DNA of 64,000 bases, from NCBI GenBank assembly GCA_964654205.1, contig CAZZHR010000002.1, positions 65,800 through 129,799 of the forward strand. Reading direction: 5' to 3'. Source of the stretch: an uncultured Candidatus Saccharibacteria bacterium (GTDB taxonomy: Bacteria; Patescibacteriota; Minisyncoccia; Phycocordibacterales; UBA2100). Positions 1 through 64,000 of this stretch are shown piece after piece; positions within the stretch are counted from its first letter, which is position 1, and every line of letters begins with the position of its first letter. Under the pieces are notes generated by a model, which did no database searches, was not told where the DNA came from, and worked only from the letters and a program-made list of their open reading frames with translations. Position numbers and translations under genes: made by a program.

Positions 1-99
1 AAGTGCCCGATTGCGGTGCCGCTTGAACGTGCATCCGCAATTACCTCACGAAGCGTGCGCATGTCGCCCAGTATACCGCATCGATAAAAGGTCACGTGG

Positions 100-105
100 T
101 ACAAT
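100..105 (+). promoter_or_regulatory. -10 box TACAAT, preceded by TGG, 6 nt before ATG 112 (leaderless geometry)
   Basis: The sequence reads tggTACAATccgctcATG. The same -10/N6-7/start layout recurs at many genes in this window. Confidence 0.4.
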
Positions 106-111
106 CCGCTC

Positions 112-1101
112 ATGCAATACGATGTCCTTGCCATCGGCGATCCCGTTATTGACTGCTTTATCAGACTGAAAGACGCGAAAGTCCACTGCAACATCGACAA
201 CGAGGACTGCGAGCTCTGCGTAAAATTCGGCCAAAAAATCCCCTTCGAATTCGCGGTCGAAGTGCCTGCGGTCGGCAATGCGTCGAATGCCGCTGTCGCG
301 TGCGCACGGCTCGGACTCGCATCCGCTTTCCGCGGTTCGGTGGGCGACGATGCCAACGGCCAGCTCATCATCGACACCTTCGCGAAAAACGGCGTCGCAA
401 CCGAACACATCGTGAAAGAGCCGGGCAAGGTGACGAATTACCACTACGTGCTCTGGTACGAGAGTGAGCGCACCATCCTCATCAAGCACGAGCACTTTAC
501 GTACTCGCTCCCGCAGCTCTCCGGTGCGCCGAAATGGATTTATCTCTCATCGCTCGGCGAAGGGACAGAAAAGTACCAGCACGAGATTGCTGCGTATGCG
601 CAAACGAGTGGTTCCAAACTCGCGTTCCAGCCCGGCACGTTCCAGATAAAACTCGGCGCCGACGAGCTCAAAGATATTTATGCGGCGGCAGAGATAAGCT
701 TCTGCAACAAAGAAGAGGCGCAGCAGATTTTGAAGACAGAGGAGAGCGACCTGAGAAAGCTGCTCGACGGAATGAGGAGCTTGGGTGTGAAGCAGATGGT
801 GATTACGGATGGCAGAAATGGCTCCTACGCGATGGATGAAAAGGGCTCCGCCTGGCACATACCCATGTATCCCGACCCGAAGCCGCCAGTGGAGCGCACC
901 GGCGCGGGCGATGCGACAGCCTCAACGACGGTCGCGTACCTGCTCAAAGGTCTTAGTCTCGAAGAAGCTCTCATGCGCGGGCTGATCAATTCGGCATACG
1001 TCGTGCAAGAAATAGGCGCGCAAAAAGGCCTGCTTACGCCGGAGCACATTGAGGAGCTCTACGCCGCCCGCCCCGCCGACTTTAAAGCAACGGCTCTCTA
1101 G
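112..1101 (+). CDS. PfkB-family carbohydrate/nucleoside kinase (ribokinase-like)
   Basis: 329-aa ORF. N-terminal VLAIGDPVID and GNASNAAV motifs plus the C-terminal TGAGDA anion-hole motif are typical of PfkB kinases. Confidence 0.88.
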   Translation: MQYDVLAIGDPVIDCFIRLKDAKVHCNIDNEDCELCVKFGQKIPFEFAVEVPAVGNASNAAVACARLGLASAFRGSVGDDANGQLIIDTFAKNGVATEHIVKEPGKVTNYHYVLWYESERTILIKHEHFTYSLPQLSGAPKWIYLSSLGEGTEKYQHEIAAYAQTSGSKLAFQPGTFQIKLGADELKDIYAAAEISFCNKEEAQQILKTEESDLRKLLDGMRSLGVKQMVITDGRNGSYAMDEKGSAWHIPMYPDPKPPVERTGAGDATASTTVAYLLKGLSLEEALMRGLINSAYVVQEIGAQKGLLTPEHIEELYAARPADFKATAL

Positions 1102-1117
1102 AGCCATTTTCCCAATA

Positions 1118-1145
1118 TTGACTACCCGTCTAGTCGTGGTATAAT
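1118..1145 (+). promoter_or_regulatory. sigma70-like promoter: TTGACT, 16-nt spacer, TGgTATAAT
   Basis: -35 TTGACT at 1118-1123 and an extended -10 tggTATAAT at 1137-1145, upstream of the 1171/1216 ORF. Confidence 0.55.
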
Positions 1146-1215
1146 TGCAAGAGCAGGGAGGCGTTGAACAGTGTGGTGGGTGTCACTCGATTTCTCGAAC
1201 CAACGAGGAACTGTG

Positions 1216-1869
1216 ATGCGTATCAAACTGTGGACTATCGAGGCCAGGTTCTTCCGCACCTCGATTCACATGTCTCATTTCTTTGGCGCGCTCATCTTCG
1301 CGATGATCGTGGGTCCGGGAATTGAGATGCAAAGGATCGCCGAGGCGAGAGCCGAGGCGGCCCGTGAGGCGCGACTCGTGCAACTCCGCAAGGACGAGCA
1401 CGAAATCACGTGTCTCACAAACGTTGCTCACCACGAAGCTCGTGGTGAGATGGTGGGCGTGCGCGAGCTGGTCGCAAAGACTGTGCTTGCAATCGCCGGC
1501 GACAGGATGTCGAAGCTGCCGAAGACCGTGTGCGAACTCGCCAGGGTCAAAGGCATGTTCTCGAACATCCGATACGTCGAGGAGCCGCGCTTCGCTGACG
1601 CGAAATGGGCGGCGATTCACGGGGAAATGAGCGAGGTCTACTACGGACCCCGTACACTTCCCCGCGGCTGGGGGTGCGTGCGTGGGTTCCGAGTCTCCGA
1701 CGACCAATTGGAGAAACTCGGTCCCAAGGCGCTCGCACAGCTGGGCTTCACGGTGAACGCGAAGGGATTGAAGTACTTCGCGGCACACCGAGTACCCGTC
1801 GACACTCGCGGTCGCATAACGTTTTATGCACCGCGAGGCGGGTGCAGCGATCCGACTCCAACGACATAG
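1216..1869 (+). CDS. membrane-anchored protein with a SleB/Hydrolase_2-like cell-wall hydrolase domain
   Basis: The motif LTNVAHHEARGEMVGVRELVAKTVLAI resembles the SleB-family core (AR-GE...vA.Vvlnr). There is an N-terminal hydrophobic helix. ATG 1216 has GAGGA 6 nt upstream. GTG 1171, with GGGAGG upstream, is an alternative start. A promoter lies upstream and a terminator downstream. Confidence 0.55.
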   Translation: MRIKLWTIEARFFRTSIHMSHFFGALIFAMIVGPGIEMQRIAEARAEAAREARLVQLRKDEHEITCLTNVAHHEARGEMVGVRELVAKTVLAIAGDRMSKLPKTVCELARVKGMFSNIRYVEEPRFADAKWAAIHGEMSEVYYGPRTLPRGWGCVRGFRVSDDQLEKLGPKALAQLGFTVNAKGLKYFAAHRVPVDTRGRITFYAPRGGCSDPTPTT

Positions 1870-1897
1870 TTCCTCCGGCCACGTGGCCGGAATTCCT

Positions 1898-1931
1898 GAC
1901 GGCGCCCTCGTGGCGCCGTCTTCTTTTTTTT
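1898..1931 (+). terminator. rho-independent terminator
   Basis: GACGGCGCC / GGCGCCGTC 9-bp stem followed by TTCTTTTTTTT. A second palindrome, CCGGCCACGTGGCCGG, lies just upstream. Confidence 0.75.
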
Positions 1932-1958
1932 GCATCCATGCCACTCTGAACCACATCC

Positions 1959-1992
1959 GTACCGATTCCTATCTATAGATAGGAATCGGTAC
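1959..1992. repeat. perfect 34-bp palindrome GTACCGATTCCTATCTA|TAGATAGGAATCGGTAC
   Basis: Read directly from the sequence. It lies in the intergenic region between convergent genes. Confidence 0.9.
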
Positions 1993-2012
1993 AGGCAGAT
2001 ACTGAAGTGAGT

Positions 2013-2046
2013 AGGGAACAGGGAGAATTAGGGAACCGGGAGAATA
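2013..2046 (+). repeat. tandem 17-nt direct repeat: AGGGAACAGGGAGAATT / AGGGAACCGGGAGAATA
   Basis: Two adjacent copies with 15/17 identity, in an intergenic region. Confidence 0.7.
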
Positions 2047-2091
2047 TGGAGACTCGGGGATTCGCATTTCTTAGACCAGGGCGCGGGCGCT

Positions 2092-3099
2092 CTACGTGCG
2101 CCCCCTTCGCGGGATTACATTCTTTACTGCCGCGACAATATCCTTGACGCCGAGTCCGTATGCCTCGATGAGTTCTGCGGCCGTGCCAGACTCCCCGAAC
2201 TCGTCTTGTACCGCGACGAACTCCATCGGTGTCGGGGCTTCGCGCGCGAGCACTTCCGCTATCGCGCCGCCCAGTCCCCCGTTGACCTGATGTTCTTCCA
2301 CAGAGACGACGCAGCCCGCACGCTTCGCTTCGCGCACGATGGTCTCCGCGTCGATTGGTTTTATCGTATGAATATTAGTGACCGTGACCTGCATTCCCTC
2401 TCCTTCTAGCTGCTTCGCAGCTTTGAGCGCACCATGGAGGAGCGAGCCGGTGGCAAAGAGTGCGACCTGCGGAGAATCTGACTGCCATAGAACATTTGCC
2501 TTGCCGAGTGTGAATGGTGTTTCTGGCGTCGTCATCTGCGGCATCTTTTCACGCTCGACGCGGATGTAGACCGGCGTGTTCGTCTTCGCTGCTGCGATGG
2601 TAGCCTTTTTCGCCTCCTCTGCATCACATGGCGAGAGCACTATCATATTGGGCATCGCTCTCATGAGCGCGAGGTCTTCGAGCATCTGGTGCGTCGCGCC
2701 ATCGGGTCCCGTGAGAAGCCCCGCATGGGAGCCGACTATTTTTACCGGCACGTTGTTGAGCGCGATGGTCGTGCGTATCTGCTCCCAGTTGCGCCCGGGT
2801 GAGAACGCCGCGTACGAGGTGCAAAACGGGATTTTCCCGTAGTTCGCCATGCCCGAGGCCACCGTGACGAGATTTTGCTCCGCGACGCCCACTTGGATAA
2901 ACCGTGCAGGGAATTTTTTCGCGAAGAGGTCCATCTTCGTCGACTCAGTGAGGTCTGCCGAAAGCGCGACGATATTTTCATCCGCCTCGCCGGCTACGAC
3001 GAGTCCCTCGCCAAAACCCTGGCGCGTCGGGGAGAGCGTTCCGCCAGCCGGCGGAGCCCCCCAGATGTCCTCGCGCAGCTTCATTTCAGGATTCAACAT
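2092..3099 (-). CDS. transketolase, C-terminal subunit (pyrimidine-binding plus C-terminal domains)
   Basis: Motifs FIQVGVAEQN, GSHAG...GPDGATHQ and EDLALMRAMPNM. I trimmed the ORF to MLNPEMKL, 2 nt after the upstream gene's stop codon. Confidence 0.9.
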   Translation of the reverse strand: MLNPEMKLREDIWGAPPAGGTLSPTRQGFGEGLVVAGEADENIVALSADLTESTKMDLFAKKFPARFIQVGVAEQNLVTVASGMANYGKIPFCTSYAAFSPGRNWEQIRTTIALNNVPVKIVGSHAGLLTGPDGATHQMLEDLALMRAMPNMIVLSPCDAEEAKKATIAAAKTNTPVYIRVEREKMPQMTTPETPFTLGKANVLWQSDSPQVALFATGSLLHGALKAAKQLEGEGMQVTVTNIHTIKPIDAETIVREAKRAGCVVSVEEHQVNGGLGGAIAEVLAREAPTPMEFVAVQDEFGESGTAAELIEAYGLGVKDIVAAVKNVIPRRGRT

Positions 3100-3101
3100 A
3101 T

Positions 3102-3938
3102 TTATTGAGCTACCGCGCGCAACTCTTCGAGGAACTTCGGCGCCTCGTCCTTCGTCGGCGGTTTGCCGTGCCATTTGTAGTCGTTCTCGATACTCTTGAT
3201 GCCCTTCCCTGGCGTCACATGCGCGAGGATGAGCGTCGGCTTGTCCTGGATCGACTTCGCTTCATCGCACGCAGCGATGAACTGCGCGATGTTATGACCA
3301 TCTATCTCTACGACGTGCCAGCCGAATGCCTCGTACTTTGCCCGCATCGGCTCGAGCGACATCACGTCTTCTGTGTTCCCCTCTATCTGGATATTGTTGC
3401 GGTCCATGATGGCGACGAGGTTCGATAATCGATAGTGTCCGGCGAACATCGCGCCCTCCCACGTGTTGCCCTCTTGCTGCTCACCATCGGACATCGCGCA
3501 AAAAATACGGAACTTTTTGTTGTCCATCCGCGCGGCGTACGCATACCCCGCCGCTTGTGAGAGCCCGCTCCCGAGCGGTCCCGAGGTCGTTTCCACACCT
3601 GGCAACTTCTCTCGCTCTGGGTGCCCCTGGAGACGCGAACCGAACTTGCGGAGCGTCAGGCATTCTTCTACCGGAAAGTATCCCGCATGCGCCATCGTCG
3701 CGTAGCGAACCGGCGTGATGTGACCGTTGGAAAGAAACAGGCGGTCACGCTCCTCCCATTCGGGATTCTTCGGGTCGTTTTTGAGTACGTGGAAATAGAG
3801 TGCGGTGAAAATGTCCGTCATGCCTAAGGGGCCGGCTGTGTGCCCCGAACCTGCCGCCGCCAGCATTTCAATAATCGTCTGTCGAACCTTGTTAGCCTGC
3901 TGTTCCAGCCTCTGTATTTCGGCATCCGTAAGAGCCAT
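3102..3938 (-). CDS. transketolase, N-terminal subunit (TPP-binding)
   Basis: Motifs GSGHTAGPLGMTD, LSNGH and MSDGEQQEGNTWEG. Start trimmed to MALTDAEIQ. A TATAAT box lies 6 nt upstream. Confidence 0.9.
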   Translation of the reverse strand: MALTDAEIQRLEQQANKVRQTIIEMLAAAGSGHTAGPLGMTDIFTALYFHVLKNDPKNPEWEERDRLFLSNGHITPVRYATMAHAGYFPVEECLTLRKFGSRLQGHPEREKLPGVETTSGPLGSGLSQAAGYAYAARMDNKKFRIFCAMSDGEQQEGNTWEGAMFAGHYRLSNLVAIMDRNNIQIEGNTEDVMSLEPMRAKYEAFGWHVVEIDGHNIAQFIAACDEAKSIQDKPTLILAHVTPGKGIKSIENDYKWHGKPPTKDEAPKFLEELRAVAQ

Positions 3939-3944
3939 GACGCG

Positions 3945-3950
3945 ATTATA
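3945..3950 (-). promoter_or_regulatory. -10 box TATAAT 6 nt before ATG 3938 (leaderless geometry)
   Basis: The minus strand reads TATAATcgcgtcATG. The box overlaps the rpe stop codon. Confidence 0.4.
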
Positions 3951-4668
3951 CAGTCTCCGCGAGCACGGGGGGTGTGCATCCGCGCATGGCCCTCTCGTGG
4001 AGGCGAGCGAAGGCCTGGGCAGGATTGTCGCTCTTTGAGATTGCCGAGCCCACGCAGAGTCGATTTGCCCCGGCACGTACGAGGTCCTCGATGTTGGACT
4101 CCCCCACGCCACCGTCTACTGCCACCATGAGGTCGGGGTGTTTTGCATGCAGCTCTTCAACTCGTGAAAGCGCGGTGTCATTGAATGGCTGACCCTGGGG
4201 ACCAATCTTCGTTATAGACATCAGAAGCGCGTAATCAATAGCAGAAACAAATTCATCAATAGCAGCGAGTGGCGTATCAATCTTTAGCGCGAGACCAATC
4301 TCATTCGTTCCAGCACTGCGGCACAATGCGATTGTGCGCTGCACATCCTCTGCCGTGTCGAAGGATTCGACATGAAATACGATTCTCTTGAATCCAGCCT
4401 GAGCGAAGCACTCATAAACATCAAGATTCTGTTTTATCATCAAATGCAACTCCATCGAAACACTTCCTCCTAGCCTCAATTGCCGCAATTCCTCAAGCTG
4501 GGTCACATTGTTGAACGGCCATGTCTTTATATCTACGAACACGCCGTCGTCTATATCCACGTGCATCCAGTCGGTGTACGAACCGACGGATTGCACATAC
4601 GAAGCAACGTCGGACCACTCCCTCGGGACAACCGTCGGAAGTATGTGTGGGTCGCAAAGGTACCTCAT
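3946..4668 (-). CDS. rpe: ribulose-phosphate 3-epimerase family protein (divergent)
   Basis: Motifs HVDIDDGVFV, ELHLM, GLALKIDTP, LLMSI..GPQGQPF, VAVDGGV and VGSAI follow the RPE TIM-barrel pattern. Trimmed to MRYLCDP, next to the upstream stop. Confidence 0.78.
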   Translation of the reverse strand: MRYLCDPHILPTVVPREWSDVASYVQSVGSYTDWMHVDIDDGVFVDIKTWPFNNVTQLEELRQLRLGGSVSMELHLMIKQNLDVYECFAQAGFKRIVFHVESFDTAEDVQRTIALCRSAGTNEIGLALKIDTPLAAIDEFVSAIDYALLMSITKIGPQGQPFNDTALSRVEELHAKHPDLMVAVDGGVGESNIEDLVRAGANRLCVGSAISKSDNPAQAFARLHERAMRGCTPPVLAETV

Positions 4669-4670
4669 TT

Positions 4671-5126
4671 TTATTGTGGACCGACTCGGTAGCTGCCGGT
4701 TGGCTCCGTTGATGGAGAAGCACCTTCCGGTACATTGCACGTATCAGCGGGCGACGGTACGCTCGCTTCCATAACCGCACCAATGCAATACGAGACTACA
4801 GCAGAACCAATCGTGTACGGGGTGTAGTTGTAGTTGCTGCCCGTCGACGGGTCGGTAGGTACCTCTGAAATGTAGCTTGGCGCGAGACCCGCAAGAGCGC
4901 CTGGGTACGCGGGCAGTGACTGAGAAGAATAGTAGAGCTCGAGCGCGACTTGGAGCTGCTTGAGGTCCGAGATGCGACGCGTATCGCGCCCCTTCTCTCT
5001 CGCACTATTGAGTGATGCGAGCACAACAGAAGATAGGAGTCCGATGATAGCCACCACGACGAGAAGCTCTATGAGCGTGAACCCTCGCTGGGTGCTACGT
5101 CGCGATATGCGCAAATCTGTTGACAT
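4671..5126 (-). CDS. type IV pilin / pseudopilin with a prepilin N-terminal cleavage-methylation motif
   Basis: Leader MSTDLRISRRSTQRG followed by FTLIELLVVVAIIGLLSSVVL, i.e. the G|FTLIE motif with Glu at +5. Confidence 0.88.
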   Translation of the reverse strand: MSTDLRISRRSTQRGFTLIELLVVVAIIGLLSSVVLASLNSAREKGRDTRRISDLKQLQVALELYYSSQSLPAYPGALAGLAPSYISEVPTDPSTGSNYNYTPYTIGSAVVSYCIGAVMEASVPSPADTCNVPEGASPSTEPTGSYRVGPQ

Positions 5127-5129
5127 GAT

Positions 5130-5348
5130 TTATTGCGGAAGGAGAGGGGGCGCGTCAGAACCACCGGTATTGAATAAGAGAAACGCTCCGACGAGCGCCA
5201 GAACACCAATGCCGATGAGTGTATAGATGGCTGTCTGCCTGTCTCCCACGAGTCCCCACGATACGAGCTTGTCCGCAAAGTCGCCGCGTTCCGCAGCGGG
5301 CGGTCTCCCGAATTCGTCGTTGTTGCTGTCAAAACGCATGTCGCTCAT
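5130..5348 (-). CDS. small single-TM membrane protein, unknown function
   Basis: 72 aa with one hydrophobic helix (AIYTLIGIGVLALVGAFLLF). Its stop is 3 nt from the pilin start. A TATACT box lies 7 nt upstream of its ATG. Confidence 0.5.
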   Translation of the reverse strand: MSDMRFDSNNDEFGRPPAAERGDFADKLVSWGLVGDRQTAIYTLIGIGVLALVGAFLLFNTGGSDAPPLLPQ

Positions 5349-5355
5349 ACCATGA

Positions 5356-5361
5356 AGTATA
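5356..5361 (-). promoter_or_regulatory. -10 box TATACT 7 nt before ATG 5348
   Basis: The minus strand reads gggTATACTtcatggtATG. Confidence 0.4.
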
Positions 5362-5392
5362 CCCTGCGACAGGACAAATCAACACGGGTTGC

Positions 5393-5884
5393 TCACAGTT
5401 GCGTGTCGATGCTCGCGATTCGGCGCGCATGGCGTTCATCACCGGAAAAAGGGGCATCGAGCCAATCTTTGACGGCTTTCTTTGCATCGTCTATAGAGAG
5501 GAATCGGGCACCGAGGGAAAGTGCGTTCGCGTTGTTGTGCTCGCGCGTCGAGACTATCATGTTGAATGTCTTCCCTGCCGCATCGGTCTGTGTCGTGACG
5601 CCGCCGTAGTACACAACAGCGCGAACCCCCTTGAATCGGTTTGCGACGATGGCTTCACCTTGTCCCGAACCCCCCAAGATTACTGCTCTGCTGTCGAATC
5701 CACCCGCAACGTCGGCTGAAAGCTTCCGCGCAGCTCCGGCAACGATGCCGGGATAGTCGTCGGCCGCATCGTACGTGGATGCTCCGCAATCTTCTACCTC
5801 GTAGCCAAGCTCGTCTCGTACAAATGCCACGAGCGTATTTTTCAATTCGAACCCCGCGTGGTCTGCGGCGAAATAGACCTTCAT
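5393..5884 (-). CDS. rpiB: ribose-5-phosphate isomerase B (RpiB/LacA/LacB family)
   Basis: MKVYFAADHAGFELKN and ILGGSGQGEAIVANR are typical of RpiB. The start is 1 nt after the gap stop. Confidence 0.9.
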   Translation of the reverse strand: MKVYFAADHAGFELKNTLVAFVRDELGYEVEDCGASTYDAADDYPGIVAGAARKLSADVAGGFDSRAVILGGSGQGEAIVANRFKGVRAVVYYGGVTTQTDAAGKTFNMIVSTREHNNANALSLGARFLSIDDAKKAVKDWLDAPFSGDERHARRIASIDTQL

Positions 5885-5885
5885 A

Positions 5886-6905
5886 CTACAGTCGCTTCGC
5901 GACTTCACTCACATGCTCGACGAGCGTGTGCACATATCCCATCTCGTTGTCGTACCACGCGAGCACCTTCACGAGCGTGCCATCTACAACACGAGTCATC
6001 GAGAGGTCGGCGATAGAGCCAAATGGCAGTCCAAGGATGTCGCTCGAGACAAGCGGTTCTTCGCTCACAGCGAAGACTCGCTTCCACCTGTCGCTCTGTG
6101 CCGCTGCCTTCAGGGTGGCGTTCACTTCTTCGGCGCTCGTCGCGCGCTTGGCAACAAAAGTGACATCGACGAGAGAGCCCGCGGGTACGGGCACGCGCAC
6201 CGATACGCCGTCGAACTTTCCCGCAAGCTGCGGATATGCAAGCGCAGTCGCCTTCGCAGCACCGGTCGAGGTCGGCACCATATTGAGCGCAGCAGCACGG
6301 CTTTCGCGGAGATCTTTAGACTTGCCGCCATCTACGAGTGCCTGTGATGCGGTGTATGCGTGCGTCGTATTGAGAATCGCTCGCTCGATGCCTATCGCTT
6401 CATCCAAGATGCCCACGAGGGGTGATGCGGCGTTGGTTGTGCAGGAGGCATTCGATGAAATGTCACACGTGCCCTGGCCGGGCAGGCCGAATTTCGATTC
6501 GTTCGCCCCGATGAGTATGGTCTCAAGCCCATCGCCTTTCCCAGGTGCAGAGATGACGACTTTCTTTGCACCCGCGGTGATGTGTCCGCGCGCTTTTTCA
6601 GCATCGGTGAAGAAACCTGTCGATTCGACGACAATGTCGATGCCGAGGTCTTTCCATGGGAGTTTTTCAGGCTCTTTCTCTGCAGTTATACGCACGTTCC
6701 TCCCCCCTATCACGAGCCCGCCATCGCCCACTGCGACTTCGAATTTCGCCTTTCCATAGACAGAATCGTAGGTGAGGAGATACGCGAGGCTCTCCGCGGG
6801 GGTGAGGTCGTTGACCGCGACGAGTTCGAGGCCAGGCCTATCGTGTATCGCCCGCGCGAACCCCCTGCCAATCCTGCCAAATCCATTGATTGCAATTTTT
6901 GCCAT
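5886..6905 (-). CDS. gap: glyceraldehyde-3-phosphate dehydrogenase, type I
   Basis: MAKIAINGFGRIGR, the SNASCTTN catalytic-Cys motif and WYDNEMGY. I trimmed the 424-aa ORF to the conserved N-terminus. Confidence 0.95.
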   Translation of the reverse strand: MAKIAINGFGRIGRGFARAIHDRPGLELVAVNDLTPAESLAYLLTYDSVYGKAKFEVAVGDGGLVIGGRNVRITAEKEPEKLPWKDLGIDIVVESTGFFTDAEKARGHITAGAKKVVISAPGKGDGLETILIGANESKFGLPGQGTCDISSNASCTTNAASPLVGILDEAIGIERAILNTTHAYTASQALVDGGKSKDLRESRAAALNMVPTSTGAAKATALAYPQLAGKFDGVSVRVPVPAGSLVDVTFVAKRATSAEEVNATLKAAAQSDRWKRVFAVSEEPLVSSDILGLPFGSIADLSMTRVVDGTLVKVLAWYDNEMGYVHTLVEHVSEVAKRL

Positions 6906-6911
6906 GTGGCG

Positions 6912-6917
6912 AGTATA
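6912..6917 (-). promoter_or_regulatory. -10 box tggTATACT 6 nt before ATG 6905 (leaderless geometry)
   Basis: The minus strand reads gtggTATACTcgccacATG. Confidence 0.45.
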
Positions 6918-7116
6918 CCACCCGCGCACAGGTGCTCTTGGGGAGATTTCTGGTGTTATTCCGTAGCGGGTGTGGATGTCGCCCCAGACGGTTCTGATGC
7001 TTCGTTGCTCTCTTCCGATTCCGTCCCCTCGTTGGTATCGGAGTCCTCGGATTCGGTACTCGTTGCCGCAGATGGCTCTTCCGGCACCTCTACTTCCCCG
7101 GCGTTGGGGTCGAACA

Positions 7117-7632
7117 CTATGACAGTACGTTCCGCGAACGTCGAAAAAGAACGTACGCACCGAAAAGGAGTAGGGGTGTGAGGATCACACCGCCCACCAA
7201 ATACGGCGCAGGAAAAACACGTTCACCTTCGACGACAGTGATGGAGAACTCGTTCGCGGCAAGCTCCTCGCCGTCTGCCGTTCTGTAACTCACACTCAGC
7301 GCAAACGTACCCTGCTCTGGGAACGTGTAAAGGAGCGTGGTCGGGCCGAAAGTTTGGAAACGGACTCCGGTCGCAAGAAGTGTTTTTCGCTCTCTCATTA
7401 CCCTCACCCACACATGGTCGAAATGCTCGAACGCGAGGTCTTCTTCTGCTCGCAGTTCAAACTCAAACCGTGACGCGCGCCCGGCTTCGAACGTAGGCTC
7501 ATCGTAGCCAATATCAATGAAAAAAGGTGACGATGTGGCTTCGAGGGAGTATCCGAGCGAATGCGCATTGACTATCGAGTAGGGAGCTACCGCGAGGAAA
7601 AGCAGGAGGATGCAGAACAGCACACGCCGCAT
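7117..7632 (-). CDS. secreted / C-terminally anchored beta-sandwich-like protein, unknown function
   Basis: Signal peptide MRRVLFCILLLFLAVAPYSIVNA and a C-terminal TM (LVGGVILTPLLLFGAYVLF). A TAGACT box lies 7 nt upstream of the ATG. Confidence 0.6.
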   Translation of the reverse strand: MRRVLFCILLLFLAVAPYSIVNAHSLGYSLEATSSPFFIDIGYDEPTFEAGRASRFEFELRAEEDLAFEHFDHVWVRVMRERKTLLATGVRFQTFGPTTLLYTFPEQGTFALSVSYRTADGEELAANEFSITVVEGERVFPAPYLVGGVILTPLLLFGAYVLFRRSRNVLS

Positions 7633-7649
7633 GTCTGTCAGTCTATCAT

Positions 7650-7874
7650 TCAACGGTTCGCGTGCATCAGGCATTCCGCTCGGACGTACGGCGGAGTCGC
7701 GTCACAGAAATTCCTCAACCTCACAGTCTTTTGCGCATGCTGATGCAAGTCGACTTTTGCATGACCGAGTGCTGTGTCCATTATCCTGCGCGCCCACTCA
7801 AGCATGCGCGCAGCGAGTATCTCGCCGCTCTCGCGGATGAAGTGGGCAACAGCGCTGATAAAGGACTCGTTCAT
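7650..7874 (-). CDS. small hypothetical protein
   Basis: 74 aa. Its ATG is 1 nt after the stop of the upstream gene. There is no recognisable motif. Support comes only from the tight operon spacing. Confidence 0.35.
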   Translation of the reverse strand: MNESFISAVAHFIRESGEILAARMLEWARRIMDTALGHAKVDLHQHAQKTVRLRNFCDATPPYVRAECLMHANR

Positions 7875-7875
7875 A

Positions 7876-9141
7876 TCAATTTTCAGGTGTGGTGGTCGCT
7901 TGCTGCACTTGTTCGCTCTCTGTAGCCACTGGCTCGGTAGTTGTCGCTGGGATTTCTATCTCCGTACTTCCTGCTTCGGTATTCGTGCTTCCCATTCCAC
8001 TCTCCGTACTCCCCCCTTCGTTCCCTCCGCTCTCATTCGACGCTTCTTCATTCATACCTCCTATTTCGTCTCCTTGTTCTTCTTGGACTTCTTCTTGGGC
8101 AGGCGTGCTCGTTGCCGAAATCGTGTCGCTCGACGCTTCTTCATTCGTACTTCCTCCTTCTCCTGCTGGACTTTCAACGTTCACATTTTCACTTTCAACC
8201 TGCGGCGGAGCCGCCGGCCTCACATTCCCCGCCTCGCTCACTTCGCCACCCGGATTCGCAGCATCACCCACGAGCACGATGCGGCGCACTGTTATCACTG
8301 CACCGCCTGGGTCTGTCGCGCTGTATTCAATCGAGTGCGCAGTCGTCGTCGAGGTATCGATGCCAGTCCATGTCGCTTTCTCGACGCCGTTGATGCGCAT
8401 ATACACGCCCGCGTTGGTCTGGTATGGATCGACGAGTACCGCGCCGAGGTCTGCGTAGCTCGCACCGAGCGGAATACGCGCCGGATTGTTGCCGAGGAGC
8501 TGCAGACCTATCTTGAGCCCGCTCGCGCTCGTACTTCCTGCTTCGTTACTCGTACTTCCGTTTCCGCTTCCATCTGCGGGACCAAAGACCGCGGCCGCTG
8601 CGGCCACCTGCGGCTGGACGACAGGGGTGTAGCCGGGGAGCGTCTCGGTGCTGTCATCGAGGAATTTGCCGATAAGGCCGCCGTACGACGTCGCTACGGT
8701 GAGCTGCGTCACTGCGCTCCGCGCGTTCTCTTGTGTCTTGCTCAGCCGCGAAGCCTCGCGTTCTATCACTTGCCTGAGCTGCTGCGTCACGTACAGGCCG
8801 AGGTCGCGATACTCGCCGAGGTCTGTCTTCGAGACCTGCATCGTTACTTTTTTGATTACGTCCTTCCAGACGTACTCGTCGACATCTATCGTGTGGAATT
8901 CGTACTCTACGAAATAGTCGTTCTCGTCTTCGGTGACCGCGGTGATGACAGCACGCGGGCTGTAGCTCGAGAGGTCCTTGCCGACGAGGTAGGTGTTGTC
9001 CACGGTGAGCACTTCATGCTGCTGCGAGTAGATGGCCTCCGGATTCGTCGCCGCAAAGACCCCCGTGCCGCCTAGAATCAGGATGCCGAGTGCCACCGGC
9101 ACGGCATTGTGATACTGAAAGAAGTGAAGAAGTGGGGTCAT
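7876..9141 (-). CDS. membrane-anchored surface protein with an Ig-like (DUF5011-type) domain and an acidic low-complexity tail
   Basis: N-terminal TM (VPVALGILILGGTGVFA). The segment GNNPARIPLGASYADLGAVLVD...SIEYSATDPGG fits the DUF5011 Ig-like pattern. The C-terminal 120 aa or so are rich in E/S/T/G. Confidence 0.72.
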   Translation of the reverse strand: MTPLLHFFQYHNAVPVALGILILGGTGVFAATNPEAIYSQQHEVLTVDNTYLVGKDLSSYSPRAVITAVTEDENDYFVEYEFHTIDVDEYVWKDVIKKVTMQVSKTDLGEYRDLGLYVTQQLRQVIEREASRLSKTQENARSAVTQLTVATSYGGLIGKFLDDSTETLPGYTPVVQPQVAAAAAVFGPADGSGNGSTSNEAGSTSASGLKIGLQLLGNNPARIPLGASYADLGAVLVDPYQTNAGVYMRINGVEKATWTGIDTSTTTAHSIEYSATDPGGAVITVRRIVLVGDAANPGGEVSEAGNVRPAAPPQVESENVNVESPAGEGGSTNEEASSDTISATSTPAQEEVQEEQGDEIGGMNEEASNESGGNEGGSTESGMGSTNTEAGSTEIEIPATTTEPVATESEQVQQATTTPEN

Positions 9142-9175
9142 AGGTGAGAGGTTAGAGTTGATAGTTTTTAGTTGA
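9141..9175 (+). repeat. direct repeat copy 1: TAGGTGAGAGGTTAGAGTTGATAGTTTTTAGTTGA
   Basis: About 29/35 identical to the copy at 9532-9566. It spans the stop codon and 3' end of the four-helix-bundle gene. Confidence 0.8.
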
Positions 9176-9598
9176 TAAGGGTGTACGCAACTTCCCGATA
9201 ATCGCCGTAAGCATTCGCTGTACTTCGTCGAGCAATTCGATGGATTTGGAGAAATCTATACTGGGAAAGAGCCGTTGCGCCGCGAGAAGCTGTGTTTCCA
9301 GCTCCGCGGCTGAACCAGCCGAGACGCATAAGAATTGCGCGTAATCCTTCCTTGTCCCCCTCTTTGTACCCTCGGCTATGTTTGAGGGGATTGATATTGC
9401 GGCGCGCCGCATCTGGCTCATCAGACCAAACTGCTCCGACTGTGGGAGTTTCGCGGTATCGCGGTACATCGTTTCGACAAGACTCATAGCCCTCTGCCAC
9501 ACGACCAAATCCTTGAAAGACCGCACAGGGGTAGGTGCGAGGTTAGAGTTTTTAGTTTTTAGGTTTGAGCTGTGTGTCGTTTTCATATTTCTTTTCAC
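9152..9598 (-). CDS. four-helix-bundle protein of the 23S rRNA intervening-sequence (S23-IVS) family
   Basis: FKDLVVWQRAMSLVETMY, SQMRRAAISIPSNIAEG and SAGSAAELETQLLAA are hallmark motifs. The start is GTG 9598 or ATG 9586. Confidence 0.85.
   Translation of the reverse strand: MKRNMKTTHSSNLKTKNSNLAPTPVRSFKDLVVWQRAMSLVETMYRDTAKLPQSEQFGLMSQMRRAAISIPSNIAEGTKRGTRKDYAQFLCVSAGSAAELETQLLAAQRLFPSIDFSKSIELLDEVQRMLTAIIGKLRTPLSTKNYQL
9532..9566 (+). repeat. direct repeat copy 2: TAGGTGCGAGGTTAGAGTTTTTAGTTTTTAGGTTT
   Basis: Lies in the 5' codons of the four-helix-bundle gene, 391 bp from copy 1. Confidence 0.8.
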
Positions 9599-9601
9599 TA
9601 A

Positions 9602-9615
9602 AACCTCTAACCTAT
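9602..9615 (-). repeat. inverted copy: ATAGGTTAGAGGTT on the minus strand
   Basis: 13/14 match to ATAGGTGAGAGGTT at 9140-9153 in inverted orientation. The two copies bracket the four-helix-bundle gene. Confidence 0.75.
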
Positions 9616-10112
9616 AAACTCATCACTACCTTCCCAATAATGTCGACTTGTTGAACTGCTCCGAAGACGCGCCCATCGCTGCTCTTGCTGCGATTGTCAC
9701 CGAGCACAAGGTAATCTTCTGGCCCGAGTTGCATACGAAATGCTCCATTGTTCGTCCCGCCTATCATGCTTCCCGTCTCGTACCTCGTACTCTTTCCTTC
9801 GCTATCAGTGACCGTCACTCCATCTTCGCCAAGCTCTACAAGCTCACCGGGCAAGCCAATCACCCGTTTCACTTCAATCACCTCTTTCTGGTGCGGATTG
9901 CGATGCACGAGTATGTCGCCACGGCTAATGTGGAATCGGTGAGTCACCTTTTCGACGATAACAACGTCGTTCGCAGAAAACGTCGGCTCCATCGAGCCGC
10001 CAGAGACCACGTACGGACGGAAAATGAAAACCGAAGACAGCAGCGCGAGCGCAATGACAGTCGCAATCGTCTCTTTGTGCGTTCGTATCGTTGTGTGCAA
10101 TTGGTACGTCAT
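9612..10112 (-). CDS. lepB: signal peptidase I (S26 family)
   Basis: SGGSMEPTF (catalytic Ser), VKRVIGLPGE (Lys box), VLGDNRSKSSDGR and an N-terminal TM. Confidence 0.9.
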   Translation of the reverse strand: MTYQLHTTIRTHKETIATVIALALLSSVFIFRPYVVSGGSMEPTFSANDVVIVEKVTHRFHISRGDILVHRNPHQKEVIEVKRVIGLPGELVELGEDGVTVTDSEGKSTRYETGSMIGGTNNGAFRMQLGPEDYLVLGDNRSKSSDGRVFGAVQQVDIIGKVVMSL

Positions 10113-10114
10113 AT

Positions 10115-13100
10115 CTAAATTTCCATCCCGAGCATGAGCGCGAGGGCTTGGACGAAGCTGTTTGATGTGGCGGCAGGGGCGGCAGAATATTTGAACGGCT
10201 GCTCCGCGAACGCGGCGTAGACCATTGTGTCGCCGCTCGTGTTGAGGAAGGTGGTTCTTAACTTGAAACCATTGGCTAGAGAATCAATGACGTCTGCGGG
10301 TGCCGACTCTTGAGACGAACCATCGGCGCCCAAAACGCCACTTATTGGATTGTAGGTGTTCCTTGTTGTATCCAACATCCACCAACTACCCGTCGTTCCA
10401 ACCGCGGGCTTAAGCATGACAAACCGCGGCTTGAAGCCGGTGTAGACGAACGGACCGTCGGTCGAGCCATTGCCGGTGTAGGAGCCAAATGCCGACATGC
10501 CGGTCGTGGAGGCAAAGAGGTACGCCGCGTACTCGCTCCCGCCACCTACGCCGCCCGGTGTGCTCGAGGAATCGGTGAGTGCGCCGTTCTCCGTAAATGC
10601 TCCGCCTCGCCCCCTGTTGATGTGCCAATTGTCGCTCGTTCCAGAGAAGTACACATCGGGGACGAGTGTGGAACCGACCCCGATGACGGGCACGGGTTCG
10701 CCATTCGCGTCGATGAAGAAGCGCCTATTGGCTTCGACCGAGAGGTCCAGGCTCGTCCCGAACTTTATCCAAAGGTCTTTGATGTCTCCCGTGAGCTTGA
10801 AGCCCGCGTCCGGTTCCGCCCCCACCGCGAAGTTGCCTCTCGTCCAGTCGATCGTGTCGTTGGTAAGCGTGGAGCCGCCCGAATTGAAGTCGCTCACATC
10901 GTTGCGGTAGACCCAGGCGGAGCCGGTGTTTAGGTCGACCGAGAAGAGGTAGTGCACCCAGCCACTCGAGGCGAGCGTCTGCGTCGAGGAGTTCAGGATC
11001 ATGTCGAAGTTGTTGGACGCGTCGAGCCCCACGACCTGGATCACCTGCGTACCCGCCGTGCGTACGATGTAGAAGCCCGTGCCGAGGTCTCCCGTCGCTG
11101 CGATCGTCTGGTTGGTGCTATCTGCGCCCGTAATGTTGACCCAAAAAGAGACAGTTAACCGTTTGCCGTCCACGACGTCTGTGAGGTTTGCACCGCGCGT
11201 GAGGTAATCGTTGGTACCGTCGAAATGCGCGGCGCCGCCTTTGTTCACATCGGCATTCGTCCCCACGGTGAAGGCGCTTGCGGTAGGCGCGGTGTCGTTC
11301 CAGTAGGTCGCGTCGTCGGCAGTCGCAGCTGTGCTGTTGAGCAATAGATAGTCAGTCGCCGGTGCAGATGTATTGGACGAGTGATAGACCGCCCAATCGC
11401 CGGAGCCCGAAGCTTGTGTGTACGAGCGGAGCATCGCGCTCCCCTGATCGGCGATCGCCACGCTTGTGGCAGAGAGCGCCGCAACCGCGGGGTTCGGAGT
11501 CGTGCCGTCGACGATACCGCTCCCGTCGGCCACCTCTCTCCAATCGGTACCGTCGAAGGCGTACACACGGAGCTCGTTGGTCGTTGAGTCCACGAATGCC
11601 ACTCTGTTGCGGCCCAGCGCCGCCATGCCCGTCGAGCCTCCACTCGATTCGATTGTGAGAGAATTGCCCACCTGAGACCAATTCGTGCCGTCGAAATCAT
11701 ACGCGCGCAGCTGCTTTGTCCCCGAGTAGTCGTAGAGGGCTACGCGCGAAGCCGAGAGCGCCGCGAGGGAAGGGAGTGTGATGCCGCTGATGTTGAGCTC
11801 GTTCCCAGTCAGAGTCCAGTTGGTGCCGTCGAAATCATACGCGCGCAAGTCGTCGTTGGTGCCGTCGATAAAGGCTATGCGGTCGGACAGGAGCCCCGCA
11901 AGCGCGGGAGATCCCACGCCCGAGATGTTGAGCTCGTTGCCGGTCAGCGACCATGTAGAGCCGTTGAAATCGTATGCGCGCAAGTCGTCATTCCCGCTGT
12001 CAATAAATGCGACACGGCTCGAAAGCATAGTTGCGAGCGAGGGCGACCCTATACCCGAGATGCTGAGTCCGCTTCCTGTGAGAGACCAATTCGACGAGCT
12101 CAGGTCGTATGCGCGCAAAGACGCATTCCCGAAATCAACATATGCCACCCTCGTCGCGGAGAGCGCGGCAAGCGCGGGAGTATTGATACCGCTTATCGTG
12201 AGGCTGTTGCTCGTCTGTGCCCAGTCTCCGCGCACCTCTTTCACGAGCATGAAGTCCGGCGCTTTACCGAGCGAATGGCTCACCGTCCTGCTCTTACCCG
12301 TCCCCTTGTACGAGACGATGTCGAACCCGGCCTCCGCCGTCTCTTTCCAGAGCCATGAGATGTAGTTCTTGCCGCTCGTGTTGACGTTGGCCGAGCTCGC
12401 GCCGGAGCCGAGGCTGAAGCCGTTGTCGTCGTACGACGTGAGCGATTCCGTGTCGTCGACATCTTCACCGGCGGTCAGATTGGAGCTGAGCCACGCCTGC
12501 ACCCCGCGCAGAGCATCGAAGAGCGCATGGTTGGTCGAAGCGTCGGTACGGTTCTTTATCCACACGAGGTCGGGGCTAAAGCCGGTAACCGTTGTGCTTG
12601 TACCCGTCTGGTAGACAGACTTTGCCGCACCCGTGCCTGCGTACGCGATCGCATCAAAATAATTCTTCGGCACCACCACATCCGGCTCGGGCAAGTTGGC
12701 GGTCGAGAGTGCTTTGAAGCCAGAGGGCGGTTCGTATCTGAAATATCCCCCCGCCGCCGAGTAGTGCGTCGTCGTAGTTGTCCCTGGCTGACCAAAGTTT
12801 ATTGAAGCGCTTGCACCCGTGTAGACGGCGAGTGATGGAAATACAGGGTCAGCTCCGCTGAGTGTGGCGGCAGCTCCTGTGCCTCCTACTGGGTCACCAC
12901 TGTTCTGCCATGTCCCGTTTTTTGAGAAGTAAATCTTCTTGTTATCCAAATCAAGCGCTACACCGACGACATCGTTCGTTGTAAACGTATTGCCGTACGC
13001 GGCATTGGTCCCTCCGTTGTACGTCGTACCATCATGCCCGTAGTAGCTGATGCCCCCATTAGCAGACGAGCCGCCGGGAAATGCGCCGAGTGTCATCGGA

Positions 13101-14242
13101 GTGAACGCTGTGGAAGTTGCAACCCCGACGAGATAAAAATTACTGCCACTACTCTGTGCACCAGCTGTCACTTCCCAATACCATTTACCACTCGTGACAC
13201 CAATAATTGAGAGTGCCGTAAGAAAATTCCCAGCACTATGAGTCATACTCAAGTTGCCTTGAGAAAGAGTCAGCGAAGAGTTTTTGTAAATCGAGTTAAG
13301 TGTCGCAAACGCGTTCGTCGGGGTGTCGATGACTTGGTCGGTTGCGTCGAGGTTGTTGGCGGTCCAGTTGTTGCCGTTGCCGGATGTGTCGGTGCCAAGC
13401 GCCGCACTGTTGCCAAAGGCGAGCTTGAAGCCATTTGTCCCATACGTGCCCGTGTACGACTTCGGCCGCCAGTATCCATTGGCGTCGTACTCGCCGAAAG
13501 AGGTGGGCGTGAGCGCCTGCCCGTCGACAAAATGTAGGTCGGAGAGGTAGACATCAATCGAGCAACATGCACCCCCTTGTTGCTGACCGATACGATTGTT
13601 CGCATTGGCGAGCGCGAATTGGTACTCAGCGTTTTGTGCGGGATAATTCGCAGCGTCAAACGCCGTAATCTGCATCCCATCGATGTACATCTTCACTCTA
13701 TTCGCTGCAGTCGCATCTGTCGTGTCCCACACAACTACGACATGCATCCATTTTGATGGATCGCGAAAAAGTGCCGAGCTGCGAAGTTCGGCGGAAGTAG
13801 CCCCGCCGAAGGCGAAACTCAGGTTGTCCGCTGCAGCGCCGCCCGCCCCGAATTCAAGCCACGAAGAATTGCTCGACGAACCATCGTAGCCGGCAACTAT
13901 CGTTTGTCTCGTCCCCAAATTCCCCCTTTTTATCCACGTAGATATCGTTCCCTTCTTACGGTCAGCGGGTGCACCGGAGAATGTCTTGCTTAGGTTTGCA
14001 CTGTCATCGTCGTTGAAGCGAGCGCTGTTCGCGATCGTGTACGCCGCCTCCGCCTGCGGGAGTGTGAGAAGCGCAAACTGCGCGCCAAACCACGCCAGCG
14101 CGACAATCGCCGCCACAACCACCCGCCACCTCCACAGCCCGTTCAAAGCGTTCAAGGAGGCGTGCAAGGGGCGCCCTTGCACATGTGCAAGGGCGCCCCT
14201 TGCGCCGGAGATTTTGAGAAACTTGGTGAAGAGATTACTCAT
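10115..14242 (-). CDS. giant (1375 aa) signal-anchored surface protein: LamG, SPRY, six 45-aa repeats, LamG, plus three copies of a phage-structural-protein-like module
   Basis: One uninterrupted ORF with an N-terminal TM (VVVAAIVALAWFGAQFALL). Its domain signatures are listed as separate features. Its start forms an ATGA overlap with the RAYT stop. Confidence 0.9.
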   Translation of the reverse strand: MSNLFTKFLKISGARGALAHVQGRPLHASLNALNGLWRWRVVVAAIVALAWFGAQFALLTLPQAEAAYTIANSARFNDDDSANLSKTFSGAPADRKKGTISTWIKRGNLGTRQTIVAGYDGSSSNSSWLEFGAGGAAADNLSFAFGGATSAELRSSALFRDPSKWMHVVVVWDTTDATAANRVKMYIDGMQITAFDAANYPAQNAEYQFALANANNRIGQQQGGACCSIDVYLSDLHFVDGQALTPTSFGEYDANGYWRPKSYTGTYGTNGFKLAFGNSAALGTDTSGNGNNWTANNLDATDQVIDTPTNAFATLNSIYKNSSLTLSQGNLSMTHSAGNFLTALSIIGVTSGKWYWEVTAGAQSSGSNFYLVGVATSTAFTPMTLGAFPGGSSANGGISYYGHDGTTYNGGTNAAYGNTFTTNDVVGVALDLDNKKIYFSKNGTWQNSGDPVGGTGAAATLSGADPVFPSLAVYTGASASINFGQPGTTTTTHYSAAGGYFRYEPPSGFKALSTANLPEPDVVVPKNYFDAIAYAGTGAAKSVYQTGTSTTVTGFSPDLVWIKNRTDASTNHALFDALRGVQAWLSSNLTAGEDVDDTESLTSYDDNGFSLGSGASSANVNTSGKNYISWLWKETAEAGFDIVSYKGTGKSRTVSHSLGKAPDFMLVKEVRGDWAQTSNSLTISGINTPALAALSATRVAYVDFGNASLRAYDLSSSNWSLTGSGLSISGIGSPSLATMLSSRVAFIDSGNDDLRAYDFNGSTWSLTGNELNISGVGSPALAGLLSDRIAFIDGTNDDLRAYDFDGTNWTLTGNELNISGITLPSLAALSASRVALYDYSGTKQLRAYDFDGTNWSQVGNSLTIESSGGSTGMAALGRNRVAFVDSTTNELRVYAFDGTDWREVADGSGIVDGTTPNPAVAALSATSVAIADQGSAMLRSYTQASGSGDWAVYHSSNTSAPATDYLLLNSTAATADDATYWNDTAPTASAFTVGTNADVNKGGAAHFDGTNDYLTRGANLTDVVDGKRLTVSFWVNITGADSTNQTIAATGDLGTGFYIVRTAGTQVIQVVGLDASNNFDMILNSSTQTLASSGWVHYLFSVDLNTGSAWVYRNDVSDFNSGGSTLTNDTIDWTRGNFAVGAEPDAGFKLTGDIKDLWIKFGTSLDLSVEANRRFFIDANGEPVPVIGVGSTLVPDVYFSGTSDNWHINRGRGGAFTENGALTDSSSTPGGVGGGSEYAAYLFASTTGMSAFGSYTGNGSTDGPFVYTGFKPRFVMLKPAVGTTGSWWMLDTTRNTYNPISGVLGADGSSQESAPADVIDSLANGFKLRTTFLNTSGDTMVYAAFAEQPFKYSAAPAATSNSFVQALALMLGMEI
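10748..11236 (-). other. second LamG/concanavalin-like (Laminin_G_3-type) domain, aa ~1003-1165
   Basis: AAHFDGTNDYL...LTVSFWVN...GWVHYLFSVDLNTGSAWVYRND...FAVGAE fits the Laminin_G_3 pattern. Confidence 0.65.
11408..12217 (-). repeat. six tandem in-frame ~135-bp (45-aa) repeats, likely a beta-propeller
   Basis: Unit consensus LRAYDFDGTNW(S/T)LTGNELNISG(I/V)GSPSLAALSxxRVAFxDxxNDx. The GAAATCRTAYGCGCGCA motif recurs about every 135 nt on the plus strand. Confidence 0.85.
12788..13345 (-). other. SPRY/B30.2-like domain, aa ~300-485
   Basis: The TSGKWYWEV signature, then VVGVALDLDNKKIYFSKNG and FPSLAVYTGASASINFG, match the SPRY pattern. Confidence 0.7.
13508..14035 (-). other. first LamG/concanavalin-like domain, aa ~70-245
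   Basis: GTISTWIKR...WMHVVVVWDTT...VKMYIDG...SDLHFVDGQAL fits the Laminin_G_3 pattern. Confidence 0.65.
14163..14204. repeat. REP-like palindrome doublet: TGCAAGGGGCGCCCTTGCA-CATG-TGCAAGGGCGCCCCTTGCg
   Basis: Two 19-nt near-palindromes (8-bp stems) in inverted orientation form a 42-nt palindrome. It lies within codons 13-27 of the 1375-aa ORF, 35 nt downstream of the RAYT stop. Confidence 0.85.
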
Positions 14243-14901
14243 ACTTCGTCGAGCATTAATTCTCGGACTGTCGATTTCCGTGCGACGATGTCGTCGAAAG
14301 CGTCTTCAACGAAACGCTGGTACTCGCGCGCACTCTTGAAGTGCTCAAGGATTGTTGCCGTATCACACAATCCCCCGGTATCTGGCGAGAGGTACTCGGC
14401 ATAGCTACTATGCGGCCACTTTCGAGCGTCTCGCACAAGCTTCGCCACTTGGGGATTCACATGAATATAGGCCGAGAGGTGTTTGAGTTGCGTATCGTCT
14501 ACCACATGCACGGCCTTGATGCGATCCTGAAATACATGTCCCACATGATCGTACTTGCGATTGAAGTACATCGAGTAGCTCGTCAGTAGTTTCAGAAAAA
14601 GTTTACTAATCGATACATCTTTGTTCTGTCGTATGAGAAAATGGAAATGATTAGGCATAAGACAGTACACAGCAATCGAGAATGCATCTCTTTCGAATGG
14701 CTCGATGCGAATCTGGACGCGCTTCCCGCCGGTGTGCAAGGGCGCCCCTTGCACATCGCGACCGAGAGAGCGCATAAGTCGGTCTAGGAAAACTCGTGCA
14801 TCCTCATCATCTCGAAGGATGTCCATCTTGCCATTGCCGCGGCTGAAGAGGTGGTACCACTCTCCTGTCGAGAACTCTTTGTAGTCGCGTGAATTTGTCA
14901 T
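14239..14901 (-). CDS. REP-associated tyrosine transposase (RAYT) / IS200-like Y1 transposase homolog
   Basis: WYHLFSRGN, the HUH motif CLMPNHFHFLI, GHVFQDR and YIHVNP (catalytic Tyr region). There is no second IS gene. Confidence 0.85.
   Translation of the reverse strand: MTNSRDYKEFSTGEWYHLFSRGNGKMDILRDDEDARVFLDRLMRSLGRDVQGAPLHTGGKRVQIRIEPFERDAFSIAVYCLMPNHFHFLIRQNKDVSISKLFLKLLTSYSMYFNRKYDHVGHVFQDRIKAVHVVDDTQLKHLSAYIHVNPQVAKLVRDARKWPHSSYAEYLSPDTGGLCDTATILEHFKSAREYQRFVEDAFDDIVARKSTVRELMLDEV
14735..14753. repeat. third copy of the REP-like palindrome, inside the RAYT ORF and in frame
   Basis: TGCAAGGGCGCCCCTTGCA on the plus strand. It encodes VQGAPLH between the N-terminal strand and the HUH motif. 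Confidence 0.85.
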
Positions 14902-14911
14902 ACTCGATTAG

Positions 14912-17900
14912 TCATCTAAAGCCCGTGGCAGCCGCGCCGAATACGACGAGCGAGCTGGTCGCATTGGTCGCGACAAATGAGACGAGGTCACATTGGTTGG
15001 CCGTCGTGGTGAGTGTCGGTGCGCTTCCACCCTGCCAGCGCACGACCGCTGGCCAGGTCAGTGTGCGGCTTCCCGTGCCGTCTTGGCACACCACGAGACG
15101 GAGGATTTGCCCCGCGATGAAATTGGAGAATGTAATCGTGCGGTTGCCGCCGAGTGTCACCTTCTGCTGGTTGCCTTCAAGCCAGTTGATAGCCACGGTC
15201 GCGCCGTCGGAGAGACTCCTTTCCACCGTGGTGATAGCGCCACCCGCACCCACCGCAAATTTCGCAAACGGCGTCGATGTACCCACACCCACGTTGCCGT
15301 TGGCGTTGATGACAAAGAGGGACTGCGCTGTGGTGGAAGCGACCTGTATGAAGTTGGTCGAGCTATCCTGCGTCTCTATCGTGAGCTTGGCCGCAGGGGT
15401 CGTGGTGCCGATTCCTGCCGCTGTCTCTACATAGAGCTTGCCCGCTCCAGTCGGCGACGTGGGGCAGCCGGATGCGCAGACAAGGAGGTTGTCGTCGGAG
15501 AGCAGAATGTTTTTGTTGGACGTGTGTATCGTAAGGTCGCCAGTCGAGTCCACTTGGAGCGAGGCGACCGTGGAATCATTGTACGAAATCGCTACCTGAG
15601 GATTCGCCGCTGCAGCCGTCACCGAGAACTTGCGGTACGGCGATGTGGTGCCGACACCGAAGAATCCGGCACTCGTGGCGCGCATCACCTCGGTGAGCGC
15701 GCCACTTTGCAGTGTCGAGAACACGAGGTCGCCCTTCCCGAGCCCGCCGAAGTTCTGTTGCAAGATGCTCGTGATTGCAGAAGTCGTCGTACCCGTGCCG
15801 GTGACATCGAGCGCGCGGAATGAGAGCCGCGATGCGGTCGATGTCGCGCTCGCCGCATTGGTGAGGTAGAGCTGGTCGGCGGTCGCGCCGGAAGATGTGT
15901 TGTAGACATCGAGCTTCGTGCCCGGCGTCGTCGTACCGATGCCGACATTGCCCGTGCTGGTGATGCGCATTCGCTCTTGGCTCGACTCATATCCACCAGT
16001 CCTAAACTGAATACTGTCGGAGCCGCCTGATGCAACATTCCCGTTGGTAAAGAGCACCAGACTAGTATTCGAACCGAAACTCGTGTTTCCGCCGAGACCG
16101 TATCCGACACCAGACCCGTACGCACGGAAGTAGCCTGTCGCAGTATCGCTATGTACAGTGTATGTGCTCTGACCATTGCTATTTGCATTCGTCACCGTGA
16201 CCCCGTCGACGCTCGCTACATTGCTGTACACAGTGAGTTTTGTAGACGGAGTCGTCGTCCCTACCCCCACGTTGCCGGTGTTTGTCACCGCAAAGAGCGA
16301 GCTCGTCGCGCTCGCGGTCGAGCTCGCTATCTCGAAGAGCATCGTATTGGTCTCGCCCGACAGTGCGTGCACTGAGAGCTTAGCCCACGGCGACGACGTG
16401 CCGATACCGAAGCGCGCATTGACCGTATCCCACGTGAGCGTACTCGACGCCGCCATCACGCCGCCGTAGTTGAATTGTATGTTGCCGTTGCCGCCTGCCG
16501 GAGCCGAGCCGCCGGATGCGAGGAGGGAGCCGGAGAAGTATGTGTAGACTGCCGAACCATCGACAGCTGTACCCGTTGAAAGCACCGCTGCTTCGAGATA
16601 GTCGGATGTTCCATTCATGTCGACAATGGTGGTTACTTGCGCCGCATCTGCACCACCCGATCGATAGGGACCGTTTGCTATCGCGACACCGTTCTTACGG
16701 ACAGCTGCCTGACAGTTGTTTGTGGTATTTGTACATCCAACAGACGCGACAACGATATACTTGCCGGCTACCGTAGGTGTGAAGCGGTTGGTCGTTAGGT
16801 CAAAATTGTTGTTGGTATCGTAAGTTTCAGTCGTCCAATCGACCACAAGTACCGTATCGCTCACAGTGGTTGTCGCCGACCCATTGCGATGCACATGGAA
16901 CGCTACCGTAGAAGAAGCGGTTCCAACCGTGCGGTTCGTGTAGACCTTGACCGCGAATCCGCCTGCGCCGCCTGCGCCGCCTGCGCCTCCAGTGCCCGCA
17001 TTTCCAGCGCTACCCCCGGAGCCAACGGTGAAATAGAAAGTCCCCGTCGGACTGCCTACAAGCTCGTACGCGTATCCTCCGCCTCCACCTCCGCCTCCAC
17101 TCCATACGTTGTTGAGATCATTGATTCCGCCGCCAGCCCCTCCTCCTCCGAACGCGTTGCCTGCGCCGCCTGCTGCCGTAGTACCCGCTCCGCCACCCCC
17201 ACCGCGGGCACCATTGCCCCCCGCTCCTCCCACTGCGTACAGATCTTGCGTCTCCCCACCATCCGCATCAATACCAAGCGTGAGTCCGCCTGCACCACCA
17301 ACGAGATTTACTTCGCCACCGGAGCCAGAACCGCCAGATGCCGCAGGCCCATTGGAGCCAGACCCACCGCCTCCGCCCGTCGCACTTAAGTGCGGAGAGG
17401 AGCATGCGACAGAATTGCTTCCGAAGCATGTCGTACCTCCTACGCCACCATTGCCGCCGTTGCCTCCACCGCCACCCCCTCCACCGCCGCCCCAAACCTC
17501 CACTTCTATATATGACGTATCGCTCGGGAGCGTGAGCGTGCCACCGGAGAAGCTCGGTGCGCTGCCGGGGTCTCCGGTGAAGACCACCGACGAGGTTCCC
17601 ACAGTGGAAGTCGCGTATGTTCCTATGAGCGTGTTGCCACCACCTCCGCCTCCACTCGAGCCGCTCCCCGTCCCCGCACACTGTCCGCTCGGGAGCAGGA
17701 AGCAGCCGCTCGTGAGTTGGACGCCACCCGCAAAGGTGGATGTTGCCGAGCCGGTGATATTGAGGAGTGTTGATTGAATGCCGCCAGAGAATGTTGTGGT
17801 GGAAGGCGACCCAAACGTCGCTGCGCCGGTGGATGCCGAGAACGAGAGCGCGGCTACCGTAGAAGTCGACGAGTGCGTCGAGGTGGCGAGGTAGAAGGTG

Positions 17901-20900
17901 CTGCCGATGTTGCGGAGTGTCCAGAGATTGCTGCCGAGCCCGTCCGAGAGCGCGAGCTGCGGACCTGTCGAGCTCGCGACCGTAAGAATATGGTACGGTG
18001 TCGTCGTACCGATGCCGAACGTACCGTTGAAATAGCCGAGACCGTTGTCGAGAATGCGGAAGCGCGTCGTCGAGGCGGAGTCGAAGAATTCCGTGAGTAT
18101 GCCCGTGCCCGTCCCAGATCCCTGCACTGAGAGCTTAGCCCACGGTGACGTGGTGCCGATTCCGACGTTGCCCGTCGAACCCTGAATGAGCATTCTCGTC
18201 GCGTAACTCCCGGCCGTTGCGTTGGCCTTGAAATGGAGGTCGCCATTGTTGCCCGTCTGCCCTATCTCCGCCCAGCCCGTGCCAGTACCCGCGCCGCCGG
18301 TCGTGAATATCATGCTGCCGACGTTGCCTGTACCGGCTCTGTTGAGGAAGAGTCGGAAGTCGCCCGACGTGTCAAAGGCCGCACTCGTACCGAAGACGTC
18401 GAGCTTACTCCCCGGCGTCGTCGTACCGATTCCCACGCTGCCGGTGCTCTTTACCGCCAAAAGGTCACCGCCGGATCCGCTCGATGAGTTGAGCTGCAAG
18501 AGGTCCGCGCTGGAACCGGTATGAAGACTTCCAACGATGACGGGCTTCGCGATGTCGTGCTCGTTGTAGATGTTGAAGATACCTGTAAAGGTCGGGGAGG
18601 TTTTGCCAAAACCGATCTCCCCCGTGGGACTGACGATGAAGGCGTTGACGCCGTCGGTCCTGTTCTGGAAGAAGAGCGCCCCAGCAGGAGTATTGCCGCT
18701 ATCCCCCGCGAGGAAGCCCCATTTCTTACCGCCGGAGTCCGTATTCTGGAGATTGAACCACGGATCGCTGCCGCTCACATGGAACTTCGCGTCGCTTGAA
18801 GCTGCGCCCACGCCGAGCAGACCCTGCACGAGTAGGTTACCTGTCGTCGTCGCGCCGCCTGAGATCGTGAGGCCGCCCGCCTGTGTGCCGTCGCCGATGG
18901 TGGAACTTGCTGTGACACCGAGGCCGCCAGTTACAGCGAGTGTGGTCCACGGACTTACGTTGCCGATACCGACACTTCCACCACCGCTTTGAAGGACGAG
19001 ATTATTCCATGCACCGGCACCGCTGCTCTGTGCGCTGAGTCCAAAATAAGTATTGCCCGTGCTCGCGCCCGACGCTACAAAGAGCACCGAACCGGCTGAA
19101 CCAGAGACCCAATCGCTCGTCGTTATCGCAAGTTGTGAAGGCGCATTACCGCCAGTAATTTGCAACTTACCGTTGGTCGGACTCGCCGTGCCGATACCGA
19201 AGTTGCCGCTGATGCGGTCGACGAAGACGAGCGGCGAGGAGGTACCGACGGTAAAGAGCGAGGTCGATGGCGGCGTCGATGTGCCGACGGCGAGACCGCC
19301 GGAGGCGATTGTGCTCGTCGCCGTCGTCGAAGTGGCGACGAAATATGAAGCGTCGACGAATGACGTAAAGCGAGCATTGCCACTAACGTGAAGCTTATAG
19401 GTGGGAGAGGTATTACCTATACCTACAGAGCCAGCTGTATTGAGGAACAATAAGTCTGTCGCCGCGGCGCCCGTGCTGATGGAAAATCCAGAGCTATCGT
19501 TACCACTGATTCCGACTTTCCATTCTGGAGTCGTACCGCTTCTGACAAAGCTGACATTCGGTGCCACATTTCCGTTTATCAAAATTCCTTGATACGTCGT
19601 TCCTGCAGTCACATGGAGTGGCTGCTGCGGATTTGTTGTTCCAATTCCAACCCGACCGCTTGGGTTCCAAATGCCGGAGCCCGGGAAGAATGCGGTGCCA
19701 GAGACAGAGAGCGCGGTTGAGGACGCATACGGGAACGTGGACGCTGCTGTGGTAGAAGTCGCAGTGAAGATTGGCGCGGTGATGGTGTTGTATGCGGTGA
19801 GTGCGCCGCGCAGGAGTGAGCTGCCCGCGACTGAGAGGTTTCCGCTTGAGTCGATGGTCGTCGTCGCGCTGCCGCCGAAGTACGCAGTGCCAAAGTTGGA
19901 GAAGTTAGTACTCGACGCATTCCCCGAGAATATCTGGAGCGCCGTCCAGTTGTTGGAGACACTTGTGTCCACGGAGCCCCCACCGCCCGTGATACAAGCA
20001 CCGTCTACGGCAAAGCATCCGTCGGCGAGGTTTATTCCATTGGCAAATGTGGTAGTAGCCGAGCCGGTAAAGGTAATATCGCTCAGCGTAGTCCCAGAAA
20101 GGGTACCGCCCGTAATCGTCGAGTCGGAGATATCGACGCTGCTGAGCTGATCGATTTTGTTTGTGTGCGCGACCGTCTGATACACATTGGTAATACTTGC
20201 CGACTGCGCTGTAGAGACACCGGCGACGAGGCTTGTGAGTCGCTGTTCCACGGCTGCGATCCGCGTATCGAGGTCGGCATCCGTGATGCCGCCGACAGAT
20301 GCAACTATGCGCTCGGTCTCGACGATACGTTCAACGACTCGTTCGTTTGTCACCACAGTCGATGTGCTCACAACAACAGGCGTTTGCTGCGATTGCGCTA
20401 CGATAACCTGTGCGCGTTCATACGGATCCATCGTGTCGATGAATCCCGCATCGAGCGGTGTAAGTGCGAGCGAGTTCGTCGCGTCACTCGGGAACACGAT
20501 GTTGTAGACGAACGTGTCGACGCTCGTGTTGACTGCCTTCGCGATGGTGCGCAGCGCATCAGGGAAGAAAGAAAGTGTCGCGCTCGATACTTGTGCGAGC
20601 GCGACCTCGGGATTCTCAACCGCATAGTACGTCGCATCACTCGCCGCGCGCACCGCGCGCGTCGCCACTTCATCAACTCGTACGAGCGACTGCGCGACGC
20701 TCGCCGCCATCTCGCGCGTAGTCTCCGCTGCAAACCGCGCATAGGCTGGGTCGACAAACGCATACGTGCCAAATGTCATGGTGAACGCAACGAGCATCGC
20801 GACAAACTTCTGCAGAAACTCCGTCGCGGGAGAAATCGTGTACACCGGCACGTGCACATGTGCGTGACTCAAAGTACGAGCAACCGCCTCGTGCACGCCC

Positions 20901-21349
20901 GACGGCGCCGCTGCGATAGACGGCATCGCGTGAGCGACCTTCGCGCTCTGCGCCACCGCCGCAGCCTTCAATTTTTCCTGCACATGCTTCGCGTGCGCCG
21001 CCAACGTCTTCGTCACAGGTATTTGTCCGCTCACAGAAAGGGCGCTCTCGACACTCTTTACACTTTCAGATTTCAACTTTATATCTTGTGGCTTATTCTC
21101 CACCCCGTGATATTCACGCACCCGTTCATCCGACAGCTGCTCCCTGCGGATGGTTTTCGCATGCTCTTGCTCCACGAGGTATTTTTGGAGCGAGCCCTCA
21201 TCGACGTACCAGTTCTTGCCGATTCTTCTACCGCGAAGCCTTCCATCACGGCAAAGACGAGCGATGTAGTCGCGAGAGAGCCCTGCACTGGATGAAGCAT
21301 CCCCGGCCGAGAGGTGCTTCTGCCCGTCGAAATATATTTCGTTGCTCAT
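14912..21349 (-). CDS. giant (2145 aa from ATG 21349) membrane protein: cytoplasmic excisionase-type HTH, one TM, then an ectodomain of GIGTTxP repeats, a glycine-rich domain and a C1q-like domain
   Basis: One uninterrupted ORF. Modules are listed separately. I prefer ATG 21349 (MSNEIYFDG) over GTG 21430 because the paralogous module in the next gene starts at the same relative position. Confidence 0.9.
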   Translation of the reverse strand: MSNEIYFDGQKHLSAGDASSSAGLSRDYIARLCRDGRLRGRRIGKNWYVDEGSLQKYLVEQEHAKTIRREQLSDERVREYHGVENKPQDIKLKSESVKSVESALSVSGQIPVTKTLAAHAKHVQEKLKAAAVAQSAKVAHAMPSIAAAPSGVHEAVARTLSHAHVHVPVYTISPATEFLQKFVAMLVAFTMTFGTYAFVDPAYARFAAETTREMAASVAQSLVRVDEVATRAVRAASDATYYAVENPEVALAQVSSATLSFFPDALRTIAKAVNTSVDTFVYNIVFPSDATNSLALTPLDAGFIDTMDPYERAQVIVAQSQQTPVVVSTSTVVTNERVVERIVETERIVASVGGITDADLDTRIAAVEQRLTSLVAGVSTAQSASITNVYQTVAHTNKIDQLSSVDISDSTITGGTLSGTTLSDITFTGSATTTFANGINLADGCFAVDGACITGGGGSVDTSVSNNWTALQIFSGNASSTNFSNFGTAYFGGSATTTIDSSGNLSVAGSSLLRGALTAYNTITAPIFTATSTTAASTFPYASSTALSVSGTAFFPGSGIWNPSGRVGIGTTNPQQPLHVTAGTTYQGILINGNVAPNVSFVRSGTTPEWKVGISGNDSSGFSISTGAAATDLLFLNTAGSVGIGNTSPTYKLHVSGNARFTSFVDASYFVATSTTATSTIASGGLAVGTSTPPSTSLFTVGTSSPLVFVDRISGNFGIGTASPTNGKLQITGGNAPSQLAITTSDWVSGSAGSVLFVASGASTGNTYFGLSAQSSGAGAWNNLVLQSGGGSVGIGNVSPWTTLAVTGGLGVTASSTIGDGTQAGGLTISGGATTTGNLLVQGLLGVGAASSDAKFHVSGSDPWFNLQNTDSGGKKWGFLAGDSGNTPAGALFFQNRTDGVNAFIVSPTGEIGFGKTSPTFTGIFNIYNEHDIAKPVIVGSLHTGSSADLLQLNSSSGSGGDLLAVKSTGSVGIGTTTPGSKLDVFGTSAAFDTSGDFRLFLNRAGTGNVGSMIFTTGGAGTGTGWAEIGQTGNNGDLHFKANATAGSYATRMLIQGSTGNVGIGTTSPWAKLSVQGSGTGTGILTEFFDSASTTRFRILDNGLGYFNGTFGIGTTTPYHILTVASSTGPQLALSDGLGSNLWTLRNIGSTFYLATSTHSSTSTVAALSFSASTGAATFGSPSTTTFSGGIQSTLLNITGSATSTFAGGVQLTSGCFLLPSGQCAGTGSGSSGGGGGGNTLIGTYATSTVGTSSVVFTGDPGSAPSFSGGTLTLPSDTSYIEVEVWGGGGGGGGGGNGGNGGVGGTTCFGSNSVACSSPHLSATGGGGGSGSNGPAASGGSGSGGEVNLVGGAGGLTLGIDADGGETQDLYAVGGAGGNGARGGGGGAGTTAAGGAGNAFGGGGAGGGINDLNNVWSGGGGGGGGYAYELVGSPTGTFYFTVGSGGSAGNAGTGGAGGAGGAGGFAVKVYTNRTVGTASSTVAFHVHRNGSATTTVSDTVLVVDWTTETYDTNNNFDLTTNRFTPTVAGKYIVVASVGCTNTTNNCQAAVRKNGVAIANGPYRSGGADAAQVTTIVDMNGTSDYLEAAVLSTGTAVDGSAVYTYFSGSLLASGGSAPAGGNGNIQFNYGGVMAASSTLTWDTVNARFGIGTSSPWAKLSVHALSGETNTMLFEIASSTASATSSLFAVTNTGNVGVGTTTPSTKLTVYSNVASVDGVTVTNANSNGQSTYTVHSDTATGYFRAYGSGVGYGLGGNTSFGSNTSLVLFTNGNVASGGSDSIQFRTGGYESSQERMRITSTGNVGIGTTTPGTKLDVYNTSSGATADQLYLTNAASATSTASRLSFRALDVTGTGTTTSAITSILQQNFGGLGKGDLVFSTLQSGALTEVMRATSAGFFGVGTTSPYRKFSVTAAAANPQVAISYNDSTVASLQVDSTGDLTIHTSNKNILLSDDNLLVCASGCPTSPTGAGKLYVETAAGIGTTTPAAKLTIETQDSSTNFIQVASTTAQSLFVINANGNVGVGTSTPFAKFAVGAGGAITTVERSLSDGATVAINWLEGNQQKVTLGGNRTITFSNFIAGQILRLVVCQDGTGSRTLTWPAVVRWQGGSAPTLTTTANQCDLVSFVATNATSSLVVFGAAATGFR
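16517..16906 (-). other. C1q/TNF-like jelly-roll domain (130 aa)
   Basis: VAFHVHRNG...FDLTTNRFTPTVAGKYIVVASV...AAVRKNGVAIANG...VDMNGTSDYLEAAV...YTYFSGSLLA follows the C1q globular-domain pattern (F.A...F...G.FT.P..G.Y.F...KNG...L..GD.V...F.G.LL). Confidence 0.6.
16940..17515 (-). other. glycine-rich domain of the type seen in phage minor-tail / ALK-like Gly_rich proteins
   Basis: Opens with IEVEVWGGGGGGGGGGNGGNGG, has internal EVNLVGGAGG and FYFTVGSGGSAGNAGTGGAGG, and closes with GGFAVKVY. Confidence 0.6.
21173..21349 (-). other. excisionase-type (HTH_17-like) module at the N-terminus of the giant protein
   Basis: IYFDGQKHLSAGDASSSAGLSRDYIARLCRDGRLRGRRIGKNWYVDEGSLQKYL fits the pattern of HTH_17, a MerR-superfamily helix-turn-helix (hEaA..lGvs..ti.rl.r.G.l....iG..w.i....l..yl). 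Confidence 0.6.
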
Positions 21350-21650
21350 GAGCGATGATGCCTGTGGCCGGACGCACGATTTATCTAATATTCTACTACT
21401 CTTTTCGCCAATTGGACGTGTATCGGACACTATTACGTGTGGACAAGCCTAAGCAGAATTTGTACCGGACATTTTTTACATTTTTTCCCACAAGTTCGTA
21501 TCAACGCACAAAAAATTCTCCGTTTTTTTGAAAAAAAGCCTCTTCACTACAACCTCTCACCTCTTACCTACCCCCCTCCTCCCGGCCGACTCGGGCATCC
21601 GAGGAGCGACGTAGAGCGGTATTCCGCGCGTGTGTGGCGCAGAAAATGAA

Positions 21651-21670
21651 CGGCGCCCAATTGGGCGCCG
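21651..21670 (-). terminator. hairpin / terminator: CGGCGCCCAATTGGGCGCCG
   Basis: A perfect 20-nt palindrome 26 nt downstream of the 21696 stop, followed on the minus strand by TTCATTTT. Confidence 0.55.
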
Positions 21671-21695
21671 CCTTAAGGCCTAGTCACTACACGAA

Positions 21696-22682
21696 TCAGC
21701 GCGAATAGCGTACTTCTTTGCTCACGATGGCTTCCAGAAGGTCGATGAGTACTTCGAGGCCACTCGCTGCATTTGCGGTCATGGTCTCAACCGCGCCAAC
21801 ATCTGCCGCCTCGAACATTGCGTAAAGTGATTCACTCTTGATCGACGCAAAGCCATACGACATCACGATGACCACGGTGAGAGCCACGCCCGCTTTTATC
21901 GCCAAAGACTTAGACATTCCGGGCATCCGTCCACGTCGCATGGGTGCCGTCTTGGCCACTGCATGCGGCACAGCACCTGCACGAGCCCGCGTCTCAACAA
22001 TGCGAATCAGTACAGCATTCGGAAGCGGCTCCAACGCCGCGCTTCGCACTTCATCATTCGCCACCGTTTTCACGTCGGCTGTCGCATTTTGAGTGTCGCC
22101 CTTCAGCTGAGGTTTGTTCACCATTGGCATAAGATGCTTCTCGTCCCGGATGTAGGTGTAGTACGAGGTAGGCCTCTCATCTGATCTCAGCCCTTGAGGC
22201 ACATTACTCGGTGCCGGTCGTACCAGGCCTACTGCATCCGCCTGGACTGCAGCGAGAAGCGAATCTTTCTGGGATTTATGCGTCAAAAGGCCGTTTCTCT
22301 CGACATACCAGCGATTCCCTATTTGCCGAGAGAGTATTTTGCCGGCCCGAGCGAGCTGACCAATGTAGTCAGGATTGTAGCCTGTCATTTTCGCGGCCTT
22401 TGCCGCCGAGACATAGTCCTTGCCATCGAAGGTAATGAGTGTGTCGGCTGCGTCCACAGGCCGTATAGGGGCTTCTGGTGGCCTTGGGACGAATGAATCA
22501 GCATTGCGCTTGTACGCTTCGAGTGAGGCAGGATTCACGTACCAGAGCCCGCCTACGCGCTGCGCGTCGATGACTCCACCGCGCGCAAGCTGGCCGACGT
22601 AGTCCTGCGCGTAGCCGTATTCCTTTGCCGCGCGCTTCGAAGATATATATGTCGTTCCGCCGAGATATAGCTGATCTGCCAT
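21696..22682 (-). CDS. C-terminally membrane-anchored protein with two tandem excisionase-type HTH modules
   Basis: YISSKRAAKEYGYAQDYVGQLARGGVIDAQRVGGLWYVNPASLEAY and YVSAAKAAKMTGYNPDYIGQLARAGKILSRQIGNRWYVERNGL. TM helix LAIKAGVALTVVIVMSYGFASI near the C-terminus. A TATACT box lies 6 nt upstream of ATG 22682. Confidence 0.8.
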   Translation of the reverse strand: MADQLYLGGTTYISSKRAAKEYGYAQDYVGQLARGGVIDAQRVGGLWYVNPASLEAYKRNADSFVPRPPEAPIRPVDAADTLITFDGKDYVSAAKAAKMTGYNPDYIGQLARAGKILSRQIGNRWYVERNGLLTHKSQKDSLLAAVQADAVGLVRPAPSNVPQGLRSDERPTSYYTYIRDEKHLMPMVNKPQLKGDTQNATADVKTVANDEVRSAALEPLPNAVLIRIVETRARAGAVPHAVAKTAPMRRGRMPGMSKSLAIKAGVALTVVIVMSYGFASIKSESLYAMFEAADVGAVETMTANAASGLEVLIDLLEAIVSKEVRYSR

Positions 22683-22688
22683 GATGCA

Positions 22689-22694
22689 AGTATA
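22689..22694 (-). promoter_or_regulatory. -10 box TATACT 6 nt before ATG 22682 (leaderless geometry)
   Basis: The minus strand reads ttgTATACTtgcatcATG. Confidence 0.45.
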
Positions 22695-22756
22695 CAATGA
22701 GCCGCATCTCGGCTTCCCGACTTTCCGAGATTATGTGGACAGCGCAGTTCCTTCGC

Positions 22757-24196
22757 TTACCTCATTACCCCTTTTATGAGAAGCTCTCTCAATACCTCGG
22801 GGTCAGCTGAACCTCTGAGCTGTCGCATACACTGTCCTAACAAAAACTCAAGAGCAGCAGCCTTTCCTGCCCTGTAACCAGCCGCTACATTTGGGTTCGC
22901 GTCGATGACGCTCTTTACGACACCCTCCATAAGCACCGTATCAGTCTTCTGCAACAAGTCGTGCTTCTCCGCGATTGCAATTGGATTACCGCCCCCTTGT
23001 ACCATGAGCGCGAGAATATCTTTTGCAGCTCGAGAGGTTACCTTCCTTTCAGCGACAAGGCCGATAAGCTCCGCAAAGCCATGTGCATCAACAGGGATTT
23101 CGGCGCTTAAAATCGAATCTCGCACTTCGATGTCTCGGACAATTTTTACCAAATCATTCGCAATATAGTTACTCGCAATTGCGAGCTGTCCTGCGGCAAG
23201 CTTTGCCGCAACGGCGTCAAAAAATCTTCCGAATCGCTCATCCTTTACGAACGAATCCGCATCCTCAGGCTTCACGCCAGCCGCCTTGTACCGCGCGCGC
23301 CTTTGCGCAGGCAACTCCGGCAACTTTAAATCTTTAAACATTTCTACCTCTGAAAGCCTCAGGCTCGGTAAATCAGGATCCGGGAAGTATCGATAATCTG
23401 CGCTACCTTCTTTGGTACGCTGCGGGAAAGTCGCCTGCTTCGTCTCATCCCAACCGAGTGTCTGCTTGGTAACCTCGCCTCCAGTCTCAAGAAGCTTCGT
23501 CTGGCGCTCTATCTCGTAGCGCACGGCGCGCTCCATCGCATTAAAAGAATTTAGGTTCTTGATCTCTACGTATCCCATGGAGCGCTCCCCCCTTTTCGCC
23601 ACAGAAACGTTTGCTTCTACGCGCATCTCCCCTTTTTCCATGTTTGCCTCGCTCACGCCAAGCGCCCTGAGCAGTAGCTGCAGCTCGCGCGCAAACTCAC
23701 CCGCCTGCTCCGCGCTATGAATCACCGGCTCCGTAACAAGCTCCATAAGCGGGACACCAGCTCTGTTGTAATCGATAGTGGTCTCACCTGACACCTCGTC
23801 GCCTGCCTGCGCAGGTAGGTGCATCGAACTTGCTGTATCTTCCTCCAAGTGTACGCGCGTAATCGCTACACCGGCAAGCTCCCCTCCTGAAACTAGCGGA
23901 TGCTCGTATTGCGAGATTTGATAGCCCTTTGGCAAATCCGGATAGAAATAGTTTTTACGGTCAAACTCTGCGTAGTCTGCGAGCTTCGAGCCAAGCGCAG
24001 TTCCCACACGCAGTACATGCATGACTGCCTGCTTATTTATTACCGGGAGCGTCCCCGGGTGCGCCATGCACACAGGGCAGATGTTTACGTTGGGTCTTGA
24101 TTCATCAGGGTCATTTTTTGAAGCACAAAACATCTTCGTCTCGGTTCGAAGTTCGGCGTGTATTTCGAGGCCTATGGTGGGCACATACTCAGCCAT
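22757..24196 (-). CDS. gatB: Asp-tRNA(Asn)/Glu-tRNA(Gln) amidotransferase subunit B
   Basis: IGLEIHAEL, NICPVCMAHPGTLPV, YFYPDLPKGYQISQ and ADYRYFPDPDLP are hallmark GatB motifs. Confidence 0.95.
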   Translation of the reverse strand: MAEYVPTIGLEIHAELRTETKMFCASKNDPDESRPNVNICPVCMAHPGTLPVINKQAVMHVLRVGTALGSKLADYAEFDRKNYFYPDLPKGYQISQYEHPLVSGGELAGVAITRVHLEEDTASSMHLPAQAGDEVSGETTIDYNRAGVPLMELVTEPVIHSAEQAGEFARELQLLLRALGVSEANMEKGEMRVEANVSVAKRGERSMGYVEIKNLNSFNAMERAVRYEIERQTKLLETGGEVTKQTLGWDETKQATFPQRTKEGSADYRYFPDPDLPSLRLSEVEMFKDLKLPELPAQRRARYKAAGVKPEDADSFVKDERFGRFFDAVAAKLAAGQLAIASNYIANDLVKIVRDIEVRDSILSAEIPVDAHGFAELIGLVAERKVTSRAAKDILALMVQGGGNPIAIAEKHDLLQKTDTVLMEGVVKSVIDANPNVAAGYRAGKAAALEFLLGQCMRQLRGSADPEVLRELLIKGVMR

Positions 24197-24625
24197 ATGG
24201 CGGCATCATACGACCTCTAAGCCATACGCGGAACACCCATAGAGCCAAAGCCCGCCAATCTGTCAGCACCCCACTCGCCCTGCCATTGCCACCCTATTGC
24301 TGCTCACAGATACCGAAGACTCCGCAGCGGCACCCGTTCGTGCTCTGTACTTCGCTCATCGCTCTTCTCCTGATTGCGAACCCTCGGCCTTACGAGTCTA
24401 CCGAGATGCGTCGCTATACAAAGCCATCTCGGATGCCGAGATAATGTACACGGCAGATGCGAATGTTGTGGGTAGTGTGCTGAATCTTGGCCGACGACGA
24501 GCTGCAGTCCGCGTCGCGTTCAGCATGCAAGTGGAGCTACTCAGTACCTCTTGCCTACCATTGCGGCAAGAACGCGTGAAAATATACGCAACATTAATCC
24601 GCTCATGTAAAGAGCGCTTTTCGTG

Positions 24626-27151
24626 CTACACGACAATGCGCCACCCGTCTGCGAGTAGGGGCTCGGCCTTCTTAAATTTCATTTCCTTGGTCTCAGTGCC
24701 ATTCGTAATAATGACTTTGTCGTTGCGACGGTATTCTTTCTTGCCCGCAATGGGCGCTTGTGCGGTGATACTCCGCGCCGCTCGCGATACCGCTTGTTCC
24801 CCCGCCGTCGCCGTGTGCACTCGCGGCGCCGCTCCGATATGTGGAATTAGTGTTCGTACGTGCGCAGCATACGTCTCCTCTAGCTGCTGGAAAAGCCTGC
24901 GACCTTCTTTTTTGTACTCGACGAGCGGATCGCGCTGTCCGTATGCGCGGAGATTCACGCTCGAGCGCAGGTACTCCATAGCTTCGAGATGCTCCACCCA
25001 GAGAAAGTCGATGCCCTGTAAGAGTATGCGGCGCACCGTCGGGACAAACGCATCCGTAAGCTCCTCTTTCTTTTTCTGTATAGCTTGAGCAAGAGCCTCA
25101 TCAGAGAGCGCGAGCCGCTCGAGCTCAGCCAGTACCGCCCCCTCTCCACCCGTCAGGAGGTCACGGCGACGTGTGTAGATGCTCTTGCGCTGGATGTTGA
25201 GCACATCGTCGTATGCGAGCACATGCTTGCGTGAGTCGAAGTGTATCTCCTCTATTCGCGTCTGCGCCTTCTCGAGCGAGCGCGTGATCATTTTGTTGAA
25301 TATCGGCTCGTCCTCGGGAATATTGAAGCTCCCCATCACCCGCTTGATGACGTCGCTCGCAAAAACGCGCATGAGACTGTCCTCAAGCGAAACGTAGAAC
25401 TGTGTCGCACCCGGGTCCCCTTGTCGGCCTGAGCGGCCACGCAGCTGGTTGTCGATGCGGCGCGCTTCGTGGCGCTCGGTGCCGAGCACAAAGAGGCCGC
25501 CGAGACTTTTTACTTCCTCGTAACTCTCCGGTGTCCCTGGATTGCCGCCGAGCTTAATGTCGACGCCTCGGCCGGCCATGTTGGTCGCGATGGTTACCGC
25601 GCCCTTCTTCCCGGCTTGCGCGACGATCTCACCCTCGCGCTCGTGATTCTTTGCGTTGAGCACTTCGTGCGGGATGCCCTCTTGCTTGAAGTACACCGAG
25701 AGCAGCTCGTTCTTTTCCACCGATACGGTACCGATGAGGACGGGCTGCCCCTTCTCGTGCAGCTCGCGCACGCGCTTCGCTATGGCTTTCATCTTGCCGT
25801 TCTCGGTCTGCAGGATGAGGTCGTCGAGGTCTGTTCGCTGAACGGGCTTGTTGGTCGGCACACTCGCTACGTTCAGGCCATATACCTTGTAGAATTCTTC
25901 GGACGAAGTGGCTGCGGTACCCGTCATGCCCGCGAGCTTGTCGTAGAGGCGGAAATAATTCTGGAAAGTTATCGATGCGAAAGTACGGCTCTCCTGTTGG
26001 ACTGAGACACCCTCCTTTGCCTCTATGGCCTGGTGGAGGCCATCAGACCACCTGCGCCCTGGCTGCATGCGACCCGTGAACTCGTCGACAATGATGACAG
26101 TCCCATCTCGCACTACGTAGTCCTTGTCTCGCTCAAAGAGAGCTTTTGCTCTCACGGCGGTCTCGAGGTGATGCACCATCTTGATGCCAGCATCCGTATA
26201 TATATTGTCTATCCCGAGCGCTGCCTGCGCCTTCTCGATACCTGCATCGGTCATCGCTATCTGTTTGTGCTTTTCGTCTACGGTGAAGTCCTCCTCGCGA
26301 ACCATGCCGCGCGCAATCTGCGCGAATCGCCCGTAGAGCGATTCTGCCTGCGAGACGGGTGCCGAGATAATCAGTGGCGTGCGTGCCTCGTCGATGAGGA
26401 TGGAATCTATCTCGTCGACTATTGCGAACCGGTACCCGCCATCCTGCGGGACGCGCTGACGCAAACCTGCTGCCTCGTATTCAAGGTTGTCGCGGAGGTA
26501 GTCGAAGCCGAATTCATTGTTGGTACCGTAGGTGATGTCGGCGGCATATGCTTCCCCGCGCGTACACGGACGAAGGAAATCTCGCGCCACCTTGAAGCTA
26601 CCTTCTGTATCCTGCTGCGCCTCTTCCTCCGCCTTGAGTTCCGGCGGAACATGCGATGGATCGTATATAAATGACGACTCGTGGTTGAGCACTCCCACGG
26701 TGAGGCCGAGTGCATAGTATATTTGCCCCATCCATGCGCCATCGCGGCGCGAGAGGTAGTCGTTGACAGTGATGACATGTACGCCTTTGCCCTCGAGGGC
26801 GTTGAGGTACGCTGGGAGCGTCGCGACGAGTGTCTTGCCCTCGCCCGTGCGCATCTCTGCGATGCCACCCTGGTGGAGTATCATCCCACCGATGAGCTGC
26901 ACGTCGAAGTGACGTTGACCGAGCGTCCTGCGCGACGCCTCCCTCACCGCGGCAAATGCCTCAGGCGCGAGGCTATCAAGGGATTCCCCGCCCGAAATGC
27001 GGACCTTGAATTCCGCGCTCTTTCCCTTGAGCGCCTCGTCGGTGAGCGCCGTAAACGTGTCTTCAAGTGCATTGACAGCAGCCACAATAGGCTGCGCCTT
27101 GCGGAGCGCCGCGACATTGGTATCTCCGAAGAGTCCTTTCCAAAATGACAT
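24626..27151 (-). CDS. secA: preprotein translocase ATPase SecA
   Basis: MRTGEGKTLVATLPAYLNAL, IVDEIDSILIDEARTPLIIS, GMTGTA, TNMAGRGVDIKLGG and LRGRSGRQGDPG. Trimmed to MSFWKGLFG. Confidence 0.95.
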   Translation of the reverse strand: MSFWKGLFGDTNVAALRKAQPIVAAVNALEDTFTALTDEALKGKSAEFKVRISGGESLDSLAPEAFAAVREASRRTLGQRHFDVQLIGGMILHQGGIAEMRTGEGKTLVATLPAYLNALEGKGVHVITVNDYLSRRDGAWMGQIYYALGLTVGVLNHESSFIYDPSHVPPELKAEEEAQQDTEGSFKVARDFLRPCTRGEAYAADITYGTNNEFGFDYLRDNLEYEAAGLRQRVPQDGGYRFAIVDEIDSILIDEARTPLIISAPVSQAESLYGRFAQIARGMVREEDFTVDEKHKQIAMTDAGIEKAQAALGIDNIYTDAGIKMVHHLETAVRAKALFERDKDYVVRDGTVIIVDEFTGRMQPGRRWSDGLHQAIEAKEGVSVQQESRTFASITFQNYFRLYDKLAGMTGTAATSSEEFYKVYGLNVASVPTNKPVQRTDLDDLILQTENGKMKAIAKRVRELHEKGQPVLIGTVSVEKNELLSVYFKQEGIPHEVLNAKNHEREGEIVAQAGKKGAVTIATNMAGRGVDIKLGGNPGTPESYEEVKSLGGLFVLGTERHEARRIDNQLRGRSGRQGDPGATQFYVSLEDSLMRVFASDVIKRVMGSFNIPEDEPIFNKMITRSLEKAQTRIEEIHFDSRKHVLAYDDVLNIQRKSIYTRRRDLLTGGEGAVLAELERLALSDEALAQAIQKKKEELTDAFVPTVRRILLQGIDFLWVEHLEAMEYLRSSVNLRAYGQRDPLVEYKKEGRRLFQQLEETYAAHVRTLIPHIGAAPRVHTATAGEQAVSRAARSITAQAPIAGKKEYRRNDKVIITNGTETKEMKFKKAEPLLADGWRIVV

Positions 27152-27189
27152 GGATACCCATCCTACCACTGTGCGACTTTTCAATCCAT

Positions 27190-27222
27190 GAAAAGAAGAA
27201 GCCTCCTTTCGGAGGCTTCTTC
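27190..27222 (-). terminator. rho-independent terminator: 12-bp stem GAAGAAGCCTCC/GGAGGCTTCTTC, then TTTTC
   Basis: A perfect stem with a 4-nt loop and a T-tract on the minus strand, 5 nt downstream of the 23-codon ORF stop. Confidence 0.8.
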
Positions 27223-27226
27223 GGGA

Positions 27227-27298
27227 CTACGCGCGCTTCTTGCGCTTCGTGGCCTTCTTTTTCTTGGCTGTCTTTTTCGCCTTCTTTTTCTTTGCCAT
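27227..27298 (-). CDS. unannotated 23-aa polybasic micro-protein MAKKKKAKKTAKKKKATKRKKRA
   Basis: I translated it by hand. It is below the ORF-track cutoff. It runs ATG to TAG, has its own strong terminator, and an AT-rich -10-like AATATT lies 7 nt upstream. Confidence 0.45.
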   Translation of the reverse strand: MAKKKKAKKTAKKKKATKRKKRA

Positions 27299-27439
27299 GG
27301 TCGTAAATATTTTGAGAGTATTAAACTCGACCTTCGCTTCGCGCGCGAAACGCTACAGCGTTTACATAATTATTGCACTCATGCATGTAAAGAAATGTTT
27401 TTTGAAAAAATTGTGTGGATAACTCTTTTATTTTTTAAA

Positions 27440-27759
27440 ATGTATCTCTGATGTAGAAATCAGTTATATGAAATTACTTTCACAGGAAGATATTCAGTAC
27501 GTACTTGAGAAGACATTTCCTTCCGTACACTCCGCGTCGCTCGCCCATACGCAGAAACACCCTTCTGAGGGGTGTTTCTGAAAGACGCACAGCGGAGGAC
27601 GGGTGCGAGCTCCAAAAAAAGTGAAAGTCTTATGTGAGTGCCGCCGCCCTCCGCAATACGCCCTTTTAGTCCTACGACAAAGAGTAACACCCTGTCCTTG
27701 AGTGACAACCTCTATTCGTTGCACACTACTCAGATACGAGACTTGCGTATAATCAGCCA
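27440..27759 (-). ncRNA. candidate structured RNA of unknown class, possibly a long 3'UTR
   Basis: It lies downstream of a duplicated TATAAT promoter element at 27766-27771. It contains a 10-bp hairpin (27553-27579), a long imperfect hairpin (GCGGAGG 27592-27598 pairs with CCTCCGC 27648-27654) and a terminal hairpin at 27448-27463 followed by a T-rich run. No convincing ORF is present. Confidence 0.3.
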
Positions 27760-27772
27760 TGGCGGATTATAA
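27747..27772. promoter_or_regulatory. 26-bp near-palindrome GTATAATCAGCCATGGCGGATTATAA, a candidate operator that contains TATAAT
   Basis: Half-sites TATAATC / GATTATA lie around a central CCATGG. The 18-bp core ATGGCGGATTATAAACAA (27759-27776) is repeated exactly at 28456-28473. Confidence 0.5.
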
Positions 27773-27786
27773 ACAAGCGCGTGAGC

Positions 27787-28422
27787 CTATCGTTCTCCCA
27801 AACCGAAGTGCACTCGCAAGGGTTTATCGTACTCGATTGCGTCCGCAATAATGTATCTCACCTCCGTTCGCAGCGATGCGTCTAGCTTCAGAAGCGTTAT
27901 GATTTCTTCACAATCATACGGGTGCACCCATACGCTGTTTTGCAATCGGTGAAAACCAAGTCTCTTTAATATTTCGCGTACACGATCTCGCGTAGAGCGC
28001 CGCGCATGCGGAATGTCGAATATCACGACTCGCCAACGTCCGTCCCATCGACGCGGCCTAGGTATTTCTACGGCCGAAAGCCGGATGCGTTCCGCATGTG
28101 ACTTTCCCCTCTCCGTCAGTATGGGGTAACGTTTGCCCGAGTGCCGCATAAACTCGACCATCCCTTTTTTCTTCAATCTCGAGAGTGTCTCCCGCAGCCT
28201 CTGCGTGGGCTGCGGGGGCAGGATTACATCAAGGTGTTCTCTTTTGATGAGCGCAGCGACTTTCGGCGCCATCACCGCTACCGTGAGAATTCCTCCGAGA
28301 GCGAGCGTACCTATCACAGCTCTTTCTATCGATCCGCGTCTCAACCGCAGACGAACTCCACTCTCCTGGGATACGCGCGATTCTTGCTCACGCCTCTTCT
28401 GGGTATTCTGTTTTTGCCGCAT
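27787..28422 (-). CDS. PaaX-family-like regulator with a Cas2/VapD-fold C-terminal domain
   Basis: LRETLSRLKKKGMVE (winged-helix-like), then WDGRWRVVIFDIPHARRSTRDRVREILKRLGFHRLQNSVWVHPYD, typical of PaaX C-terminal or Cas2-like domains. ATG 28422 has TACAAT 6 nt upstream. TTG 28437 is an alternative start. Confidence 0.7.
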   Translation of the reverse strand: MRQKQNTQKRREQESRVSQESGVRLRLRRGSIERAVIGTLALGGILTVAVMAPKVAALIKREHLDVILPPQPTQRLRETLSRLKKKGMVEFMRHSGKRYPILTERGKSHAERIRLSAVEIPRPRRWDGRWRVVIFDIPHARRSTRDRVREILKRLGFHRLQNSVWVHPYDCEEIITLLKLDASLRTEVRYIIADAIEYDKPLRVHFGLGER

Positions 28423-28428
28423 GAGTGC

Positions 28429-28434
28429 ATTGTA
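28429..28434 (-). promoter_or_regulatory. -10 box TACAAT 6 nt before ATG 28422 (leaderless geometry)
   Basis: The minus strand reads gtTACAATgcactcATG. Confidence 0.45.
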
Positions 28435-28443
28435 CAAACTTGT

Positions 28444-28469
28444 TTATAACTCGCTATGGCGGATTATAA
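28444..28469. promoter_or_regulatory. second copy of the palindromic operator/promoter element: TTATAACTCGCTATGGCGGATTATAA
   Basis: An imperfect palindrome that shares the exact 18-bp core with 27759-27776. It lies 22-50 nt upstream of the regulator gene start. Confidence 0.5.
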
Positions 28470-28622
28470 ACAATTCAGGAATGTTCCCTTTAGTCCTGTT
28501 GTGCAGTGTGCATAAACTGAATACCGCCCTTTCGGGCGGTACTTCAGCGACTTTCAATCTGCGAGCCACACTTTGTGGCACTCACGTATTCATTATATGT
28601 ACCGCGCAGCGACGCGCAAGTA

Positions 28623-30854
28623 CTAGAGTACTTCGGCCGTACCGGTACGTATCTGCTCAATGACAGGATCCGCCTGCTCTCCAATACCCGGGATAGCGCG
28701 CTTCGCTTCTTCGAGCGCCGCGATCGCCGCCGCGCGATTGCCGGAGAGGTAGTGTATCGCGGCAAGCGTGAAATAGAGCTGCGCATCCTGTGGATTTGCG
28801 CGGATGGCAGCTTCCCAAATCGGCACCGCGCGCACGAGCTGGTTGGTCGAGCGATACGCGGCGAGCACGCGCGAATCGGCCGCCTGGCCTTTCTCGACGT
28901 ATGGTGCGAGCACCTCTTCTCCCTCAGCCATCTGGCCGTTCAAAATGAGCCCAGAGCCGTAAAGCACGGCCGCAGTCGCGAATGACGCGTCGAGTTCGTG
29001 CGCCTGTTTGTAATACGAGAGCGCCGAGGCGGTATCGCCGCGCGCTATCGCGTTCTCCGCAAGCTGGAACATTATTGCCTGCTTTTTCGGAGAGTCTTCG
29101 AGCGCCCGTTCGTACGCTGCCTTCGCATCGTCGTGCAATCCATAGGCTCCATAGAGCACGCCGAGAAAGAGTGGAAAACGCGCATCCAGCGGCGACATGT
29201 CCTCCTGTTTCCGCATTTCCGATTCCGCGAGCGCAAAGAACTGCTGCTTCGTGGCCTCGGGTATGTCGAGCTGGCTCGCCTGTGCTGCCATTTGCGCGAG
29301 CTGCTCCCGGGCTTCCTGCATGCCAAATGTGCCGAGCTCAATCGACTGCCTCATGTACTCCAGATTCGTTGCAATCTGACCCTGCGGTGCGATCGCCTGG
29401 AGCAGAAGCCTGTTCGCAGCGAGCGGCTTTTGGTTGACACCCCATGCGAGGAAAAGCAGCGCGAGTGCACATGCGAGCGCGATGTACGGGATGTACGCAC
29501 GGTTGACTACTGCGCTCCAGAGCACTTTTGCTTCTTGCGCCTTACTGGCTCGATATGCGATAAACGCGAGCACCGTCCCAAAGAGGATGTAGCTTGTCAC
29601 GTTGTCGAAGACGAAGAAGTTGTGCACGAAGTAGCCCGCGAGGAGTCCCGTGAGTATCGAGCGCTCCGCTATCGAGAATCCATCCGGCCGTCCCGTCAAG
29701 ACACTTCGCCAGAGCGCGAATAGCGCAGCGAAGAATATCGAGAGATACGCGAGCAGGCCGAGCGTTCCCCCTGCGACCCACCAGTCGAAAATGATGTTGT
29801 GCACGCGGTCAAACCACGGCTCCTGGCTGTGCATGCGCGGGTCGTAGTACTTGTCGAAAACGAGCGCGTAATTCTCCTGACCCCAGCCCAAAATGGGCTT
29901 CTCCTGTACACCCTGCCATGCCATCTGCCAGTTGATGAATCGCGCCTTCGTCGTCGCGTCGTCGAGTGAGATGGTCGCAAGACGCTGGAGGAAGCCGATG
30001 CGCTGCACCCACGTCTGCTCTTTCACTAAGAAGAACCCGCCGATAATGACGAGGAGCCCTACCACCATCGCCGCCGACGCTCTCCATGCGTTGCGCGAAT
30101 TTTGAGCCTGCATGAGCACGAGCAGCGCGGAAAGGAGCGCGCCGCCGACGAGACCGAGAATCGCACCGCGCGTACCGGTGAGGAGAAGTGCGATGGTGTC
30201 GAGCACAATGATAGAGCCGTACATAAGCGAGATGCCGACGCGCTTTCCCTCGCCCCTTTCCACCCACTGCTGCGCCCAGAGCATCGCCGCGAGGAATATG
30301 TGGAACAGCATGTATGCAGCGAAGTAGATGGGGTTGCCGAATGTCGCGTCGATGCGGCCGCTCAGTCCCGCTGCTCCACCCTGACCGAGTGCAATCTGGC
30401 CGGTAACTTGGAAGAGGCCGTATATCGAGAGGTACGCCGAGACGCCGAGCGTCGTCCACCACAGCCACCGCCAGAGTTTCTCCGTCTGGAGCATCGAGGC
30501 TGCAACCACGGTGTAGACGAGGAGATGGGCAAGCGTCACCCACCCGTCCATGCGCTCGTAGTTGCTCCAGATGCTCTTAAAGGGGTATTCGCCGAAGATG
30601 TCGGCAAGCCCGATGATGGCAACAAATACAGCGAGTGCCGCGAGCACCCATGAGCGCCGGGGTCTATACGCGGGATTGACGAGTGCGAGCGCGAGCCACG
30701 CTGCCGCGCTTATCTCGACAACGATGCGAAAGGCGAAGTTTTTACCCGTGATGTAGGGGAAAAAGAGCGACGAAGTGACGAGGAGGCACACGAAGGGGAG
30801 CGCAAATACGCCAGCAAGGGCAATGAATCGGAGCGTCTTCTCAAGGACAGTCAT
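28623..30854 (-). CDS. O-antigen ligase (Wzy_C)-domain polytopic membrane protein with C-terminal TPR repeats
   Basis: Many TM helices. LLTGTRGAILGLVGG and FDRVHNIIFDWWVAGGTLGLLAY fit the O-antigen ligase core. The C-terminal 280 aa or so are TPR-like (AxxYYKQAxELD...). Trimmed to MTVLEKT, with TAGAAT 7 nt upstream. Confidence 0.78.
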   Translation of the reverse strand: MTVLEKTLRFIALAGVFALPFVCLLVTSSLFFPYITGKNFAFRIVVEISAAAWLALALVNPAYRPRRSWVLAALAVFVAIIGLADIFGEYPFKSIWSNYERMDGWVTLAHLLVYTVVAASMLQTEKLWRWLWWTTLGVSAYLSIYGLFQVTGQIALGQGGAAGLSGRIDATFGNPIYFAAYMLFHIFLAAMLWAQQWVERGEGKRVGISLMYGSIIVLDTIALLLTGTRGAILGLVGGALLSALLVLMQAQNSRNAWRASAAMVVGLLVIIGGFFLVKEQTWVQRIGFLQRLATISLDDATTKARFINWQMAWQGVQEKPILGWGQENYALVFDKYYDPRMHSQEPWFDRVHNIIFDWWVAGGTLGLLAYLSIFFAALFALWRSVLTGRPDGFSIAERSILTGLLAGYFVHNFFVFDNVTSYILFGTVLAFIAYRASKAQEAKVLWSAVVNRAYIPYIALACALALLFLAWGVNQKPLAANRLLLQAIAPQGQIATNLEYMRQSIELGTFGMQEAREQLAQMAAQASQLDIPEATKQQFFALAESEMRKQEDMSPLDARFPLFLGVLYGAYGLHDDAKAAYERALEDSPKKQAIMFQLAENAIARGDTASALSYYKQAHELDASFATAAVLYGSGLILNGQMAEGEEVLAPYVEKGQAADSRVLAAYRSTNQLVRAVPIWEAAIRANPQDAQLYFTLAAIHYLSGNRAAAIAALEEAKRAIPGIGEQADPVIEQIRTGTAEVL

Positions 30855-30861
30855 AGCCGGG

Positions 30862-30867
30862 ATTCTA
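30862..30867 (-). promoter_or_regulatory. -10 box TAGAAT 7 nt before ATG 30854
   Basis: The minus strand reads TAGAATcccggctATG. Confidence 0.4.
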
Positions 30868-31686
30868 TCACGAACGCTTCTTGCGCGTCGGCCGGCCATG
30901 GTCGTCTTCGATGCGGACAATGTCCTCCTCATCGAAATCGCCGTATGCGACCTCCACGACGATGCCGCCTTTCTTCGACTCGAGCCTGTGTACCTGTTTC
31001 TTGCCCACACAGTACGTCTCGCCCCTTTTGAGCCTCACCTGCTCCGCTTTGCCCTTTGCATCGTGGAGGGTCGCTAAGGCATCGCCCTCTACAAGGAGCC
31101 AGCACTCGCTGCGACGATGATGGTATTGCAGACTCAACCGACTCTTGGGCTTTATGTAAATGGTCTTGAGATTCCAGTCCTTGCCACTGTCCCAGCCGTA
31201 GTATTCGCCCCACGGCCGTACTGTTTTCTTCACCGGTTTTGCCGCTTTCGCGATCATCCAGGACGAAGACTGTACTTTCCCTCCGTGACCAACTCGGTAC
31301 TTCCGCGCGATGCCGAGCTCGATGCACACAGAGTCCTCTGGCGTATTCGACTGTACCCTGTCGCCGCCATTGGCGAAGACGTGCGGGCGCAGCTTCCGGA
31401 GCGTGCGCGAGACACTCATATCGGGGTCGTTCTCCGCGTGGTCGGTGAGCACCACCTTGTCGACGAACGGGAGCGACCGTATCATCTCTGCGCGCTCTTT
31501 CTCCGGCATAAAAGCGAAACCTTTCTTAGACTTGAGCCAATTGTCATTGTTGATGATGACAACAAGCTTGTCGCCGAGCTTCTTTGCCTCCTTAAACATA
31601 CGCACATGTCCGATATGGAGTGGGTCGAACCCCCCCGACACAGCGACCCATCGAACCTTTTTGCTACCGTATCGTGCCTTGGCCAT
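30868..31686 (-). CDS. bifunctional cytidylyl/adenylyltransferase-like domain (RfaE-II / TagD type) fused to a cupin (type II phosphomannose-isomerase-like) domain
   Basis: N-terminal VAVSGGFDPLHIGHVRMF (HxGH nucleotidyltransferase). C-terminal RPWGEY...SLQYHHRRSECWLLVEGDA (cupin motif). Confidence 0.82.
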   Translation of the reverse strand: MAKARYGSKKVRWVAVSGGFDPLHIGHVRMFKEAKKLGDKLVVIINNDNWLKSKKGFAFMPEKERAEMIRSLPFVDKVVLTDHAENDPDMSVSRTLRKLRPHVFANGGDRVQSNTPEDSVCIELGIARKYRVGHGGKVQSSSWMIAKAAKPVKKTVRPWGEYYGWDSGKDWNLKTIYIKPKSRLSLQYHHRRSECWLLVEGDALATLHDAKGKAEQVRLKRGETYCVGKKQVHRLESKKGGIVVEVAYGDFDEEDIVRIEDDHGRPTRKKRS

Positions 31687-31718
31687 AGTGGCGTCATCCT
31701 AGCAGAGAGGGCGCACGC

Positions 31719-32459
31719 ATGCGAACTCCTCTATATAATAGGGCTGTGGCGCATATATCACTTATCTTACCCGCGATAGACGAGACGAATTCGCTAGAAG
31801 AGACTGTCCGACTTTCACGTAAGGCACTTTCGTCGCACGACCTCGAGTTTCTCATCGTGACATCTCCCGCCTTTACGACAGGTCCTTGTCTTCGCACAAT
31901 CGAGAATCTGACGACCAACAACCCCGACATTCGACACATCGTGCAAACACTGCCGGGTGTCGGCGGCGCCATACGTAATGCGTTCGATGTTGCGAAGGGC
32001 GAATACACGGTACTCATGGCGAGCGACCTTGAGACTGACCCCGTCGCACTTCCGGCACTCATACAAAAATTGGAGGATGGATTCGACATCGCCGCTACGA
32101 CCCGGTGGCGCGGTGGCGCACATTTCGTAGGCTACCATCCTGTGAAACTTGTATTCAACTACGCATTTCAAAAACTATTTCGCATACTCTACTGGACAGA
32201 CCTCACAGACATGACATACGCATACCGCGCGTACCGCACACCAATAGTAAAACGCATCAGGTGGGAAGAAACGCGGCATCCTTTCCTTTTCGAGAGTATC
32301 GTGAAGCCACTGCGGCTGGGGTACAGAGTGACCGAAGTCGACACCTCATGGAAAGCTCGTTCGGAAGGCGTCTCGCACGGACGACTCACGGACACTCTGA
32401 ACTACGCAAAAGTAGGTCTCAGAGTCCGCTTTATGCCCGCGTCGGAGTTGGTATACTAG
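31719..32459 (+). CDS. GT2 polyprenol-phosphate glycosyltransferase (DPM1/ArnC-like)
   Basis: ISLILPAIDETNSLEETV and MASDLETDP (DxD-like). The alternative in-frame start GTG 31746 has TATAAT 6 nt upstream. Confidence 0.82.
   Translation: MRTPLYNRAVAHISLILPAIDETNSLEETVRLSRKALSSHDLEFLIVTSPAFTTGPCLRTIENLTTNNPDIRHIVQTLPGVGGAIRNAFDVAKGEYTVLMASDLETDPVALPALIQKLEDGFDIAATTRWRGGAHFVGYHPVKLVFNYAFQKLFRILYWTDLTDMTYAYRAYRTPIVKRIRWEETRHPFLFESIVKPLRLGYRVTEVDTSWKARSEGVSHGRLTDTLNYAKVGLRVRFMPASELVY
31734..31739 (+). promoter_or_regulatory. -10 box TATAAT 6 nt before in-frame GTG 31746
   Basis: The sequence reads ctaTATAATagggctGTG. The divergent intergenic gap is only 32 nt. Confidence 0.4.
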
Positions 32460-32559
32460 CCGCAACTCATATGCGTCCAGCTCTCATCACCCCGATACCA
32501 CAATGCTACGCATTGGCTACGGGGCAGGCCGGCGGCATACCTGGTGAGATTTCCTGACT

Positions 32560-33627
32560 ATGAAAAACAAACCGACACTGATTACTGGAGGTTGCGGCTT
32601 CGTTGGACGCCACCTCACGAAAAGCCTCATCGAACGAGGCTATCGAGAAATATGGATTATTGACAACATCGCTCTTGAGAGTGCACACCGTCCACACAGC
32701 TGGCTCTCGGCACGATGGCAAGAGTCCAGTGAGGGCGACGCGCTCATGTATAAGAAAGATGATGTATCGATACGATTCCTCGAGCGCGACGCGCTCGAAG
32801 TGTTCGCTACCCAGCCCGCCGGCGAATTTCCTCAGTTCGGCGATGTCTTCCACCTTGCTTCTATTGTAGGCGGGCGAACGCTTATCGATGGTGACCCCCT
32901 CCTCGTCGCACGTGACCTCGGTATCGATGCCGCGCTATTTCTTTGGCTCTCCCGTGATTCTATGCGCGCCGAACGCGTACTGTACGCTTCATCATCCGCT
33001 GCCTATCCCACGAGACTCCAGGGAGAGAGTGGTGCTGTCGCGCTCAAAGAGTCATTCATAGAATTCTCGGGCGGAACGCTTGGCCAGCCGGACATGACAT
33101 ACGGCTGGGCGAAACTCACCGGCGAGTACCTCGCAAAGCTCGCGCACGAAAAGTACGGCATGCACGTCGCCTGCGTCCGACCATTTTCCGGATATGGGGA
33201 GGATCAAGACCTCACATATCCCACCCCATCTATCGCTCTGCGTGTCGCACGCGGTGACGACCCCATAGAGGTTTGGGGTACCGGTACGCAAGGGCGCGAT
33301 TTCGTGCACATTGACGACTGCGTCGACGCATTCTTCGCTGTACTCGAGAAAGTGTCCGACGGCTCCGCCATCAATATCGGCACTGGGACGCCCACGACAT
33401 TCATTGAATTGATAGAACGCATGCTTACACTCGAAGGTCGTGCAGCAGGAATCAAGCCTCTTTCTGACAAACCGGTCGGAGTGACGACGCGATATGCGGA
33501 CACTACTATGATGGACGAGCGAGTACAGTGGCAGCCGAAAATATCGCTCGACGAGGGACTGCGCCGTGTACTCGACGGTGCGAGACAACGCCTCGCGGGA
33601 AACCCGCTTCCATTCTGCATCGTATGA
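32560..33627 (+). CDS. NAD-dependent nucleotide-sugar epimerase/dehydratase (extended SDR)
   Basis: LITGGCGFVGRHL Rossmann motif and YGWAK (YxxxK). Confidence 0.88.
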   Translation: MKNKPTLITGGCGFVGRHLTKSLIERGYREIWIIDNIALESAHRPHSWLSARWQESSEGDALMYKKDDVSIRFLERDALEVFATQPAGEFPQFGDVFHLASIVGGRTLIDGDPLLVARDLGIDAALFLWLSRDSMRAERVLYASSSAAYPTRLQGESGAVALKESFIEFSGGTLGQPDMTYGWAKLTGEYLAKLAHEKYGMHVACVRPFSGYGEDQDLTYPTPSIALRVARGDDPIEVWGTGTQGRDFVHIDDCVDAFFAVLEKVSDGSAINIGTGTPTTFIELIERMLTLEGRAAGIKPLSDKPVGVTTRYADTTMMDERVQWQPKISLDEGLRRVLDGARQRLAGNPLPFCIV

Positions 33628-34724
33628 AGACGGCAATCGTCACCACAACGATATACGTGCCGAGACTCTTGGCTTCCTATGCCGACGACGCAAAGAAGCA
33701 CGGACACAACCCTATCTTTATCGTAGTCGCGGACAAGAAAACACCGCCGGAGGCCGAGGCGTTCTGCGCAGAACTCGCGAAAACATCGGGGTTTCGCGTC
33801 GAGTACTTTACGGTCGAGCGTCAGGACGAATACCTCTCTCGCTTCCCTGCACTGAAGGCTCACTTACCGTGGAATTGCATCCAGAGGCGCAATGTCGGGC
33901 TCCTCTATGCGTTTGAAGAAGGTTGCGAGACGATTATTACGATTGACGACGACAACTTCCGCGTAACTGAAGACTACATAGGAGCGCATGTTGTCAGCGG
34001 CGAGCGCGAGTGCGACGTAATCTCGACGACAACAGGCTGGCTCAACGTGTGTACTACTCTGAAAGAAAAGCACGGCCGGACTTTCTATCACCGCGGCTTC
34101 CCCCTCGAGAAGCGTCATCTTGAAGAAAACTGGAAGACACAAACACAGACCGTGCGGCCAGTCGTCAACGCCGGTCTCTGGCTCGGCGACCCGGACGTCG
34201 ACGCCATGGAGCGGCTCTACTGGTCCAATGAGCCGACAGAAGCGACCGAATACACAAGCACGCAAAACTACGCTCCGTCAAAGGGCATATGGACGCCTTT
34301 CAATTCACAGAACACCGCCATTGCGCGCCGAGCTATCCCCGCGTATTTTCTCAGTCCCATGGTCGGCCGGTACGATGACATTTGGGCCGCCTACATCATC
34401 AAAAGAATCGCGGACCACCTTGGCGAGTCCATCGTTTTCGGCGAACCTATCGTTCGACAAGAGCGGAACCCGCACAACTATTGGAAAGATCTCGACAATG
34501 AACGCTACGGGCATGCGCTCACTCTTCGTTTTACGCAGGTGCTCGATTCGATTGACCTAGAGGGAAAGGATTACGGCGAGTGCTACGCGGAACTCGTCGA
34601 CTCGCTGCCGACTACATTTACGTCGCTTGGCAAACTCTCCGACGTGGAGGACGCGTTCGTCGCCGGGTATTTTGAGGGTATGAGAGTATGGCGCGAGACA
34701 TTCCCTACCCAGCCCGGACAGTAA
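33624..34724 (+). CDS. reversibly-glycosylated-polypeptide (RGP, GT75) family protein, UDP-arabinopyranose-mutase-like
   Basis: TIDDDNF, HRGFPLEKR, GLWLGDPDVDA and GRYDDIWAAYI parallel the plant RGP motifs TIDDDCF, VRGYPFSLR, GLWLNIPDYDA and GRYDDMWAG. ATGA overlap with the upstream SDR gene. Confidence 0.75.
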   Translation: MKTAIVTTTIYVPRLLASYADDAKKHGHNPIFIVVADKKTPPEAEAFCAELAKTSGFRVEYFTVERQDEYLSRFPALKAHLPWNCIQRRNVGLLYAFEEGCETIITIDDDNFRVTEDYIGAHVVSGERECDVISTTTGWLNVCTTLKEKHGRTFYHRGFPLEKRHLEENWKTQTQTVRPVVNAGLWLGDPDVDAMERLYWSNEPTEATEYTSTQNYAPSKGIWTPFNSQNTAIARRAIPAYFLSPMVGRYDDIWAAYIIKRIADHLGESIVFGEPIVRQERNPHNYWKDLDNERYGHALTLRFTQVLDSIDLEGKDYGECYAELVDSLPTTFTSLGKLSDVEDAFVAGYFEGMRVWRETFPTQPGQ

Positions 34725-35055
34725 CGACGACACCAAGCAGTATCATCGCCAGGCCTATGGCCTGGAAAAGGGTGATGCGCTCGCCGAGGAGAATCGCTGC
34801 ACCTGTAGTGAGCACAAACGTCATACCTATCATAATGGGGTAGCCTACGGCGAGCGGCACAGAGCGCAGCGCGAGGAGGTAGAAACCGAGATTGAGTGCA
34901 AAGAGGACAGCAGCGCTCGCAGCGTACAGATGAGCAGCCGTGAACTCAAACCTAAACAATGCAGAAAAGGAAAACTGATTCGCAGCAGCAAACTTGAGCA
35001 GCACGTTCGCTGCAGCGTTGAGCGTGAAAGCGAGTGCGAGAAACATTAGGTTCAT
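34705..35055 (-). CDS. SMR/EamA-like 4-TM small transporter (ArnE/F-type lipid-linked sugar flippase candidate)
   Basis: 116 aa with four hydrophobic helices and an EmrE-like size. TAGACT lies 6 nt upstream of the ATG. Confidence 0.65.
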   Translation of the reverse strand: MNLMFLALAFTLNAAANVLLKFAAANQFSFSALFRFEFTAAHLYAASAAVLFALNLGFYLLALRSVPLAVGYPIMIGMTFVLTTGAAILLGERITLFQAIGLAMILLGVVVTVRAG

Positions 35056-35069
35056 AGCGTAAGTCTATA

Positions 35070-36605
35070 CTATTCGTCCGACGGTAGCGTGCGCCAAATA
35101 CCGATACCTTTCTCGCCGCCTACCCTATGAATCTCCGAAAGATTCGCCCATGGGCTCTCGACACCCAAGAACTGCCTGTAACGATACTGGATATAGAGAT
35201 CAAAATCTGCAAGATAACCAATATGCTCCTCATCGAGATACGCCCAGAGTCTGCGCTCTCGGAGAGCAGAGGCCGCTTCATTGTTCACAAGCCCGTCGAG
35301 ATTAACGATTCTATGCTCGGAGAAATAGGCTTGCACGCCCGCGTTGAATACACCTATCGTAGAATTCTCGGGCAGGTTCTCGTTCATCCAATGCGCAGCC
35401 TCGTACATGACAAGTTGCTGCGACTGCGCATACCGAAGATCTTTTTCCCAAGCGAAAACAAAAAGGGCTCCGACAGCAAGCGCACAAACTGCTGACGGGA
35501 GTGGTCGCAGCCACCCCCCTTCCCGCCACCTTCCGAGCATCCAGGCTACGAATAGGACGAAGAAGATATTGAACGCCACAAAGTACCATTCTCGAAACGT
35601 CCATCGAATGCTCGCGCTGGTTATGAAATGAAGCAATGTCCCCGCAAAAAGAAAAGCTTCTACTGGCATTTTCAGATTCACAAACCGCTCTCGTGCAGAG
35701 ATTGCCCACGCAATAACTGCACCAATAAACATGAGCGCCAAGAGAGGCGCGCCAGTTTGGTCGATAACCTGGCGTACTGCGCGCTCTGTCATGTATACGA
35801 CTGCTTTCATCTGCACGAAAAGACCCTCTCCGTTGTCTACTTTCACCAATTCATGATTTACGATAGTTGAGGAAACAGACGAAGATGTGAACAGCATGCC
35901 GAAATTCACGAAATTCCACGCAAGCCACGGTGCAACAAAGACTGTCGCTACTAGGCCAGCAGCAATTGAGTGTCGAATACCGACTACGAAGCCGTGTCGA
36001 TACATTAGAAACACGAAAAAGAGCAAGAGGTAGAATACATTGTCGAGTCGGGCAAGCATGAGGAGACCCGCCGCGGCTCCGACGAACAGAAGTCGAAGCA
36101 TTGTCGGCGACTCACTGTAACGGACAGCGGCGAGCACGGTAGTAGATAGAAGCGCCAATGACAGCGGCGTTTCAAGTCCTGACGACATTCCGTAGAGGAC
36201 AAATGGATTGAAGAGCCAGAGTGCTAGTGCACTGGCTTGTACCCAGACACTATTCGTGTACCGGCGCAGAATGAATAAAAGGGTCACTGCGGTCAATGCG
36301 CTCAGAAGCACCGAGAGTGCAAGCGCCGCCCGGACGGGTTCGATATCCATTTCACTGCCCGTGGAAAATATTGAGAAGATTCCCGTGAGCATGACGAGCC
36401 AAAGCGGATGAAATCCATTCGTCGGATTCTCGCCGTCAAAGGTCACGCCGTTCCCCTCAATGATATTGCGCGCGATTTGGAAATAGTAGAATGAATCATC
36501 AGGGATAAGATCCGAGAGCCAGAAAGAGAGCGGCTGAAAGACCATCCACAGCTGGAGTATTAAGCCGACTGCAACAGTCAGGTACGGCAGCGGTCGCGCA
36601 GTCAT
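35070..36605 (-). CDS. GT-C fold membrane glycosyltransferase (ArnT/PMT-like)
   Basis: At least 10 TM helices and a first-loop DDSFYYFQIARNI motif typical of GT-C enzymes. The start is ATG 36605 or TTG 36614. Confidence 0.7.
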   Translation of the reverse strand: MTARPLPYLTVAVGLILQLWMVFQPLSFWLSDLIPDDSFYYFQIARNIIEGNGVTFDGENPTNGFHPLWLVMLTGIFSIFSTGSEMDIEPVRAALALSVLLSALTAVTLLFILRRYTNSVWVQASALALWLFNPFVLYGMSSGLETPLSLALLSTTVLAAVRYSESPTMLRLLFVGAAAGLLMLARLDNVFYLLLFFVFLMYRHGFVVGIRHSIAAGLVATVFVAPWLAWNFVNFGMLFTSSSVSSTIVNHELVKVDNGEGLFVQMKAVVYMTERAVRQVIDQTGAPLLALMFIGAVIAWAISARERFVNLKMPVEAFLFAGTLLHFITSASIRWTFREWYFVAFNIFFVLFVAWMLGRWREGGWLRPLPSAVCALAVGALFVFAWEKDLRYAQSQQLVMYEAAHWMNENLPENSTIGVFNAGVQAYFSEHRIVNLDGLVNNEAASALRERRLWAYLDEEHIGYLADFDLYIQYRYRQFLGVESPWANLSEIHRVGGEKGIGIWRTLPSDE

Positions 36606-36638
36606 ACGAGTCAATGGATTCTAGCGAGTACAGTATGG

Positions 36639-36644
36639 CATACT
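36639..36644 (+). promoter_or_regulatory. -10 box tggCATACT 6 nt before ATG 36651
   Basis: The sequence reads tatggCATACTacccgcATG. A divergent TAGAAT lies at 36618-36623 on the minus strand. Confidence 0.4.
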
Positions 36645-36650
36645 ACCCGC

Positions 36651-37913
36651 ATGAAACAACGCCTGCTGGGACTGATAGATCAGGCGAGCGGGTTGCTCCG
36701 CACGGATCTCCGCTATTCGATGTCGGGCGGCTTTTTTCTTACGGCCATGCAAATCACGAGCGCTATCATCAGCTTTGGCCTCACAGTAGCGTTCGCCAAC
36801 CTGCTCCCGGTTGATACATATGGTACGTACCGGTACATGCTCGCAGCATACGCCATCCTTTCCATCTTCGCGCTCCCAGGCATAGAGACCGCCCTCATGC
36901 GAGCAGTATCCGTCGGCAAGGAAGGTGCGTTCGCAGAAAGTCTGCGGACCAAATTCCGGTGGGGATTACTAGGCTCGCTCGCCGCCGTCTTCTACGCTGG
37001 TTATCTTTTCTCTCAGGACAGCATGGTAATGGCCGGCCTTTTCATTGTCGTTGCACTCATGCTCCCGGCGATGGAATCCCTAGCCCTGTACAGCACCTTC
37101 TTCAACGGCAAGAAGCTTTTTCGACAGTGGGCTGCGTTCGATATTGCCGCGCAGCTGCTGTCAGTAACGGCGCTCGTTGGGGCGATGATCGCTACGAAAA
37201 ACATCGTAGCGCTCCTGCTCGCCTACTTCCTGCCATACATCATCGTCCGCGTAATCGGAAGCTGGTACGTGAAGGAGTATCACGTGACAAGCGACACACC
37301 AGACAGCGAGCTCATGCCGTACGCTAAATCTGTTACATTCTTTCAAATCATTTCGAAGATTTCTTCCTCGCTCGACCAAATAGTCCTCTACCACGTGCTA
37401 GGTCCCGCGCAGGTCGCCATCTATTCGCTCGCGATGGCTATCCCGAATCGGGCTCAGGGATTATTCAAAATCAGCGGTATTCTCGCGTTCCCCAAATTCG
37501 CCGCCCGAACGAGCGGAGAAGTCGTGTATACGCTACCGAGAAAGATGCTTCTTTTCGGTGCCGGCATCATGCTTGTGTGTGTGGTGTACGTGCTTATAGC
37601 GCCGTACCTATTTGCACTTCTCTTCCCACAATATATGGCATCTCTCACCTACTCGCAGGTCGCGATATTCTTTACACTTTCTGCCGTGACCTACCCGTTT
37701 AGTTCGTTCCTATTTTCGCATAAAAGACTCGCGGAGAATTACGCAATCTCGCTCGGGAGCTTCTTCAGTAAAATTATTGCGCTCGCCGTATTCGTTCCTT
37801 TTTACGGTATCTGGGGCGCGATTATTAGCGTCCTAGTCGCGTCCGCTACCACAACCACGATATCGGTCATCGTACTGTGGCGCGAGCGACGCAGCTCTCC
37901 TGTCGCTTCCTAG
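36651..37913 (+). CDS. Wzx-type oligosaccharide/polysaccharide flippase (MOP superfamily)
   Basis: 420 aa, about 12 TM helices, with Polysacc_synt-like organisation. Confidence 0.78.
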   Translation: MKQRLLGLIDQASGLLRTDLRYSMSGGFFLTAMQITSAIISFGLTVAFANLLPVDTYGTYRYMLAAYAILSIFALPGIETALMRAVSVGKEGAFAESLRTKFRWGLLGSLAAVFYAGYLFSQDSMVMAGLFIVVALMLPAMESLALYSTFFNGKKLFRQWAAFDIAAQLLSVTALVGAMIATKNIVALLLAYFLPYIIVRVIGSWYVKEYHVTSDTPDSELMPYAKSVTFFQIISKISSSLDQIVLYHVLGPAQVAIYSLAMAIPNRAQGLFKISGILAFPKFAARTSGEVVYTLPRKMLLFGAGIMLVCVVYVLIAPYLFALLFPQYMASLTYSQVAIFFTLSAVTYPFSSFLFSHKRLAENYAISLGSFFSKIIALAVFVPFYGIWGAIISVLVASATTTTISVIVLWRERRSSPVAS

Positions 37914-38865
37914 CAATGCAGTACAAGGATATGTAGCGCTTTCTTGTCGGGAGCATGACGAGGTAGATGATGATAGCTGGTATCCCAAATAGAACCGCGT
38001 CCTTCATCGACGCAAGTGTCGCAGTAACAGATATGACTCGCTCCTTCGGACTTCCTATATGAATGTGGCCATCATTCCGGAGTGCGCGCTTGGTTTTGTC
38101 GACAAGACCGAAGGAGAATGCTGTGCCATAGAGGAACCGCAACTTCACAATAAGGTAACGCAGCCCACCGAAGTATCGAGTCATGTAGACAATTTCGAAC
38201 CCATGTCGCTCAAGATACATTTGAAGAGAGTGTCTGTCCCAGCACGTGAGGTGTCGGGGTGGAAGGTCGCCGCGCATGAGCCAGTCGGCATGGTGCCTAT
38301 AAGGCATCGACATGGCGACGTATCCCCCATCTCGAAGTGATTGTTTGACCGCTTCGATAAAGTCGGCGTGATTATCGATATGTTCAAACACGTCAAAAAA
38401 TGTTACGAGGTCGAACTTTCTCTCTGGATGCTTGCGCGCATACTCAATGATGTCCCCGAGCTCGACATTGGGCAGTTGAAAAAGTGTGTTCGCGACCCGT
38501 ACCGCATCTCGATCAAAATCCAGCCCATAGGGATCCCATTTTTGAGAACGTGCGTAGTACAGAAAATTGCCCGTCCCACAGCCGACGTCGAGCACGCGGC
38601 CATACATCGGTGCGAGTTTCGAGATAACTTTGAGATGGTTCCAATTCGGCTTCATAAGCGGATCTCTGTTGCGACCGGCGTATCGTGTATCTTTTTCGTA
38701 CCATTCAGCGCCTGGATTTTTCAAAGGGGACCAAAACCACGCATCGCATGTGCCGCAGTCAAAGAGCATATAGGTTATGCCACTATCTTCGTGTGTGCGA
38801 CCGCGCGGTCTCGCATCGGTTGCTCCGCATAAAGGACATATCGATGCAGGTACCGTCTGTGCCAT
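37867..38865 (-). CDS. class I SAM-dependent methyltransferase with an N-terminal Cys4 zinc ribbon and a C-terminal TM
   Basis: CPLCG...CGTC ribbon and the VLDVGCGTGNF motif I. Trimmed to MAQTVPAS, because the upstream part of the ORF is antisense to the radical SAM gene. Confidence 0.8.
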   Translation of the reverse strand: MAQTVPASICPLCGATDARPRGRTHEDSGITYMLFDCGTCDAWFWSPLKNPGAEWYEKDTRYAGRNRDPLMKPNWNHLKVISKLAPMYGRVLDVGCGTGNFLYYARSQKWDPYGLDFDRDAVRVANTLFQLPNVELGDIIEYARKHPERKFDLVTFFDVFEHIDNHADFIEAVKQSLRDGGYVAMSMPYRHHADWLMRGDLPPRHLTCWDRHSLQMYLERHGFEIVYMTRYFGGLRYLIVKLRFLYGTAFSFGLVDKTKRALRNDGHIHIGSPKERVISVTATLASMKDAVLFGIPAIIIYLVMLPTRKRYISLYCIARKRQESCVARATVR

Positions 38866-38976
38866 ACAAGAAGTGAATGCGTGACACTTTAGCATGAATT
38901 GAACCGAGTGGCTTAGTCTGATAAGGTTGCTCTGGATGGGCTCTTTGACAGAGGGCCGCAACGAAGGGGTGAAACG

Positions 38977-40740
38977 ATGAAGAAAAAGTTCATCCTCGCG
39001 GCTCGCTATTACAGCATCGAGCCGCTGGGGATCCTGTACTTGGCCGGTCTCGTGAAAGCGATGCCGGACTGGGACTGCAAGGTGGTGCTCGTTCGCGAGT
39101 ACAATTTTGAGGAGCTCTACGATGCCGTGCGAAGCTGGCAGCCTGACCTGGTCGGCTTCCAGATCTGGACGGGATACCACATTCCCGCCTTCGCCGCCTG
39201 CGACCGCATACGGGGTATGGGCGTGCCCGTCGTGATAGGCGGCCCGCACGCTACGTACTTCTCGGATGAATGCAAGAAGCATGCAGAGTGGGTAGTCCAA
39301 GGAAGCGGCTTCGGCCTCCTCCAGAAGATACTCACGGGTCTTGGTGGCGGCGTTCACTTCGACAAGTCGGGCCGAGAAGAGGTTTTCCCCCTTCCTGACC
39401 GCGACGTCGTCTACAATGCGTATCCCGAGTTGGGTAACAGCCCGATTAAGAGCATCTTCGGCTCAGTCGGGTGCCCAATGACGTGCACGTACTGTTATGC
39501 GCCCTCGTTCAACGAGATGCATGGTGGCTTCAAACTAACCGTGCGTCCCGTCGACGACATCGTGCGCGAGGCGAAGGCGATCATGGAGCAGTGGCCACTT
39601 CGAATGGTCTACTTCCAGGACGACATTTTCGGGTACAACATCCGTTGGCTCGAGGAGTTCTCCAAGAAGTGGAAATCCGAGGTTGGAGTCCCGTACCACT
39701 GCCAGATCCGATTGGAGCTGACCCGACACGACAAAGGCGATCAGCGCCTAGACCTCTTCGCTGAAGGCGGCTGCAGCGGCATTACGCTCGCGATAGAAAG
39801 TGGCAACGCTTTTCTTCGCGACCGCGTGCTCTTCCGCCACATGCCCGACGAACTCATCGTCGAGGGATGCCGGAAGATCATGGATCGAGGGATGACGCTC
39901 CGGACGGAGCAGATTCTCGCGGTGCCCTTTAGCGACACGGTCACAGACCTCGCGACGCTCGACCTCAATAACCGTATCAGACCTACGATGGCGTGGACAT
40001 CGATCCTCGCCCCCTATGCCGGGACGGACATGGGCACGATCGCGAAGAATTTCGGATTCTATGACGGCAACAACGATGACCTGTCGGAATCTTTCTTCGA
40101 CAGGAGCGTACTCCGACATGTCGAAGGAGGCCCGCGGGACATCGAGGCAATCGTTGAAAAATCCGGAACTCCCGCGAACGTGCACGCGGCGAAGCAACCG
40201 CTTTTGAGCCTTCGGGCGCACAGGCGCAACAGCTACGACGCAGATGTGGTCGACAAGACTGGATTGAAGCACGGCACTATTCGGTATCTGGACCAGGTCG
40301 ACAACGAGAGGTACTGCAGGGACACCGTTCGTCTTCAGCGCCTGTTCAACTGGCTGGCAATGGTGCCGCAGGCAGCGAAGCTCGGACGCATGCTTGTGGA
40401 CATTCCGGAGGAGGAGTGGACATGGGCACGCATCGGCCGCGAGAGCGAGAAGCACCTGCACGATACGGGCGTCGGCGACGTGGAGTCATGGAAGCGCGAG
40501 CTTGCACGCGAAATGTCCGTCGAGGTATTGCCCGAGCCGATCGCTCAAAACATTCCGTTCTTCGCGCACTTCCCTGCGGGAGGCGTGCTCGCGCGGAGCG
40601 TGGTGGAAAAAGATGTCCTGCGTTCCACGAGAACGACGGGCGAGGCACTCGATGAACTCGGGACACTCGCGCGCCGGCACCTCTTCCACTTCGGCCTCTA
40701 CAAGATCGAAGAAGGATTGGCGCCGATCGCAAGTCGCTGA
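38977..40740 (+). CDS. B12-binding-domain radical SAM enzyme
   Basis: An N-terminal cobalamin-binding-like Rossmann region (IEPLGILYLAG...VVIGGPHAT), then GSVGCPMTCTYCYAPSF (CxxxCxxC). GGGGTG Shine-Dalgarno (SD, ribosome-binding) sequence upstream. Confidence 0.88.
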   Translation: MKKKFILAARYYSIEPLGILYLAGLVKAMPDWDCKVVLVREYNFEELYDAVRSWQPDLVGFQIWTGYHIPAFAACDRIRGMGVPVVIGGPHATYFSDECKKHAEWVVQGSGFGLLQKILTGLGGGVHFDKSGREEVFPLPDRDVVYNAYPELGNSPIKSIFGSVGCPMTCTYCYAPSFNEMHGGFKLTVRPVDDIVREAKAIMEQWPLRMVYFQDDIFGYNIRWLEEFSKKWKSEVGVPYHCQIRLELTRHDKGDQRLDLFAEGGCSGITLAIESGNAFLRDRVLFRHMPDELIVEGCRKIMDRGMTLRTEQILAVPFSDTVTDLATLDLNNRIRPTMAWTSILAPYAGTDMGTIAKNFGFYDGNNDDLSESFFDRSVLRHVEGGPRDIEAIVEKSGTPANVHAAKQPLLSLRAHRRNSYDADVVDKTGLKHGTIRYLDQVDNERYCRDTVRLQRLFNWLAMVPQAAKLGRMLVDIPEEEWTWARIGRESEKHLHDTGVGDVESWKRELAREMSVEVLPEPIAQNIPFFAHFPAGGVLARSVVEKDVLRSTRTTGEALDELGTLARRHLFHFGLYKIEEGLAPIASR

Positions 40741-40763
40741 ATTCGTTGCTTCACAGTTCTTCC

Positions 40764-40794
40764 GCCCCGGGCTTGTCCCGGGGCCTTTTCTTTT
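40764..40794 (+). terminator. rho-independent terminator: GCCCCGGG/CCCGGGGC, then CTTTTCTTTT
   Basis: An 8-bp GC stem, a 5-nt loop and a T-rich tail, 24 nt after the radical SAM stop. Confidence 0.75.
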
Positions 40795-40809
40795 ACTACG
40801 ATTCCTGGC

Positions 40810-40815
40810 TATACT
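40810..40815 (+). promoter_or_regulatory. -10 box tggcTATACT 6 nt before ATG 40822
   Basis: The sequence reads ctggcTATACTcgccgcATG. Confidence 0.45.
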
Positions 40816-40821
40816 CGCCGC

Positions 40822-41259
40822 ATGACAAAGAAACACCCTATCACCGTGGTTGTATCCGGAGGTTTCGACCCTGTACATATCGGCCACGTCCGAATGTTTC
40901 GCGAAGCCAAAAAGCTCGGAGACACGCTTATTGTGGTCTTGAATAATGACAATTGGGTGAAGGACAAAAAGGGGTACGTATTCATGCCCGCCAAGGAGCG
41001 GAAAGAAGTTATTGAAAGCATTAAATATGTTGATAAGGTCGCACTCTCATCTCACATACCAGGCGACGCGGACAAGACCATCGCGCGTGAACTGAGGCGT
41101 ATTAGACCCGATATTTTTGCCAATGGTGGTGGTGCGAAGCATATGCCTGGTAATGAACTCGACACCTGTCGTGAACTCGGCATTCAACTCGCTTACGACG
41201 TGGGGGGCAGAAAGAAAGTTCAGTCGAGCTCGCGGCTCGTACAAAATTCAAGGCACTGA
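40822..41259 (+). CDS. stand-alone cytidylyl/adenylyltransferase-like protein, paralog of the N-terminal domain of 30868-31686
   Basis: [37 protein letters not shown] aligns almost residue for residue with [37 protein letters not shown]. Confidence 0.85.
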   Translation: [145 protein letters not shown]

Positions 41260-41288
41260 TTGACAATAGTGATGTAAATCTGCATAGT
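41260..41288 (+). promoter_or_regulatory. sigma70-like promoter: TTGACA, 17-nt spacer, CATAGT
   Basis: A perfect -35 hexamer and a plausible -10, upstream of the SD-led (GGGAGA) ATG 41330. Confidence 0.5.
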
Positions 41289-41329
41289 TGCACCGGACCA
41301 TCCCGAAACGATTGGTGTGGGAGACAATA

Positions 41330-42205
41330 ATGCTGACATTAGATGCGGCCACGCTGCTCTCGCGAGCTGCGTACGGCCAAGACATGTTCGTCACGGAAGC
41401 CCAGGTGGCAGAGCGCGGCGAGCGACTCGCGATCAATGTTCCGGAAGGGGCGCGCGTCGCCACCAGTCGCGCGGAGCGGTGGGAGCTCTCGGCTACGAAC
41501 AATCCGAAGTGGCGCTGGTCGCAAGGCGGTGCGCTTCCACTCATGCGTCTGCGCGACGCGATCGTCGCTCCGCTTCAGCTCTCGGATTCGACGTTGCCCT
41601 TGTACGCCAATCACCTTACGGCGGCGACAGGGCTCGCGAGCTCACCCGAGGAATGGGTCAATCCCAGACGCCTTATGCGTGAAGCGTTCGAAGAGATCGC
41701 GATCGCGACGCCGACCGGTATAGCGATTCCCATCTTCAACGACCCCGAACTCGACACGCTTTCCTTCGGCACATTACCTGGGGTTCTGTCGCTCATCGAG
41801 ATGCAGAGTGACTTGCCAGACCTCTTCCACCTCGGTGTGTTCAACCGCGTGCGGGCGCAACACCTGCCACTTCGCGGCGAACGCTCGATTAGCGTGAGTA
41901 TTTTCGGAAGGATCGTCTCGCACATGCGAGCGGTCGCGGTCTTGGACGAGACGACGCGCGGAGTCGATATTATGCATGCGTATCAAATCGATCTGCGTGC
42001 GTGGAGGCTCGACGAGATCTCGCTCTTTTGCGCCGAGTCACGCGACGGTGTGCCGACCAATAGTGAGATCGCTTGTCTCGAGTTCAATGACGACTTCGAG
42101 CCTCTGCGAATCATCCGGTCGTTCAAGACAGGCAAGGCGATTGAGGGCACGGGCTCGATGGAGCGGATCTCGCCGGTTCTGAGGGCGACGCTCGCATCGC
42201 TCTGA
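41330..42205 (+). CDS. hypothetical protein, possibly a degenerate Nudix fold
   Basis: GLASSPEEWVNPRRLMREAFEEIAI loosely resembles the Nudix box Gx5Ex7REUxEExGU, but the spacing is off by one. No other motif was recognised. Confidence 0.5.
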   Translation: MLTLDAATLLSRAAYGQDMFVTEAQVAERGERLAINVPEGARVATSRAERWELSATNNPKWRWSQGGALPLMRLRDAIVAPLQLSDSTLPLYANHLTAATGLASSPEEWVNPRRLMREAFEEIAIATPTGIAIPIFNDPELDTLSFGTLPGVLSLIEMQSDLPDLFHLGVFNRVRAQHLPLRGERSISVSIFGRIVSHMRAVAVLDETTRGVDIMHAYQIDLRAWRLDEISLFCAESRDGVPTNSEIACLEFNDDFEPLRIIRSFKTGKAIEGTGSMERISPVLRATLASL

Positions 42206-42223
42206 AGCACACGCAATCTTGCG

Positions 42224-42254
42224 AGCCCCGGCGACGCCGGGGCTTGTTCTTTTA
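42224..42254 (+). terminator. rho-independent terminator: AGCCCCGG/CCGGGGCT, then TGTTCTTTT
   Basis: An 8-bp stem, a 5-nt loop and a T-rich tail. Confidence 0.7.
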
Positions 42255-42285
42255 TATGAGCGCGCAATCGGCTACTATGCATGTA

Positions 42286-43419
42286 ATGAACAGAATCAGG
42301 GTCGCCATAATGACCGACGATTTTGATCCGCGACCAGAGCGGACTTTGTACTATCGCCGCCTCATTGAGCGCCTCATTGCATCCCCAGAGCTGGAAGTTA
42401 CCCTCGTCCATGCGAAAGCGGTGCCAGATGAACCGCTCTATGCGCAGACGCGCGAGGTCATCATGCCGCGTGTACAGCTGCCATTCGGTTCGCGATTCGT
42501 GGCATTTTTGCGCTACTGTTTGACCACCGAGGACCGATACGACATCGTGCACTGGCTGAAACCTCGTATTTTTCCTTTCTTCTGGCTTTTCCCAGCGAGG
42601 CGGATCATCGTTATGGCGCATGGCGGTGGTGACGTGTTTGTTCCAGGCATATGGACCCTCTCACGTCGCATATTTAACTGGACAATGATCTATTTTGGCA
42701 ACCGTATCCATACACTTATTGCAGTATCTGAGTACGCGAATAAAGAAATTGTGTACGCTTACAGAGCGCATCCGGAAAAAGTTGTGACCATCTATAACCC
42801 TGTCGATCCTCTGTACACACAGCCCTTTTCAGAAACTGTCGAGGCAGAGATCCGCCGCGAACACGGGCTAAGGGAGCCCTACTTCTTTTCGATAAGCCGA
42901 TTCCGCCTGCATAAAAATATTGGCCGTACTGTCGAGGCATTCGTGAGATACAGGACAGAACATCCCGAGAGTCGTGAACATCTTGCGCTCGGAGGTGGCT
43001 CGCTCGACGAGTTCGAGACGGCGTACGGCCCTCTTCTCGATTCCCCGTATACTAAGGATATCCACTTCCTAGGATATATCCCTTCCGAACATCTCCCAGC
43101 TCTCTACAGAGGCGCCACTGCGCTCGTATTCATATCGCTCAATGAGGGCTTTGGACTACCTGTCGTCGAGGCTATGGCCTGCAAGACGCCTGTCATCGTT
43201 TCGAATGTGACGTCGCTTCCTGAGATTGCAGGCGACGCTGGTGTCATAGTGGATCCGCAGAGCACCAGCGACGTAGCCGCCGCTATGTCCAGGGTCGCTC
43301 TCGATGAGCCATTTAGGAGGCAGCTCGTGGAGCGTGGGTACAAACGCAGTACATTCTTTACGTGGGACAAGAACTTCGCCTCTGTTCTCGCACTCTACAA
43401 ACGCGCTCTCTCTCAATGA
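42286..43419 (+). CDS. GT4-family glycosyltransferase
   Basis: EGFGLPVVEAMACKTPVIVSNVTSLPEIAGDAG (the EX7E region). Start moved past the terminator to MNRIRVAIM, with TACTAT 7 nt upstream. Confidence 0.88.
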   Translation: MNRIRVAIMTDDFDPRPERTLYYRRLIERLIASPELEVTLVHAKAVPDEPLYAQTREVIMPRVQLPFGSRFVAFLRYCLTTEDRYDIVHWLKPRIFPFFWLFPARRIIVMAHGGGDVFVPGIWTLSRRIFNWTMIYFGNRIHTLIAVSEYANKEIVYAYRAHPEKVVTIYNPVDPLYTQPFSETVEAEIRREHGLREPYFFSISRFRLHKNIGRTVEAFVRYRTEHPESREHLALGGGSLDEFETAYGPLLDSPYTKDIHFLGYIPSEHLPALYRGATALVFISLNEGFGLPVVEAMACKTPVIVSNVTSLPEIAGDAGVIVDPQSTSDVAAAMSRVALDEPFRRQLVERGYKRSTFFTWDKNFASVLALYKRALSQ

Positions 43420-43811
43420 CTATGGAACTCCGCACACCACTTCCCGAAGCTCTCGATCGACTCTCAATCCTCACACTCAAGCTCGAACACACACCCGAGA
43501 ATGATCCTCGACGTACGAGCGTGAAGAAGGAATATGATTTTTATCGCGCCGTGGTGGAAAGCTATCGCACGGATGGTACTCCTGTACAGAACGCGTGGCT
43601 CGATGAGCTTGTAGCGGTCAATCGCACATGCTGGGATATGGAGGACGCCATCCGTGAAGGCAAGGAGGGAGGCCTTACACTAGAGGAAGTAGGTAGGCGT
43701 GCGCTTGAACTAAGAGATCTCAATAAACAACGCATCTCCGTGAAGAATCGGATTGCGAAGGAGTGCGGCCTCGACTTTTTCGAGGTCAAAATACGGCACG
43801 CGTCTGAATAG
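43416..43811 (+). CDS. small helical protein resembling DUF4254
   Basis: VNRTCWDMEDAIRE and LRDLNKQRISVKNRIAKE resemble the DUF4254 pattern (N..LW..ED..R ... Nq.Rnd.Ie.iD), recalled from memory. ATGA overlap with the upstream GT. Confidence 0.5.
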   Translation: MTMELRTPLPEALDRLSILTLKLEHTPENDPRRTSVKKEYDFYRAVVESYRTDGTPVQNAWLDELVAVNRTCWDMEDAIREGKEGGLTLEEVGRRALELRDLNKQRISVKNRIAKECGLDFFEVKIRHASE

Positions 43812-43814
43812 CTC

Positions 43815-44942
43815 CTAGGTTCGCTCTAACGCCTCTTTGACAATCTTGATCACGTAATCCACCTCGTTTTTCTTGAGCTTCGCATACATCGGGAGTGACA
43901 CAGTGCTGCCCGCAATCTTCTCCGCTATGGGAAAATCCCGTGTCTTGAATCCGAACTTCTTCTTGTAGAGCGTAAAAAGGTGGATAGGCGGATAGTTGAT
44001 GACGGCGCCAACACCGTGAGTATTCAAGTATGCGAGTACCGCGTCGCGCTTTTTCGCCTCCACCCAAATGGGAAAGAGATGGTATCCGTGAATCGCGCCA
44101 CGAAGCGCCTCCGGCATTTGAATAGCCAGATTCTTGAAACCGGCGCGATACTTTTTTGCCACCGCTTCTCTTTTTGCGCGCGTCGAATCCGCTTTTCTCA
44201 ACTGCGGCAAGAGCATGGCACCCTGTATATTGTTCATGTTTGCTTTCCATCCAGCCACGTTAATATCGTATGTCTTAAGCCCCGTCCTCTCGCGTTGGGC
44301 GAGCTCCGACGTGATGCCATGTGAACGCAATTGACGCATGAGCGCTGCGACATCATCGCTCTGCGTTGCAAACGCCCCGCCTTCGCCGCTTGTAATTCCT
44401 TTTGTCGCATAAAAACTAAAGCAGGCGCCGAATGACTTTTCGCCCGGCCGAATGCCATCGCGCTTAGCCTCAAGAGCATGTGCAGCGTCCTCGATGACAA
44501 TGAGCTTGTTCCTTTTTGCGATGGAAAGGATTTTCTTCATATCAACCATTTGCCCGTACAGATGGACGGGCAGTATGGCTTTAGTGCGCTTCGTAATGGC
44601 TTTTTCTATGAGGTCCGCGTTGATATTGCCCGTATGCGACTCAACATCAACGAAAACCGGTTTTGCTCCGGTCATCAAAATGACATTCGAACTCGCGACA
44701 AACGACATGGGTGTCGTGATGACCTCGTCTCCTTCCCCTACGCCGGCAGCAAGCAGCGCGAGATGCAACGCGCTCGTACAGCTCATAAGCCCGATTGCAT
44801 GTTTTGTGCCAAGGTATCGAGCGAGTGCCTTCTCAAACGCGTCCACGTCCGCGCCTGTCGTGAGGAAAAGTGACTGCAGCACACCATCGACGGCGGCGCG
44901 TTCCTTTTCTCCCACATTATGTTTAAAAAAAGCCACTTTCAT
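43815..44942 (-). CDS. DegT/DnrJ/EryC1/StrS-family PLP-dependent sugar aminotransferase
   Basis: FSFYATKGITSGEGGA (PLP Lys) and a family-typical N-terminal region. Confidence 0.9.
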   Translation of the reverse strand: MKVAFFKHNVGEKERAAVDGVLQSLFLTTGADVDAFEKALARYLGTKHAIGLMSCTSALHLALLAAGVGEGDEVITTPMSFVASSNVILMTGAKPVFVDVESHTGNINADLIEKAITKRTKAILPVHLYGQMVDMKKILSIAKRNKLIVIEDAAHALEAKRDGIRPGEKSFGACFSFYATKGITSGEGGAFATQSDDVAALMRQLRSHGITSELAQRERTGLKTYDINVAGWKANMNNIQGAMLLPQLRKADSTRAKREAVAKKYRAGFKNLAIQMPEALRGAIHGYHLFPIWVEAKKRDAVLAYLNTHGVGAVINYPPIHLFTLYKKKFGFKTRDFPIAEKIAGSTVSLPMYAKLKKNEVDYVIKIVKEALERT

Positions 44943-44943
44943 A

Positions 44944-45930
44944 CTAGACCCTTGATACTTCGGAGAATATCTGTTTGAAAACTTCTATATTGTAGTAGCG
45001 CAGATTGGCGTAGTCGAAAGAAGCATCGTAGTGTTCGTCCAAACCTTTCAGTATCGATGCCACGGAGCCAGTTGGTCTAAATTTGAGCTCTTTCTTAGCC
45101 TTTTCTATGGTCGCGGTGTAATTGCGAAGATCTGGTGAGTTGAGTATCTCGAGTGCTATCTCTACACCGTGCTTCTTTTTAAAGTGCGCTTGTATCTCTT
45201 CGGCTACCGCTCCCACTGTGACGTTGCAACTCGCAATGTTAAACGTACCAGAAACAGCTTGTGGTGCCTCGATAGCGAGGATGTACGCCTGCACGGCGTC
45301 ATCCATATCAAGAAGCGGGCGACCTATCTTGGGATTGTCTACGACTATCTTTTTTCTCAGGCGGGCATTTTTGTACATCGCATTCACAAGGAGGTCGAAG
45401 CGCATGCGCGGACTCCAACCTGATACGGTACCTTTCCGAATCGCAATGACCGAAAAATCTTTGCTCGCGAGAGGCATAAGTGCTTGATTCGCCTGCGCCT
45501 TGGACGCGCCATACGGATACGCAGACGTGAGCGGCGCGTTTTCGTCGCACACTTTCCCGTCGGCATTGCCATACACAGAACACGAATCGGCGAATATGAA
45601 TCGATTGACCCCCGCATGGAGAGCTGCAAATGCCGAATACGCTGGAACGCCAAGATTGCTGATAAAGTTGTACGCGCTCGCATACTGCGCCATCGGATCG
45701 CTCGAGAGACCGGCGAGAAATACGACCGTATCAAACCCTTTAAAAAAATCCTGCGGCACCTTGAGTACGTCGGATTTTACTAGTGTTACGGACTCATCGA
45801 GATGGTTCCCAAACCAGCACGGATCGACGACCGTGACTTTGTACCCGCGCTCAAGCAGCTCGGGAACAAGTCTGGTCCCGATGTATCCTGCCCCACCTAT
45901 TACGCACAGGCTTCGAGGGCTCTTTGTCAT
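44944..45930 (-). CDS. NAD-dependent nucleotide-sugar epimerase/dehydratase (SDR)
   Basis: VIGGAGYIGTRLV and YGASK (YxxxK). TATACA lies 6 nt upstream of the ATG. Confidence 0.88.
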   Translation of the reverse strand: MTKSPRSLCVIGGAGYIGTRLVPELLERGYKVTVVDPCWFGNHLDESVTLVKSDVLKVPQDFFKGFDTVVFLAGLSSDPMAQYASAYNFISNLGVPAYSAFAALHAGVNRFIFADSCSVYGNADGKVCDENAPLTSAYPYGASKAQANQALMPLASKDFSVIAIRKGTVSGWSPRMRFDLLVNAMYKNARLRKKIVVDNPKIGRPLLDMDDAVQAYILAIEAPQAVSGTFNIASCNVTVGAVAEEIQAHFKKKHGVEIALEILNSPDLRNYTATIEKAKKELKFRPTGSVASILKGLDEHYDASFDYANLRYYNIEVFKQIFSEVSRV

Positions 45931-45983
45931 GTTGGCTGTATAGTACGCACAATCGTGGTGTAAATCAAACGTACACGTCTCTC

Positions 45984-46649
45984 CTACTGTCCCGTGTCAC
46001 CCTGCTTATATATTTTTAGAATGTACGTGTGTCCATCGTGTGTAAAATGCGCAGGATATCGTTCGTTGTCGACCACTCGAAGCAAGTTGAATTGCTGGAG
46101 AATGGTTTGATGTATGTCGAGTTCGCTATCTTTGGATTTACGCTTCTTGTACCACGTACTTTCCCCCCGCTGCTCTCTCGGCTCATTGTGTGGATATGCA
46201 TCGATGAATTTAAGTGCGAGTTCAATGGTTTTTTGTCCTTGCGCTTGCTTCAGCTCTTCATTGAGTTCATGTCCTTGAAAATGAATAGTGTCCTTATAGT
46301 AGTACGGTCCCGAATCTACTTTTGCCACAGCCTCGAAGAGCGTTACAGGGATATCATTTTTACCCTCCAATATTTGCCAGGTCAGCGGTGAAAATCCTTG
46401 GCCGAGCGGGAGATCGCTCGGGTGAATCACGATGTTGTGCCTGTGTTTTTGTAGCGTGGACTCCGGCACAATCTTGTCGCAGCTAAGTATGAAGAGGATG
46501 TCGCCTTTCTCTATATCATTTTCCACCCCGAAAATTCTTACTGAGTGTCCTCGCGACTCGATGGCCAACTTAAGTTCAGCAATGTAGGGGTGTATCCAGC
46601 TATTTGGATTATCAACGAATATCGATATTGAGAGGTTTTGCTTTGCCAT
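45984..46649 (-). CDS. formyltransferase-domain protein (sugar N-formyltransferase candidate)
   Basis: NIVIHPSDLPLGQGFSPLTWQILEG matches the Formyl_trans_N motif (H.SLLP..RG..P). GATAAT lies 6 nt upstream of ATG 46649. Confidence 0.78.
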   Translation of the reverse strand: MAKQNLSISIFVDNPNSWIHPYIAELKLAIESRGHSVRIFGVENDIEKGDILFILSCDKIVPESTLQKHRHNIVIHPSDLPLGQGFSPLTWQILEGKNDIPVTLFEAVAKVDSGPYYYKDTIHFQGHELNEELKQAQGQKTIELALKFIDAYPHNEPREQRGESTWYKKRKSKDSELDIHQTILQQFNLLRVVDNERYPAHFTHDGHTYILKIYKQGDTGQ

Positions 46650-46659
46650 AGCGCAATTA

Positions 46660-47793
46660 TCATCGTCGCGAGCGCTTGTGGTCAAGGAGTTGCGAAAAGA
46701 GTCTCGCCAGTGCGGCCGCGGAGTTTTCTATCGTACGGTCGCCGTAGCGCACCCTTGCTTCTCGGGCGAGGCGCGCCATAAGAGCATCATCAGAGAGTGC
46801 GCGAACAAGCGCGCGGGCAAGCCCCTCTACATCTCGAGGCTCCGCGAGAAGTCCTGTTTCTTCGTGCTTTATGACGTCCGGGATACCGCCCACGTTCGAC
46901 GCCACGATGGGTAGATCTGAAAAGAACGCTTCCGCAAGTACCATGCCTTGCCCTTCCCACACCGAAGGAAATACGAAGATGTCCGCACTTCTCATAAGGT
47001 CTGGTACATCTTTGCGGGCGCCTAGGAAGATGACTCTGTGCTCAATGCCGAGTTCTTTTGCCTCCTGTTTGAGCGAGGCTTCAAGCCCACCTATTCCCGC
47101 TATTGCAAAATATGTGTCTGGCTTATCTTTAAGAACCAGCGGCATCGCCCTTAAGAGGTACGTATGACCTTTTTGTTCTATGAGGCGCCCCACTGTGAGT
47201 ACGAAATGCGCACCCTCTGGTATTCCGATTTCGCGCCGTATCTTTACCCTATCTATCGGCGTAGTGAATTTCGAAAGGTCGACCGCGTTCATTGATATTT
47301 CGTGGATTTTCTTTTGGGGAAAACCAATCACATCACGTGCGTAGACAGATATTGCCTGTGTTTGCGAGAGACACGCATCTGTACATTTAGATAAAACCCA
47401 GTCAGTCCAGATGTATTTTTTGGGAAGTGACGGGATGAGGTTCTGTACGGCCGTCACGATAAGTCGCGTACGAGCAAGGAGGGCTGCCAACCTACCGAAG
47501 AGATCCGACATGAACAGTTGTGTGAAGACGACATCAAATTTCTCCCTACGTATGTACCGATATAGTCGAAAGAACCCGGGTACGTCCCAAAAACCCCTGA
47601 AACCGAAATCAATGTATACGACCGACGGTTTCAGCAGGTCTTTGAAGAAAGAGTACTTTTGCTCGGTGCGGAGTGTCGCGACGGTCACATCTACGTCCTT
47701 CTTTTCTAGTTCGTTCGCGAAGTTTACGACGAGCCGTTGTACACCACCGGGCGCGAGCTCATTCGTCAGCAGAAGCAGCTTGAACTTACTCAT
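46660..47793 (-). CDS. GT4-family glycosyltransferase
   Basis: VFPSVWEGQGMVLAEAFFSDLPIVASNVGGIPDVI. Confidence 0.9.
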   Translation of the reverse strand: MSKFKLLLLTNELAPGGVQRLVVNFANELEKKDVDVTVATLRTEQKYSFFKDLLKPSVVYIDFGFRGFWDVPGFFRLYRYIRREKFDVVFTQLFMSDLFGRLAALLARTRLIVTAVQNLIPSLPKKYIWTDWVLSKCTDACLSQTQAISVYARDVIGFPQKKIHEISMNAVDLSKFTTPIDRVKIRREIGIPEGAHFVLTVGRLIEQKGHTYLLRAMPLVLKDKPDTYFAIAGIGGLEASLKQEAKELGIEHRVIFLGARKDVPDLMRSADIFVFPSVWEGQGMVLAEAFFSDLPIVASNVGGIPDVIKHEETGLLAEPRDVEGLARALVRALSDDALMARLAREARVRYGDRTIENSAAALARLFSQLLDHKRSRR

Positions 47794-48419
47794 GAAGAAG
47801 TGCTCTTTACTGCCGCGACGAGGTATCCGAGCGGATAGCGATTGGTTGAGAATGTCTGCTTTTTGTCCAGACCCACGAGCACGTCATCGAGTACAGAACT
47901 CACCAGGCCATGTGCCTGCGCAAGAAGCGGAACCTTCGAAAGAACGTTATGCGCCACGTGGGACGCCGCCGTAAAGGGACCCTTTCCGATAGGCGTTACC
48001 TGCACGTTGTGGAACTCCGCATCCGCGAATATTTTCTTCAGGGTTTCATCAGTGTAGCGAAAGTAATCGTGCGGCGAGGGGTGTACTTGCATGATGAATG
48101 GCACCGCGAGCAGTATCTTCCCGCCGGGCTTGAGTATGCGGCGACACTCTGAAAGGAATTGCTCGTGATTGTAGATGTGCTCCATGATGTTCATGCATAT
48201 GACACCGTCGTACGACGCGTCTGGGAGCGGAAACTTTTCTTCCAGATCGAAAATGTGCTCCGCGCCCGTCTCCCGCGAGAGATTCACGACCTCCACCTTT
48301 TTCTCTCCGCGCAGAAGCGCGTGATAGCCCGAGCGACTATCGCCCCCGACGTCTAACACACGGCCAGTGAGCTCGTGCTTTTCGAGCTCTCTGTACAGTC
48401 GACGTCTCCAGGGACTCAT
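47790..48419 (-). CDS. class I SAM-dependent methyltransferase
   Basis: VLDVGGDSRSGY (motif I-like) and ILKPGGKILLAVPF. 4-nt overlaps with both neighbouring genes. Confidence 0.78.
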   Translation of the reverse strand: MSPWRRRLYRELEKHELTGRVLDVGGDSRSGYHALLRGEKKVEVVNLSRETGAEHIFDLEEKFPLPDASYDGVICMNIMEHIYNHEQFLSECRRILKPGGKILLAVPFIMQVHPSPHDYFRYTDETLKKIFADAEFHNVQVTPIGKGPFTAASHVAHNVLSKVPLLAQAHGLVSSVLDDVLVGLDKKQTFSTNRYPLGYLVAAVKSTSS

Positions 48420-49444
48420 ATATGCATTTCTCTTCTTAGCATCCCGACCAGTGTACCCAAACTATGATCACGCGCCACTTGCTCACGCAGTTCATTCGTG
48501 CCCGCCGAGCCAAGGAACTGCTCGATCCGATCCGACAGCTGATGAGCATCACCCGCTTTGAACCATAGCTTGTCTCCTGCGAATTGCCGATAATCCTCAC
48601 TGCATGCGATGCTTGTGCATCCACAGGCAACCGCTTCGAAGATGGTCTTGTCGAACATACCGCTCGCGCTCGCGTTGACGAATACCTCGTGCACGGAATA
48701 GATAGCTGGCGTTTCGCTGTTCTTCACGCCTGGATAGAATACTACGTTGTCGGAAAGGTTATTCTCGCGGACGAAACGCTTTTGGTCTTCGAGATACCCA
48801 GCACCTTTTGGCAGTGCGTCGCCGTACATCGAAGCCGTAAAATCAATTCCTCTGCTCTTCAAAATCTTGAACGCCTCGAGCATCACGTGGATATTTTTCG
48901 ATGGTGCAATGCGGCCGAGCGAAAGGATACTGCGCGGTTTACGCTCCATCCCAGGCACTGGCCTGAACATATCAGTGTCAATGCCGACAGGCATCAGTAC
49001 ATTCTTTCGATATTTCGCGACGTACGAGCTTTTCGACGTACAGAATGTTTTATGCGAGAGCGCTACGGCTATATCTGTGACAATCCCGGGCGCCCAGTGA
49101 TTGCGCCAGAGATACACGCGCTTGCCCATGAGCCGCCAGAAGATACCGCCGAGCACGACGTACTCCGGATTCATATGTACGAAGACCGCGTCGTACTCGC
49201 GTCGAAGCGTCCACGCGAGTCGATAAAACCGAAGTATATAAAGCAACCGGTTACCACCAGATTCTTTGCCGAGCGAGTACACCTGTACATTCGCCGGGAC
49301 ATCGTGTGCTCCGACACGCAGCCCCACCGCGTGAATGTGCGGGAACTTCGCCGCAAAAGCACGCAGCCACCCATGGAAAAACCCCAACACGGGGTCTTTC
49401 GTATCTATCGCCTGTGTAAACACGAGAAGCCTCGTCCCGTTCAT
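48416..49444 (-). CDS. GT4-like glycosyltransferase, paralog of the C-terminal half of 49441-51423
   Basis: LLVFTQAIDTKDPVLGFFHGWLRAF...VQVYSLGKE aligns with VLVCTESVDRSDPLLGYFHGWLREF...VTEHSLGKE in the next gene. Confidence 0.8.
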   Translation of the reverse strand: MNGTRLLVFTQAIDTKDPVLGFFHGWLRAFAAKFPHIHAVGLRVGAHDVPANVQVYSLGKESGGNRLLYILRFYRLAWTLRREYDAVFVHMNPEYVVLGGIFWRLMGKRVYLWRNHWAPGIVTDIAVALSHKTFCTSKSSYVAKYRKNVLMPVGIDTDMFRPVPGMERKPRSILSLGRIAPSKNIHVMLEAFKILKSRGIDFTASMYGDALPKGAGYLEDQKRFVRENNLSDNVVFYPGVKNSETPAIYSVHEVFVNASASGMFDKTIFEAVACGCTSIACSEDYRQFAGDKLWFKAGDAHQLSDRIEQFLGSAGTNELREQVARDHSLGTLVGMLRREMHI

Positions 49445-51423
49445 GATGTGTAGTGCGAATGTTCTCCGCCCTCCCTCGTCAACATTTCGAGCATGTTGGG
49501 GACGACAGAGGAGAGCGCGTGCTCGCGGCGCACGTAGGCACGCGCAAGAGCGCGCGCATGCTCGCGCTTCTCTTCCGAGAGCGCGAGCGCGGCCTTGATA
49601 GCTACGGCTACGCTCTCAGGCGTGACTTCCTCGAGGAACAGCCTCGGCTCGATGACCCGTTGCACCTCCTTTTCTGAGGTAATCACAAGACAGCCGGCCG
49701 CCATCGCCTCATAGAGCGTCTTTTTTGAGCCGTGCGCGGAACCCGCGTGAATGAAAATCTCATGCGATGCGTAGATGCCCGGCGTCTTCTCATGGAGCAC
49801 CGTCCCGCGATACGCGACTGCTCCGCTGCGTTCTGCGTCGGTGAACTGGGAGCGGAGCTTCGCCGCGTACGCTTCATCTCCCGGTCGCGGCTCCCCGTAG
49901 ACATCGAGCGAGAAGTTGTGGACGTTCTCGCGCACCTGCGCGGCGGCCGCGATGACCGACTCGAGTCGCTTCGATTGATGGATGCGGCCCATAAAAAGCA
50001 GCGACTCTTTCGGCGCAGAGCGTAATGCGGAATACATGTCCGTATCGATGCCCATCGGGACGTACCGCGCGTGTGCAAGCCGGGCGGCATACGAATCCTT
50101 GCTCGAATAGAAGACGATGTCGGCGAGCTGCATCGCCATGCGCGCCATCCATGTCGCGCGCGCGTCGTTGTGCCAGAAACCGACGCGCTTGCCGAGCAGC
50201 TTCCAGAGCCACCCGCCGACGACGGCAAACTCGGACGAGAGATGGACGAGTACCGCGTCGTACTCGCGGCGATGCTTCCACGCCACGGAAAGCAGGCGCG
50301 CCGAGTACACGAGTCGGCGGAAGAACCGCCCCACGGCCGACATCGATTCCTTGCCGAGACTGTGTTCAGTCACGTTGGGTGGGAGCCCCCTGTCGCCGTA
50401 GCCGAGGCAGACGACGTGCAGCCTGTGTGCGTGACGTGCAAACTCCCTAAGCCAGCCGTGGAAGTAGCCGAGGAGCGGGTCGGAGCGGTCTACCGATTCA
50501 GTGCAGACGAGCACTTTCACCTCGCCGCGCAGCGAGCTCAATTTCGGGAGCTCCATCCGTTCGAACGGCTCTTTGAGCACCGACTTTCCATACACGCCCT
50601 CAAGGAGGTCGAGGTCTTTGCCCGTGCCGCGGAGGAGTTCGATATTTTTACGCTCCATGGCTTCCAAGAGCGCCGTACCTGCTTCATTGCCAATCTTTGT
50701 GCTGTATTCGCCTCGGAGAGCCGCGACATCTTTGATAAAACAGTGGCCGCCCGCGCCGCGTCCGCTTTTGTGTATCGGGCGAGCGTAGCGATTGTTGACG
50801 AGAGGGTCCGCTTCGATGGCGCGCTGAATCATGTGCCAATTGCAGCCGTGGTGCGCCGCGAGGTCGTACATGAGGTTGAAAAAGAGTATTTGCGTGTAGC
50901 CGCTCCCGTTGTGCGAGTACTTGATGATCTCGGCTTCCGTGCTCGAGCATGTCTGCGCATATGGCGCAGTCGGAAGGACAGAGTGGATGAGCGCTGCGGC
51001 AGCCTTCTGCTTCGGCGTGTCTTCTGTGAGCCCTACGATGTTCATAAAAGGATGCGCCGCGTCGTGCGCCGCGGTCGCCTCGCTGAGAAATTCCGGCGAG
51101 TAGATGACTGTCTTGTCGGGGAACTCGGTCTGTAATACTTTTGCAGTGCCAGGCACGATGGTCGATTTTATGACTGCAACTTTGTTTTTTCCCACGAGCT
51201 CAATTGCGGATCGGACGATCGAGTAGTCGAATCCCGATGGCGTGGTCGGAGTCGGCACTGCGATAAAGACGAGGTCGCACTCAAGCACCTTGTCCCTATT
51301 TCGCACATAGGGCTCTTCGAGGGCATAGCGGACGCACGCATAGCCGCGGCGCTCGAAATCGTCGGCATAATTCTTGCCGATGAATCCCTGCCCTATGAAC
51401 CCGATGAGCGGCGTGTCTTTCAT
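49441..51423 (-). CDS. fusion protein: UDP-glucose/GDP-mannose dehydrogenase-like N-terminal half plus a GT4-like glycosyltransferase C-terminal half
   Basis: IGFIGQGFIGKNYA Rossmann motif, VFIAVPTPT and GGHCFIKD (catalytic Cys region), then the GT domain described above. Confidence 0.78.
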   Translation of the reverse strand: MKDTPLIGFIGQGFIGKNYADDFERRGYACVRYALEEPYVRNRDKVLECDLVFIAVPTPTTPSGFDYSIVRSAIELVGKNKVAVIKSTIVPGTAKVLQTEFPDKTVIYSPEFLSEATAAHDAAHPFMNIVGLTEDTPKQKAAAALIHSVLPTAPYAQTCSSTEAEIIKYSHNGSGYTQILFFNLMYDLAAHHGCNWHMIQRAIEADPLVNNRYARPIHKSGRGAGGHCFIKDVAALRGEYSTKIGNEAGTALLEAMERKNIELLRGTGKDLDLLEGVYGKSVLKEPFERMELPKLSSLRGEVKVLVCTESVDRSDPLLGYFHGWLREFARHAHRLHVVCLGYGDRGLPPNVTEHSLGKESMSAVGRFFRRLVYSARLLSVAWKHRREYDAVLVHLSSEFAVVGGWLWKLLGKRVGFWHNDARATWMARMAMQLADIVFYSSKDSYAARLAHARYVPMGIDTDMYSALRSAPKESLLFMGRIHQSKRLESVIAAAAQVRENVHNFSLDVYGEPRPGDEAYAAKLRSQFTDAERSGAVAYRGTVLHEKTPGIYASHEIFIHAGSAHGSKKTLYEAMAAGCLVITSEKEVQRVIEPRLFLEEVTPESVAVAIKAALALSEEKREHARALARAYVRREHALSSVVPNMLEMLTREGGEHSHYTS

Positions 51424-51441
51424 GGCGACGTATACTAGCAA

Positions 51442-52515
51442 TTATCGCACCCCCGCGGAAGCTACATCAGCGCAGTACGCGGATACATAGTCTTCGAAGC
51501 TTTTGTAAGGATAATCGGCCAAGAACGCGTCATAAGGACCCTCGGCAAACCAGCGCTTGAGCGCATCTCTGTAATCCTTTTCTTCTGTGACGATTGCTCC
51601 CGCTTCTCTGGCGATACCCACGTCGGTCGATAGGACCGGCTTCCCGGCAGCGAGCGCCTCGATGATGACGAGGCCATACCCTTCGTAGCGCGACGTGACA
51701 AGCACGAGGTCGGCGAGCGCGTAGTATGGCGCACTGTCTGTCTCGCCCTCAAAAAAGACGCGCTCGGCCACTTTGAGTTCATGAGCGAGCTTGTCGAGGT
51801 ACGGCCGTTCGCTGCCACCACCCACGATGACGAGGCACGCATCCGTCGGTGCCGCAGCCGCGAACGCCCGGAGCGCGAGGCATGGATTCTTTTCCGCCTC
51901 AAAGCGACCTACATAGAGCAGGCGTTTCGAAAACCGGGCAAACTTTTGCACAAGCTCCGTATCGGGTCTCGCATTGCGTACACGATCAATATCGACAAAG
52001 ATGGGCAGCACCGTTATCGGACATGTGAGCTCGAATGTATCCTGCAGTGAGCGCTTAATGCGCTCGGAAACGACACGAACACGTGATGAGCGTTGCAATA
52101 CGATTCCCGCCATACGGACGCGCAATCTGTTGATCCAAGAATGATTCGCATACGCCGGAGAAAGAAAGTCTGTGTGGACTTGCACATGCAGCGGCTTGCC
52201 GACAAAACGTGATATCACGAGTGCCGTGAGCCCAGCCTCGAATGGATCCTGTGCGGATACGACATCCGGCCATGGCAACCGCGTCGCGAGGAGTAGCGCA
52301 TCTATGCTATACAGCAACTTCGAGAACGACCTCGTAGGATGCACATGAAGCGCCCCATCGCGGATTTCTGTGAACCCATCGTTTTCGAGCGAGAAACCAA
52401 TGATGTCGAGTGCGCCGAATTTCTCAGCGTACGCTTTCTGCCGCGCGTATGCGGGAGAGCCGGGCACCAGGATGCCCCGCTTTGACCTGTCGGCTCCGAT
52501 CTGCAAGACATGCAT
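51442..52515 (-). CDS. GT4-family glycosyltransferase
   Basis: TSRYEGYGLVIIEALAAGKPVLSTDVGIAREAG. Confidence 0.87.
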   Translation of the reverse strand: MHVLQIGADRSKRGILVPGSPAYARQKAYAEKFGALDIIGFSLENDGFTEIRDGALHVHPTRSFSKLLYSIDALLLATRLPWPDVVSAQDPFEAGLTALVISRFVGKPLHVQVHTDFLSPAYANHSWINRLRVRMAGIVLQRSSRVRVVSERIKRSLQDTFELTCPITVLPIFVDIDRVRNARPDTELVQKFARFSKRLLYVGRFEAEKNPCLALRAFAAAAPTDACLVIVGGGSERPYLDKLAHELKVAERVFFEGETDSAPYYALADLVLVTSRYEGYGLVIIEALAAGKPVLSTDVGIAREAGAIVTEEKDYRDALKRWFAEGPYDAFLADYPYKSFEDYVSAYCADVASAGVR

Positions 52516-52529
52516 ACCTCTACAGAGTA

Positions 52530-53687
52530 TCAGCGTGCCGTGAGAATGTCCTCATACAATGTGATGAATGAATTCACCACGTTCGTAAGCTGGAACTGTT
52601 TAGACCTCTCATATGCAGACTTGGCCATTTTATTCCGCAGATCAAGGTTCACTAGAAGTTCCCGAATTTTCTCAGAGAATGCGTCTTCGTCACTCGGATC
52701 GACGAGGAAACCCGTAATCCCATCTTGCACCAATTCCGAGCAACCCCCCACATCGGTGGACACAATAGGAAGGCCGAAGTGCATGGCTTCGATGAAGACG
52801 TTGGGGAATCCCTCTTCGAGAGACGCAGACACGTAGAGCGCGGCGCCTTGAAACTGCGCATACACGTCTGCTGACGATAGGCGTCCTGTAAACGTGACCG
52901 GCACTCGGAGCCGCTTTGCTTCTGACTCGGATTCCTCGCGGATCCTGTCCTGGCCGTCACCGATGAGCACGAGATGTGCATGGGGGGTTTTCGCCTTGGC
53001 GAACGCACGGATTATCGTCGGTATTCTTTTGTGCGGAATGAACCGATTCGCTGACACGACGACAGGCTTGCTATCGTGAGTGAATGTCTTGTACCCGCCG
53101 CCCTCGATGTCGAGCGCATTTGGAATGATTCGGATACTCGCATCCTCGCCTGCTATCGCGCGAATGTTCTTCGCACGGAACTGTGAGGGTGCCCACACCA
53201 CAGAAAAAAGCAGAAGGCCGTGGCGTTCTATCCAAGTCAGGAACCTCGAAAAAACCGAGAAAGAGTAGGTGCCGCCGAAGTCACGGCTTTTTACGTCACT
53301 CGTTGCGTATGTTTCCCACACCCAGTCGCCTGCGAACTTTATGATACTGGGCATGCCTGCGATTTTCGCAAAAAGGCCTGCCACGAATGACAGTGCGCTC
53401 ACGCTGTGCGCATGTAGGATGTCCGGTCGCTCACGCACGATGACCCATGCCAGACATGCAGAACCGACGAGCCAGCGGATGGGCTTATCGAGCGGCGTGC
53501 GAGTGTAGCGCCAACGGTATCGGTACACCGTGTATCCGTCTGGATTCGACAACTCAAAGCGATCCCCTACAGTGACAACAACGGGTGTTACGCCCCTATC
53601 ATTGAGTACACGGCAAAGGTGCCACGACTGCGTTGCGGGCCCTCCTATCATGGGTGGGAAAATGGGCGCGTACATCAAGACTTTCAT
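52530..53687 (-). CDS. GT4-family glycosyltransferase
   Basis: ASLEEGFPNVFIEAMHFGLPIVSTDVGGCSELV. TAGTAT lies 6 nt upstream of the ATG. Confidence 0.9.
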   Translation of the reverse strand: MKVLMYAPIFPPMIGGPATQSWHLCRVLNDRGVTPVVVTVGDRFELSNPDGYTVYRYRWRYTRTPLDKPIRWLVGSACLAWVIVRERPDILHAHSVSALSFVAGLFAKIAGMPSIIKFAGDWVWETYATSDVKSRDFGGTYSFSVFSRFLTWIERHGLLLFSVVWAPSQFRAKNIRAIAGEDASIRIIPNALDIEGGGYKTFTHDSKPVVVSANRFIPHKRIPTIIRAFAKAKTPHAHLVLIGDGQDRIREESESEAKRLRVPVTFTGRLSSADVYAQFQGAALYVSASLEEGFPNVFIEAMHFGLPIVSTDVGGCSELVQDGITGFLVDPSDEDAFSEKIRELLVNLDLRNKMAKSAYERSKQFQLTNVVNSFITLYEDILTAR

Positions 53688-53693
53688 ATCTCG

Positions 53694-53699
53694 ATACTA
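53694..53699 (-). promoter_or_regulatory. -10 box TAGTAT 6 nt before ATG 53687
   Basis: The minus strand reads TAGTATcgagatATG. Confidence 0.4.
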
Positions 53700-53762
53700 T
53701 ACATGCCTCCTCGCCCGCTCATTGTCCCATTCGTCCGACTGTCACCAGCGACCCGAGCTACG

Positions 53763-54818
53763 CTAGCCACGTTTGGTGGCAAATTTTACCTTTTTGAAGT
53801 ACGCCTGCTGAAGGTCGAGTTGCATCTTCTCAAAGGTGCCCGGCGGCAAAGCTTTAGTCGCAGCAATAATACGACGGATACCCTCCTCCAAGGAGACCTC
53901 TGGCGTGAATCCGAGTACTTTCTTTACTTTCTTCATATCTGCAAGCAGTCGGTACGCATAGATCTGAATAGGGACATTTACACGCACGGGCTTCGGAGTC
54001 TTGACTCCGAGCTGCTTAGCAATGATAGCAAGTACGTCATTGAACGTGTGCTCAATGCCGAAGCCAAGGTTCAGTTCGCAGGTCGGGATATTCTTTTCCA
54101 TCGCCATAATGAAAGCGCGGGCTACGTCGTCGACATAGATGAAATCACGCGTCTGCTTGCCGTCGCCCCATATGACCGGCTTCTGTCCGCCCATGAGCGC
54201 CCACGTAAGGAGCGACGTGATGTTGGCATACCCCAGCTTCGTATGCTCTCCGACTCCGTAGACGGAGAATGGTCGGAAGGCGATGCATTTGAAACCCCAC
54301 CTGTTGCTATAGCGCCTTGCTTCAAGTTCGCACCAATGTTTCGAGCCTGCTTTACTGTCGGGCGGATCGATGGGCATGTCCTCGCGAAATGGCACGCGCG
54401 GCGGCTTGTTCCATTCCTCATAGACGGCGGACGTGGATGCCCATACTATCTTTCTTTTCCCATGCTTGCGCATCGCCTCAAGGATTGTCTTGAACCCGCG
54501 CATCGTAAAGTCGCAGGACTCTACGTCGTTCTCTTCGTACATGATGAACGACGACGGCGCAGCGAGATGGATGATATGGTCTGCTTTTGAGACCAAGTCC
54601 GAAACGAGCTTGTAGTCACGGACGTCGCCCTCTTTCCAGGCTATGTGCGGGGAATTGAGTATTTGGTCGCGATTCGAGAACCGGAAATTATCGAGCGCCG
54701 TGACCCGGTATCCCTTTTCGATAAGTTGCCTCACGAGAGAGCGCCCGATAAAACCTGCTGCGCCTGTCACGAATACGTTTTCACGCAGACCAGACTTTTT
54801 TCGAAACTGTTTTTTCAT
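53763..54818 (-). CDS. NAD-dependent nucleotide-sugar epimerase/dehydratase (SDR)
   Basis: VFVTGAAGFIGRSLV Rossmann motif. Trimmed to MKKQFRKK. Confidence 0.88.
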   Translation of the reverse strand: MKKQFRKKSGLRENVFVTGAAGFIGRSLVRQLIEKGYRVTALDNFRFSNRDQILNSPHIAWKEGDVRDYKLVSDLVSKADHIIHLAAPSSFIMYEENDVESCDFTMRGFKTILEAMRKHGKRKIVWASTSAVYEEWNKPPRVPFREDMPIDPPDSKAGSKHWCELEARRYSNRWGFKCIAFRPFSVYGVGEHTKLGYANITSLLTWALMGGQKPVIWGDGKQTRDFIYVDDVARAFIMAMEKNIPTCELNLGFGIEHTFNDVLAIIAKQLGVKTPKPVRVNVPIQIYAYRLLADMKKVKKVLGFTPEVSLEEGIRRIIAATKALPPGTFEKMQLDLQQAYFKKVKFATKRG

Positions 54819-54850
54819 ATGGCGAGGATAGTACCATGGCGGCACTCAAA

Positions 54851-54878
54851 GTAAAACGGGGCGCGAGGGCGCCCCGTT
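54851..54878 (-). terminator. rho-independent terminator: AACGGGGCGC/GCGCCCCGTT, then TTTTAC
   Basis: A 10-bp GC-rich stem and a 4-nt loop, with a T-tract on the minus strand. Confidence 0.7.
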
Positions 54879-54901
54879 CCAATCTTGGGCAGGCGGGAAC
54901 G

Positions 54902-55123
54902 CTACCGCGTTGGCGGACCCGCGAGAAGATAGGGACTCCTCAGAATGAGCTCGGTGATGATGAGAGACGACTGAATCCAGGCGATGGCAATGGTAGCCGG
55001 CGCAAGCGTCAGCATTGCGTACTCCTTCATTCCGAACTCGTTTCCTTGGAGAGGAGAGACAAATGGGAACATTACAGCTCCCTCCTTTCCTACCCAATCA
55101 AACACCCATATCGGTGTTCTCAC
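54902..55123 (-). CDS. possible small membrane protein
   Basis: GTG start. One hydrophobic helix (AMLTLAPATIAIAWIQSSLIITELIL). It sits between the GT stop and the terminator, but there is no family motif. Confidence 0.3.
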   Translation of the reverse strand: MRTPIWVFDWVGKEGAVMFPFVSPLQGNEFGMKEYAMLTLAPATIAIAWIQSSLIITELILRSPYLLAGPPTR

Positions 55124-55130
55124 CAGCGAG

Positions 55131-56354
55131 TTATCCCCTGTTCGTCAGTGGGTCGAAAACCTCCCTTTTCATGCGCTCTGCTATCAGACCCCAGTCGTAC
55201 CGCTCCGCCGCAAGCTCCCTGGCGTTCTTTACGATGCGTGCGGTGAGCGACGGCTCACCCATGTAGCGCCGCACAGCTTTAGCGACTGATTCCGGATTGC
55301 TGACTTCGCAGAAGATGCCTGTCGGTTCCATGTCGGGATTTCTCTCCGGGTCGAAAAGAAAATCTGGTATGCCGCCGACCGGAGTCGCCACCACGGGAAT
55401 GCCCGCAGCGAACGCTTCAACAAACGCATTGCCAAAACCCTCGATAAGCGATGGTCGCACAAAAATGTCGCACATTTTGTAGTACGCCGGCAATTCGTCG
55501 TGACCGATGTGCCCCGCAAAAATTACGCGCCCCCGCACGCCAGATTCCTGCGCTATGCGCTCGAGCTTGGCTTCGTCTTCTCCAGAGCCGGCAATGAGCA
55601 GCTTTACATTCTCGGGCAGGTGCGCGAGCGAGCGAATCGTGTCCTCGACACCGCGCGAGAGTACGAGGCGCGATGCGGTGAAGAGGAATACGTCACCCAT
55701 TTTTTTGTCGTACTTTTCCTTCAACGTGAGGAGTTCATCTTCCGGTATCACACGAGAAAACTTCGCCACGTCGACTGCGTTGGGAATCACTGCTACGTGC
55801 CCCTTGTACCCTATGTTCCGCACCTCCCGCTCCAGAAAATGCGATATAACCTTGATGCGGTCGGCTCTATGGTAGACACGTTTGTACAGCCACCACAGCA
55901 CATAGAGAATCGGTCGACGCTTCGGCATGTCGCTAAACGCTCGGCCGTCCTGTAGCTCAAGCACATACGGCGTCTTGGGGTGCAGATAATTGAAGATCAT
56001 GCCCGCGAAACCCGCCTGGTTCGCCATCATCGACCAGACCGTGTCGTACACATACTTCTGGTCGAGCATCATCGCTTTCACAAATGCCGTAAAAGGGAAC
56101 AGTAGCTTGGCGAACTTGAGAGTAAGCGGCATCATGCGATCCGACACCTTTGGATTTGCAGCAGACGGGCCGATGCGGTGAATCGTTATGTTGCCCCGCC
56201 TCTCGACTTTCGGCAGGGCTCTGTCGAAGCGGAGCGTCACCATGTGAAATTCATACTCGCTGGAATCAATGCGGTCGGTAATTTCTTTTATCGCCACCTC
56301 CGCGCCGCCAACGAAGGGATGGTAAGTGAGCGAGATAATCAGAACGCGTCTCAT
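55131..56354 (-). CDS. GT4-family glycosyltransferase
   Basis: RPSLIEGFGNAFVEAFAAGIPVVATPVGGIPDFL. Confidence 0.9.
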   Translation of the reverse strand: MRRVLIISLTYHPFVGGAEVAIKEITDRIDSSEYEFHMVTLRFDRALPKVERRGNITIHRIGPSAANPKVSDRMMPLTLKFAKLLFPFTAFVKAMMLDQKYVYDTVWSMMANQAGFAGMIFNYLHPKTPYVLELQDGRAFSDMPKRRPILYVLWWLYKRVYHRADRIKVISHFLEREVRNIGYKGHVAVIPNAVDVAKFSRVIPEDELLTLKEKYDKKMGDVFLFTASRLVLSRGVEDTIRSLAHLPENVKLLIAGSGEDEAKLERIAQESGVRGRVIFAGHIGHDELPAYYKMCDIFVRPSLIEGFGNAFVEAFAAGIPVVATPVGGIPDFLFDPERNPDMEPTGIFCEVSNPESVAKAVRRYMGEPSLTARIVKNARELAAERYDWGLIAERMKREVFDPLTNRG

Positions 56355-57238
56355 GCCTTCTGTGCCTTTAGTGAATCTATATACTGTTTTACCGTCATCT
56401 GCGGCTTCCAGCCGAATTCCTTTTCCACTCGTGTCGTATCGACGATCGAGTCCATGCGGTTCCCCTTCCGCTCCGGCAGCATGACGATGTTGTCAGTAAA
56501 CATCTTCGCGATATCGAGCACCGTGTGCGATTCAGGACTTCCGAGACCGTACTCATCGCCCTGCCCTTTCTCCCCCACATCGACGAGGCCGCGCGCGATG
56601 TCGCCGGCAAAGGTAAAGTTGCGCTTCTGCGTACCAGGTGAGACCACGGTGATGGGCTCGCCTTTCCAGTACTGCGTCTTGAAACGTCCGATGACGCTCG
56701 CATACGGGCCTTCCGCGAGCTCTTGTTTTCCGTACGCATTGTAGAAATACGTGATGGCGTACGGCATGCTGAACCATGTGCCGTAGTTGCGCACGAGTTC
56801 GGTATTGCTCGCCTTCATCCACGCGTAGGGCGATTGGTCGCGCCCCATGCCGCCATCTGAGAACTTGGTCGACGAACCGGCATACACGATTTTGCACTTC
56901 TGGCCAGATAGATTGCGCTTGCGCCAATACTCGAAGACGCGGAACGTGCCGTGGACGTTGCTCTCCCACACGAGCGGCAAGTCGTCGAAGCTTTGTTCGA
57001 CGCGCGAGTACTCGCCGAGATGGAAAATGATAGCGGGGTTTTCTTTGCCGAGAAGCTGTTCGATGTCTTTCGTATGTCCCTCTACGTACTCCGCTCCCGC
57101 GAAATGATTGTCCTTGCTGCCGATGAAGTAATTGTCGAGCGATACCACCCGATACCCCTTTTCGAGGAGCATCTCGATAAGGTGTGAACCAATCAGACCG
57201 GCGCCACCTGTCACAATGACCGTTTTTTTCTCACTCAT
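56351..57238 (-). CDS. NAD-dependent nucleotide-sugar dehydratase/decarboxylase (SDR; UDP-glucuronate decarboxylase / dTDP-glucose dehydratase-like)
   Basis: VIVTGGAGLIGSHLIE and YAWMK (YxxxK). 4-nt overlap with the downstream GT. Confidence 0.88.
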   Translation of the reverse strand: MSEKKTVIVTGGAGLIGSHLIEMLLEKGYRVVSLDNYFIGSKDNHFAGAEYVEGHTKDIEQLLGKENPAIIFHLGEYSRVEQSFDDLPLVWESNVHGTFRVFEYWRKRNLSGQKCKIVYAGSSTKFSDGGMGRDQSPYAWMKASNTELVRNYGTWFSMPYAITYFYNAYGKQELAEGPYASVIGRFKTQYWKGEPITVVSPGTQKRNFTFAGDIARGLVDVGEKGQGDEYGLGSPESHTVLDIAKMFTDNIVMLPERKGNRMDSIVDTTRVEKEFGWKPQMTVKQYIDSLKAQKA

Positions 57239-57272
57239 GTGTTGAAGCGTACAGTGTGTCGTTACAAAAGCA

Positions 57273-57300
57273 AAGTCGCCGTTTTCTCAAACGGCGACTT
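57273..57300 (-). terminator. hairpin terminator: AAGTCGCCGTT/AACGGCGACTT
   Basis: An 11-bp stem and a 6-nt loop. The minus strand continues GCTTTTGTAAC. Outer GTTAC/GTAAC bases extend the stem. Confidence 0.62.
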
Positions 57301-57370
57301 GTAACATGTGTCGTTCACTGGCCGCGGAGCTTGCGAATCTCGTCGGAAGTAAGCCCGAGGTCGCTCGGCG

Positions 57371-57868
57371 TCACCACGCCGCTCGCGAGCACATCGTTGC
57401 GTAGGTGGTCGAGCGCATGATCGGGCTCGGCCCAGACTCGCTCGCGGTGATGCGAACGAACTCCATAGCATGCGCAATCACCGCTGCGCGAAAATACGCG
57501 TCCACGACCTGCTTGGGCATGCCGATGTCAGCGTAGCTCAGGCCTTTCCGCAGTAGATCGTCGAGTTCGCGCCGCCCATGATGCGGATATTCGCCCGGAA
57601 GGGTCTGCCACCGATAGATGCAGTAGCGTACGCTGAAGATGTTCGCGCGCTTGCGAGCGCTCTTCAGCATCGTCTGCGTCACCCTGGTGCCGTCACCGAG
57701 GGTTACGACATGACCGTCCTCGATGAGCCGCGAGAAATCTTCGATGAAGTCGGGCATCTTCAGTGTAAACCAGTTCGACCTCTCCGTTGGCCAGAACCCT
57801 TCGCCGGTCGAAAGGAGCTCTTCGAGCTCTTTCGTGTTGTGTCGTGGTCGCAGTTTGGTGACGCTCAT
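57371..57868 (-). CDS. hypothetical protein
   Basis: 165 aa. GGGAGG SD 5 nt upstream of the ATG and a terminator downstream. No recognisable motif. Confidence 0.5.
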   Translation of the reverse strand: MSVTKLRPRHNTKELEELLSTGEGFWPTERSNWFTLKMPDFIEDFSRLIEDGHVVTLGDGTRVTQTMLKSARKRANIFSVRYCIYRWQTLPGEYPHHGRRELDDLLRKGLSYADIGMPKQVVDAYFRAAVIAHAMEFVRITASESGPSPIMRSTTYATMCSRAAW

Positions 57869-57927
57869 CTGCGCCTCCCGGTTGCCAATACTCCTACCAT
57901 TATACCACGAATGCCAGACTCAAGCAA

Positions 57928-59136
57928 CTACACCGTATCCTCAACGATGCCCCACTCGCCCTGCCGCTTCCGGCGCACCGCCATCACAGCGCCACCAGTG
58001 AGGAGCGCGAGTGCGACGGGAGCAAACCACCACATGCTCATGCCGAACGATGCGCTTGCGGCAGCGACGGTAGGACGCACCACATCCGTGGCCGATTCTG
58101 GTACCACCTCCACCGCTTCAGTTTCCTCGTCGGGGGCAGCGGGAGAGAGTTGCACGGACGCGCGAGATGCGGGCTTAGGCGCTACACTCGACTGCACCGC
58201 TTGGAATTCGCTCGGCGAGGGCGCTGACGCTGGCGCACTCTGTGTGGGCGCATCACCCGCTTTCATCGCGAGTACGCCGTTGGGGTACGCGAGCTCCGCC
58301 TCCGCTCCTGCAAAAAAGCCGAGTGTTTTCGGAGATACCCGCATCGACGAGCCGGCAAGAATGAAGGAGTTGTCGGGCAGAAGAAATTCGCGCATGAATG
58401 CGCGAATAATCCATGAGGATAGGTCGAGATCTCGATCTGCATGGTTCTCGATTATCACGCTTCCGTCGGACTCAGCGCGAAACGCCAGCCGCGCTGGTTC
58501 TGCTGTGACGACGATACGGTCGCTTGCGGACTCAATGTCCTTAGCAACGGAGAGCACGACGACGTATTTCCCAGGGTACTCATAGTGGTGCGTCACGGTC
58601 GCACCTTCTGCCGTACCCCCATCGCCGAAGTTCCAGTTGAACCGCACATTGTCGAGGGGCTCCTTCTTCTTATTGTAGGCGCGTGCGCGATACGTCGTGT
58701 GCGCACCGACGATGACGACTCTGTCCTCGCCCGCGTCGACGAAGACTGAGGGGTCTGGCGGCGCTACGTATGACGAGACGGGTGCAATCTGCTGTGTCGT
58801 CGCTGTGGTCTGGGTATTCGTCGACTGAGTAGTGGTCGTGCTGGTGTCGGTTCCCGATGTTGTCTGTGCTTGTGATGATCCTCCTGGAGCTTCGCCGACG
58901 GTGATGAGATGTTTAAAATTGTCGAAAGTCGACGGTCCGATGCCATTGACATTGATGATGTCCTCAATTGTCGCGAAGGGGCCGTTCGTCGTCCTGTAAT
59001 CGATTATTCTCTGGGCCAAGGTAGGCCCAATGCCCGGGAGAGTATCGAGCGTTGCGAGGTCCGCCGTGTTGATATTGATGAGCGCATGCGCCGGGAGCGG
59101 CGCAAGAAGCAATATGAGTGCGACAAGCCATCGCAT
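57928..59136 (-). CDS. comEA: ComEA-like DNA receptor: signal peptide, tandem helix-hairpin-helix, Thr-rich linker, PKD domain, lamin-tail-like domain, C-terminal TM
   Basis: INTADLATLDTLPGIGPTLAQRII...NVNGIGPSTF (HhH). FNWNFGDGGTAEGATVTHHYEYPGKYVV (PKD). SVIIENHADRDLDLSSWII (LTD-like). WWFAPVALALLTGGAVMAV (TM). Confidence 0.8.
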   Translation of the reverse strand: MRWLVALILLLAPLPAHALININTADLATLDTLPGIGPTLAQRIIDYRTTNGPFATIEDIINVNGIGPSTFDNFKHLITVGEAPGGSSQAQTTSGTDTSTTTTQSTNTQTTATTQQIAPVSSYVAPPDPSVFVDAGEDRVVIVGAHTTYRARAYNKKKEPLDNVRFNWNFGDGGTAEGATVTHHYEYPGKYVVVLSVAKDIESASDRIVVTAEPARLAFRAESDGSVIIENHADRDLDLSSWIIRAFMREFLLPDNSFILAGSSMRVSPKTLGFFAGAEAELAYPNGVLAMKAGDAPTQSAPASAPSPSEFQAVQSSVAPKPASRASVQLSPAAPDEETEAVEVVPESATDVVRPTVAAASASFGMSMWWFAPVALALLTGGAVMAVRRKRQGEWGIVEDTV

Positions 59137-59143
59137 GCACGGT

Positions 59144-59149
59144 ATTATG
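59144..59149 (-). promoter_or_regulatory. -10 box CATAAT 7 nt before ATG 59136
   Basis: The minus strand reads cgCATAATaccgtgcATG. Confidence 0.4.
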
Positions 59150-59198
59150 CGACACGAATCAATGAGAGAGTGTTTGACTATTGAATCGCTGTGGATTC

Positions 59199-61079
59199 TC
59201 AGTTAACACCCTTGTCCTTTGTATCGCCGCCGTTGACGACGCGCTGGAGCACTTGGTTGGATACTTCAGGATTCGCTTGTGACCGCTCCCCGGCGTGATT
59301 CTGTTGCATCTCTGTAGGCTTTTGATGCGGCGTCGCATGGCGAGGACCGCCCTGAGACTTATCAAAGCGTTGCTCACCCCGGCCATGATTGTGGTGCGGC
59401 TGGTGGTCGCGCGACTGCTGTTTATGCGCCTGCTTATCGCGCAATAGCTCGAGCGGCGAGCGAGCGGGTGCTTGAGCTGATGAAATACCCTCGGCACGTG
59501 CCTTTTCTATCGCGTCGCGAAGAGAGTTCCGTCCCGCCTCGGCGCGAGGTTGGGTTGTCACCTGCTCGCGCCGCGGCTCCACCCTGGCAATGGTCGGCTG
59601 CAGTACGGGCGCAGGCGCAGGTGACGGGCGCGACTCGCGCAATCTCTCTGCCGGAGAGATGCTCGGGGGAGGTGTAAAGCCACCATTCGGCCGATAGTCG
59701 CGCCGTTCTTTTTTTTCTTTTGGCGGCGGGATGAACTCTTCTTGCTTAGATTTTATGAGCTCCTCTATCTTCGCCCTTGGTACGCCGAAGGCGTGTCGCG
59801 ACGACATGATGACATCGTCGCGGTATGTGATGTTGGGCGGCTCAATAGGCGGTATGGTCTCTGCCGAAAAGGGCGGCGAACCCACACCATCTATCATGAG
59901 CGTGAGGTAAATCTGCCCGAGGCCGAGATTCACGAGGTCCTCCGGTTCGAACGTGGGCTGGAAGACAGTCTCGAGAACTTCCGCGTCGAATGGACCCACC
60001 CGGAAGACAATGAGCGTGCCGACGTTGCCGAAGACCGCGTCGCGGACTTCCTCTTCCATCTGCTCGATGTACTGGTTGGCCAGCGTGAGCGCGAGCTTGT
60101 ACTTGCGGGATTCTGAGAGAATATCGGCGAATGCCTCGTTCATCATCGACTGGAATTCGTCGACATAAAAGTAGAAGCGAGGCAGTTTCGCAAGACGCAT
60201 CGGCGGTTCGTCTGCACGCGACATCGCAGCAAGGTAAATCTTGACGGTGAGCGCCGAGCCGAGGAGAGAGGCGTTCGTCTCGCCCATGCGTCCTTTTGAG
60301 AGATTGACGATGAAGATTTTCTTCTCATCCATCACTTTGCGCAAATCGAAGGAAGATTTTGCCTGGCCTACAATGTTGCGAATGAGAGGGTTTGAGACGA
60401 ATTGGCCGATTTTGTTCTGGATTGCCGGCAGAGCTTCGCGTGTGTATGTGTCGGTAAAATTCGCAAATTCCTCCACCCAGAACGCTTTGACGATAGGGTC
60501 TGAAACCTTTTCAAGCACCGCATTGCGATACGTTTTGTTGATGAGCATGCGGTTCACGTCGAGCAGCGTCGAGCCTGGATACTCGAGGAGTGCGAGCAGA
60601 GTGTTTTGCAAGATATACTCCATGCGGGCGCTCCACGCGTCCACCCAGATGCGTTTGAGTGCCCCCATGAGACCGGAGACGACGAGGTGCCGCTTGTCAT
60701 ACCCCACGTCCTCCATCACGTTGAATCCAAGGGGGTATTCGGTATCAAACGGCGCGAAGTAGATGACATCACTGATACGCTCCTGCGGGATGAAATCGAG
60801 GAGCTTTTCGGCGGTCGAGCCGTGGGGGTCGATAAAGGCGATGCCTTCCCCATTTTGAATATCCTGAATCGCCATGTTCTCGAGCATGGTCGATTTGCCC
60901 ATGCCGGTCTTGCCGATAACATAGATATGCTTTCCGCGGTCTATCGCGCGGATACCGAACATTTCCCTCTTTCCCCGCGTGTGCGTCGATGCGAAGTAGG
61001 TGATTCGCCTATCGTCGTCGAACTGGTCAGGGTGGGGCTTGTGCTCGCCTGAAGCGTGACTGTCGTGGTGCTCAGACAT
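59199..61079 (-). CDS. soluble VirD4/TraD/TraG-like (type IV coupling protein-like) P-loop ATPase with a disordered His/Gln-rich C-terminus
   Basis: Walker A VIGKTGMGKST, Walker B FYFYVDEFQ, then LANQY...VGTLIVFRV. No N-terminal TM. The last 190 aa or so are low complexity. Confidence 0.78.
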   Translation of the reverse strand: MSEHHDSHASGEHKPHPDQFDDDRRITYFASTHTRGKREMFGIRAIDRGKHIYVIGKTGMGKSTMLENMAIQDIQNGEGIAFIDPHGSTAEKLLDFIPQERISDVIYFAPFDTEYPLGFNVMEDVGYDKRHLVVSGLMGALKRIWVDAWSARMEYILQNTLLALLEYPGSTLLDVNRMLINKTYRNAVLEKVSDPIVKAFWVEEFANFTDTYTREALPAIQNKIGQFVSNPLIRNIVGQAKSSFDLRKVMDEKKIFIVNLSKGRMGETNASLLGSALTVKIYLAAMSRADEPPMRLAKLPRFYFYVDEFQSMMNEAFADILSESRKYKLALTLANQYIEQMEEEVRDAVFGNVGTLIVFRVGPFDAEVLETVFQPTFEPEDLVNLGLGQIYLTLMIDGVGSPPFSAETIPPIEPPNITYRDDVIMSSRHAFGVPRAKIEELIKSKQEEFIPPPKEKKERRDYRPNGGFTPPPSISPAERLRESRPSPAPAPVLQPTIARVEPRREQVTTQPRAEAGRNSLRDAIEKARAEGISSAQAPARSPLELLRDKQAHKQQSRDHQPHHNHGRGEQRFDKSQGGPRHATPHQKPTEMQQNHAGERSQANPEVSNQVLQRVVNGGDTKDKGVN

Positions 61080-61085
61080 ACGGGA

Positions 61086-61091
61086 AGTATA
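61086..61091 (-). promoter_or_regulatory. -10 box TATACT 6 nt before ATG 61079 (leaderless geometry)
   Basis: The minus strand reads ggggTATACTtcccgtATG. The box lies inside the left arm of the 17-bp inverted repeat. Confidence 0.45.
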
Positions 61092-61194
61092 CCCCGTGAG
61101 ATAGGCGCTCCTCCGGTCTTTAATGCAAATTGGAGCAAAGCAGGATCGACCATGTTTCTAGGCTCACCCCGCACGCATATCTCACGGGGTATAC
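61087..61194. repeat. perfect 17-bp inverted repeat: GTATACCCCGTGAGATA (61087-61103) / TATCTCACGGGGTATAC (61178-61194), 74-nt spacer
   Basis: Read directly. The arms are exact reverse complements. Confidence 0.9.
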
Positions 61195-61195
61195 C

Positions 61196-61222
61196 AAGAA
61201 GCGTCCCTCAGGGACGCTTCTT
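61196..61222 (-). terminator. hairpin at the 3' end of the hydrolase gene: AAGAAGCGTCCC/GGGACGCTTCTT
   Basis: A 12-bp stem and a 3-nt loop that overlap the TAA stop. No clear T-tract. Confidence 0.45.
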
Positions 61223-62489
61223 ATTGCGCCGAGAGCGCCTGTTTCAAGCTGCTGTATCGATTCGCGGGATCCCAGAAGTACCACGAGGTGAGCCCTGCGT
61301 CGTACGTTGCGCGTGTCTGGTCGAGGATGTCTTGCGCGGTATACGTCTTGCCGTAATTAAAATCCTGCAGCCACGGGCGCAGCATCTTGGGGTCATACAC
61401 CGGTTTCTCGTACACTGCCGGCGTCGACGTGCCGATACGCGTAAAGGCGAGCGACGGGACGGTCGTCGTGGGCGCTTTGAGTCGCCGCACCGCTTCGGCC
61501 ATGGATTGGTACACGACTTTGTACGGGTCACTGTTCGGGTCACTCAGTCCTGCAAAGCCCTTGTTGTAGTGCGATGGGTACACCATGGGCGCGATGTAGT
61601 CGAAATATGGAAGCGCGCGCTCGAGCTGTTGGCCGATACCGAGGTCGTCGGTGAGCACGGTCGTGTAGCCAAAGAGGTCTGCGCTCATGACCGGCACGTG
61701 GCCGCCGTGGTGCGCCGTATCAAATCCCTTTACTTGCTTGTGGAGATACGAGAAGAATTTCTCCAGCTCGCCTGCCCGGTCTGTCGAGGGATAGACGATG
61801 TCGCTCATGACGCCGTCGGATGGCCAACGGACGTAATCGTAATTCAGTTCGTCGAAGCCGAGCTCGTAGCTCTCTCGGCTAAGCTCCACAATGTAGTCCC
61901 AGTGCGGCTCCGAATTGACCGCGATAAATGAGAGGCCCTTGTGGTCTTTCCATGGCTCACCGGGCCGCGCCTTCGACTGCACCGCTCGCTCAGGATGCAC
62001 CTTCGACATGAAGGGGTCTTGGAACACCGTGATGCGTCCTATCACGTAGATTCCTTTTTCATGGAGCGTCGCGATGAACTCGCGCATATCGCCCGCTCCG
62101 CACTTGGCGGCATCCCACGCTGGTTTCAATTCCTCACTCTCGGGCTTGAACGCGATGGTACCTGAGTAATCTTTTATATCGATAACGACCGCGTTGAGCT
62201 TCGTCGAGTCCAAGAGTTCTACAAGGGTGTTGCGGAGCGAGGGCGTCCCCACGGCGCACTGCGTCATGTATATCGCGTACATGGGCTCCGGCGCGGCCAC
62301 GTGACTTACGCGCGCCTTCGGAGCCTCGGGAATCACCACCTTCGGCGTACTGGTCGCACCAGCGCGGATAAATTCTGCCGACGGATTAGAGAGAGAAATG
62401 AACACGCCCGCCGCAACGACGGCGGGTGCCGCGATGCCGAGGAAAACGACGCCTATCCTCGACGCGCTCGTTCGTTTAGAGCTGGACAT
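61221..62489 (-). CDS. putative glycoside hydrolase, GHL10/DUF4015-type TIM barrel, signal-anchored
   Basis: LNAVVIDIKDYSG, VIGRITVFQD and GFDELNYDYVRWPSDG fit the DUF4015 pattern. N-terminal TM. Trimmed to MSSSKRT. Confidence 0.7.
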   Translation of the reverse strand: MSSSKRTSASRIGVVFLGIAAPAVVAAGVFISLSNPSAEFIRAGATSTPKVVIPEAPKARVSHVAAPEPMYAIYMTQCAVGTPSLRNTLVELLDSTKLNAVVIDIKDYSGTIAFKPESEELKPAWDAAKCGAGDMREFIATLHEKGIYVIGRITVFQDPFMSKVHPERAVQSKARPGEPWKDHKGLSFIAVNSEPHWDYIVELSRESYELGFDELNYDYVRWPSDGVMSDIVYPSTDRAGELEKFFSYLHKQVKGFDTAHHGGHVPVMSADLFGYTTVLTDDLGIGQQLERALPYFDYIAPMVYPSHYNKGFAGLSDPNSDPYKVVYQSMAEAVRRLKAPTTTVPSLAFTRIGTSTPAVYEKPVYDPKMLRPWLQDFNYGKTYTAQDILDQTRATYDAGLTSWYFWDPANRYSSLKQALSAQ

Positions 62490-62697
62490 GCTCGTGACGC
62501 GGTTGCGAGACGTTCTCGGTTTCTGGTCGGCGCGGATTCTCAATGTGGCCGTACCTCCTGCGCACTACGATGCCGAGCGCGATGACGAAAACGCCAACAG
62601 CAAAGAAAATCCACGTGTCCCAGGTGTTGGGAAAGCCCAAAAAAGGAAGTGCTGCGACGAGGACGCCGGAGAGCATGATGAGCGCATCGAGTGTCAT
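62476..62697 (-). CDS. small two-TM membrane protein
   Basis: MTLDALIMLSGVLVAALPFLGF...IFFAVGVFVIALGIVV. ATG 62697 has TATACT 7 nt upstream. ATG 62724, with an AGGAG SD, is the alternative start. Confidence 0.5.
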   Translation of the reverse strand: MTLDALIMLSGVLVAALPFLGFPNTWDTWIFFAVGVFVIALGIVVRRRYGHIENPRRPETENVSQPRHEHVQL

Positions 62698-62704
62698 GTG
62701 GCCT

Positions 62705-62710
62705 AGTATA
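62705..62710 (-). promoter_or_regulatory. -10 box TATACT 7 nt before ATG 62697
   Basis: The minus strand reads TATACTaggccacATG. Confidence 0.4.
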
Positions 62711-62768
62711 TAGCCACGCGGCATACGCTCCTAGTGCACAAACATCTTTATAGTCCTGTGTACCCCTC

Positions 62769-62805
62769 CCTCCCATGAGTGACCTCGTAGGTCACTCATG
62801 GGAGG
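62769..62805 (-). terminator. 16-bp perfect hairpin: CCTCCCATGAGTGACC/GGTCACTCATGGGAGG
   Basis: A 5-nt loop, 19 nt downstream of the rsmI stop. The arm TCACTCATGGG is repeated once more at 62806-62816. No T-tract. Confidence 0.5.
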
Positions 62806-62823
62806 TCACTCATGGGTGCGCTT

Positions 62824-63549
62824 TTATGCCGAGGACTGCGGCTCGATGATGACGACAAATTCTCCCCGCTCGGCCTTGCGCTTCTTCAGGTCTGCGGCGA
62901 GTTCTTTCGGCGTACCAGAGAGCATTTCTTCATGGAGTTTCGTGAGCTCGCGACCGATGTGCACTTTGCGAACTTTTACCACCTCAAGCTCCGAGAGGAG
63001 CTTCTGAATGCGGTGAGGCGACTCGAAAAGTACGACCGGGATGCCGCCCTGTGGTGAGCCTGGTCGAACCATCGCGGCGACTCTTTTTACAAATGTCTGA
63101 CGTCCTTTTTTGTGCGGCGCGAATCCAAGGAATGCGAACTCCGGCGACGCAAGCCCTGCAATCGAGAGCGCCGCGGTGAGCGAGCTTGGCCCTGGGATTG
63201 CGTCGACGAGTCCGCCGCCCTCGCGCACAAGTGCGACGAGGCGCGCGCCGGGGTCGGATATGCCCGGCGTCCCCGCGTCCGACACGTAGACCACATGCTC
63301 ACCGCTGAGCACGCGCTCGAGCACTTCTTTCGACTTCTTGCCCTCCATCGCCGCATCGAGTCGCTGGAGCGATTTTCTGATGCCATAGTGTGCGAGCAAC
63401 TTCGACACGACACGCGTGTCTTCTGCGTAGATAACACTGCACTCTTTCAAGTTCCACAGCGCCCGGAATGTGATATCGCCCATGTTGCCGATGGGCGTGG
63501 CGACGATAGAGAGTTTCCCCTGCTCGGTCTCCCTTGAGACTTCGTTCAT
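62824..63549 (-). CDS. rsmI: 16S rRNA (cytidine1402-2'-O)-methyltransferase
   Basis: LSIVATPIGNMGDITFRAL, IYAEDTR, VSDAGTPGISDPG and ESPHR are typical RsmI tetrapyrrole-methylase-fold motifs. Confidence 0.9.
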   Translation of the reverse strand: MNEVSRETEQGKLSIVATPIGNMGDITFRALWNLKECSVIYAEDTRVVSKLLAHYGIRKSLQRLDAAMEGKKSKEVLERVLSGEHVVYVSDAGTPGISDPGARLVALVREGGGLVDAIPGPSSLTAALSIAGLASPEFAFLGFAPHKKGRQTFVKRVAAMVRPGSPQGGIPVVLFESPHRIQKLLSELEVVKVRKVHIGRELTKLHEEMLSGTPKELAADLKKRKAERGEFVVIIEPQSSA

Positions 63550-63571
63550 ACGCAGACCCTACCACTGATAC

Positions 63572-63611
63572 AAAAAAGAGAGAAGCCGCGGCGCTTTCGC
63601 GCCGCGGCTTC
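63572..63611 (-). terminator. rho-independent terminator: 13-bp stem GAAGCCGCGGCGC/GCGCCGCGGCTTC, then TCTCTTTTTTG
   Basis: A perfect GC-rich stem, a 4-nt loop and a T6 tract on the minus strand, 19 nt after the 63630 stop. Confidence 0.82.
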
Positions 63612-63629
63612 GAGACGATGCCGTGATTG

Positions 63630-63872
63630 TTACTTTTTGCCCGGCGTTCCGAGCAGAAGCTCACCGTACTCGACGAGCTTGCGCCGATTTCGCGGCGTCA
63701 GGCCGTCATAGATGACCTGGACTCTCGACGGGGCGTGGTTCTCATGGCACTGCTTGAGCTGCCGCTTCGCGAGCCCAAGTGCGCTTTCAAGCGCGTAGAC
63801 CGCTTTTGAGGCGGAGCGGTCGAGCCCACGGAACCGGTGGGTCACCCTGCGGGTGATTTTTTTCCTTGGCAT
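63630..63872 (-). CDS. small basic hypothetical protein (80 aa)
   Basis: GAGGAG SD 9 nt upstream of ATG 63872, a promoter upstream and a strong terminator downstream. No family recognised. Confidence 0.55.
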   Translation of the reverse strand: MPRKKITRRVTHRFRGLDRSASKAVYALESALGLAKRQLKQCHENHAPSRVQVIYDGLTPRNRRKLVEYGELLLGTPGKK

Positions 63873-63917
63873 TTCAACGTTCTCCTCGCTTCCAGCCCCT
63901 ATGGCCGGTATGTTTGT

Positions 63918-63945
63918 ATTATAGCACACCTTGCGGATAATGCAA
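63918..63945 (-). promoter_or_regulatory. sigma70-like promoter: TTGCAT, 16-nt spacer, tgcTATAAT
   Basis: -35 at 63940-63945 and an extended -10 at 63918-63926 on the minus strand. Confidence 0.55.
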
Positions 63946-64000
63946 GTTCGCCCTATTCCTTGCCTTCGTTCTTAGAAATATGCGCAACGAGCGGTGGAAT

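Follow-up and report, generated by a model that had tools for sequence, protein, structure and literature searches.

Proteins in which a LamG, a SPRY and a DUF7483 domain follow one another in this order are known from marine phages (phrog_19943, phrog_27411 and phrog_24898), with examples in cyanophage SS120-1 (CYYG_00029), Methylophilales phage MEP301 (gp16), Roseobacter phage CRP-811 (gp32) and pelagiphage HTVC011P, and the architecture is already catalogued in PHROGs and Pfam. These phage proteins are about 780–800 aa long, end in the pattern ..PFKYxNAR and are encoded in tail modules, of which the homologous gene is the last. Within phage fibres, LamG3 and SPRY domains have been described as lectin modules (PMC7824862). 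Large surface proteins with concanavalin-type domains have also been proposed as candidates for host recognition in patescibacteria (PMC13059738). Beyond the type IV pili of Saccharibacteria, the recognition of partner cells by members of the CPR/Patescibacteria, and their attachment to them, is little understood.

The locus described here lies in a window of 64,000 nucleotides, the whole stretch of DNA that was analysed, which is part of a cellular chromosome closest to Candidatus Kaiserbacteria. It encodes a 1375-aa protein that, judged from its sequence, has a homologue in marine podoviruses and siphoviruses, namely their distal tail-fibre or receptor-binding protein, and that shares with the marine phage proteins the core and its domain order at 35–39% identity. 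The reading that we consider probable is that of a chromosomally encoded, Sec-secreted, multi-module surface adhesin, related to phage fibres, of a CPR bacterium near Candidatus Kaiserbacteria.

Architecture of the 1375-aa protein

The minus-strand open reading frame 10115..14242 is complete, terminates in a TAG stop codon at 10115–10117 and encodes 1375 aa, and an identical protein is present in the NCBI database (P0001). In the mature protein, taken to begin at about A67, a LamG lectin fold is followed by a SPRY domain and, at the C-terminus, by DUF7483, which is split twice by loop insertions, namely a six-bladed propeller (aa 673–941) and a second LamG domain. The linear order is therefore LamG 1, SPRY, DUF7483 part 1, propeller, DUF7483 part 2, LamG 2 and DUF7483 part 3, with the following features from the N-terminus to the C-terminus:

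14045..14242, minus strand: putative N-terminal Sec-type signal peptide, aa 1–66, with a basic n-region, a hydrophobic stretch at aa 41–60 and a predicted signal peptidase I site between PQAEA and AYTIANSARF
13535..13972, minus strand: Laminin_G_3 domain 1 (concanavalin A-like lectin fold), aa 91–236; PF13385, E 1.5e-12, 48.3 bits
12788..13186, minus strand: SPRY domain, aa 353–485; Pfam PF00622, profile positions 1–120 of 121, E 1.5e-17
12230..12670, minus strand: DUF7483 part 1 (lobe 1 and the first strands of lobe 2), aa 525–671; PF24299 profile positions 2–159, E 1e-38
11420..12226, minus strand: insertion 1, predicted six-bladed β-propeller, aa 673–941; six repeats of 40–47 aa, each with an LRxY end
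11240..11398, minus strand: DUF7483 part 2 (remainder of lobe 2), aa 949–1001; PF24299 profile positions 163–213
10766..11221, minus strand: insertion 2, Laminin_G_3 domain 2, aa 1008–1159; PF13385, E 3.5e-8, 34.2 bits
10196..10534, minus strand: DUF7483 part 3 (lobe 3), aa 1237–1349; PF24299 profile positions 215–330, E 2.1e-40; phrog_24898 'tail fiber protein'
10118..10195, minus strand: hydrophobic C-terminal tail, aa 1350–1375, ..YSAAPAATSNSFVQALALMLGMEI, delimited by comparing the C-termini of 120 homologues

The domain calls made in the original prediction (SPRY, two LamG folds and a phage-type module) agree with these Pfam and PHROG profile matches. The SPRY domain exceeds the Pfam gathering cut-off of 26.3 bits both in the whole protein (E 4.5e-16, 59.5 bits) and in the segment alone (E 1.5e-17, 64.3 bits), and the four motifs by which it had been recognised are all in place: GKWYWEV (aa 352–358, nt 13169–13189), VGVALDLD (aa 426–433), KIYFSKNG (aa 436–443) and INFG (aa 481–484, nt 12791–12802). 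A phmmer comparison with PDB sequences matched it to the SPRY domains of RanBP9/10, the ryanodine receptor and HERC1 (E 5e-7 to 1e-3), among them RanBP10 (5jia, E 5.2e-7), RanBP9 (5ji7, E 1.4e-6) and the ryanodine receptor (6kim, E 3e-6), and the alignments to PDB SPRY domains place its limits wider, at about aa 324–505. The sequence similarity to these eukaryotic SPRY/B30.2 proteins is significant and extends over the β-sandwich of the SPRY domain, strands of the GKWYWEV and VGVALDLD types among them, and this is the one domain in common. Unlike its eukaryotic counterparts, the SPRY domain of the 1375-aa protein would be an extracellular module of a fibre-like protein, and it occurs outside any PRY, TRIM, SOCS or LisH/CTLH context. 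Its presence had been considered remarkable on account of the rarity of SPRY domains in bacteria, a weak premise because PHROGs and Pfam already list the LamG–SPRY–DUF7483 architecture, a word-indexed sequence search gives more than 5000 relatives, and SPRY and LamG3 domains are known from phage fibres.

Both Laminin_G_3 folds that had been proposed exceed the Pfam cut-off of 27.6 bits when their segments are scanned separately, while a whole-protein Pfam scan lists neither copy, even at E ≤ 1. The SPRY domain does stand between them in linear order, as had been claimed, but the second copy lies about 520 residues downstream and is nested inside DUF7483, where it occupies part of a larger insert (approximately aa 1002–1236). 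An equivalent insert with LamG 2 is found at the identical site in another homologue (P0025), with 40% identity over 225 aa.

DUF7483 and its nested inserts

The three parts of DUF7483 match the 330 positions of PF24299 in order, with 278 bits and E 1.4e-82 against a Pfam cut-off of 27 bits, and part 2 shares 82–84% identity over 55 aa with its Kaiserbacteria homologue. Three additional modules with a YxGxG...GFxP pattern had been noticed in this region, and they are indeed present at the positions given and weakly alike (blastp E 8e-6, 1.5e-4 and 0.05); nevertheless, they are lobes of one split DUF7483 domain rather than independent modules. The second of them had been described as interrupted, and the interruption is real, but it consists of a complete six-bladed β-propeller that the original prediction had missed. 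The link to podovirus virion proteins that had been proposed has been substantiated by matches to two PHROG families, 'virion structural protein' (phrog_19943, E 4.9e-161) and 'tail fiber protein' (phrog_24898, E 4.5e-53), together with 71 phage records recovered by tblastn at 35–39% identity over about 50% of the query, which corresponds to the core without its inserts.

Separate models were made of the propeller insert and of DUF7483 as it occurs in P0042, a close homologue, and the insertion sites were mapped by sequence. The DUF7483 model (pLDDT 87.2, pTM 0.86) predicts an all-β domain with three weakly similar sub-modules of about 100 residues, and both insertion points fall in its loops, one between strands 139–144 and 151–155 and the other in the linker 197–209. 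An uninterrupted DUF7483 of about 320–360 aa is present in 101 of 119 homologues, and the inserts found at the loop sites of other homologues are Gly-rich, LamG or LVIVD-propeller modules. The family, which is common to phages and bacteria, comprises approximately 28,000 clusters at 50% identity; it has neither a solved structure nor a significant fold match, and a literature search found DUF7483 mentioned in no paper and SPRY combined with pelagiphages in none. Ligand-binding domains that project from 'split' companion domains of RTX-type adhesins have reportedly been described by Graham et al. in 2024. The design principle is alike, in that a β-sandwich scaffold is broken up by an entire binding domain projecting from one of its loops; however, the 1375-aa protein has no sequence or fold kinship with RTX-type adhesins, no RTX repeats and no type I secretion signal, and the comparison is an analogy only.

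The propeller, whose repeats are also visible in the DNA as repeat family D3, has 24 strands in an AlphaFold2 model (pLDDT 90.4, pTM 0.88). Foldseek searches of the PDB with this model retrieved Pizza6, NHL domains (Brat, Thin and TRIM71), the PknD sensor and the lectins RSL and AAL (E 5e-12 to 1e-8, TM 0.6–0.76), with TM 0.69–0.76 to the Brat NHL domain and Pizza6. Residues 673–941 are thus predicted to form a six-bladed, four-stranded propeller of NHL/PknD-like fold, which by its modelled structure also resembles the fucose lectins RSL and AAL; unlike all of these propellers, it sits within a hairpin loop that belongs to another domain. In sequence, it does not match the Pfam NHL family, its sole Pfam match being a sub-threshold one to Rax2 (E 8.6e-4, 19.2 bits, cut-off 28.8), and its relatives give weak Tectonin/Rax2 matches. 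By sequence, it is nearest to the heads at the C-terminal end of phage tail proteins; the proteins that carry a related propeller have phage tail N-termini (phrog_394 with E 1.5e-47, DUF2612/phrog_587 and tail-fibre N-termini). The propeller occurs in none of the best 120 homologues. A recent insertion by duplication was considered on account of a 'GDWA' motif on both sides and was rejected, as the codons differ and the first copy is the start of blade 1.

The 1375-aa protein is most closely related, at 46–48% identity, to hypothetical proteins of Candidatus Kaiserbacteria (P0002/HYS26_04540 in CP066682, P0052, P0046 and P0016). A putative signal peptide with the AxA junction and the C-terminal tail are common to these proteins, as is the chromosomal location beside signal peptidase I and a giant fibre gene. 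Two of them (P0002 and P0016) differ in having two tandem cores with Gly-rich inserts, and P0046 differs in having an LVIVD propeller in the loop of lobe 1 and an unrelated LamG domain in the linker between lobes 2 and 3.

Predicted export, genomic setting and alternative readings

The N-terminus looks like a Sec signal peptide on inspection, with a long, basic n-region that contains WRWR, an h-region (Kyte–Doolittle maximum of 2.33 at aa 41) and small residues at −3 and −1. Cleavage would take place between AEA and AY, a position suggested by the sequence pattern, and the conserved domain starts straight after an [AV]-x-[AG] motif in 22 CPR-type homologues, whereas phage-type homologues have no N-terminal signal segment. 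Since the hydrophobic stretch of about 20 residues is long for an h-region, it could instead be an uncleaved membrane anchor. At the other end of the protein, the hydrophobic tail is present only in cellular (CPR-type) homologues among the 120 compared; the phage proteins have neither this tail nor the propeller or second LamG insert. In the P0042 model, the corresponding tail is predicted with low confidence as a helix. No NCBIfam family, whether of sorting signals or of another kind, matches the 1375-aa protein at E ≤ 0.1, and the tail (..FVQALALMLGMEI) lacks an LPXTG motif, a PEP motif and a basic end. The genes that directly surround the open reading frame are the following:

9612..10112, minus strand: signal peptidase I gene; Peptidase_S26, E 9e-33
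14239..14901, minus strand: small Y1_Tnp (IS200-like) gene; PF01797, E 4e-9
14912..21430, minus strand: 2172-aa fibre-like giant; tail-fibre PHROGs 18345, 9942 and 9017, E 1e-13 to 2e-7

The start codon of the signal peptidase I gene lies 2 nt past the stop of the 1375-aa open reading frame, and because of this spacing the two genes are likely co-transcribed. The homologue directly adjoins the signal peptidase gene in two other loci (L009 and L010) and lies near it in a third (L001). The original label of surface protein is also supported. On the other side, the stop of the Y1_Tnp gene overlaps the ATG of the 1375-aa gene (ATGA), and a gene of this kind holds the equivalent position in L010. 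An Avd-like 23S_rRNA_IVP gene is also adjacent. A role of the 1375-aa gene as the target of a diversity-generating retroelement was rejected, as no TR/VR-type repeat involves the gene and no reverse transcriptase is found among the scanned ORFs.

The giant has an HTH-like N-terminus and, at about aa 205–225, a hydrophobic segment; it further contains GNVGIGTTxP repeats and a Gly-rich block and ends in a phage-fibre domain, and its last 113 aa match 83 phage records. In SS120-1 and MEP301, a domain of this type is encoded by the gene immediately upstream of the one for LamG–SPRY–DUF7483, in MEP301 as the stand-alone gp17, and it is the partner domain that these phages share with the giant of the window. 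The synteny of the giant extends over four genomes, one of them the complete Kaiserbacteria chromosome CP066682, and the four keep the order HTH protein, giant, small gene, target gene, Peptidase_S26, Ig-like protein and GAPDH.

The 1375-aa protein might alternatively not be docked on the giant and instead sit on another appendage, such as a type IV pilus, as its tip or as an accessory adhesin, or else be a lectin secreted in free form or a wall protein of an S-layer-like kind, a reading that we regard as unlikely although it has several points in its favour. In P0057, one of the homologues, LamG–SPRY–DUF7483 units are fused to an N-terminus that resembles that of type IV pilins, and in L010 a pilin (N_methyl) gene is located about 3.5 kb downstream. 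The hydrophobic C-terminal tail, which is specific to the class, might itself be an anchor, and type IV pili are the attachment organelles with experimental support in Saccharibacteria. The 1375-aa protein itself, however, carries no prepilin motif, no pilus-assembly genes adjoin it among the scanned ORFs of the window, and both the adjacency to the giant in four genomes and the pairing of the giant's C-terminal domain with a homologue in two phages argue for a fibre partner.

It is very improbable that the gene encodes a true virion tail-fibre protein of an integrated or degraded CPR prophage, in spite of the very strong PHROG matches to virion structural and tail fibre proteins, the tail-fibre PHROG matches of the adjacent giant, the two-gene order common to phages, and the HTH_17/excisionase-like and Y1 transposase-like genes nearby. 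The phage homologues sit in tail modules; that of the window, by contrast, is a cellular gene in synteny with housekeeping genes. Its surroundings include GAPDH, transketolase, GatB, SecA, signal peptidase I and glycan-synthesis genes, with the locus set between GatB/SecA and signal peptidase/GAPDH, and no capsid, portal, terminase, tail-tube or lysis genes are present among the 20 flanking and distal ORFs scanned. Moreover, this order has been kept in four genomes whose proteins differ in identity by about 50%, an argument for vertical descent over a long time. Virion proteins are normally not exported by the Sec pathway, and the cellular homologues have gained a signal peptide and a C-terminal tail that are lacking in those of phages. 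We give least credence to a carbohydrate-active enzyme or nutrient-capture protein, in which the concanavalin-like and propeller folds would serve catalysis or scavenging instead of cell–cell recognition.

Proposed role and significance

The Sec-secreted, fibre-related surface protein remains the preferred reading, and its function as an adhesin is what we infer from sequence. The original prediction of a multivalent adhesin is supported in part: the putative signal peptide with its conserved AxA site, the abutting peptidase gene, the content of four or five lectin- or receptor-binding-type modules and the homology to the last gene of phage tail modules are all consistent with it. The organism, a tiny bacterium of groundwater type, probably leads a host-dependent (episymbiont) life, as assumed from its lineage.

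According to the mechanism that we propose, the co-encoded signal peptidase I would remove the signal peptide, and the cleaved protein would bind to the neighbouring, membrane-anchored fibre protein of 2172 aa, with the C-terminal domain of the latter as its docking site, a step suggested because the two genes are adjacent in four CPR genomes and, by analogy, in two phages, where the homologue would dock on the product of the upstream fibre gene. The four or five glycan- or protein-binding modules would then face outward and recognise the surface of another cell, possibly that of a host bacterium. In turn, DUF7483 would act as a scaffold whose loops take up interchangeable binding modules, and specificity may change by domain swapping, as with phage receptor-binding proteins.

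A more tentative proposal, which we consider possible but doubtful, is that a CPR lineage domesticated a two-gene phage tail-fibre cassette as a permanent, Sec-exported recognition organelle of the cell surface, in which heads swapped through the DUF7483 loops change partner specificity. The cassette would comprise a fibre shaft with a terminal docking domain, followed by the LamG–SPRY–DUF7483 receptor-binding protein, and the swapped heads would be propellers, LamG domains and Gly-rich modules, in a process akin to host-range change in phages.

With a putative adhesin, a probable fibre partner and a signal peptidase, the locus is a concrete candidate for partner recognition in Kaiserbacteria-like organisms. 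It also draws attention to DUF7483, a very large family with an apparent tolerance of nested binding domains, whose members in abundant marine phages (pelagiphages, cyanophages and roseophages) are the presumed host-recognition proteins. Since the family is common to CPR adhesin candidates and marine phages, one solved member would inform both fields.

Domain composition and nested architecture

The minus-strand ORF at positions 10115-14242 encodes a protein of 1375 residues. Sequence profiles confirm the SPRY domain and the two LamG domains of the original prediction, since the HMM search returned significant matches, well beyond chance, for all three; the four SPRY motifs that it had quoted also lie where it had placed them. 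The SPRY domain (aa 353-485) matches the full length of its Pfam profile, with E 4.5e-16 in the whole protein and 1.5e-17 in the segment, and sequence comparison with solved structures retrieved only SPRY domains, namely those of RanBP9/10, the ryanodine receptor and HERC1. Both Laminin_G_3 domains, LamG1 (aa 91-236, 48.3 bits) and LamG2 (aa 1008-1159, 34.2 bits), exceed the curated Pfam cut-off in segment scans. Neither copy was reported by hmmscan of the whole 1375-residue protein, even at E ≤ 1, which illustrates that domain calls in long multi-domain proteins need repeating on segments. In phage tail fibres, SPRY and Laminin G3 have been described as lectin modules with a concanavalin fold (PMC7824862). 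The protein had been singled out because SPRY is rare in bacteria, a weak premise, since the LamG–SPRY–DUF7483 architecture is already catalogued in PHROGs and Pfam with thousands of members.

Three further modules had also been proposed. Their repeated pattern is real, with weak mutual similarity (E 8e-6 to 0.05) among three sub-modules of about 100 residues; however, they are not separate modules but the internal three-fold substructure of a single DUF7483 domain (278 bits, Pfam). The three matches are consecutive stretches of one 330-position Pfam profile, separated by two inserts:

aa 525-671: DUF7483 part 1, profile positions 2-159
aa 673-941: insertion 1, six tandem repeats of 40-47 residues, each ending in LRxY
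aa 949-1001: DUF7483 part 2, profile positions 163-213
about aa 1002-1236: insertion 2, holding LamG2
aa 1237-1349: DUF7483 part 3, profile positions 215-330

Because of these two insertions, DUF7483 and the C-terminal tail span 856 residues, whereas in 101 of 119 homologues they form an uninterrupted stretch of 320-360 residues. Of the 120 best homologues, P0025 alone carries insertion 2 at the same site (40% identity), and the propeller formed by insertion 1 is absent from all 120. No description was found of a phage-type propeller and a LamG domain doubly nested in a split DUF7483.

Predicted folds of DUF7483 and the propeller

The uninterrupted DUF7483 of P0042 (aa 442-790), a close CPR homologue whose lobe 1 is 64% identical to that of the target, was modelled on a 34-sequence alignment as an all-β structure (pLDDT 87.2, pTM 0.86). 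Both insertion points of the target fall in loops of this model, that of the propeller in the hairpin between strands 139-144 and 151-155, and that of LamG2 in the linker 197-209 between lobes 2 and 3. The whole-domain model gave no Foldseek match at E ≤ 1e-3 among solved structures, and the DUF7483 profile gave none against PDB sequences. The weak top Foldseek matches are mostly three-lobed single-chain β assemblies, including the PCSK9 C-terminal domain, the perforin-like APCβ domain, a single-chain C1q head and Parkia lectin. The family is very large: clustering at 50% identity gives 28,171 clusters when E ≤ 1e-3 is required, of which 18,381 remain at E ≤ 1e-30. No mention of DUF7483, nor any description of its three-lobed fold, was found in the literature searched, and the predicted fold is apparently new.

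The AlphaFold2 model of insertion 1, built on an 18-sequence alignment, contains 24 strands arranged as six four-stranded blades (pLDDT 90.4, pTM 0.88). Foldseek matched it to six-bladed propellers of the NHL/PknD type and to designed 'Pizza6' derivatives (E 5e-12 to 1e-8, TM 0.6-0.76), with six-bladed fucose lectins also among the matches. About 78 proteins, mostly unannotated and of roughly 300-500 residues, are related in sequence. Several of the ten examined start with a phage tail module, either a phrog_394 tail protein (E 1.5e-47), a DUF2612/phrog_587 structural protein or a tail-fibre N-terminus; therefore, judging from these relatives, the propeller appears to behave as a phage receptor-binding 'head' module.

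Phage homology and cellular synteny

In a tblastn search, 71 phage records matched the core of the target at 35-39% identity; the aligned part, about half of the query, is that without inserts. Most belong to Pelagibacter, Synechococcus/cyanophage and Roseobacter phages, with proteins annotated as 'virion structural protein', 'SPRY domain containing protein', 'lectin domain containing protein' or 'tail fiber protein'. In phages SS120-1, CRP-811 and MEP301, the tail module ends with the core homologue.

The window itself is non-phage, and encodes a PfkB kinase, transketolase, GAPDH, GatB, SecA, signal peptidase I, an O-antigen-ligase-like protein, a glycan-synthesis cluster and a type IV secretion coupling protein. 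The nearest named relatives of the target belong to Candidatus Kaiserbacteria. The window, the complete Kaiserbacteria chromosome CP066682 and two further assemblies share one gene order: an HTH_17 protein, a giant protein of 2000-2400 residues, a small IVP or Y1_Tnp gene, the target, Peptidase_S26, an Ig-like surface protein and GAPDH. GatB heads this order, as confirmed in the window and CP066682 only. The conserved order argues for a stably inherited cellular gene. Further features of the window are:

7876-9141, minus strand: protein of 421 aa, hydrophobic at its N-terminus and rich in Ser/Thr/Glu at its C-terminus, without a Pfam match, conserved behind the gene for signal peptidase (47% identity to locus L001); the L009 counterpart in the same position has a weak Bact_surface_Ig-like match
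9152-9598 and 14239-14901, minus strand: 23S_rRNA_IVP (Avd-like four-helix) or Y1_Tnp (IS200-like) small genes, found always between or beside giant and target in four genomes (also loci L001, L009 and L010); the ORFs scanned include no reverse transcriptase, and a template/variable repeat was likewise not detected
49101-49216 and 50168-50283: 116-nt direct repeat, 72% identity, 1067 nt apart, spanning adjacent ORFs 48416-49444 and 49441-51441 (UDP-glucose dehydrogenase/glycosyltransferase fusion)
59199-61079, minus strand: the coupling protein, of TrwB/TraG type, amid housekeeping and glycan-synthesis genes

The neighbouring giant (2172 aa; positions 14912-21430, minus strand) has an HTH_17-like N-terminus, a hydrophobic segment near aa 205-225, read directly off the translation, many GNVGIGTTxP repeats (DNA repeat family D1) and a long Gly-rich block. 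It matches three tail-fibre PHROGs, and 83 phage records hold annotated tail/fibre proteins whose C-terminal regions match the last ~110 residues of the giant. Its orthologues (2017-2395 aa) adjoin those of the target in three other genomes. In both phages with the two features, the LamG–SPRY–DUF7483 gene directly follows the coding sequence for the giant's C-terminal domain, the same order as in CPR genomes. In SS120-1 (locus L007, 7709-7912), a ~90-aa domain of this type forms the C-terminus of the 874-aa CYYG_00030, adjoining the homologue CYYG_00029; in MEP301 (locus L011, 4402-4797), it stands alone as the 131-aa gp17, directly upstream of the SPRY protein gp16. No description of this two-gene arrangement, common to CPR genomes and phages, was found.

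Putative export, display and function

Two classes can be told apart among the 120 best homologues. Phage-type proteins lack a hydrophobic N-terminus and end in ..AFAExPFKYxNAR, whereas the cellular type, about 35 proteins including the target, has a hydrophobic N-terminal segment and an additional C-terminal hydrophobic tail of ~20 residues. This tail (..FLMGMxF; in the target ..FVQALALMLGMEI, positions 10118-10195, minus strand) has variants ..FVQAxAFLMGMxF, ..PFxFMEF and ..LFFNEF (P0004, P0010, P0031, P0042 and others). Among the homologues, only those of the cellular type, with a signal peptide, have this tail. Its length does not suffice for a transmembrane helix, and it matches none of the known sorting signals; in CPR bacteria it might serve as an anchoring or docking motif of an uncharacterised kind. 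No earlier account was found of this cellular branch, with its signal peptide and its synteny conserved across Kaiserbacteria-like genomes. In one homologue, P0057 (2309 aa), LamG–SPRY–DUF7483 units come after an N-terminus that resembles a type IV pilin (MRQGFSLVEMSILLVIFGG..), and the module thus appears to be fused to a pilin in another organism.

Directly before the conserved LamG region, 22 cellular-type proteins carry an [AV]-x-[AG] motif, the pattern of a predicted signal peptidase I site; the target reads AEA followed by AYTIANSARF. The arrangement is operon-like: the start of the target overlaps the upstream small gene by ATGA, and only 2 nt lie between the stop codon of the target and the gene for signal peptidase I, an adjacency also present in L009 and L010. 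Given the hydrophobic N-terminus, the junction and the abutting peptidase gene, the target would be exported by Sec and its signal peptide removed by cleavage. In the target, the n-region is long and contains ARGALAHVQGRPLH (aa 14-27; positions 14140-14200, minus strand), a motif that recurs almost unchanged in the n-regions of P0011, P0013 and P0016, although this part of a signal peptide is seldom conserved.

The adjacency shared by CPR genomes and phages leads us to propose that the secreted target may dock on the distal end of a membrane-anchored giant, and would be displayed on the surface, probably on this neighbouring fibre. Another mode of display, pilus-associated, wall-bound or free, is unlikely. 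The phage homology might also bring to mind a prophage virion protein, which is highly improbable in view of the cellular gene order, and an enzyme is hardly to be expected. A surface adhesin is the role that we consider moderately probable; in Patescibacteria, a part in host recognition has been proposed for candidate large surface proteins that contain concanavalin-type domains (PMC13059738). The target would bind glycans or proteins of another cell via LamG1, SPRY, the propeller, LamG2 and possibly the DUF7483 lobes. In homologues, the loop sites hold Gly_rich_2, other LamG types or an LVIVD propeller (P0046), a variety which suggests that specificity evolves via module swapping.

Follow-up and report, generated by a model that had tools for sequence, protein, structure and literature searches.

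The locus described here lies in a window of 64 kb (the whole stretch of DNA that was analysed) and is best explained as a compact REPtron, in which a RAYT-type HUH/Tyr nuclease, apparently single-copy and passed on vertically, is accompanied by its cognate hairpin (REP); we put the probability of this reading at roughly 0.55. Domesticated transposases that live with non-autonomous repeats are known chiefly from RAYT/REPIN systems, and the control of RAYTs and their benefit to the host are still open questions of the field. What is new here is a clade in which the presumed substrate of the enzyme is found inside the coding sequence of the enzyme, at two conserved positions, and tracks the flanking hairpins. 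The features of the locus are as follows.

10115–14242, minus strand: giant gene downstream of the RAYT, 1375 aa; domains SPRY and DUF7483
14163–14181, no strand: REP unit, exact 19-mer, second (inverted) half of the doublet
14164–14203, no strand: REPIN-like perfect palindrome of 40 nt, formed by two REPs in inverted orientation about a CATG spacer, in frame, codons 14–27 of the 1375-aa ORF
14186–14204, no strand: REP unit, doublet half nearest the RAYT stop, beginning 35 nt past it, reverse complement with one mismatch
14239–14242, minus strand: ATGA overlap of the RAYT stop TGA (14239–14241) and the ATG (14240–14242) of the 1375-aa ORF
14239–14901, minus strand: RAYT-type (TnpA_REP-like) HUH/Y1 nuclease gene, 220 aa, intact
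14467–14469, minus strand: Tyr145 codon, presumed catalytic residue, first of YIHVNP (residues 145–150), from the translation
14641–14649, minus strand: HUH motif codons, H85-F86-H87 (HFH), from the translation
14733–14755, no strand: in-ORF REP (site 1), 23-nt palindrome TGTGCAAGGGGCGCCCTTGCACA (coding strand), 10-bp stem, 3-nt loop
14902–14911, minus strand: 10-nt spacer from the upstream giant ORF stop (14912) to the RAYT ATG
14912–21430, minus strand: giant gene upstream of the RAYT, at most 2172 aa; GIGTTTP-type repeats and, at the N-terminus, a weak match to HTH_17

The RAYT gene and its chromosomal setting

A sequence-only reading had described the 220-aa ORF as a RAYT-type transposase with intact HUH and Tyr-region motifs, and both points were confirmed. 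HFH at residues 85–87 and YIHVNP at 145–150 were seen in the translation, and in alignment A1 (37 sequences) the HUH columns were invariant and Y145, H147, N149 and P150 showed no variation. The product matched Y1_Tnp in Pfam (E = 4e-9), REP_Tyr_transpos was its sole NCBIfam match (E = 5.6e-14), and the E. coli TnpA_REP structure 4ER8 was its only PDB sequence match (E = 4e-4). The AF2 model (pLDDT 87) also gave 4ER8 as top match in Foldseek (E = 2.4e-6, TM 0.70), with ISDra2 and IS608 TnpA ranking behind. The ORF product is thus a TnpA_REP-like Y1 HUH enzyme, closer to TnpA_REP than to IS200/IS605 TnpA. Its score against NCBIfam NF047646 was 52.2 bits, covering residues 70–165 only and missing the equivalog cutoff of 80 bits; the site-1 insertion breaks the N-terminal alignment. 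Judged by sequence, the protein is a divergent relative and no NF047646 equivalog. Among 810 homologs, those with a named source came from Patescibacteria.

Both junctions of the ORF, a 10-nt gap upstream and an ATGA overlap downstream, were read as previously claimed, and no REP was present in the upstream spacer, unlike in many relatives. The N-terminal tail of the 1375-aa protein contains the REP doublet, followed by a TM/signal segment and a conserved AAYTIANSARF. The in-frame GTG at codon 21 had been offered as an alternative start of this protein, but is not favoured: it lies at the tip of a 20-bp hairpin, and in four lineages an ATG at the RAYT stop is followed by a frame that runs open through differently arranged REPs. 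An ATG at or adjoining the RAYT stop, with the frame open through the REPs, was also found in L009, L100 and L102.

In the relative L009, the RAYT protein is 69% identical and gene order is the same, while the proteins neighbouring it are only 41–42% identical to those of the window; the C-terminus of the upstream giant protein is homologous to what is encoded upstream of the RAYT in L009. L009, L100/101 and L102 all show a giant gene, the RAYT, a DUF7483 giant and an S26 peptidase in this order. The RAYT of L104 adjoins GAPDH-RpiB-transketolase and the order in L015/L016 is TrmB-RAYT-UvrB. The neighbours of the window locus are housekeeping genes. Chromosomal synteny is conserved in relatives at 52–69% identity, and tblastn of the RAYT protein across the 64-kb window returned the self-match only. 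By these sequence comparisons the locus is single-copy within the window and probably vertically inherited.

These data bear on whether the ORF is an ordinary mobile element of IS200/IS605 type that recently landed between the giant genes, with the palindromes as its ends. The Y1_Tnp domain and the secondary fold matches to IS608 and ISDra2 TnpA would fit such an element. However, the gene holds the same position in genomes whose neighbouring proteins have diverged as far as those of L009, it is single-copy in the window, and its best relative is TnpA_REP; moreover, one supposed end lies inside the ORF, and the same palindrome occurs on both sides and inside, with no distinct LE and RE. A mobile IS200/IS605 element, or a standard IS200 copy as the sequence-only reading had phrased it, is therefore contradicted and very improbable.

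The hairpin element of the window

The 19-mer TGCAAGGGGCGCCCTTGCA occurs three times inside 600 bp, always at the RAYT gene. The three 19-nt elements claimed earlier were borne out, two of them as exact copies (14163–14181 and, as exact reverse complement within the RAYT ORF, 14735–14753) and the third with one mismatch; the palindromes in the ORF and in its flank are the same element, as had been supposed. The doublet had been described as a 42-nt palindrome at 14163–14204 in codons 13–27 of the 1375-aa ORF. The doublet is real and its translation, ARGALAHVQGRPLH, was correct, but the perfect part is 40 nt, because T14163 and G14204 are not complementary, and it occupies codons 14–27. The in-frame copy encodes VQGAPLH, as claimed, which corresponds to RAYT residues 50–56; it lies 29 codons upstream of the HUH motif, between this motif and the conserved N-terminus.

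The hairpins have stems of 8–10 bp and a loop of 3 nt. As single-stranded DNA, the in-ORF hairpin folded at −13.5 kcal/mol (z = −3.3) and the doublet at −28 kcal/mol (z = −7.6 and −8.7, one per strand). Read directly from the sequence, all six frames of the window hairpin are free of stop codons. The palindrome is carried in frame in the manner of a Rickettsia palindromic element (RPE); conserved motifs both precede and follow it in the RAYT ORF, which is intact. The stem-loops and the inverted doublet are those expected of REPs, whereas the location is not extragenic. The gene is flanked by its cognate doublet 35 nt past its stop; the window has no 5′ copy, and relatives have one.

No further match to the 19-mer was found in the 64-kb window at up to 3 mismatches (chance expectation 0.01), and the observed match count was reached in 0 of 100 shuffles. 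Away from the RAYT gene, 0 hairpin copies were found, both in the other 62.7 kb of the window and in the ~14 kb beyond its ends. The multi-copy status expected of a REP was thus not seen in ~77 kb of the source, and this scarcity, three copies at the RAYT gene and none elsewhere, speaks against the REPtron reading. So do the missed equivalog cutoff and the flanks of the window REPs, at which no 5′ GT[AG]G (or CGTC) tag was found; with the sequence (T/C)G-hairpin-CA, these flanks do no more than lengthen the stem.

The hairpin in relatives and its interpretation

L009 has the hairpin, unchanged in sequence, at all three positions, with the doublet kept including its spacer. Its DNA is 62.6% identical to the window over 1109 aligned nt, and the three longest identical runs in this alignment are all REP copies. 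In other relatives the in-ORF hairpin matches the hairpins flanking the same gene at each locus, and its sequence is lineage-specific. Site-1 loops with such lineage-specific hairpins were found in L015, L018, L021, L046, L059, L080, L082 and L084, and further in L098, L100, L102, L104 and L105, and upstream REPs in L015, L018, L046, L059, L080, L082, L084, L104 and L105. A k-mer of at least 12 nt was common to the ORF interior and the flanks in 24 of 58 distinct RAYT relatives, and these shared 12-mers clustered at two sites, −20 to −38 and +73 to +81 codons relative to the HUH motif. With a strict hairpin criterion, 11 of 62 RAYT relatives scored compared to 5 of 365 control ORFs (Fisher p = 6e-7). 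Copies in relatives were concentrated at the gene, with 3–5 within 300 nt of each RAYT gene versus 15 distal ones in ~259 kb. Double-sided changes were seen at 8 of 10 stem pairs, and 92% of cells were paired versus 66% in shuffles, a count that is partly circular because its hairpins were selected for being hairpins. As compared at the sequence level, the in-ORF hairpin is clade-wide and covaries with its flanks by concerted evolution with compensatory stem changes, which contradicts the earlier suggestion of a recent REP invasion; the arrangement is not peculiar to the source genome.

Translation of the palindrome makes use of each of the three frames and of either orientation (QGAPL, RGAL, KGRP, GRPL, RAPL), and the recurring unit is therefore the DNA and not the peptide. 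In the same orientation alone, three frames are used (CAA GGG GCG CCC TTG in the window, CCA AGG GGC GCC CTT in L104, AAG GGG CGC CCT in L018), and a palindrome-derived tetrapeptide was present in the site-1 loop of 51 of 115 close homologs in 8 frame/orientation versions. It could be argued from the GAPL-type motif, which many homologs have at the same alignment position, that QGAPLH is a conserved functional peptide and the DNA palindrome incidental. This idea is contradicted by the varied frames and by the unrelated peptides that distant relatives carry in the loop, from unrelated hairpins, and we give it hardly any credence; outside the RAYT ORF the same DNA reads ARGALA...QGRPLH, and the site-1 segment (residues 51–60), a loop after helix 32–45, is of low model confidence (mean pLDDT 57). 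Nor was a peptide conserved without the DNA palindrome, an alternative raised by the sequence-only reading, encountered: every relative read at the DNA level had motif and palindrome together.

Within the CAAGGG-type clade, DNA was read from 11 distinct lineages (the window, L009, L098, L100, L102, L104, L105, L107, L015, L016 and L018), and every one of them had the site-1 hairpin. This constancy would suit a selected autoregulatory operator, at which the RAYT or a host factor binds in the gene or its mRNA and keeps expression of a potentially genotoxic nuclease low, with fixed sites that bracket the core and co-evolve with its specificity. The restriction to two positions also points this way, as do four copies spaced ~200-300-200 nt (upstream, site 1, site 2, downstream) in L046, L080 and L084, in direct orientation in L080 and L084, and upstream copies that abut the start codon, such as that of L015, which ends a few nt before the RAYT ATG; in addition, in-ORF copies are often among the best-formed hairpins, with the longest perfect stems. 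On the other hand, clade members P0060, P0073 and P0093 have short loops without palindrome-derived motif, so the element is dispensable. Site-1 loops vary even between close relatives, with one or two copies, flipped orientation or changed frame (P0004 and P0006 are identical downstream of the HUH motif and have remodelled loops), a freedom that a fixed operator does not need. Sense-strand G·U wobble pairs showed no excess (11 vs 11), and therefore no sign of selection on the mRNA strand. We consider an operator possible but rather doubtful.

The hairpins might instead be mainly RNA elements of the operon that are independent of RAYT catalysis, acting as mRNA stabilisers or as a processing site that uncouples the RAYT from the giant gene. 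The 20-bp perfect stem of the doublet lies exactly between two co-oriented, overlapping ORFs and would be a plausible substrate for a double-strand-specific RNase; hairpin copies were found at the 5′ ends of other ORFs (an S26 peptidase in L009, a LamG gene in L100, an 803-aa ORF in L004), and REPs downstream of ORFs act as RNA elements in other bacteria (PMC3733652). Against this stand the lack of a U-tract or terminator-like site and of an Rfam family match at the locus, and the absence of a wobble strand bias. Such a role would also leave the hairpins at fixed loops of the RAYT ORF and their lineage tracking with the RAYT unexplained, and we regard it as improbable.

In the compact REPtron that we prefer, the RAYT enzyme, by analogy with E. 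coli TnpA_REP, would bind the hairpin on single-stranded DNA and cut and rejoin beside it, and would copy or convert REPs preferentially near its own gene and next to existing REPs. Where genes are densely packed, a copy would survive only if it is in frame and at a permissive site; such sites are probably the RAYT loop that joins helix 1 to the HUH strands and, in the adjacent membrane protein, the N-terminal tail. The internal copy would then belong to the REP population, which turnover or gene conversion keeps uniform, and any regulatory effect on RAYT expression would be secondary. A neutral permissive-loop model alone leaves both the site-1 copy in 11 of 11 CAAGGG-type lineages and the well-formed in-ORF hairpins unexplained. 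Tentatively, and with odds clearly below even, the cognate hairpin may belong to the RAYT gene itself and co-evolve with it, at two fixed intragenic sites bracketing the catalytic core as well as in the flanks, forming a self-targeting circuit, either by autoregulation of a genotoxic nuclease via its own substrate or as a master REP copy locked in the enzyme gene. Either would be a REPtron architecture undescribed for RAYTs, and a locked master copy would make enzyme and repeat inseparable.

With the internal hairpin, nature provides a system in which self-regulation and the cis-preference of REP copying can be tested, and the locus extends RAYT/REP biology to probable CPR/Patescibacteria, the host being a probable ultra-small bacterium. 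It also illustrates a way for palindromic repeats to last in genomes of very high gene density, namely by in-frame sites in floppy loops and N-terminal tails. In practical terms, the hairpins break assemblies (Logan contigs L007 and L008 terminate in the doublet) and distort gene-start calls and domain-model scores.

Comparison with known systems

The locus resembles the E. coli REPtron with rayT (yafM, TnpA_REP; 4ER8; PMC3479197; Quentin et al. 2018, PMC6006769) in the HUH/Y1 fold, in the chromosomal gene, single-copy as far as the window shows, and in the cognate GC-rich hairpins, inverted doublet included, that adjoin it. In contrast, the E. coli rayT has no 10-mer common to the ORF interior and the REP-bearing flanks, whereas the ORF here contains a hairpin copy. 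The locus here has no GT[AG]G tag and only three hairpin copies in ~77 kb; the protein here is ~55 aa longer than E. coli TnpA_REP, with a ~25-aa insertion before the HUH motif and a C-terminal helical extension. With REPIN-RAYT systems of Pseudomonas and enterobacteria it shares an apparently single-copy and vertically inherited RAYT, a flanking inverted doublet (REPIN) and a hairpin sequence of its own for each RAYT lineage (Bertels & Rainey 2011, PMC3116915; Bertels et al. 2017, PMC5581495). In those analyses REPINs were defined in extragenic flanks with hundreds of copies, while here the copies are few, gathered at the gene and in coding sequence including the RAYT ORF, and the host is probably a member of CPR/Patescibacteria, to which no RAYT was tied in the literature searched. 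TIRYT/TIRtrons (Di Nocera et al. 2013, PMC3733652) similarly have RAYT-like genes flanked by inverted repeats that lack GTAG and whose copy number is low or moderate, and some of these repeats extend into the gene at its 5′ or 3′ end; the repeat here is a short self-complementary hairpin that also occurs deep in the ORF at two fixed loops.

Like IS608 and ISDra2 TnpA of the IS200/IS605 type, the enzyme probably applies Y1 HUH chemistry to single-stranded DNA hairpins, and by the same analogy the hairpin of the locus would be bound and cleaved by the RAYT protein. Unlike in IS200/IS605 elements, the gene is not mobile as a unit, lacks distinct left and right ends, and is single-copy in the window and syntenic. 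RPEs are roughly 100–150 bp in size and are not known to have a dedicated enzyme gene. In-frame palindromes of the intragenic REP and RPE kind are likewise tolerated in coding sequence, frequent at N-termini and sometimes dimers (PMC3733652), and the intragenic-REP tables of that paper, as far as available in text form, hold no transposase entry. Compared to RPEs, the element here is only 19–23 nt, its host gene is that of its own presumed enzyme, and its insertion sites are conserved across the clade while the hairpin sequence changes.

The RAYT gene and its neighbours

The RAYT gene lies between two giant ORFs, and the junctions described in the sequence-only reading, with 10 nt separating the ORFs upstream and an overlapping ATGA downstream, were recovered from the sequence.

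14912..21430, reverse strand, upstream giant ORF (2172 aa)
14239..14901, reverse strand, RAYT ORF (220 aa)
10115..14242, reverse strand, downstream giant ORF (1375 aa)

Both motifs named in that reading are present in the 220-aa protein (HFHFLI at residues 85–90, YIHVNP at residues 145–150), in which the Pfam Y1_Tnp match begins only at residue 70. A PDB sequence search with a profile of 37 homologs gave E. coli TnpA_REP (4ER8) as the sole hit, and the same structure was the top Foldseek match (E=2.4e-6, TM 0.70) of the AlphaFold model (pLDDT 87.3), with the IS200/IS605 transposases ISDra2 and IS608 ranked below it. REP_Tyr_transpos was the only NCBIfam hit (52 bits versus a cutoff of 80, residues 70–165 only); this sub-cutoff score, together with the best matches to 4ER8, indicates from sequence and predicted structure that the protein is of RAYT type but divergent, and is no equivalog of E. 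coli TnpA_REP. Its detectable homologs number 810, and the named ones all belong to Patescibacteria (Paceibacterota, Doudnabacteria and Yanofskybacteria). These names and the gene content make a CPR bacterium the probable source. A reading of the gene as an IS200 insertion sequence was rejected, since it is single-copy in the window and the same gene order is found in diverged relatives.

The setting is chromosomal (split transketolase, GAPDH, S26 signal peptidase, GatB and SecA), although the two giant ORFs look like virion proteins of phages: the 1375-aa product matched phrog_19943 'virion structural protein' (E=4.9e-161) and a tail-fiber phrog (4.5e-53), and the 2172-aa protein matched tail-fiber phrogs (~1e-13). 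Their products may be surface or attachment proteins with domains common to phage fibres. Directly after the S26 peptidase gene lies a gene for a 23S rRNA intervening-sequence protein (9152–9598, reverse strand, PF05635, E=1e-31); on contig L102, which bears a relative's locus, the two domains were called as a single product.

The hairpin element and its reading frame

The 19-mer TGCAAGGGGCGCCCTTGCA forms an 8-bp stem with a GCG loop, around a 15-nt core CAAGGGSSSCCCTTG, and occurs at three places:

14163–14181, exact, part of the doublet
14186–14204, reverse complement with one mismatch, part of the doublet
14735–14753, exact reverse complement, inside the RAYT ORF

The three copies reported earlier thus stand, whereas the palindrome, given as 42 nt in codons 13–27, is perfect over 40 nt (14164–14203) and spans codons 14–27. 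No further copy with up to 3 mismatches was found in the rest of the window (chance expectation, 0.01), and source sequence past the window ends added none, leaving 3 copies in total and 0 in the other ~77 kb. A collection of genome contigs without the source genome yielded 6 single hits only, versus ~4 estimated by chance. Two long, perfect inverted repeats unrelated to the REPs are also present (1959–1992 and 62769–62805), one with 17-nt arms GTACCGATTCCTATCTA/TAGATAGGAATCGGTAC and spacer 0, the other with 17-nt arms CCTCCCATGAGTGACCT/AGGTCACTCATGGGAGG and a 3-nt spacer. Logan contigs of the source (SRR15237804/6) stop within the doublet (L007:2114-2182, L008:911-979), indicating that the palindrome breaks these short-read assemblies.

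A promoter and terminator scan of 13800–15300 found nothing, so the doublet does not qualify as a canonical intrinsic terminator, and Rfam gave no match in the whole window; with neither a terminator-like site nor an Rfam family found, a role of the doublet as an RNA-processing or stability element is improbable.

Within the RAYT ORF the palindrome is longer than the 19-mer, at 23 nt with a 10-bp stem (14733–14755). Read off the sequence, this palindrome and its reverse complement are free of stop codons in all six frames, so that reading frame alone constrains its insertion into coding DNA. The relatives' variants GTCAAGGG...CCCTTGAC produce TGA in one frame.

As for the doublet, an ATG stands at or adjoining the RAYT stop in the window and on L009, L100 and L102 (contigs with relatives' loci), and in all four the frame from this ATG is open through the REPs, whose layout differs: a doublet spaced by CATG, one unit alone, or a doublet spaced by TTA. 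The frame continues into a conserved WRxRV - hydrophobic segment - AAYTIANSARF, with stops in the other two frames. Such a run of ~38 stop-free codons has a probability of ~0.25 per lineage, which moderately favours the REPs being translated, as an N-terminal tail; L102 has an alternative ATG 3' of the REPs. The GTG at codon 21, raised before as one possible true start of the 1375-aa protein, is an unlikely one and lies at the tip of the 20-bp hairpin.

Conservation across relatives

The closest informative relative is the RAYT protein P0002 (69% identical, on contigs of up to 853 kb), whose locus, on L009, has the order of the window: giant gene, RAYT, DUF7483 giant gene, S26 peptidase, GAPDH. 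On either side of the RAYT, the giant proteins are homologs of the window's (41–42% identity). The exact 19-mer is found at the same three places, once in the RAYT ORF at the corresponding loop and, just 3' of the RAYT stop, as a perfect doublet again spaced by CATG; the S26 gene has an additional doublet at its 5' end. Over 1109 aligned nt the two loci are 62.6% identical, and no identical run is longer than those at the three REP copies, where 19 identities in a row have a probability of ~1e-4 at this divergence. This comparison indicates that the REP arrangement is conserved and no local accident.

At 60–66% identity, relatives keep the core CAAGGG-SSS-CCCTTG, and the outer stem is lineage-specific yet complementary; the copies evolve in concert.

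Outer stems of the CAAGGG-type hairpin, by locus
TGCAAGGG/CCCTTGCA: window, L009
GTCAAGGG/CCCTTGAC: L098, L100
CTCAAGGG/CCCTTGAG: L102
GCCAAGGG/CCCTTGGC: L104

Doudnabacteria-type loci (RAYT 45–50% identical), which have another synteny (TrmB-RAYT-UvrB), carry the hairpin GCAAGAGGG-TGC-CCCTCTTGC at the homologous loop, once just 5' of the ATG, and as a doublet 3' of the stop. Metagenomic relatives at 32–40% identity have unrelated hairpins (for instance, TGACAGGGTCTCGCCCTGTCA, CTTTCGGGAGACTCCCGAAAG, ACCTGCGAGGACTGTCCTCGCAGGT and GCCTGCAGGGCCAGGCCCTGCAGGC), each found within its own RAYT gene as well as upstream and downstream of it.

On L104 the RAYT gene (1362–2021, 52% identical) adjoins GAPDH-RpiB-N_methyl-RPE-transketolase and the giant genes are absent, indicating their gain or loss between RAYT and GAPDH within the lineage. 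On L009 a 6.4-kb giant gene is bracketed whole by two doublets. The hairpin family also occurs within the first 5–200 nt of other ORFs, where the REPs may be N-terminal tails before TM segments or mark mis-called starts:

L009:17104-17142, S26 signal peptidase
L100:5183-5270 and 5992, LamG protein
L004:4326-4393 and 4534, 803-aa membrane protein of Ca. Yanofskybacteria, RAYT not nearby

Two sites within RAYT genes

When 58 distinct RAYT relatives were compared with their 200-nt flanks, 24 had a common stretch of at least 12 nt in the ORF interior, and these matches form two clusters, site 1 at 20–38 codons before the HUH motif and site 2 at 73–81 codons after it. The initial control for this count (45/330) was crude because spurious and REP-bearing ORFs were included, and it was superseded by a stricter test that required a perfect interior hairpin to have its match among the flank hairpins, with non-overlapping long ORFs of the same loci as controls. 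RAYT genes gave 11/62 and other long ORFs 5/365 (Fisher p=6e-7). Each RAYT gene has 3–5 copies within 300 nt, and distal copies amount to only 15 in ~259 kb of flanking DNA. In the reference, E. coli K-12 rayT, no 10-mer was shared between the interior and the REP-bearing flanks.

Site 2, a loop past the Tyr helix, is used in distant relatives (L046, L080, L084/L085 and others), and the window has no copy there. On L046, L080 and L084 the hairpin occurs four times, upstream of the gene, at both sites and downstream, spaced by ~200-300-200 nt, with the copies of L080 and L084 in direct orientation.

The main rival explanation, in which selection keeps the internal copy as a target of autoregulation, draws on this regular layout of some lineages and on site 1 being filled in 11/11 distinct CAAGGG-type clade lineages with DNA examined; however, some clade members lack the element, and wobble pairs, a count that hardly separates RNA- from DNA-level selection here, fell 11 versus 11 without mRNA-strand bias, and we regard such a target as rather unlikely. 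Across ten site-1 hairpins 92% of cells were paired versus 66% in shuffles, with double-sided changes in 8/10 pairs, a count that is partly circular because the sequences were chosen as hairpins. It was made on an ungapped ten-sequence alignment (A3); a MAFFT alignment of 12 hairpins (A2), in which gaps were introduced, was dropped.

At the protein level, 51/115 of the closest homologs having both anchor motifs carry a palindrome-diagnostic tetrapeptide in the site-1 loop, in 8 frame/orientation versions (GAPL 20, RGAL 16, RAPL 9, GRPL 7, RGTL 6; RVPL, KGRP and KGAP, 1 each). One orientation is translated in all three frames:

Site-1 reading frames of one orientation
Window: CAA GGG GCG CCC TTG
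L104: CCA AGG GGC GCC CTT
L018: AAG GGG CGC CCT

Since the palindrome is read in 8 versions and distant relatives have unrelated hairpins, a peptide motif was rejected, and the sequences point to DNA, not peptide, as the recurring site-1 unit. The site also turns over, as copy number (1 or 2) and orientation vary among close relatives, and the RAYT proteins P0004 and P0006 are identical downstream of HUH with remodelled site-1 loops. In the RAYT model, residues 51–60, after the helix 32–45, have a mean pLDDT of 57, and the site-1 segment is a low-confidence, permissive loop, part of a ~25-aa insertion relative to E. coli TnpA_REP.

The loci of P0004 (L102) and P0006 (L107) share ~625 bp (L102:806-1430) at 100% identity, from just past HUH to the RAYT stop, plus the REP doublet and ~80 codons of the DUF7483 gene, and are 55–85% identical elsewhere; L107 has its own outer stem at the site-1 REP but the L102-type downstream doublet. 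Either recent recombination or an assembly chimeric between strains accounts for this block. REPs as recombination breakpoints were rejected, since the block is not bounded by a REP.

We favour, at a probability of roughly 0.55, a REPtron in which the enzyme acts on hairpins near its own gene and in-frame copies survive at permissive sites. By extension from the known biochemistry of TnpA_REP (PMC3479197, PMC6006769), the RAYT would bind the hairpin on single-stranded DNA, cut and rejoin beside it, and copy or convert REPs, preferably close to its own gene; in a genome dense with genes, a copy would survive only if it lay in frame at a permissive site.

REPs within genes, and others that overlap the ends of RAYT genes, are already known (PMC3733652), and the accessible portion of the intragenic-REP tables of that paper holds no transposase entry. 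Among the papers searched, none was found to describe RAYT genes with a REP at conserved internal positions or to connect RAYTs with CPR, nor was mention of an internal REP found in Nunvar 2010, Bertels 2017 or Quentin 2018. The RAYT-internal hairpin is a real feature. By analogy, the locus would work like a REPtron or REPIN-RAYT system, from which it differs in that a REP lies within the RAYT ORF at conserved loops, REPs lie in the coding sequence of the neighbours, the GT[AG]G tag is absent, the copy number is low (3 in the source, 0 in the other ~77 kb), and the host is a probable CPR bacterium.

Follow-up and report, generated by a model that had tools for sequence, protein, structure and literature searches.

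The fibre gene and its surroundings

The gene studied here lies in a 64,000-nt window (the whole stretch of DNA that was analysed) of the chromosome of an ultrasmall bacterium of the Patescibacteria (CPR), and its 2145-residue product is an assembly of phage-tail-fibre parts that includes a polyglycine receptor-binding domain and a true C1q-like domain (Table 1). The open reading frame runs from an ATG at position 21349 to a stop codon at 14912-14914; an alternative GTG start at 21430 would lengthen it, but the orthologous proteins align from the ATG. An identical sequence is present in NCBI-derived data, where its contig measures 167.6 kb. The upstream neighbour is a paralogue of the N-terminus of the fibre and is syntenic in relatives. 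The downstream DUF7483/SPRY partner is syntenic in two orthologous loci (L002 and L006), and a partner of this type comes after an unrelated C1q-bearing fibre in L013. The gene order SecA-GatB-HTH protein-fibre-DUF7483-signal peptidase is retained in L002 and partly in L004, L005, and L007, and the remainder of the window is occupied by housekeeping genes. An ORF for an IS200-like Y1 transposase is situated directly downstream of the fibre gene.

Table 1. Features of the fibre gene and its neighbours (positions within the window)
Feature	Residues	Position	Strand	Evidence
Whole gene, modular fibre protein (stop codon included)	2145 aa	14912..21349	minus	
HTH_17-like winged helix, presumed cytoplasmic	17-58	21176..21301	minus	Pfam HTH_17
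Single probable transmembrane helix FVAMLVAFTMTFGTYAFV	182-199	20753..20806	minus	hydropathy scan
Proximal stalk, presumed extracellular	200-554	19688..20752	minus	sequence reading
Repeat block 1, predicted beta-helix modules with 8 GIGTxxP motifs (capping loops)	555-1130	17960..19687	minus	8OND, PHROG
43-nt direct repeat encoding GIGTTSPWAKLSV, proximal edge of cassette		18123..18165		nucleotide comparison
Variable central cassette	1083-1676	16322..18103	minus	orthologue alignment
TNF-like beta-sandwich and polyglycine-lattice (Gly-rich) domain	~1262-1472	16934..17566	minus	
C1q-like jelly-roll domain	1483-1610	16520..16903	minus	Pfam, AF2, Foldseek
43-nt direct repeat encoding GIGTSSPWAKLSV, distal edge of cassette		16368..16410		nucleotide comparison
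Repeat block 2, predicted beta-helix modules with 6 GIGTxxP motifs	1640-2040	15230..16432	minus	motif scan, PHROG
C-terminal tip domain (distal knob)	~2045-2145	14915..15217	minus	phmmer, PHROG
Upstream neighbour, HTH_17 (two matched stretches) and one transmembrane helix	333 aa	21696..22697	minus	Pfam
Downstream partner, single-pass protein with DUF7483 and SPRY	1375 aa	10115..14242	minus	Pfam

The N-terminus is the best-conserved part of the fibre among orthologues. As an isolated 82-aa segment it scores 28.0 bits against the Pfam HTH_17 profile (cut-off 27), the score being only 21.3 bits when the whole fibre protein is the query; four of seven orthologue N-termini exceed the cut-off. With a Kyte-Doolittle value of 1.83, residues 182-199 are the protein's most hydrophobic stretch of 18 aa, the hydropathy of the same region over 19 aa remaining below 1.6. 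This segment is kept in the L002, L003, and L004 orthologues, and thus the membrane anchoring proposed in the initial annotation appears plausible by hydropathy scan. Since the protein starts with the HTH_17-like domain and this is its only strongly hydrophobic segment, it most likely lacks a classical N-terminal signal peptide. The proximal stalk had no match in Pfam or PHROG; it contains a helical-looking stretch (VVERIVETERIV / AAVEQRLTSL) and a CFAVDGAC loop.

Shaft, inserted modules, and tip

A relaxed form of the motif, G[IVF]G[TNK]xxP, has 14 matches in the fibre, with eight copies N-terminal to the central insert (residues 568, 643, 718, 794, 913, 973, 1063, and 1112) and six C-terminal to it (1648, 1695, 1803, 1898, 1979, and 2021), compared with a mean of 0.008 and a maximum of 1 in 2000 composition-preserving shuffles; a further degenerate copy was found at residue 846. 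The initial annotation had reported at least 14 tail-fibre motifs on both sides of the insert, and this count stands, whereas the strict pattern proposed for them, G(I/V)G(T/N)(T/S)xPxxKLx(V/I), fits seven of the 14 copies. Their tail-fibre character is borne out by the homology of repeat block 1 to the Bd2133 fibre of Bdellovibrio (PDB 8OND, E=1.5e-7) and by its matches to PHROG tail-fibre families 9942 and 18345; the shaft is also homologous in sequence to PDB 8OJN. In sequence, the motif corresponds to the capping-loop consensus V-G-G/N-pi-x-x-P-x-x-x-L described for the beta-helix of mosaic adhesive trimeric (MAT) fibres (PMC10769870), and the GIGTxxP motifs are capping loops of beta-helix modules, predicted to be trimeric, as in Bdellovibrio MAT and S74-type phage tail fibres.

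The Gly-rich block within the insert begins with IEVEVWGGGG at residue 1281 and finishes with GGFAVKVY at residue 1470, in agreement, to within two residues at its start, with its earlier placement at 16940-17515. It is more than a low-complexity sequence: approximately 35 homologues, in most of which the domain ends the protein, have in common the non-glycine motifs TxCFGxNSxACxSP, GGxxNLxG, and PxGTYxYxVGxGG and a final beta strand, and structure prediction folds the domain confidently, giving the combination of a TNF-like sandwich with a stack of glycine-rich motifs that is known from solved fibres of phages. The Pfam profile Gly_rich_2 (PF21722) gives 12.8 bits (E=0.12), below its cut-off of 24.3 bits, and six of the approximately 35 homologues bear a precomputed PF21722 annotation. 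The suggested direct membership in the ALK-type Gly_rich family (PF12810) found no support, as there is no Pfam match at E<=1 and ALK appears in Foldseek only at E=4.2. In the tail fibre gp24 of cyanophage Pam3 (7YPX) and the 'tail wing brush' gp33 of mycobacteriophage Bxb1 (9D93) the Gly-rich domain is terminal, whereas here it is internal, with 670 residues beyond it.

The adjacent module aligns with the entire Pfam C1q profile (PF00386, positions 1-127 of 127). The isolated segment 1475-1625 scores 25.2 bits (E=2e-5, cut-off 23.7), and the score drops to 17.8 bits, below the cut-off, with the whole protein as the query, so that the Pfam backing for a C1q identity is marginal. The AF2 model of the segment has a pLDDT of 86.9, and its best Foldseek matches are C1QL2, C1QL1, Caprin-2, and C1q heads, with target-length TM scores of 0.75-0.86; the 50 best PDB matches are nearly all heads of the C1q/TNF family, the lowest E being 6e-9. 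Pfam on the isolated segment, AF2, and Foldseek thus agree on the C1q/TNF jelly roll recognised earlier at 16517-16906, and the predicted structure has the ten-stranded gC1q fold. The same fold and the full-length Pfam alignment link the module to metazoan gC1q domains (C1QL1-3, Caprin-2, and C1q A/B/C), but identity to these is 17-23%, no collagen Gly-X-Y stalk is found ahead of the domain in the fibre sequence, and the domain is internal and not a C-terminal head. It belongs to a large prokaryotic and viral subfamily with the motifs YDTNNNF, RFTPTVAGxY, KNG, and MNGTxDYxE. A further match of the model is the TNF-like knob in the central spike of Staphylococcus phage 812 (9EUL). This knob lies within a trimeric chain, has another domain after it, and shows in a solved structure that a TNF-like module need not be terminal, although it belongs to a virion baseplate and comes after a coiled coil, whereas the present module follows a shaft of the beta-helix type. 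Since the two termini of a classic gC1q/TNF module lie together at the trimer base, the seating of an internal module on a shaft that runs on beyond it is not obvious; such a module may produce lateral lobes or a kink instead of an axial head.

The last ~100 residues, earlier singled out as a separate distal domain, are indeed a widely distributed tail-fibre tip. This domain has 2688 homologues at E<=0.01, most of which carry a precomputed PF26209 annotation and, like the fibre, have the domain at their C-terminal end; phmmer matches to the PF26209-annotated proteins reach E=3.5e-46, family membership resting on this precomputed annotation of homologues. Four PHROG tail-fibre families (9017, 22179, 7760, and 3904) likewise match the tip with their C-terminal ends. 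No Pfam match to Peptidase_S74 was detected in the fibre protein, and two relatives (P0198 and P0316) do have this domain.

The central cassette and related fibres

In the closest orthologue (L002), which aligns solely to residues 1-1082 and 1677-2144, the place of the central cassette is filled by 799 aa of unrelated sequence. Neither C1q-like nor Gly-rich modules were found in the L002, L003, L004, and L006 orthologues, and the L003 protein bears a T4 Gp34_trimer domain instead. Because orthologues lack the insert and have other sequence there, the central part of the fibre constitutes a swappable cassette. The 43-nt direct repeats at its two edges are 91% identical, compared with 60-70% for the other copies.

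An exhaustive search of 1.84 billion representatives yielded 5248 related metagenomic proteins. Many of the best 150 of these 5248 have C1q-like modules within the chain, in tandem arrays of up to 10 copies, or interspersed with GIGT motifs, and Gly-rich modules between GIGT motifs likewise recur in many of these 150; one relative with such modules amid GIGT motifs is named as Kaiserbacteria. The design is thus common in metagenomes, and the earlier view of a nested C1q-like head as something unusual in a bacterial fibre was not upheld, TNF/C1q-like tips on bacterial fibres also being already published (PMC10769870). Similarly, C1q domains are known from pelagiphage receptor-binding proteins and eCIS tail fibres (PMC3909814, PMC12923769), where, as here, they are presumed recognition modules on phage-derived fibres. 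Short proteins recovered in the analysis are of this type; these fibres are short and their C1q domain is terminal, whereas the Patescibacteria domain is embedded in a giant fibre that is cellular and probably membrane-anchored. No description of C1q-like and polyglycine modules as internal "beads" was found in the literature searched.

The fibre resembles the published MAT fibres of Bdellovibrio bacteriovorus, e.g. Bd2133, Bd2439, and Bd2734 (Caulton et al. 2024, PMC10769870). Like these surface fibres, it is chromosomally encoded and has homologous capping-loop beta-helices and interchangeable modules of the binding type, including TNF/C1q-like folds. MAT fibres end in a variable C-terminal tip, either an S74 chaperone or another fold; a distinct tip domain is found here, and the lack of S74 corresponds to the 'NS74' subtype. 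However, MATs measure ~1,000 aa and have a signal peptide, a beta-rich N-terminal domain of ~130 aa that is conserved, and only one tip (PMC10769870), in contrast to the 2,145 aa, HTH_17-like start, one hydrophobic helix, and two mid-shaft binding-type modules plus tip of the Patescibacteria fibre.

Possible roles of the fibre

The above analysis suggests that the most likely function is that of a trimeric host-recognition adhesin, and we consider it probable that the gene encodes a chromosomal, membrane-anchored, in all likelihood homotrimeric surface fibre of this kind with an exchangeable central cassette. The small HTH_17-like domain would be kept in the cytoplasm, the single transmembrane helix would anchor the chain, and ~1,950 residues would project outward as a shaft whose beta-helix modules intertwine and have V-G-I-G-T-x-x-P-x-x-K-L capping loops at their edges. 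Three independent phage receptor-binding-type modules would be borne by this shaft: in mid-fibre a Pam3-gp24-type TNF-like/polyglycine domain directly followed by the C1q-like jelly roll, and at the distal end the tip domain. The fibre would recognise surface structures, probably glycans, of the host cell to which the bacterium, by its phylum a probable episymbiont, attaches. Changes in specificity would come from the swapping of the central cassette among lineages, for which recombination at the repeated capping-loop sequences on either side is a possible mechanism.

TNF/C1q modules are strong trimerisation units, and the up to 10 tandem copies in relatives resemble structural beads; together with the lack of identifiable ligand-binding residues in the fibre, this would suit a structural role with no specific ligand, either as an envelope or S-layer-like fibre or in cell-cell cohesion, with the C1q-like and Gly-rich modules as mere trimerisation or stability nodes along the shaft. 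We consider such a role unlikely, since solved Gly-rich/TNF-like units and TNF-like tips are proposed receptor binders or have been shown to bind glycans (e.g. Pam3 gp24, and Bd2439, which binds GlcNAc and a Proteus glycan), and the cassette differs among close orthologues, a variation typical of specificity determinants and not of scaffolds.

Still less probable, in our view, is the presence in the chromosome of a tail-fibre gene that belongs to a phage or prophage, or of a fibre gene of a tailocin or eCIS. Phage tail fibres are the closest characterised relatives of every extracellular module, one relative with seven tandem C1q-like modules (P0179) sits in a phage-tail-like gene cluster, and the transposase ORF adjoins the fibre gene. 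However, in several Patescibacteria MAGs the fibre gene and the genes around it keep their synteny with housekeeping genes, which argues for a cellular and not a viral fibre; the 20 ORFs (~36 kb) scanned with Pfam contained no gene for a capsid, terminase, baseplate, sheath, or tube; and the N-terminus carries an HTH domain and a membrane helix in place of a baseplate-attachment domain. A membrane-tethered signalling protein, with an HTH_17 DNA-binding output controlled, for instance by release, on target engagement, would agree with the conservation of this N-terminus and its presence in the adjacent 333-aa membrane protein, but seems very doubtful given the marginal HTH_17 scores and the lack of evidence for DNA binding, cleavage sites, or a regulon, and we know of no sensor of 1,950 aa.

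As a bolder and rather improbable extension of the adhesin proposal, chromosomal fibres built of phage modules could be the main determinant of host choice in Patescibacteria, with several heads per shaft, a cassette recombining at capping-loop repeats, and the HTH_17 domain, duplicated in the neighbour, reporting host contact inward; if true, the fibre would be adhesin and sensor in one. Type IV pili have so far been the main candidates for finding and holding the host in episymbionts. According to PMC12206443, the means by which Patescibacteria identify their hosts are largely unknown. The locus described here provides a concrete candidate for host recognition that is both conserved and syntenic and all modules of which have solved relatives, and it extends the MAT-type fibre design of Bdellovibrio to the Patescibacteria.

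Architecture of the fibre shaft and tip

The fibre is encoded by a single long ORF of the minus strand, which runs from an ATG at 21349 to a stop codon at 14912-14914 and specifies 2145 aa, with Gly, Thr, Ser and Ala abundant. An alternative GTG start 27 codons upstream of the ATG is possible; the orthologue alignments begin at the ATG. The initial annotation proposed that a tail-fibre motif recurs at least 14 times on both sides of a central insert, and the relaxed pattern G[IVF]G[TNK]xxP was indeed found in 14 copies, 8 before the central region and 6 after it (composition-preserving shuffling of the fibre yielded 0.008 copies on average and one at most). The full pattern originally given for the motif is matched by half of the copies, the other 7 fitting the relaxed pattern only.

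In a comparison with PDB the repeat regions matched two fibre entries, 8OND (Bd2133 of Bdellovibrio bacteriovorus, E=1.5e-7) and 8OJN, and the motif stands at the centre of the Bd2133 alignments (tGlVGInTAAPlqKLHV, aGNVGIGATAPTAKLEV). In the mosaic adhesive trimeric (MAT) fibres of this bacterium the motif, with consensus V-G-G/N-pi-x-x-P-x-x-x-L, is the capping loop of intertwined trimeric beta-helix modules, which are also present in S74-type phage fibres such as the T5 L-shaped tail fibre and K1F endosialidase (PMC10769870). Since, in addition, both repeat blocks match PHROG tail-fibre families 9942 and 18345, the label of tail-fibre repeat is correct, for a motif with an established structural role. 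No NCBIfam family was found for any module of the fibre, and the N-terminal 554 aa and the Gly-rich segment are without a match in PHROGs.

The C-terminal ~100 aa, earlier regarded as a separate distal knob, do form a separate distal domain. The last 111 aa yielded 2688 homologues (E<=0.01), mostly proteins of 100-190 aa with the domain at the C-terminus and a precomputed PF26209 annotation, some of them with a phage Mtd_N-type N-terminus; the segment also aligns with the C-termini of several tail-fibre families in PHROGs. A literature search on PF26209 found nothing. Judged by these sequence matches, the C-terminal domain of the fibre is very common.

Nested C1q-like and glycine-rich modules

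The Gly-rich block, C1q-like segment and C-terminal piece lie where they were first placed, give or take a few residues. The prediction of a C1q/TNF jelly roll in a 130-aa segment is supported by profile comparison and by a predicted structure. In the whole-protein scan Pfam C1q gave a full-length alignment under the cut-off (17.8 bits), and the isolated segment reached 25.2 bits (cut-off 23.7). The first search with this segment revealed 23 short proteins sharing its conserved motifs, of which four are annotated as C1q, and a PDB sequence search returned nothing at E<=10. The confident model built on these homologues (pLDDT 86.9) was compared with PDB structures, and TM-scores normalised by target length are 0.75-0.86 for its best matches, namely C1QL1-3, the Caprin-2 C1q domain, the C1q head, cerebellin and collagen VIII/X NC1. 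The model also matches a TNF-like knob in the central spike of phage 812. This knob is likewise non-terminal, the chain continuing into a further domain, and thus provides a solved precedent for such a module within a trimeric fibre. Classic gC1q modules have the two ends of the chain at the trimer base, and therefore the internal module may sit as a lobe or kink rather than as an axial head.

The Gly-rich block was previously described as a phage-type domain related to the ALK-type Gly_rich family. The first part of this claim stands, together with the conserved flanking strands; a direct link to the ALK-type family was not found. With Pfam the block gave only a Gly_rich_2 match under the threshold (12.8 bits). 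Database search nonetheless yielded ~35 homologues, six already annotated as PF21722, in which non-glycine motifs are conserved, including a Cys-x7-Cys loop and the flanking beta strands. The corresponding unit of the cyanophage Pam3 tail fibre is a TNF-like sandwich whose loops build up a glycine-rich lattice of four layers at the trimer's distal, receptor-binding end, and its authors point to similarity with phage S16 gp38 and ALK (PMC9608196). Based on these homologues and the Pam3 unit, the block is a genuine phage-type domain. The sole match of its profile in a PDB sequence search, a fimbrial construct, was rejected as spurious poly-Gly. In most homologues the domain is the protein end, and in three (P0025, P0028, P0031) it is seemingly circularly permuted relative to the window copy (query order 3-33, 156-197, 28-170). 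An alignment combining Gly-rich and C1q homologues was dropped, as the Gly-rich C-termini were misaligned into the C1q part, and for this reason the two domains were modelled separately, each on its own.

When 1.84 billion representatives were searched exhaustively with HMMER, taking aa 1255-1625 as the query, 5248 proteins were retrieved at E<=0.001, and modules were mapped in the best 150 of these. Among these 150, C1q-like modules are often internal and either arrayed in tandem (at most 10 copies) or interspersed with GIGT motifs (e.g. rCrrCrrCrCr), Gly-rich modules are also internal and multicopy (e.g. rrrGGrrrrGGrG), and several proteins contain both, including Kaiserbacteria OGG76609.1. 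The direct Gly-rich-to-C1q junction is rarer, found among the 150 only in P0316 and the fragment P0198, the latter with 53% identity across the junction; P0184, P0236 and P0318 were discarded as hits across both domains, their alignments merely extending through Gly/Ser/Thr-rich linkers. TNF/C1q-like tips on MAT fibres have already been published (PMC10769870), and C1q domains are known in pelagiphage receptor-binding proteins and eCIS fibres (PMC3909814; PMC12923769). Given these search results and published cases, the nested C1q-like module is not exceptional, contrary to the initial annotation.

Proteins made up largely of tandem C1q-like modules include an ORF with 3 modules in an Alphaproteobacteria-labelled MAG and three metagenomic proteins with arrays of 7, 8 and 10 modules (P0179, P0265 and P0181, in no set order); P0179, the one with seven, is located within a phage-tail-like gene cluster. 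Such arrays could fold as trimeric beads or as pseudo-trimers inside one chain.

Variable cassette and probable membrane anchoring

The closest orthologue, at locus L002, aligns to aa 1-1082 and 1677-2144 with 49-57% identity and has between these parts a 799-aa stretch that is unrelated and in which Pfam recognises no domain. Neither the C1q-like nor the Gly-rich module was found in the relatives at L002, L003, L004 and L006, and L003 has a T4 Gp34_trimer domain instead. On either side of the cassette stand the motif copies GIGTTSPWAKLSV and GIGTSSPWAKLSV, which share 91% identity over 43 nt, far more than other copies do (60-70%). This would fit exchange of the cassette by recombination at capping-loop sequences, as suggested by this one comparison.

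The isolated N-terminal 82 aa score 28.0 bits with HTH_17 (cut-off 27), and the cut-off is reached by 4 of the 7 orthologue N-termini. The sole strongly hydrophobic stretch of the fibre, aa 182-199, is kept in the orthologues, and we infer an N-in, single-pass membrane anchor there. In MAT fibres, by contrast, there is a signal peptide, and the N-domain is conserved and rich in beta structure (PMC10769870). The HTH_17-like N-terminus is the best conserved part of the fibre across orthologues, and the 333-aa protein encoded upstream, with two HTH_17 stretches and one TM helix, contains a duplicate of this domain. The fibre would thus join a DNA-binding-type fold, presumably cytoplasmic, to a giant, presumably extracellular fibre. 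Four short-range Cys pairs (aa 445-452, CFAVDGAC; 1216-1224, CFLLPSGQC; 1308-1316, CFGSNSVAC; 1539-1546, CTNTTNNC) may be loops stapled by disulphides, as would suit a position outside the cell; a glycine run comes no more than a few residues after each of the first two.

Features of the fibre locus and related loci (window numbering unless a locus is named)
Feature	Coordinates	Strand	Remarks
DUF7483/SPRY large single-pass protein	10115-14242	-	after fibre gene
DUF7483/SPRY counterparts	L002 16746-21065; L013 10978-13398		after fibre genes
IS200-like Y1 transposase ORF, 220 aa	14239-14901	-	between fibre and DUF7483 gene
43-nt direct repeats	16368-16410; 18123-18165		code bracketing capping loops; 91% identical
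Second direct-repeat pair	15904-15958; 18394-18448		84% identical over 55 nt
HTH_17-like N-terminus of fibre, 82 aa	21104-21349	-	
333-aa HTH_17 membrane protein	21696-22697	-	
PaaX_M/Cas2-like domain protein, 216 aa	27787-28437	-	adjoins SecA
Tandem C1q-like ORF	L008 2517-7055	+	

Genomic setting and probable function

Relatives of the fibre occur in MAGs labelled Paceibacterota, Kaiserbacteria, Saccharibacteria and Patescibacteria. L002 keeps the order SecA, GatB, the 333-aa protein, fibre, DUF7483/SPRY protein, signal peptidase I and Ig-like surface protein, and this order is partly kept in L004, L005 and L007. The other window genes checked are housekeeping or envelope genes (GAPDH, split transketolase, PfkB-family kinase, Wzy_C/TPR protein, glycosyltransferases), with no phage structural genes seen among them. 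Across the 64-kb window (1-64000) there was no match to an Rfam family at or above the gathering score. The fibre and the DUF7483/SPRY protein may, from gene order, be a conserved functional pair; the DUF7483/SPRY gene also follows an unrelated C1q-bearing S74 fibre (P0184) on a different contig. The Y1 transposase ORF, which overlaps the DUF7483 gene start by 4 nt, is absent at the corresponding L002 position and has homologues near the fibre gene in L006.

The best-supported reading of these sequence data is a trimeric adhesin recognising host surfaces, in which three binding-type modules would be borne on a shaft of order 100 nm, a length estimated roughly in proportion to a MAT fibre of ~920 aa that was modelled at ~550 Å (PMC10769870). 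A purely structural fibre is less supported than such an adhesin, as is a membrane-tethered HTH signalling protein. A prophage fibre is less supported too and was rejected on synteny with relatives and on gene content; with its housekeeping and envelope surroundings, and no phage structural genes among those checked, the gene is taken to be cellular.

The domain calls of the initial annotation are thus mostly right and its rarity claim is not; the protein is a chimeric fibre of an already known kind, now in variant form. It belongs to a group of organisms whose host recognition is poorly understood (PMC12206443).
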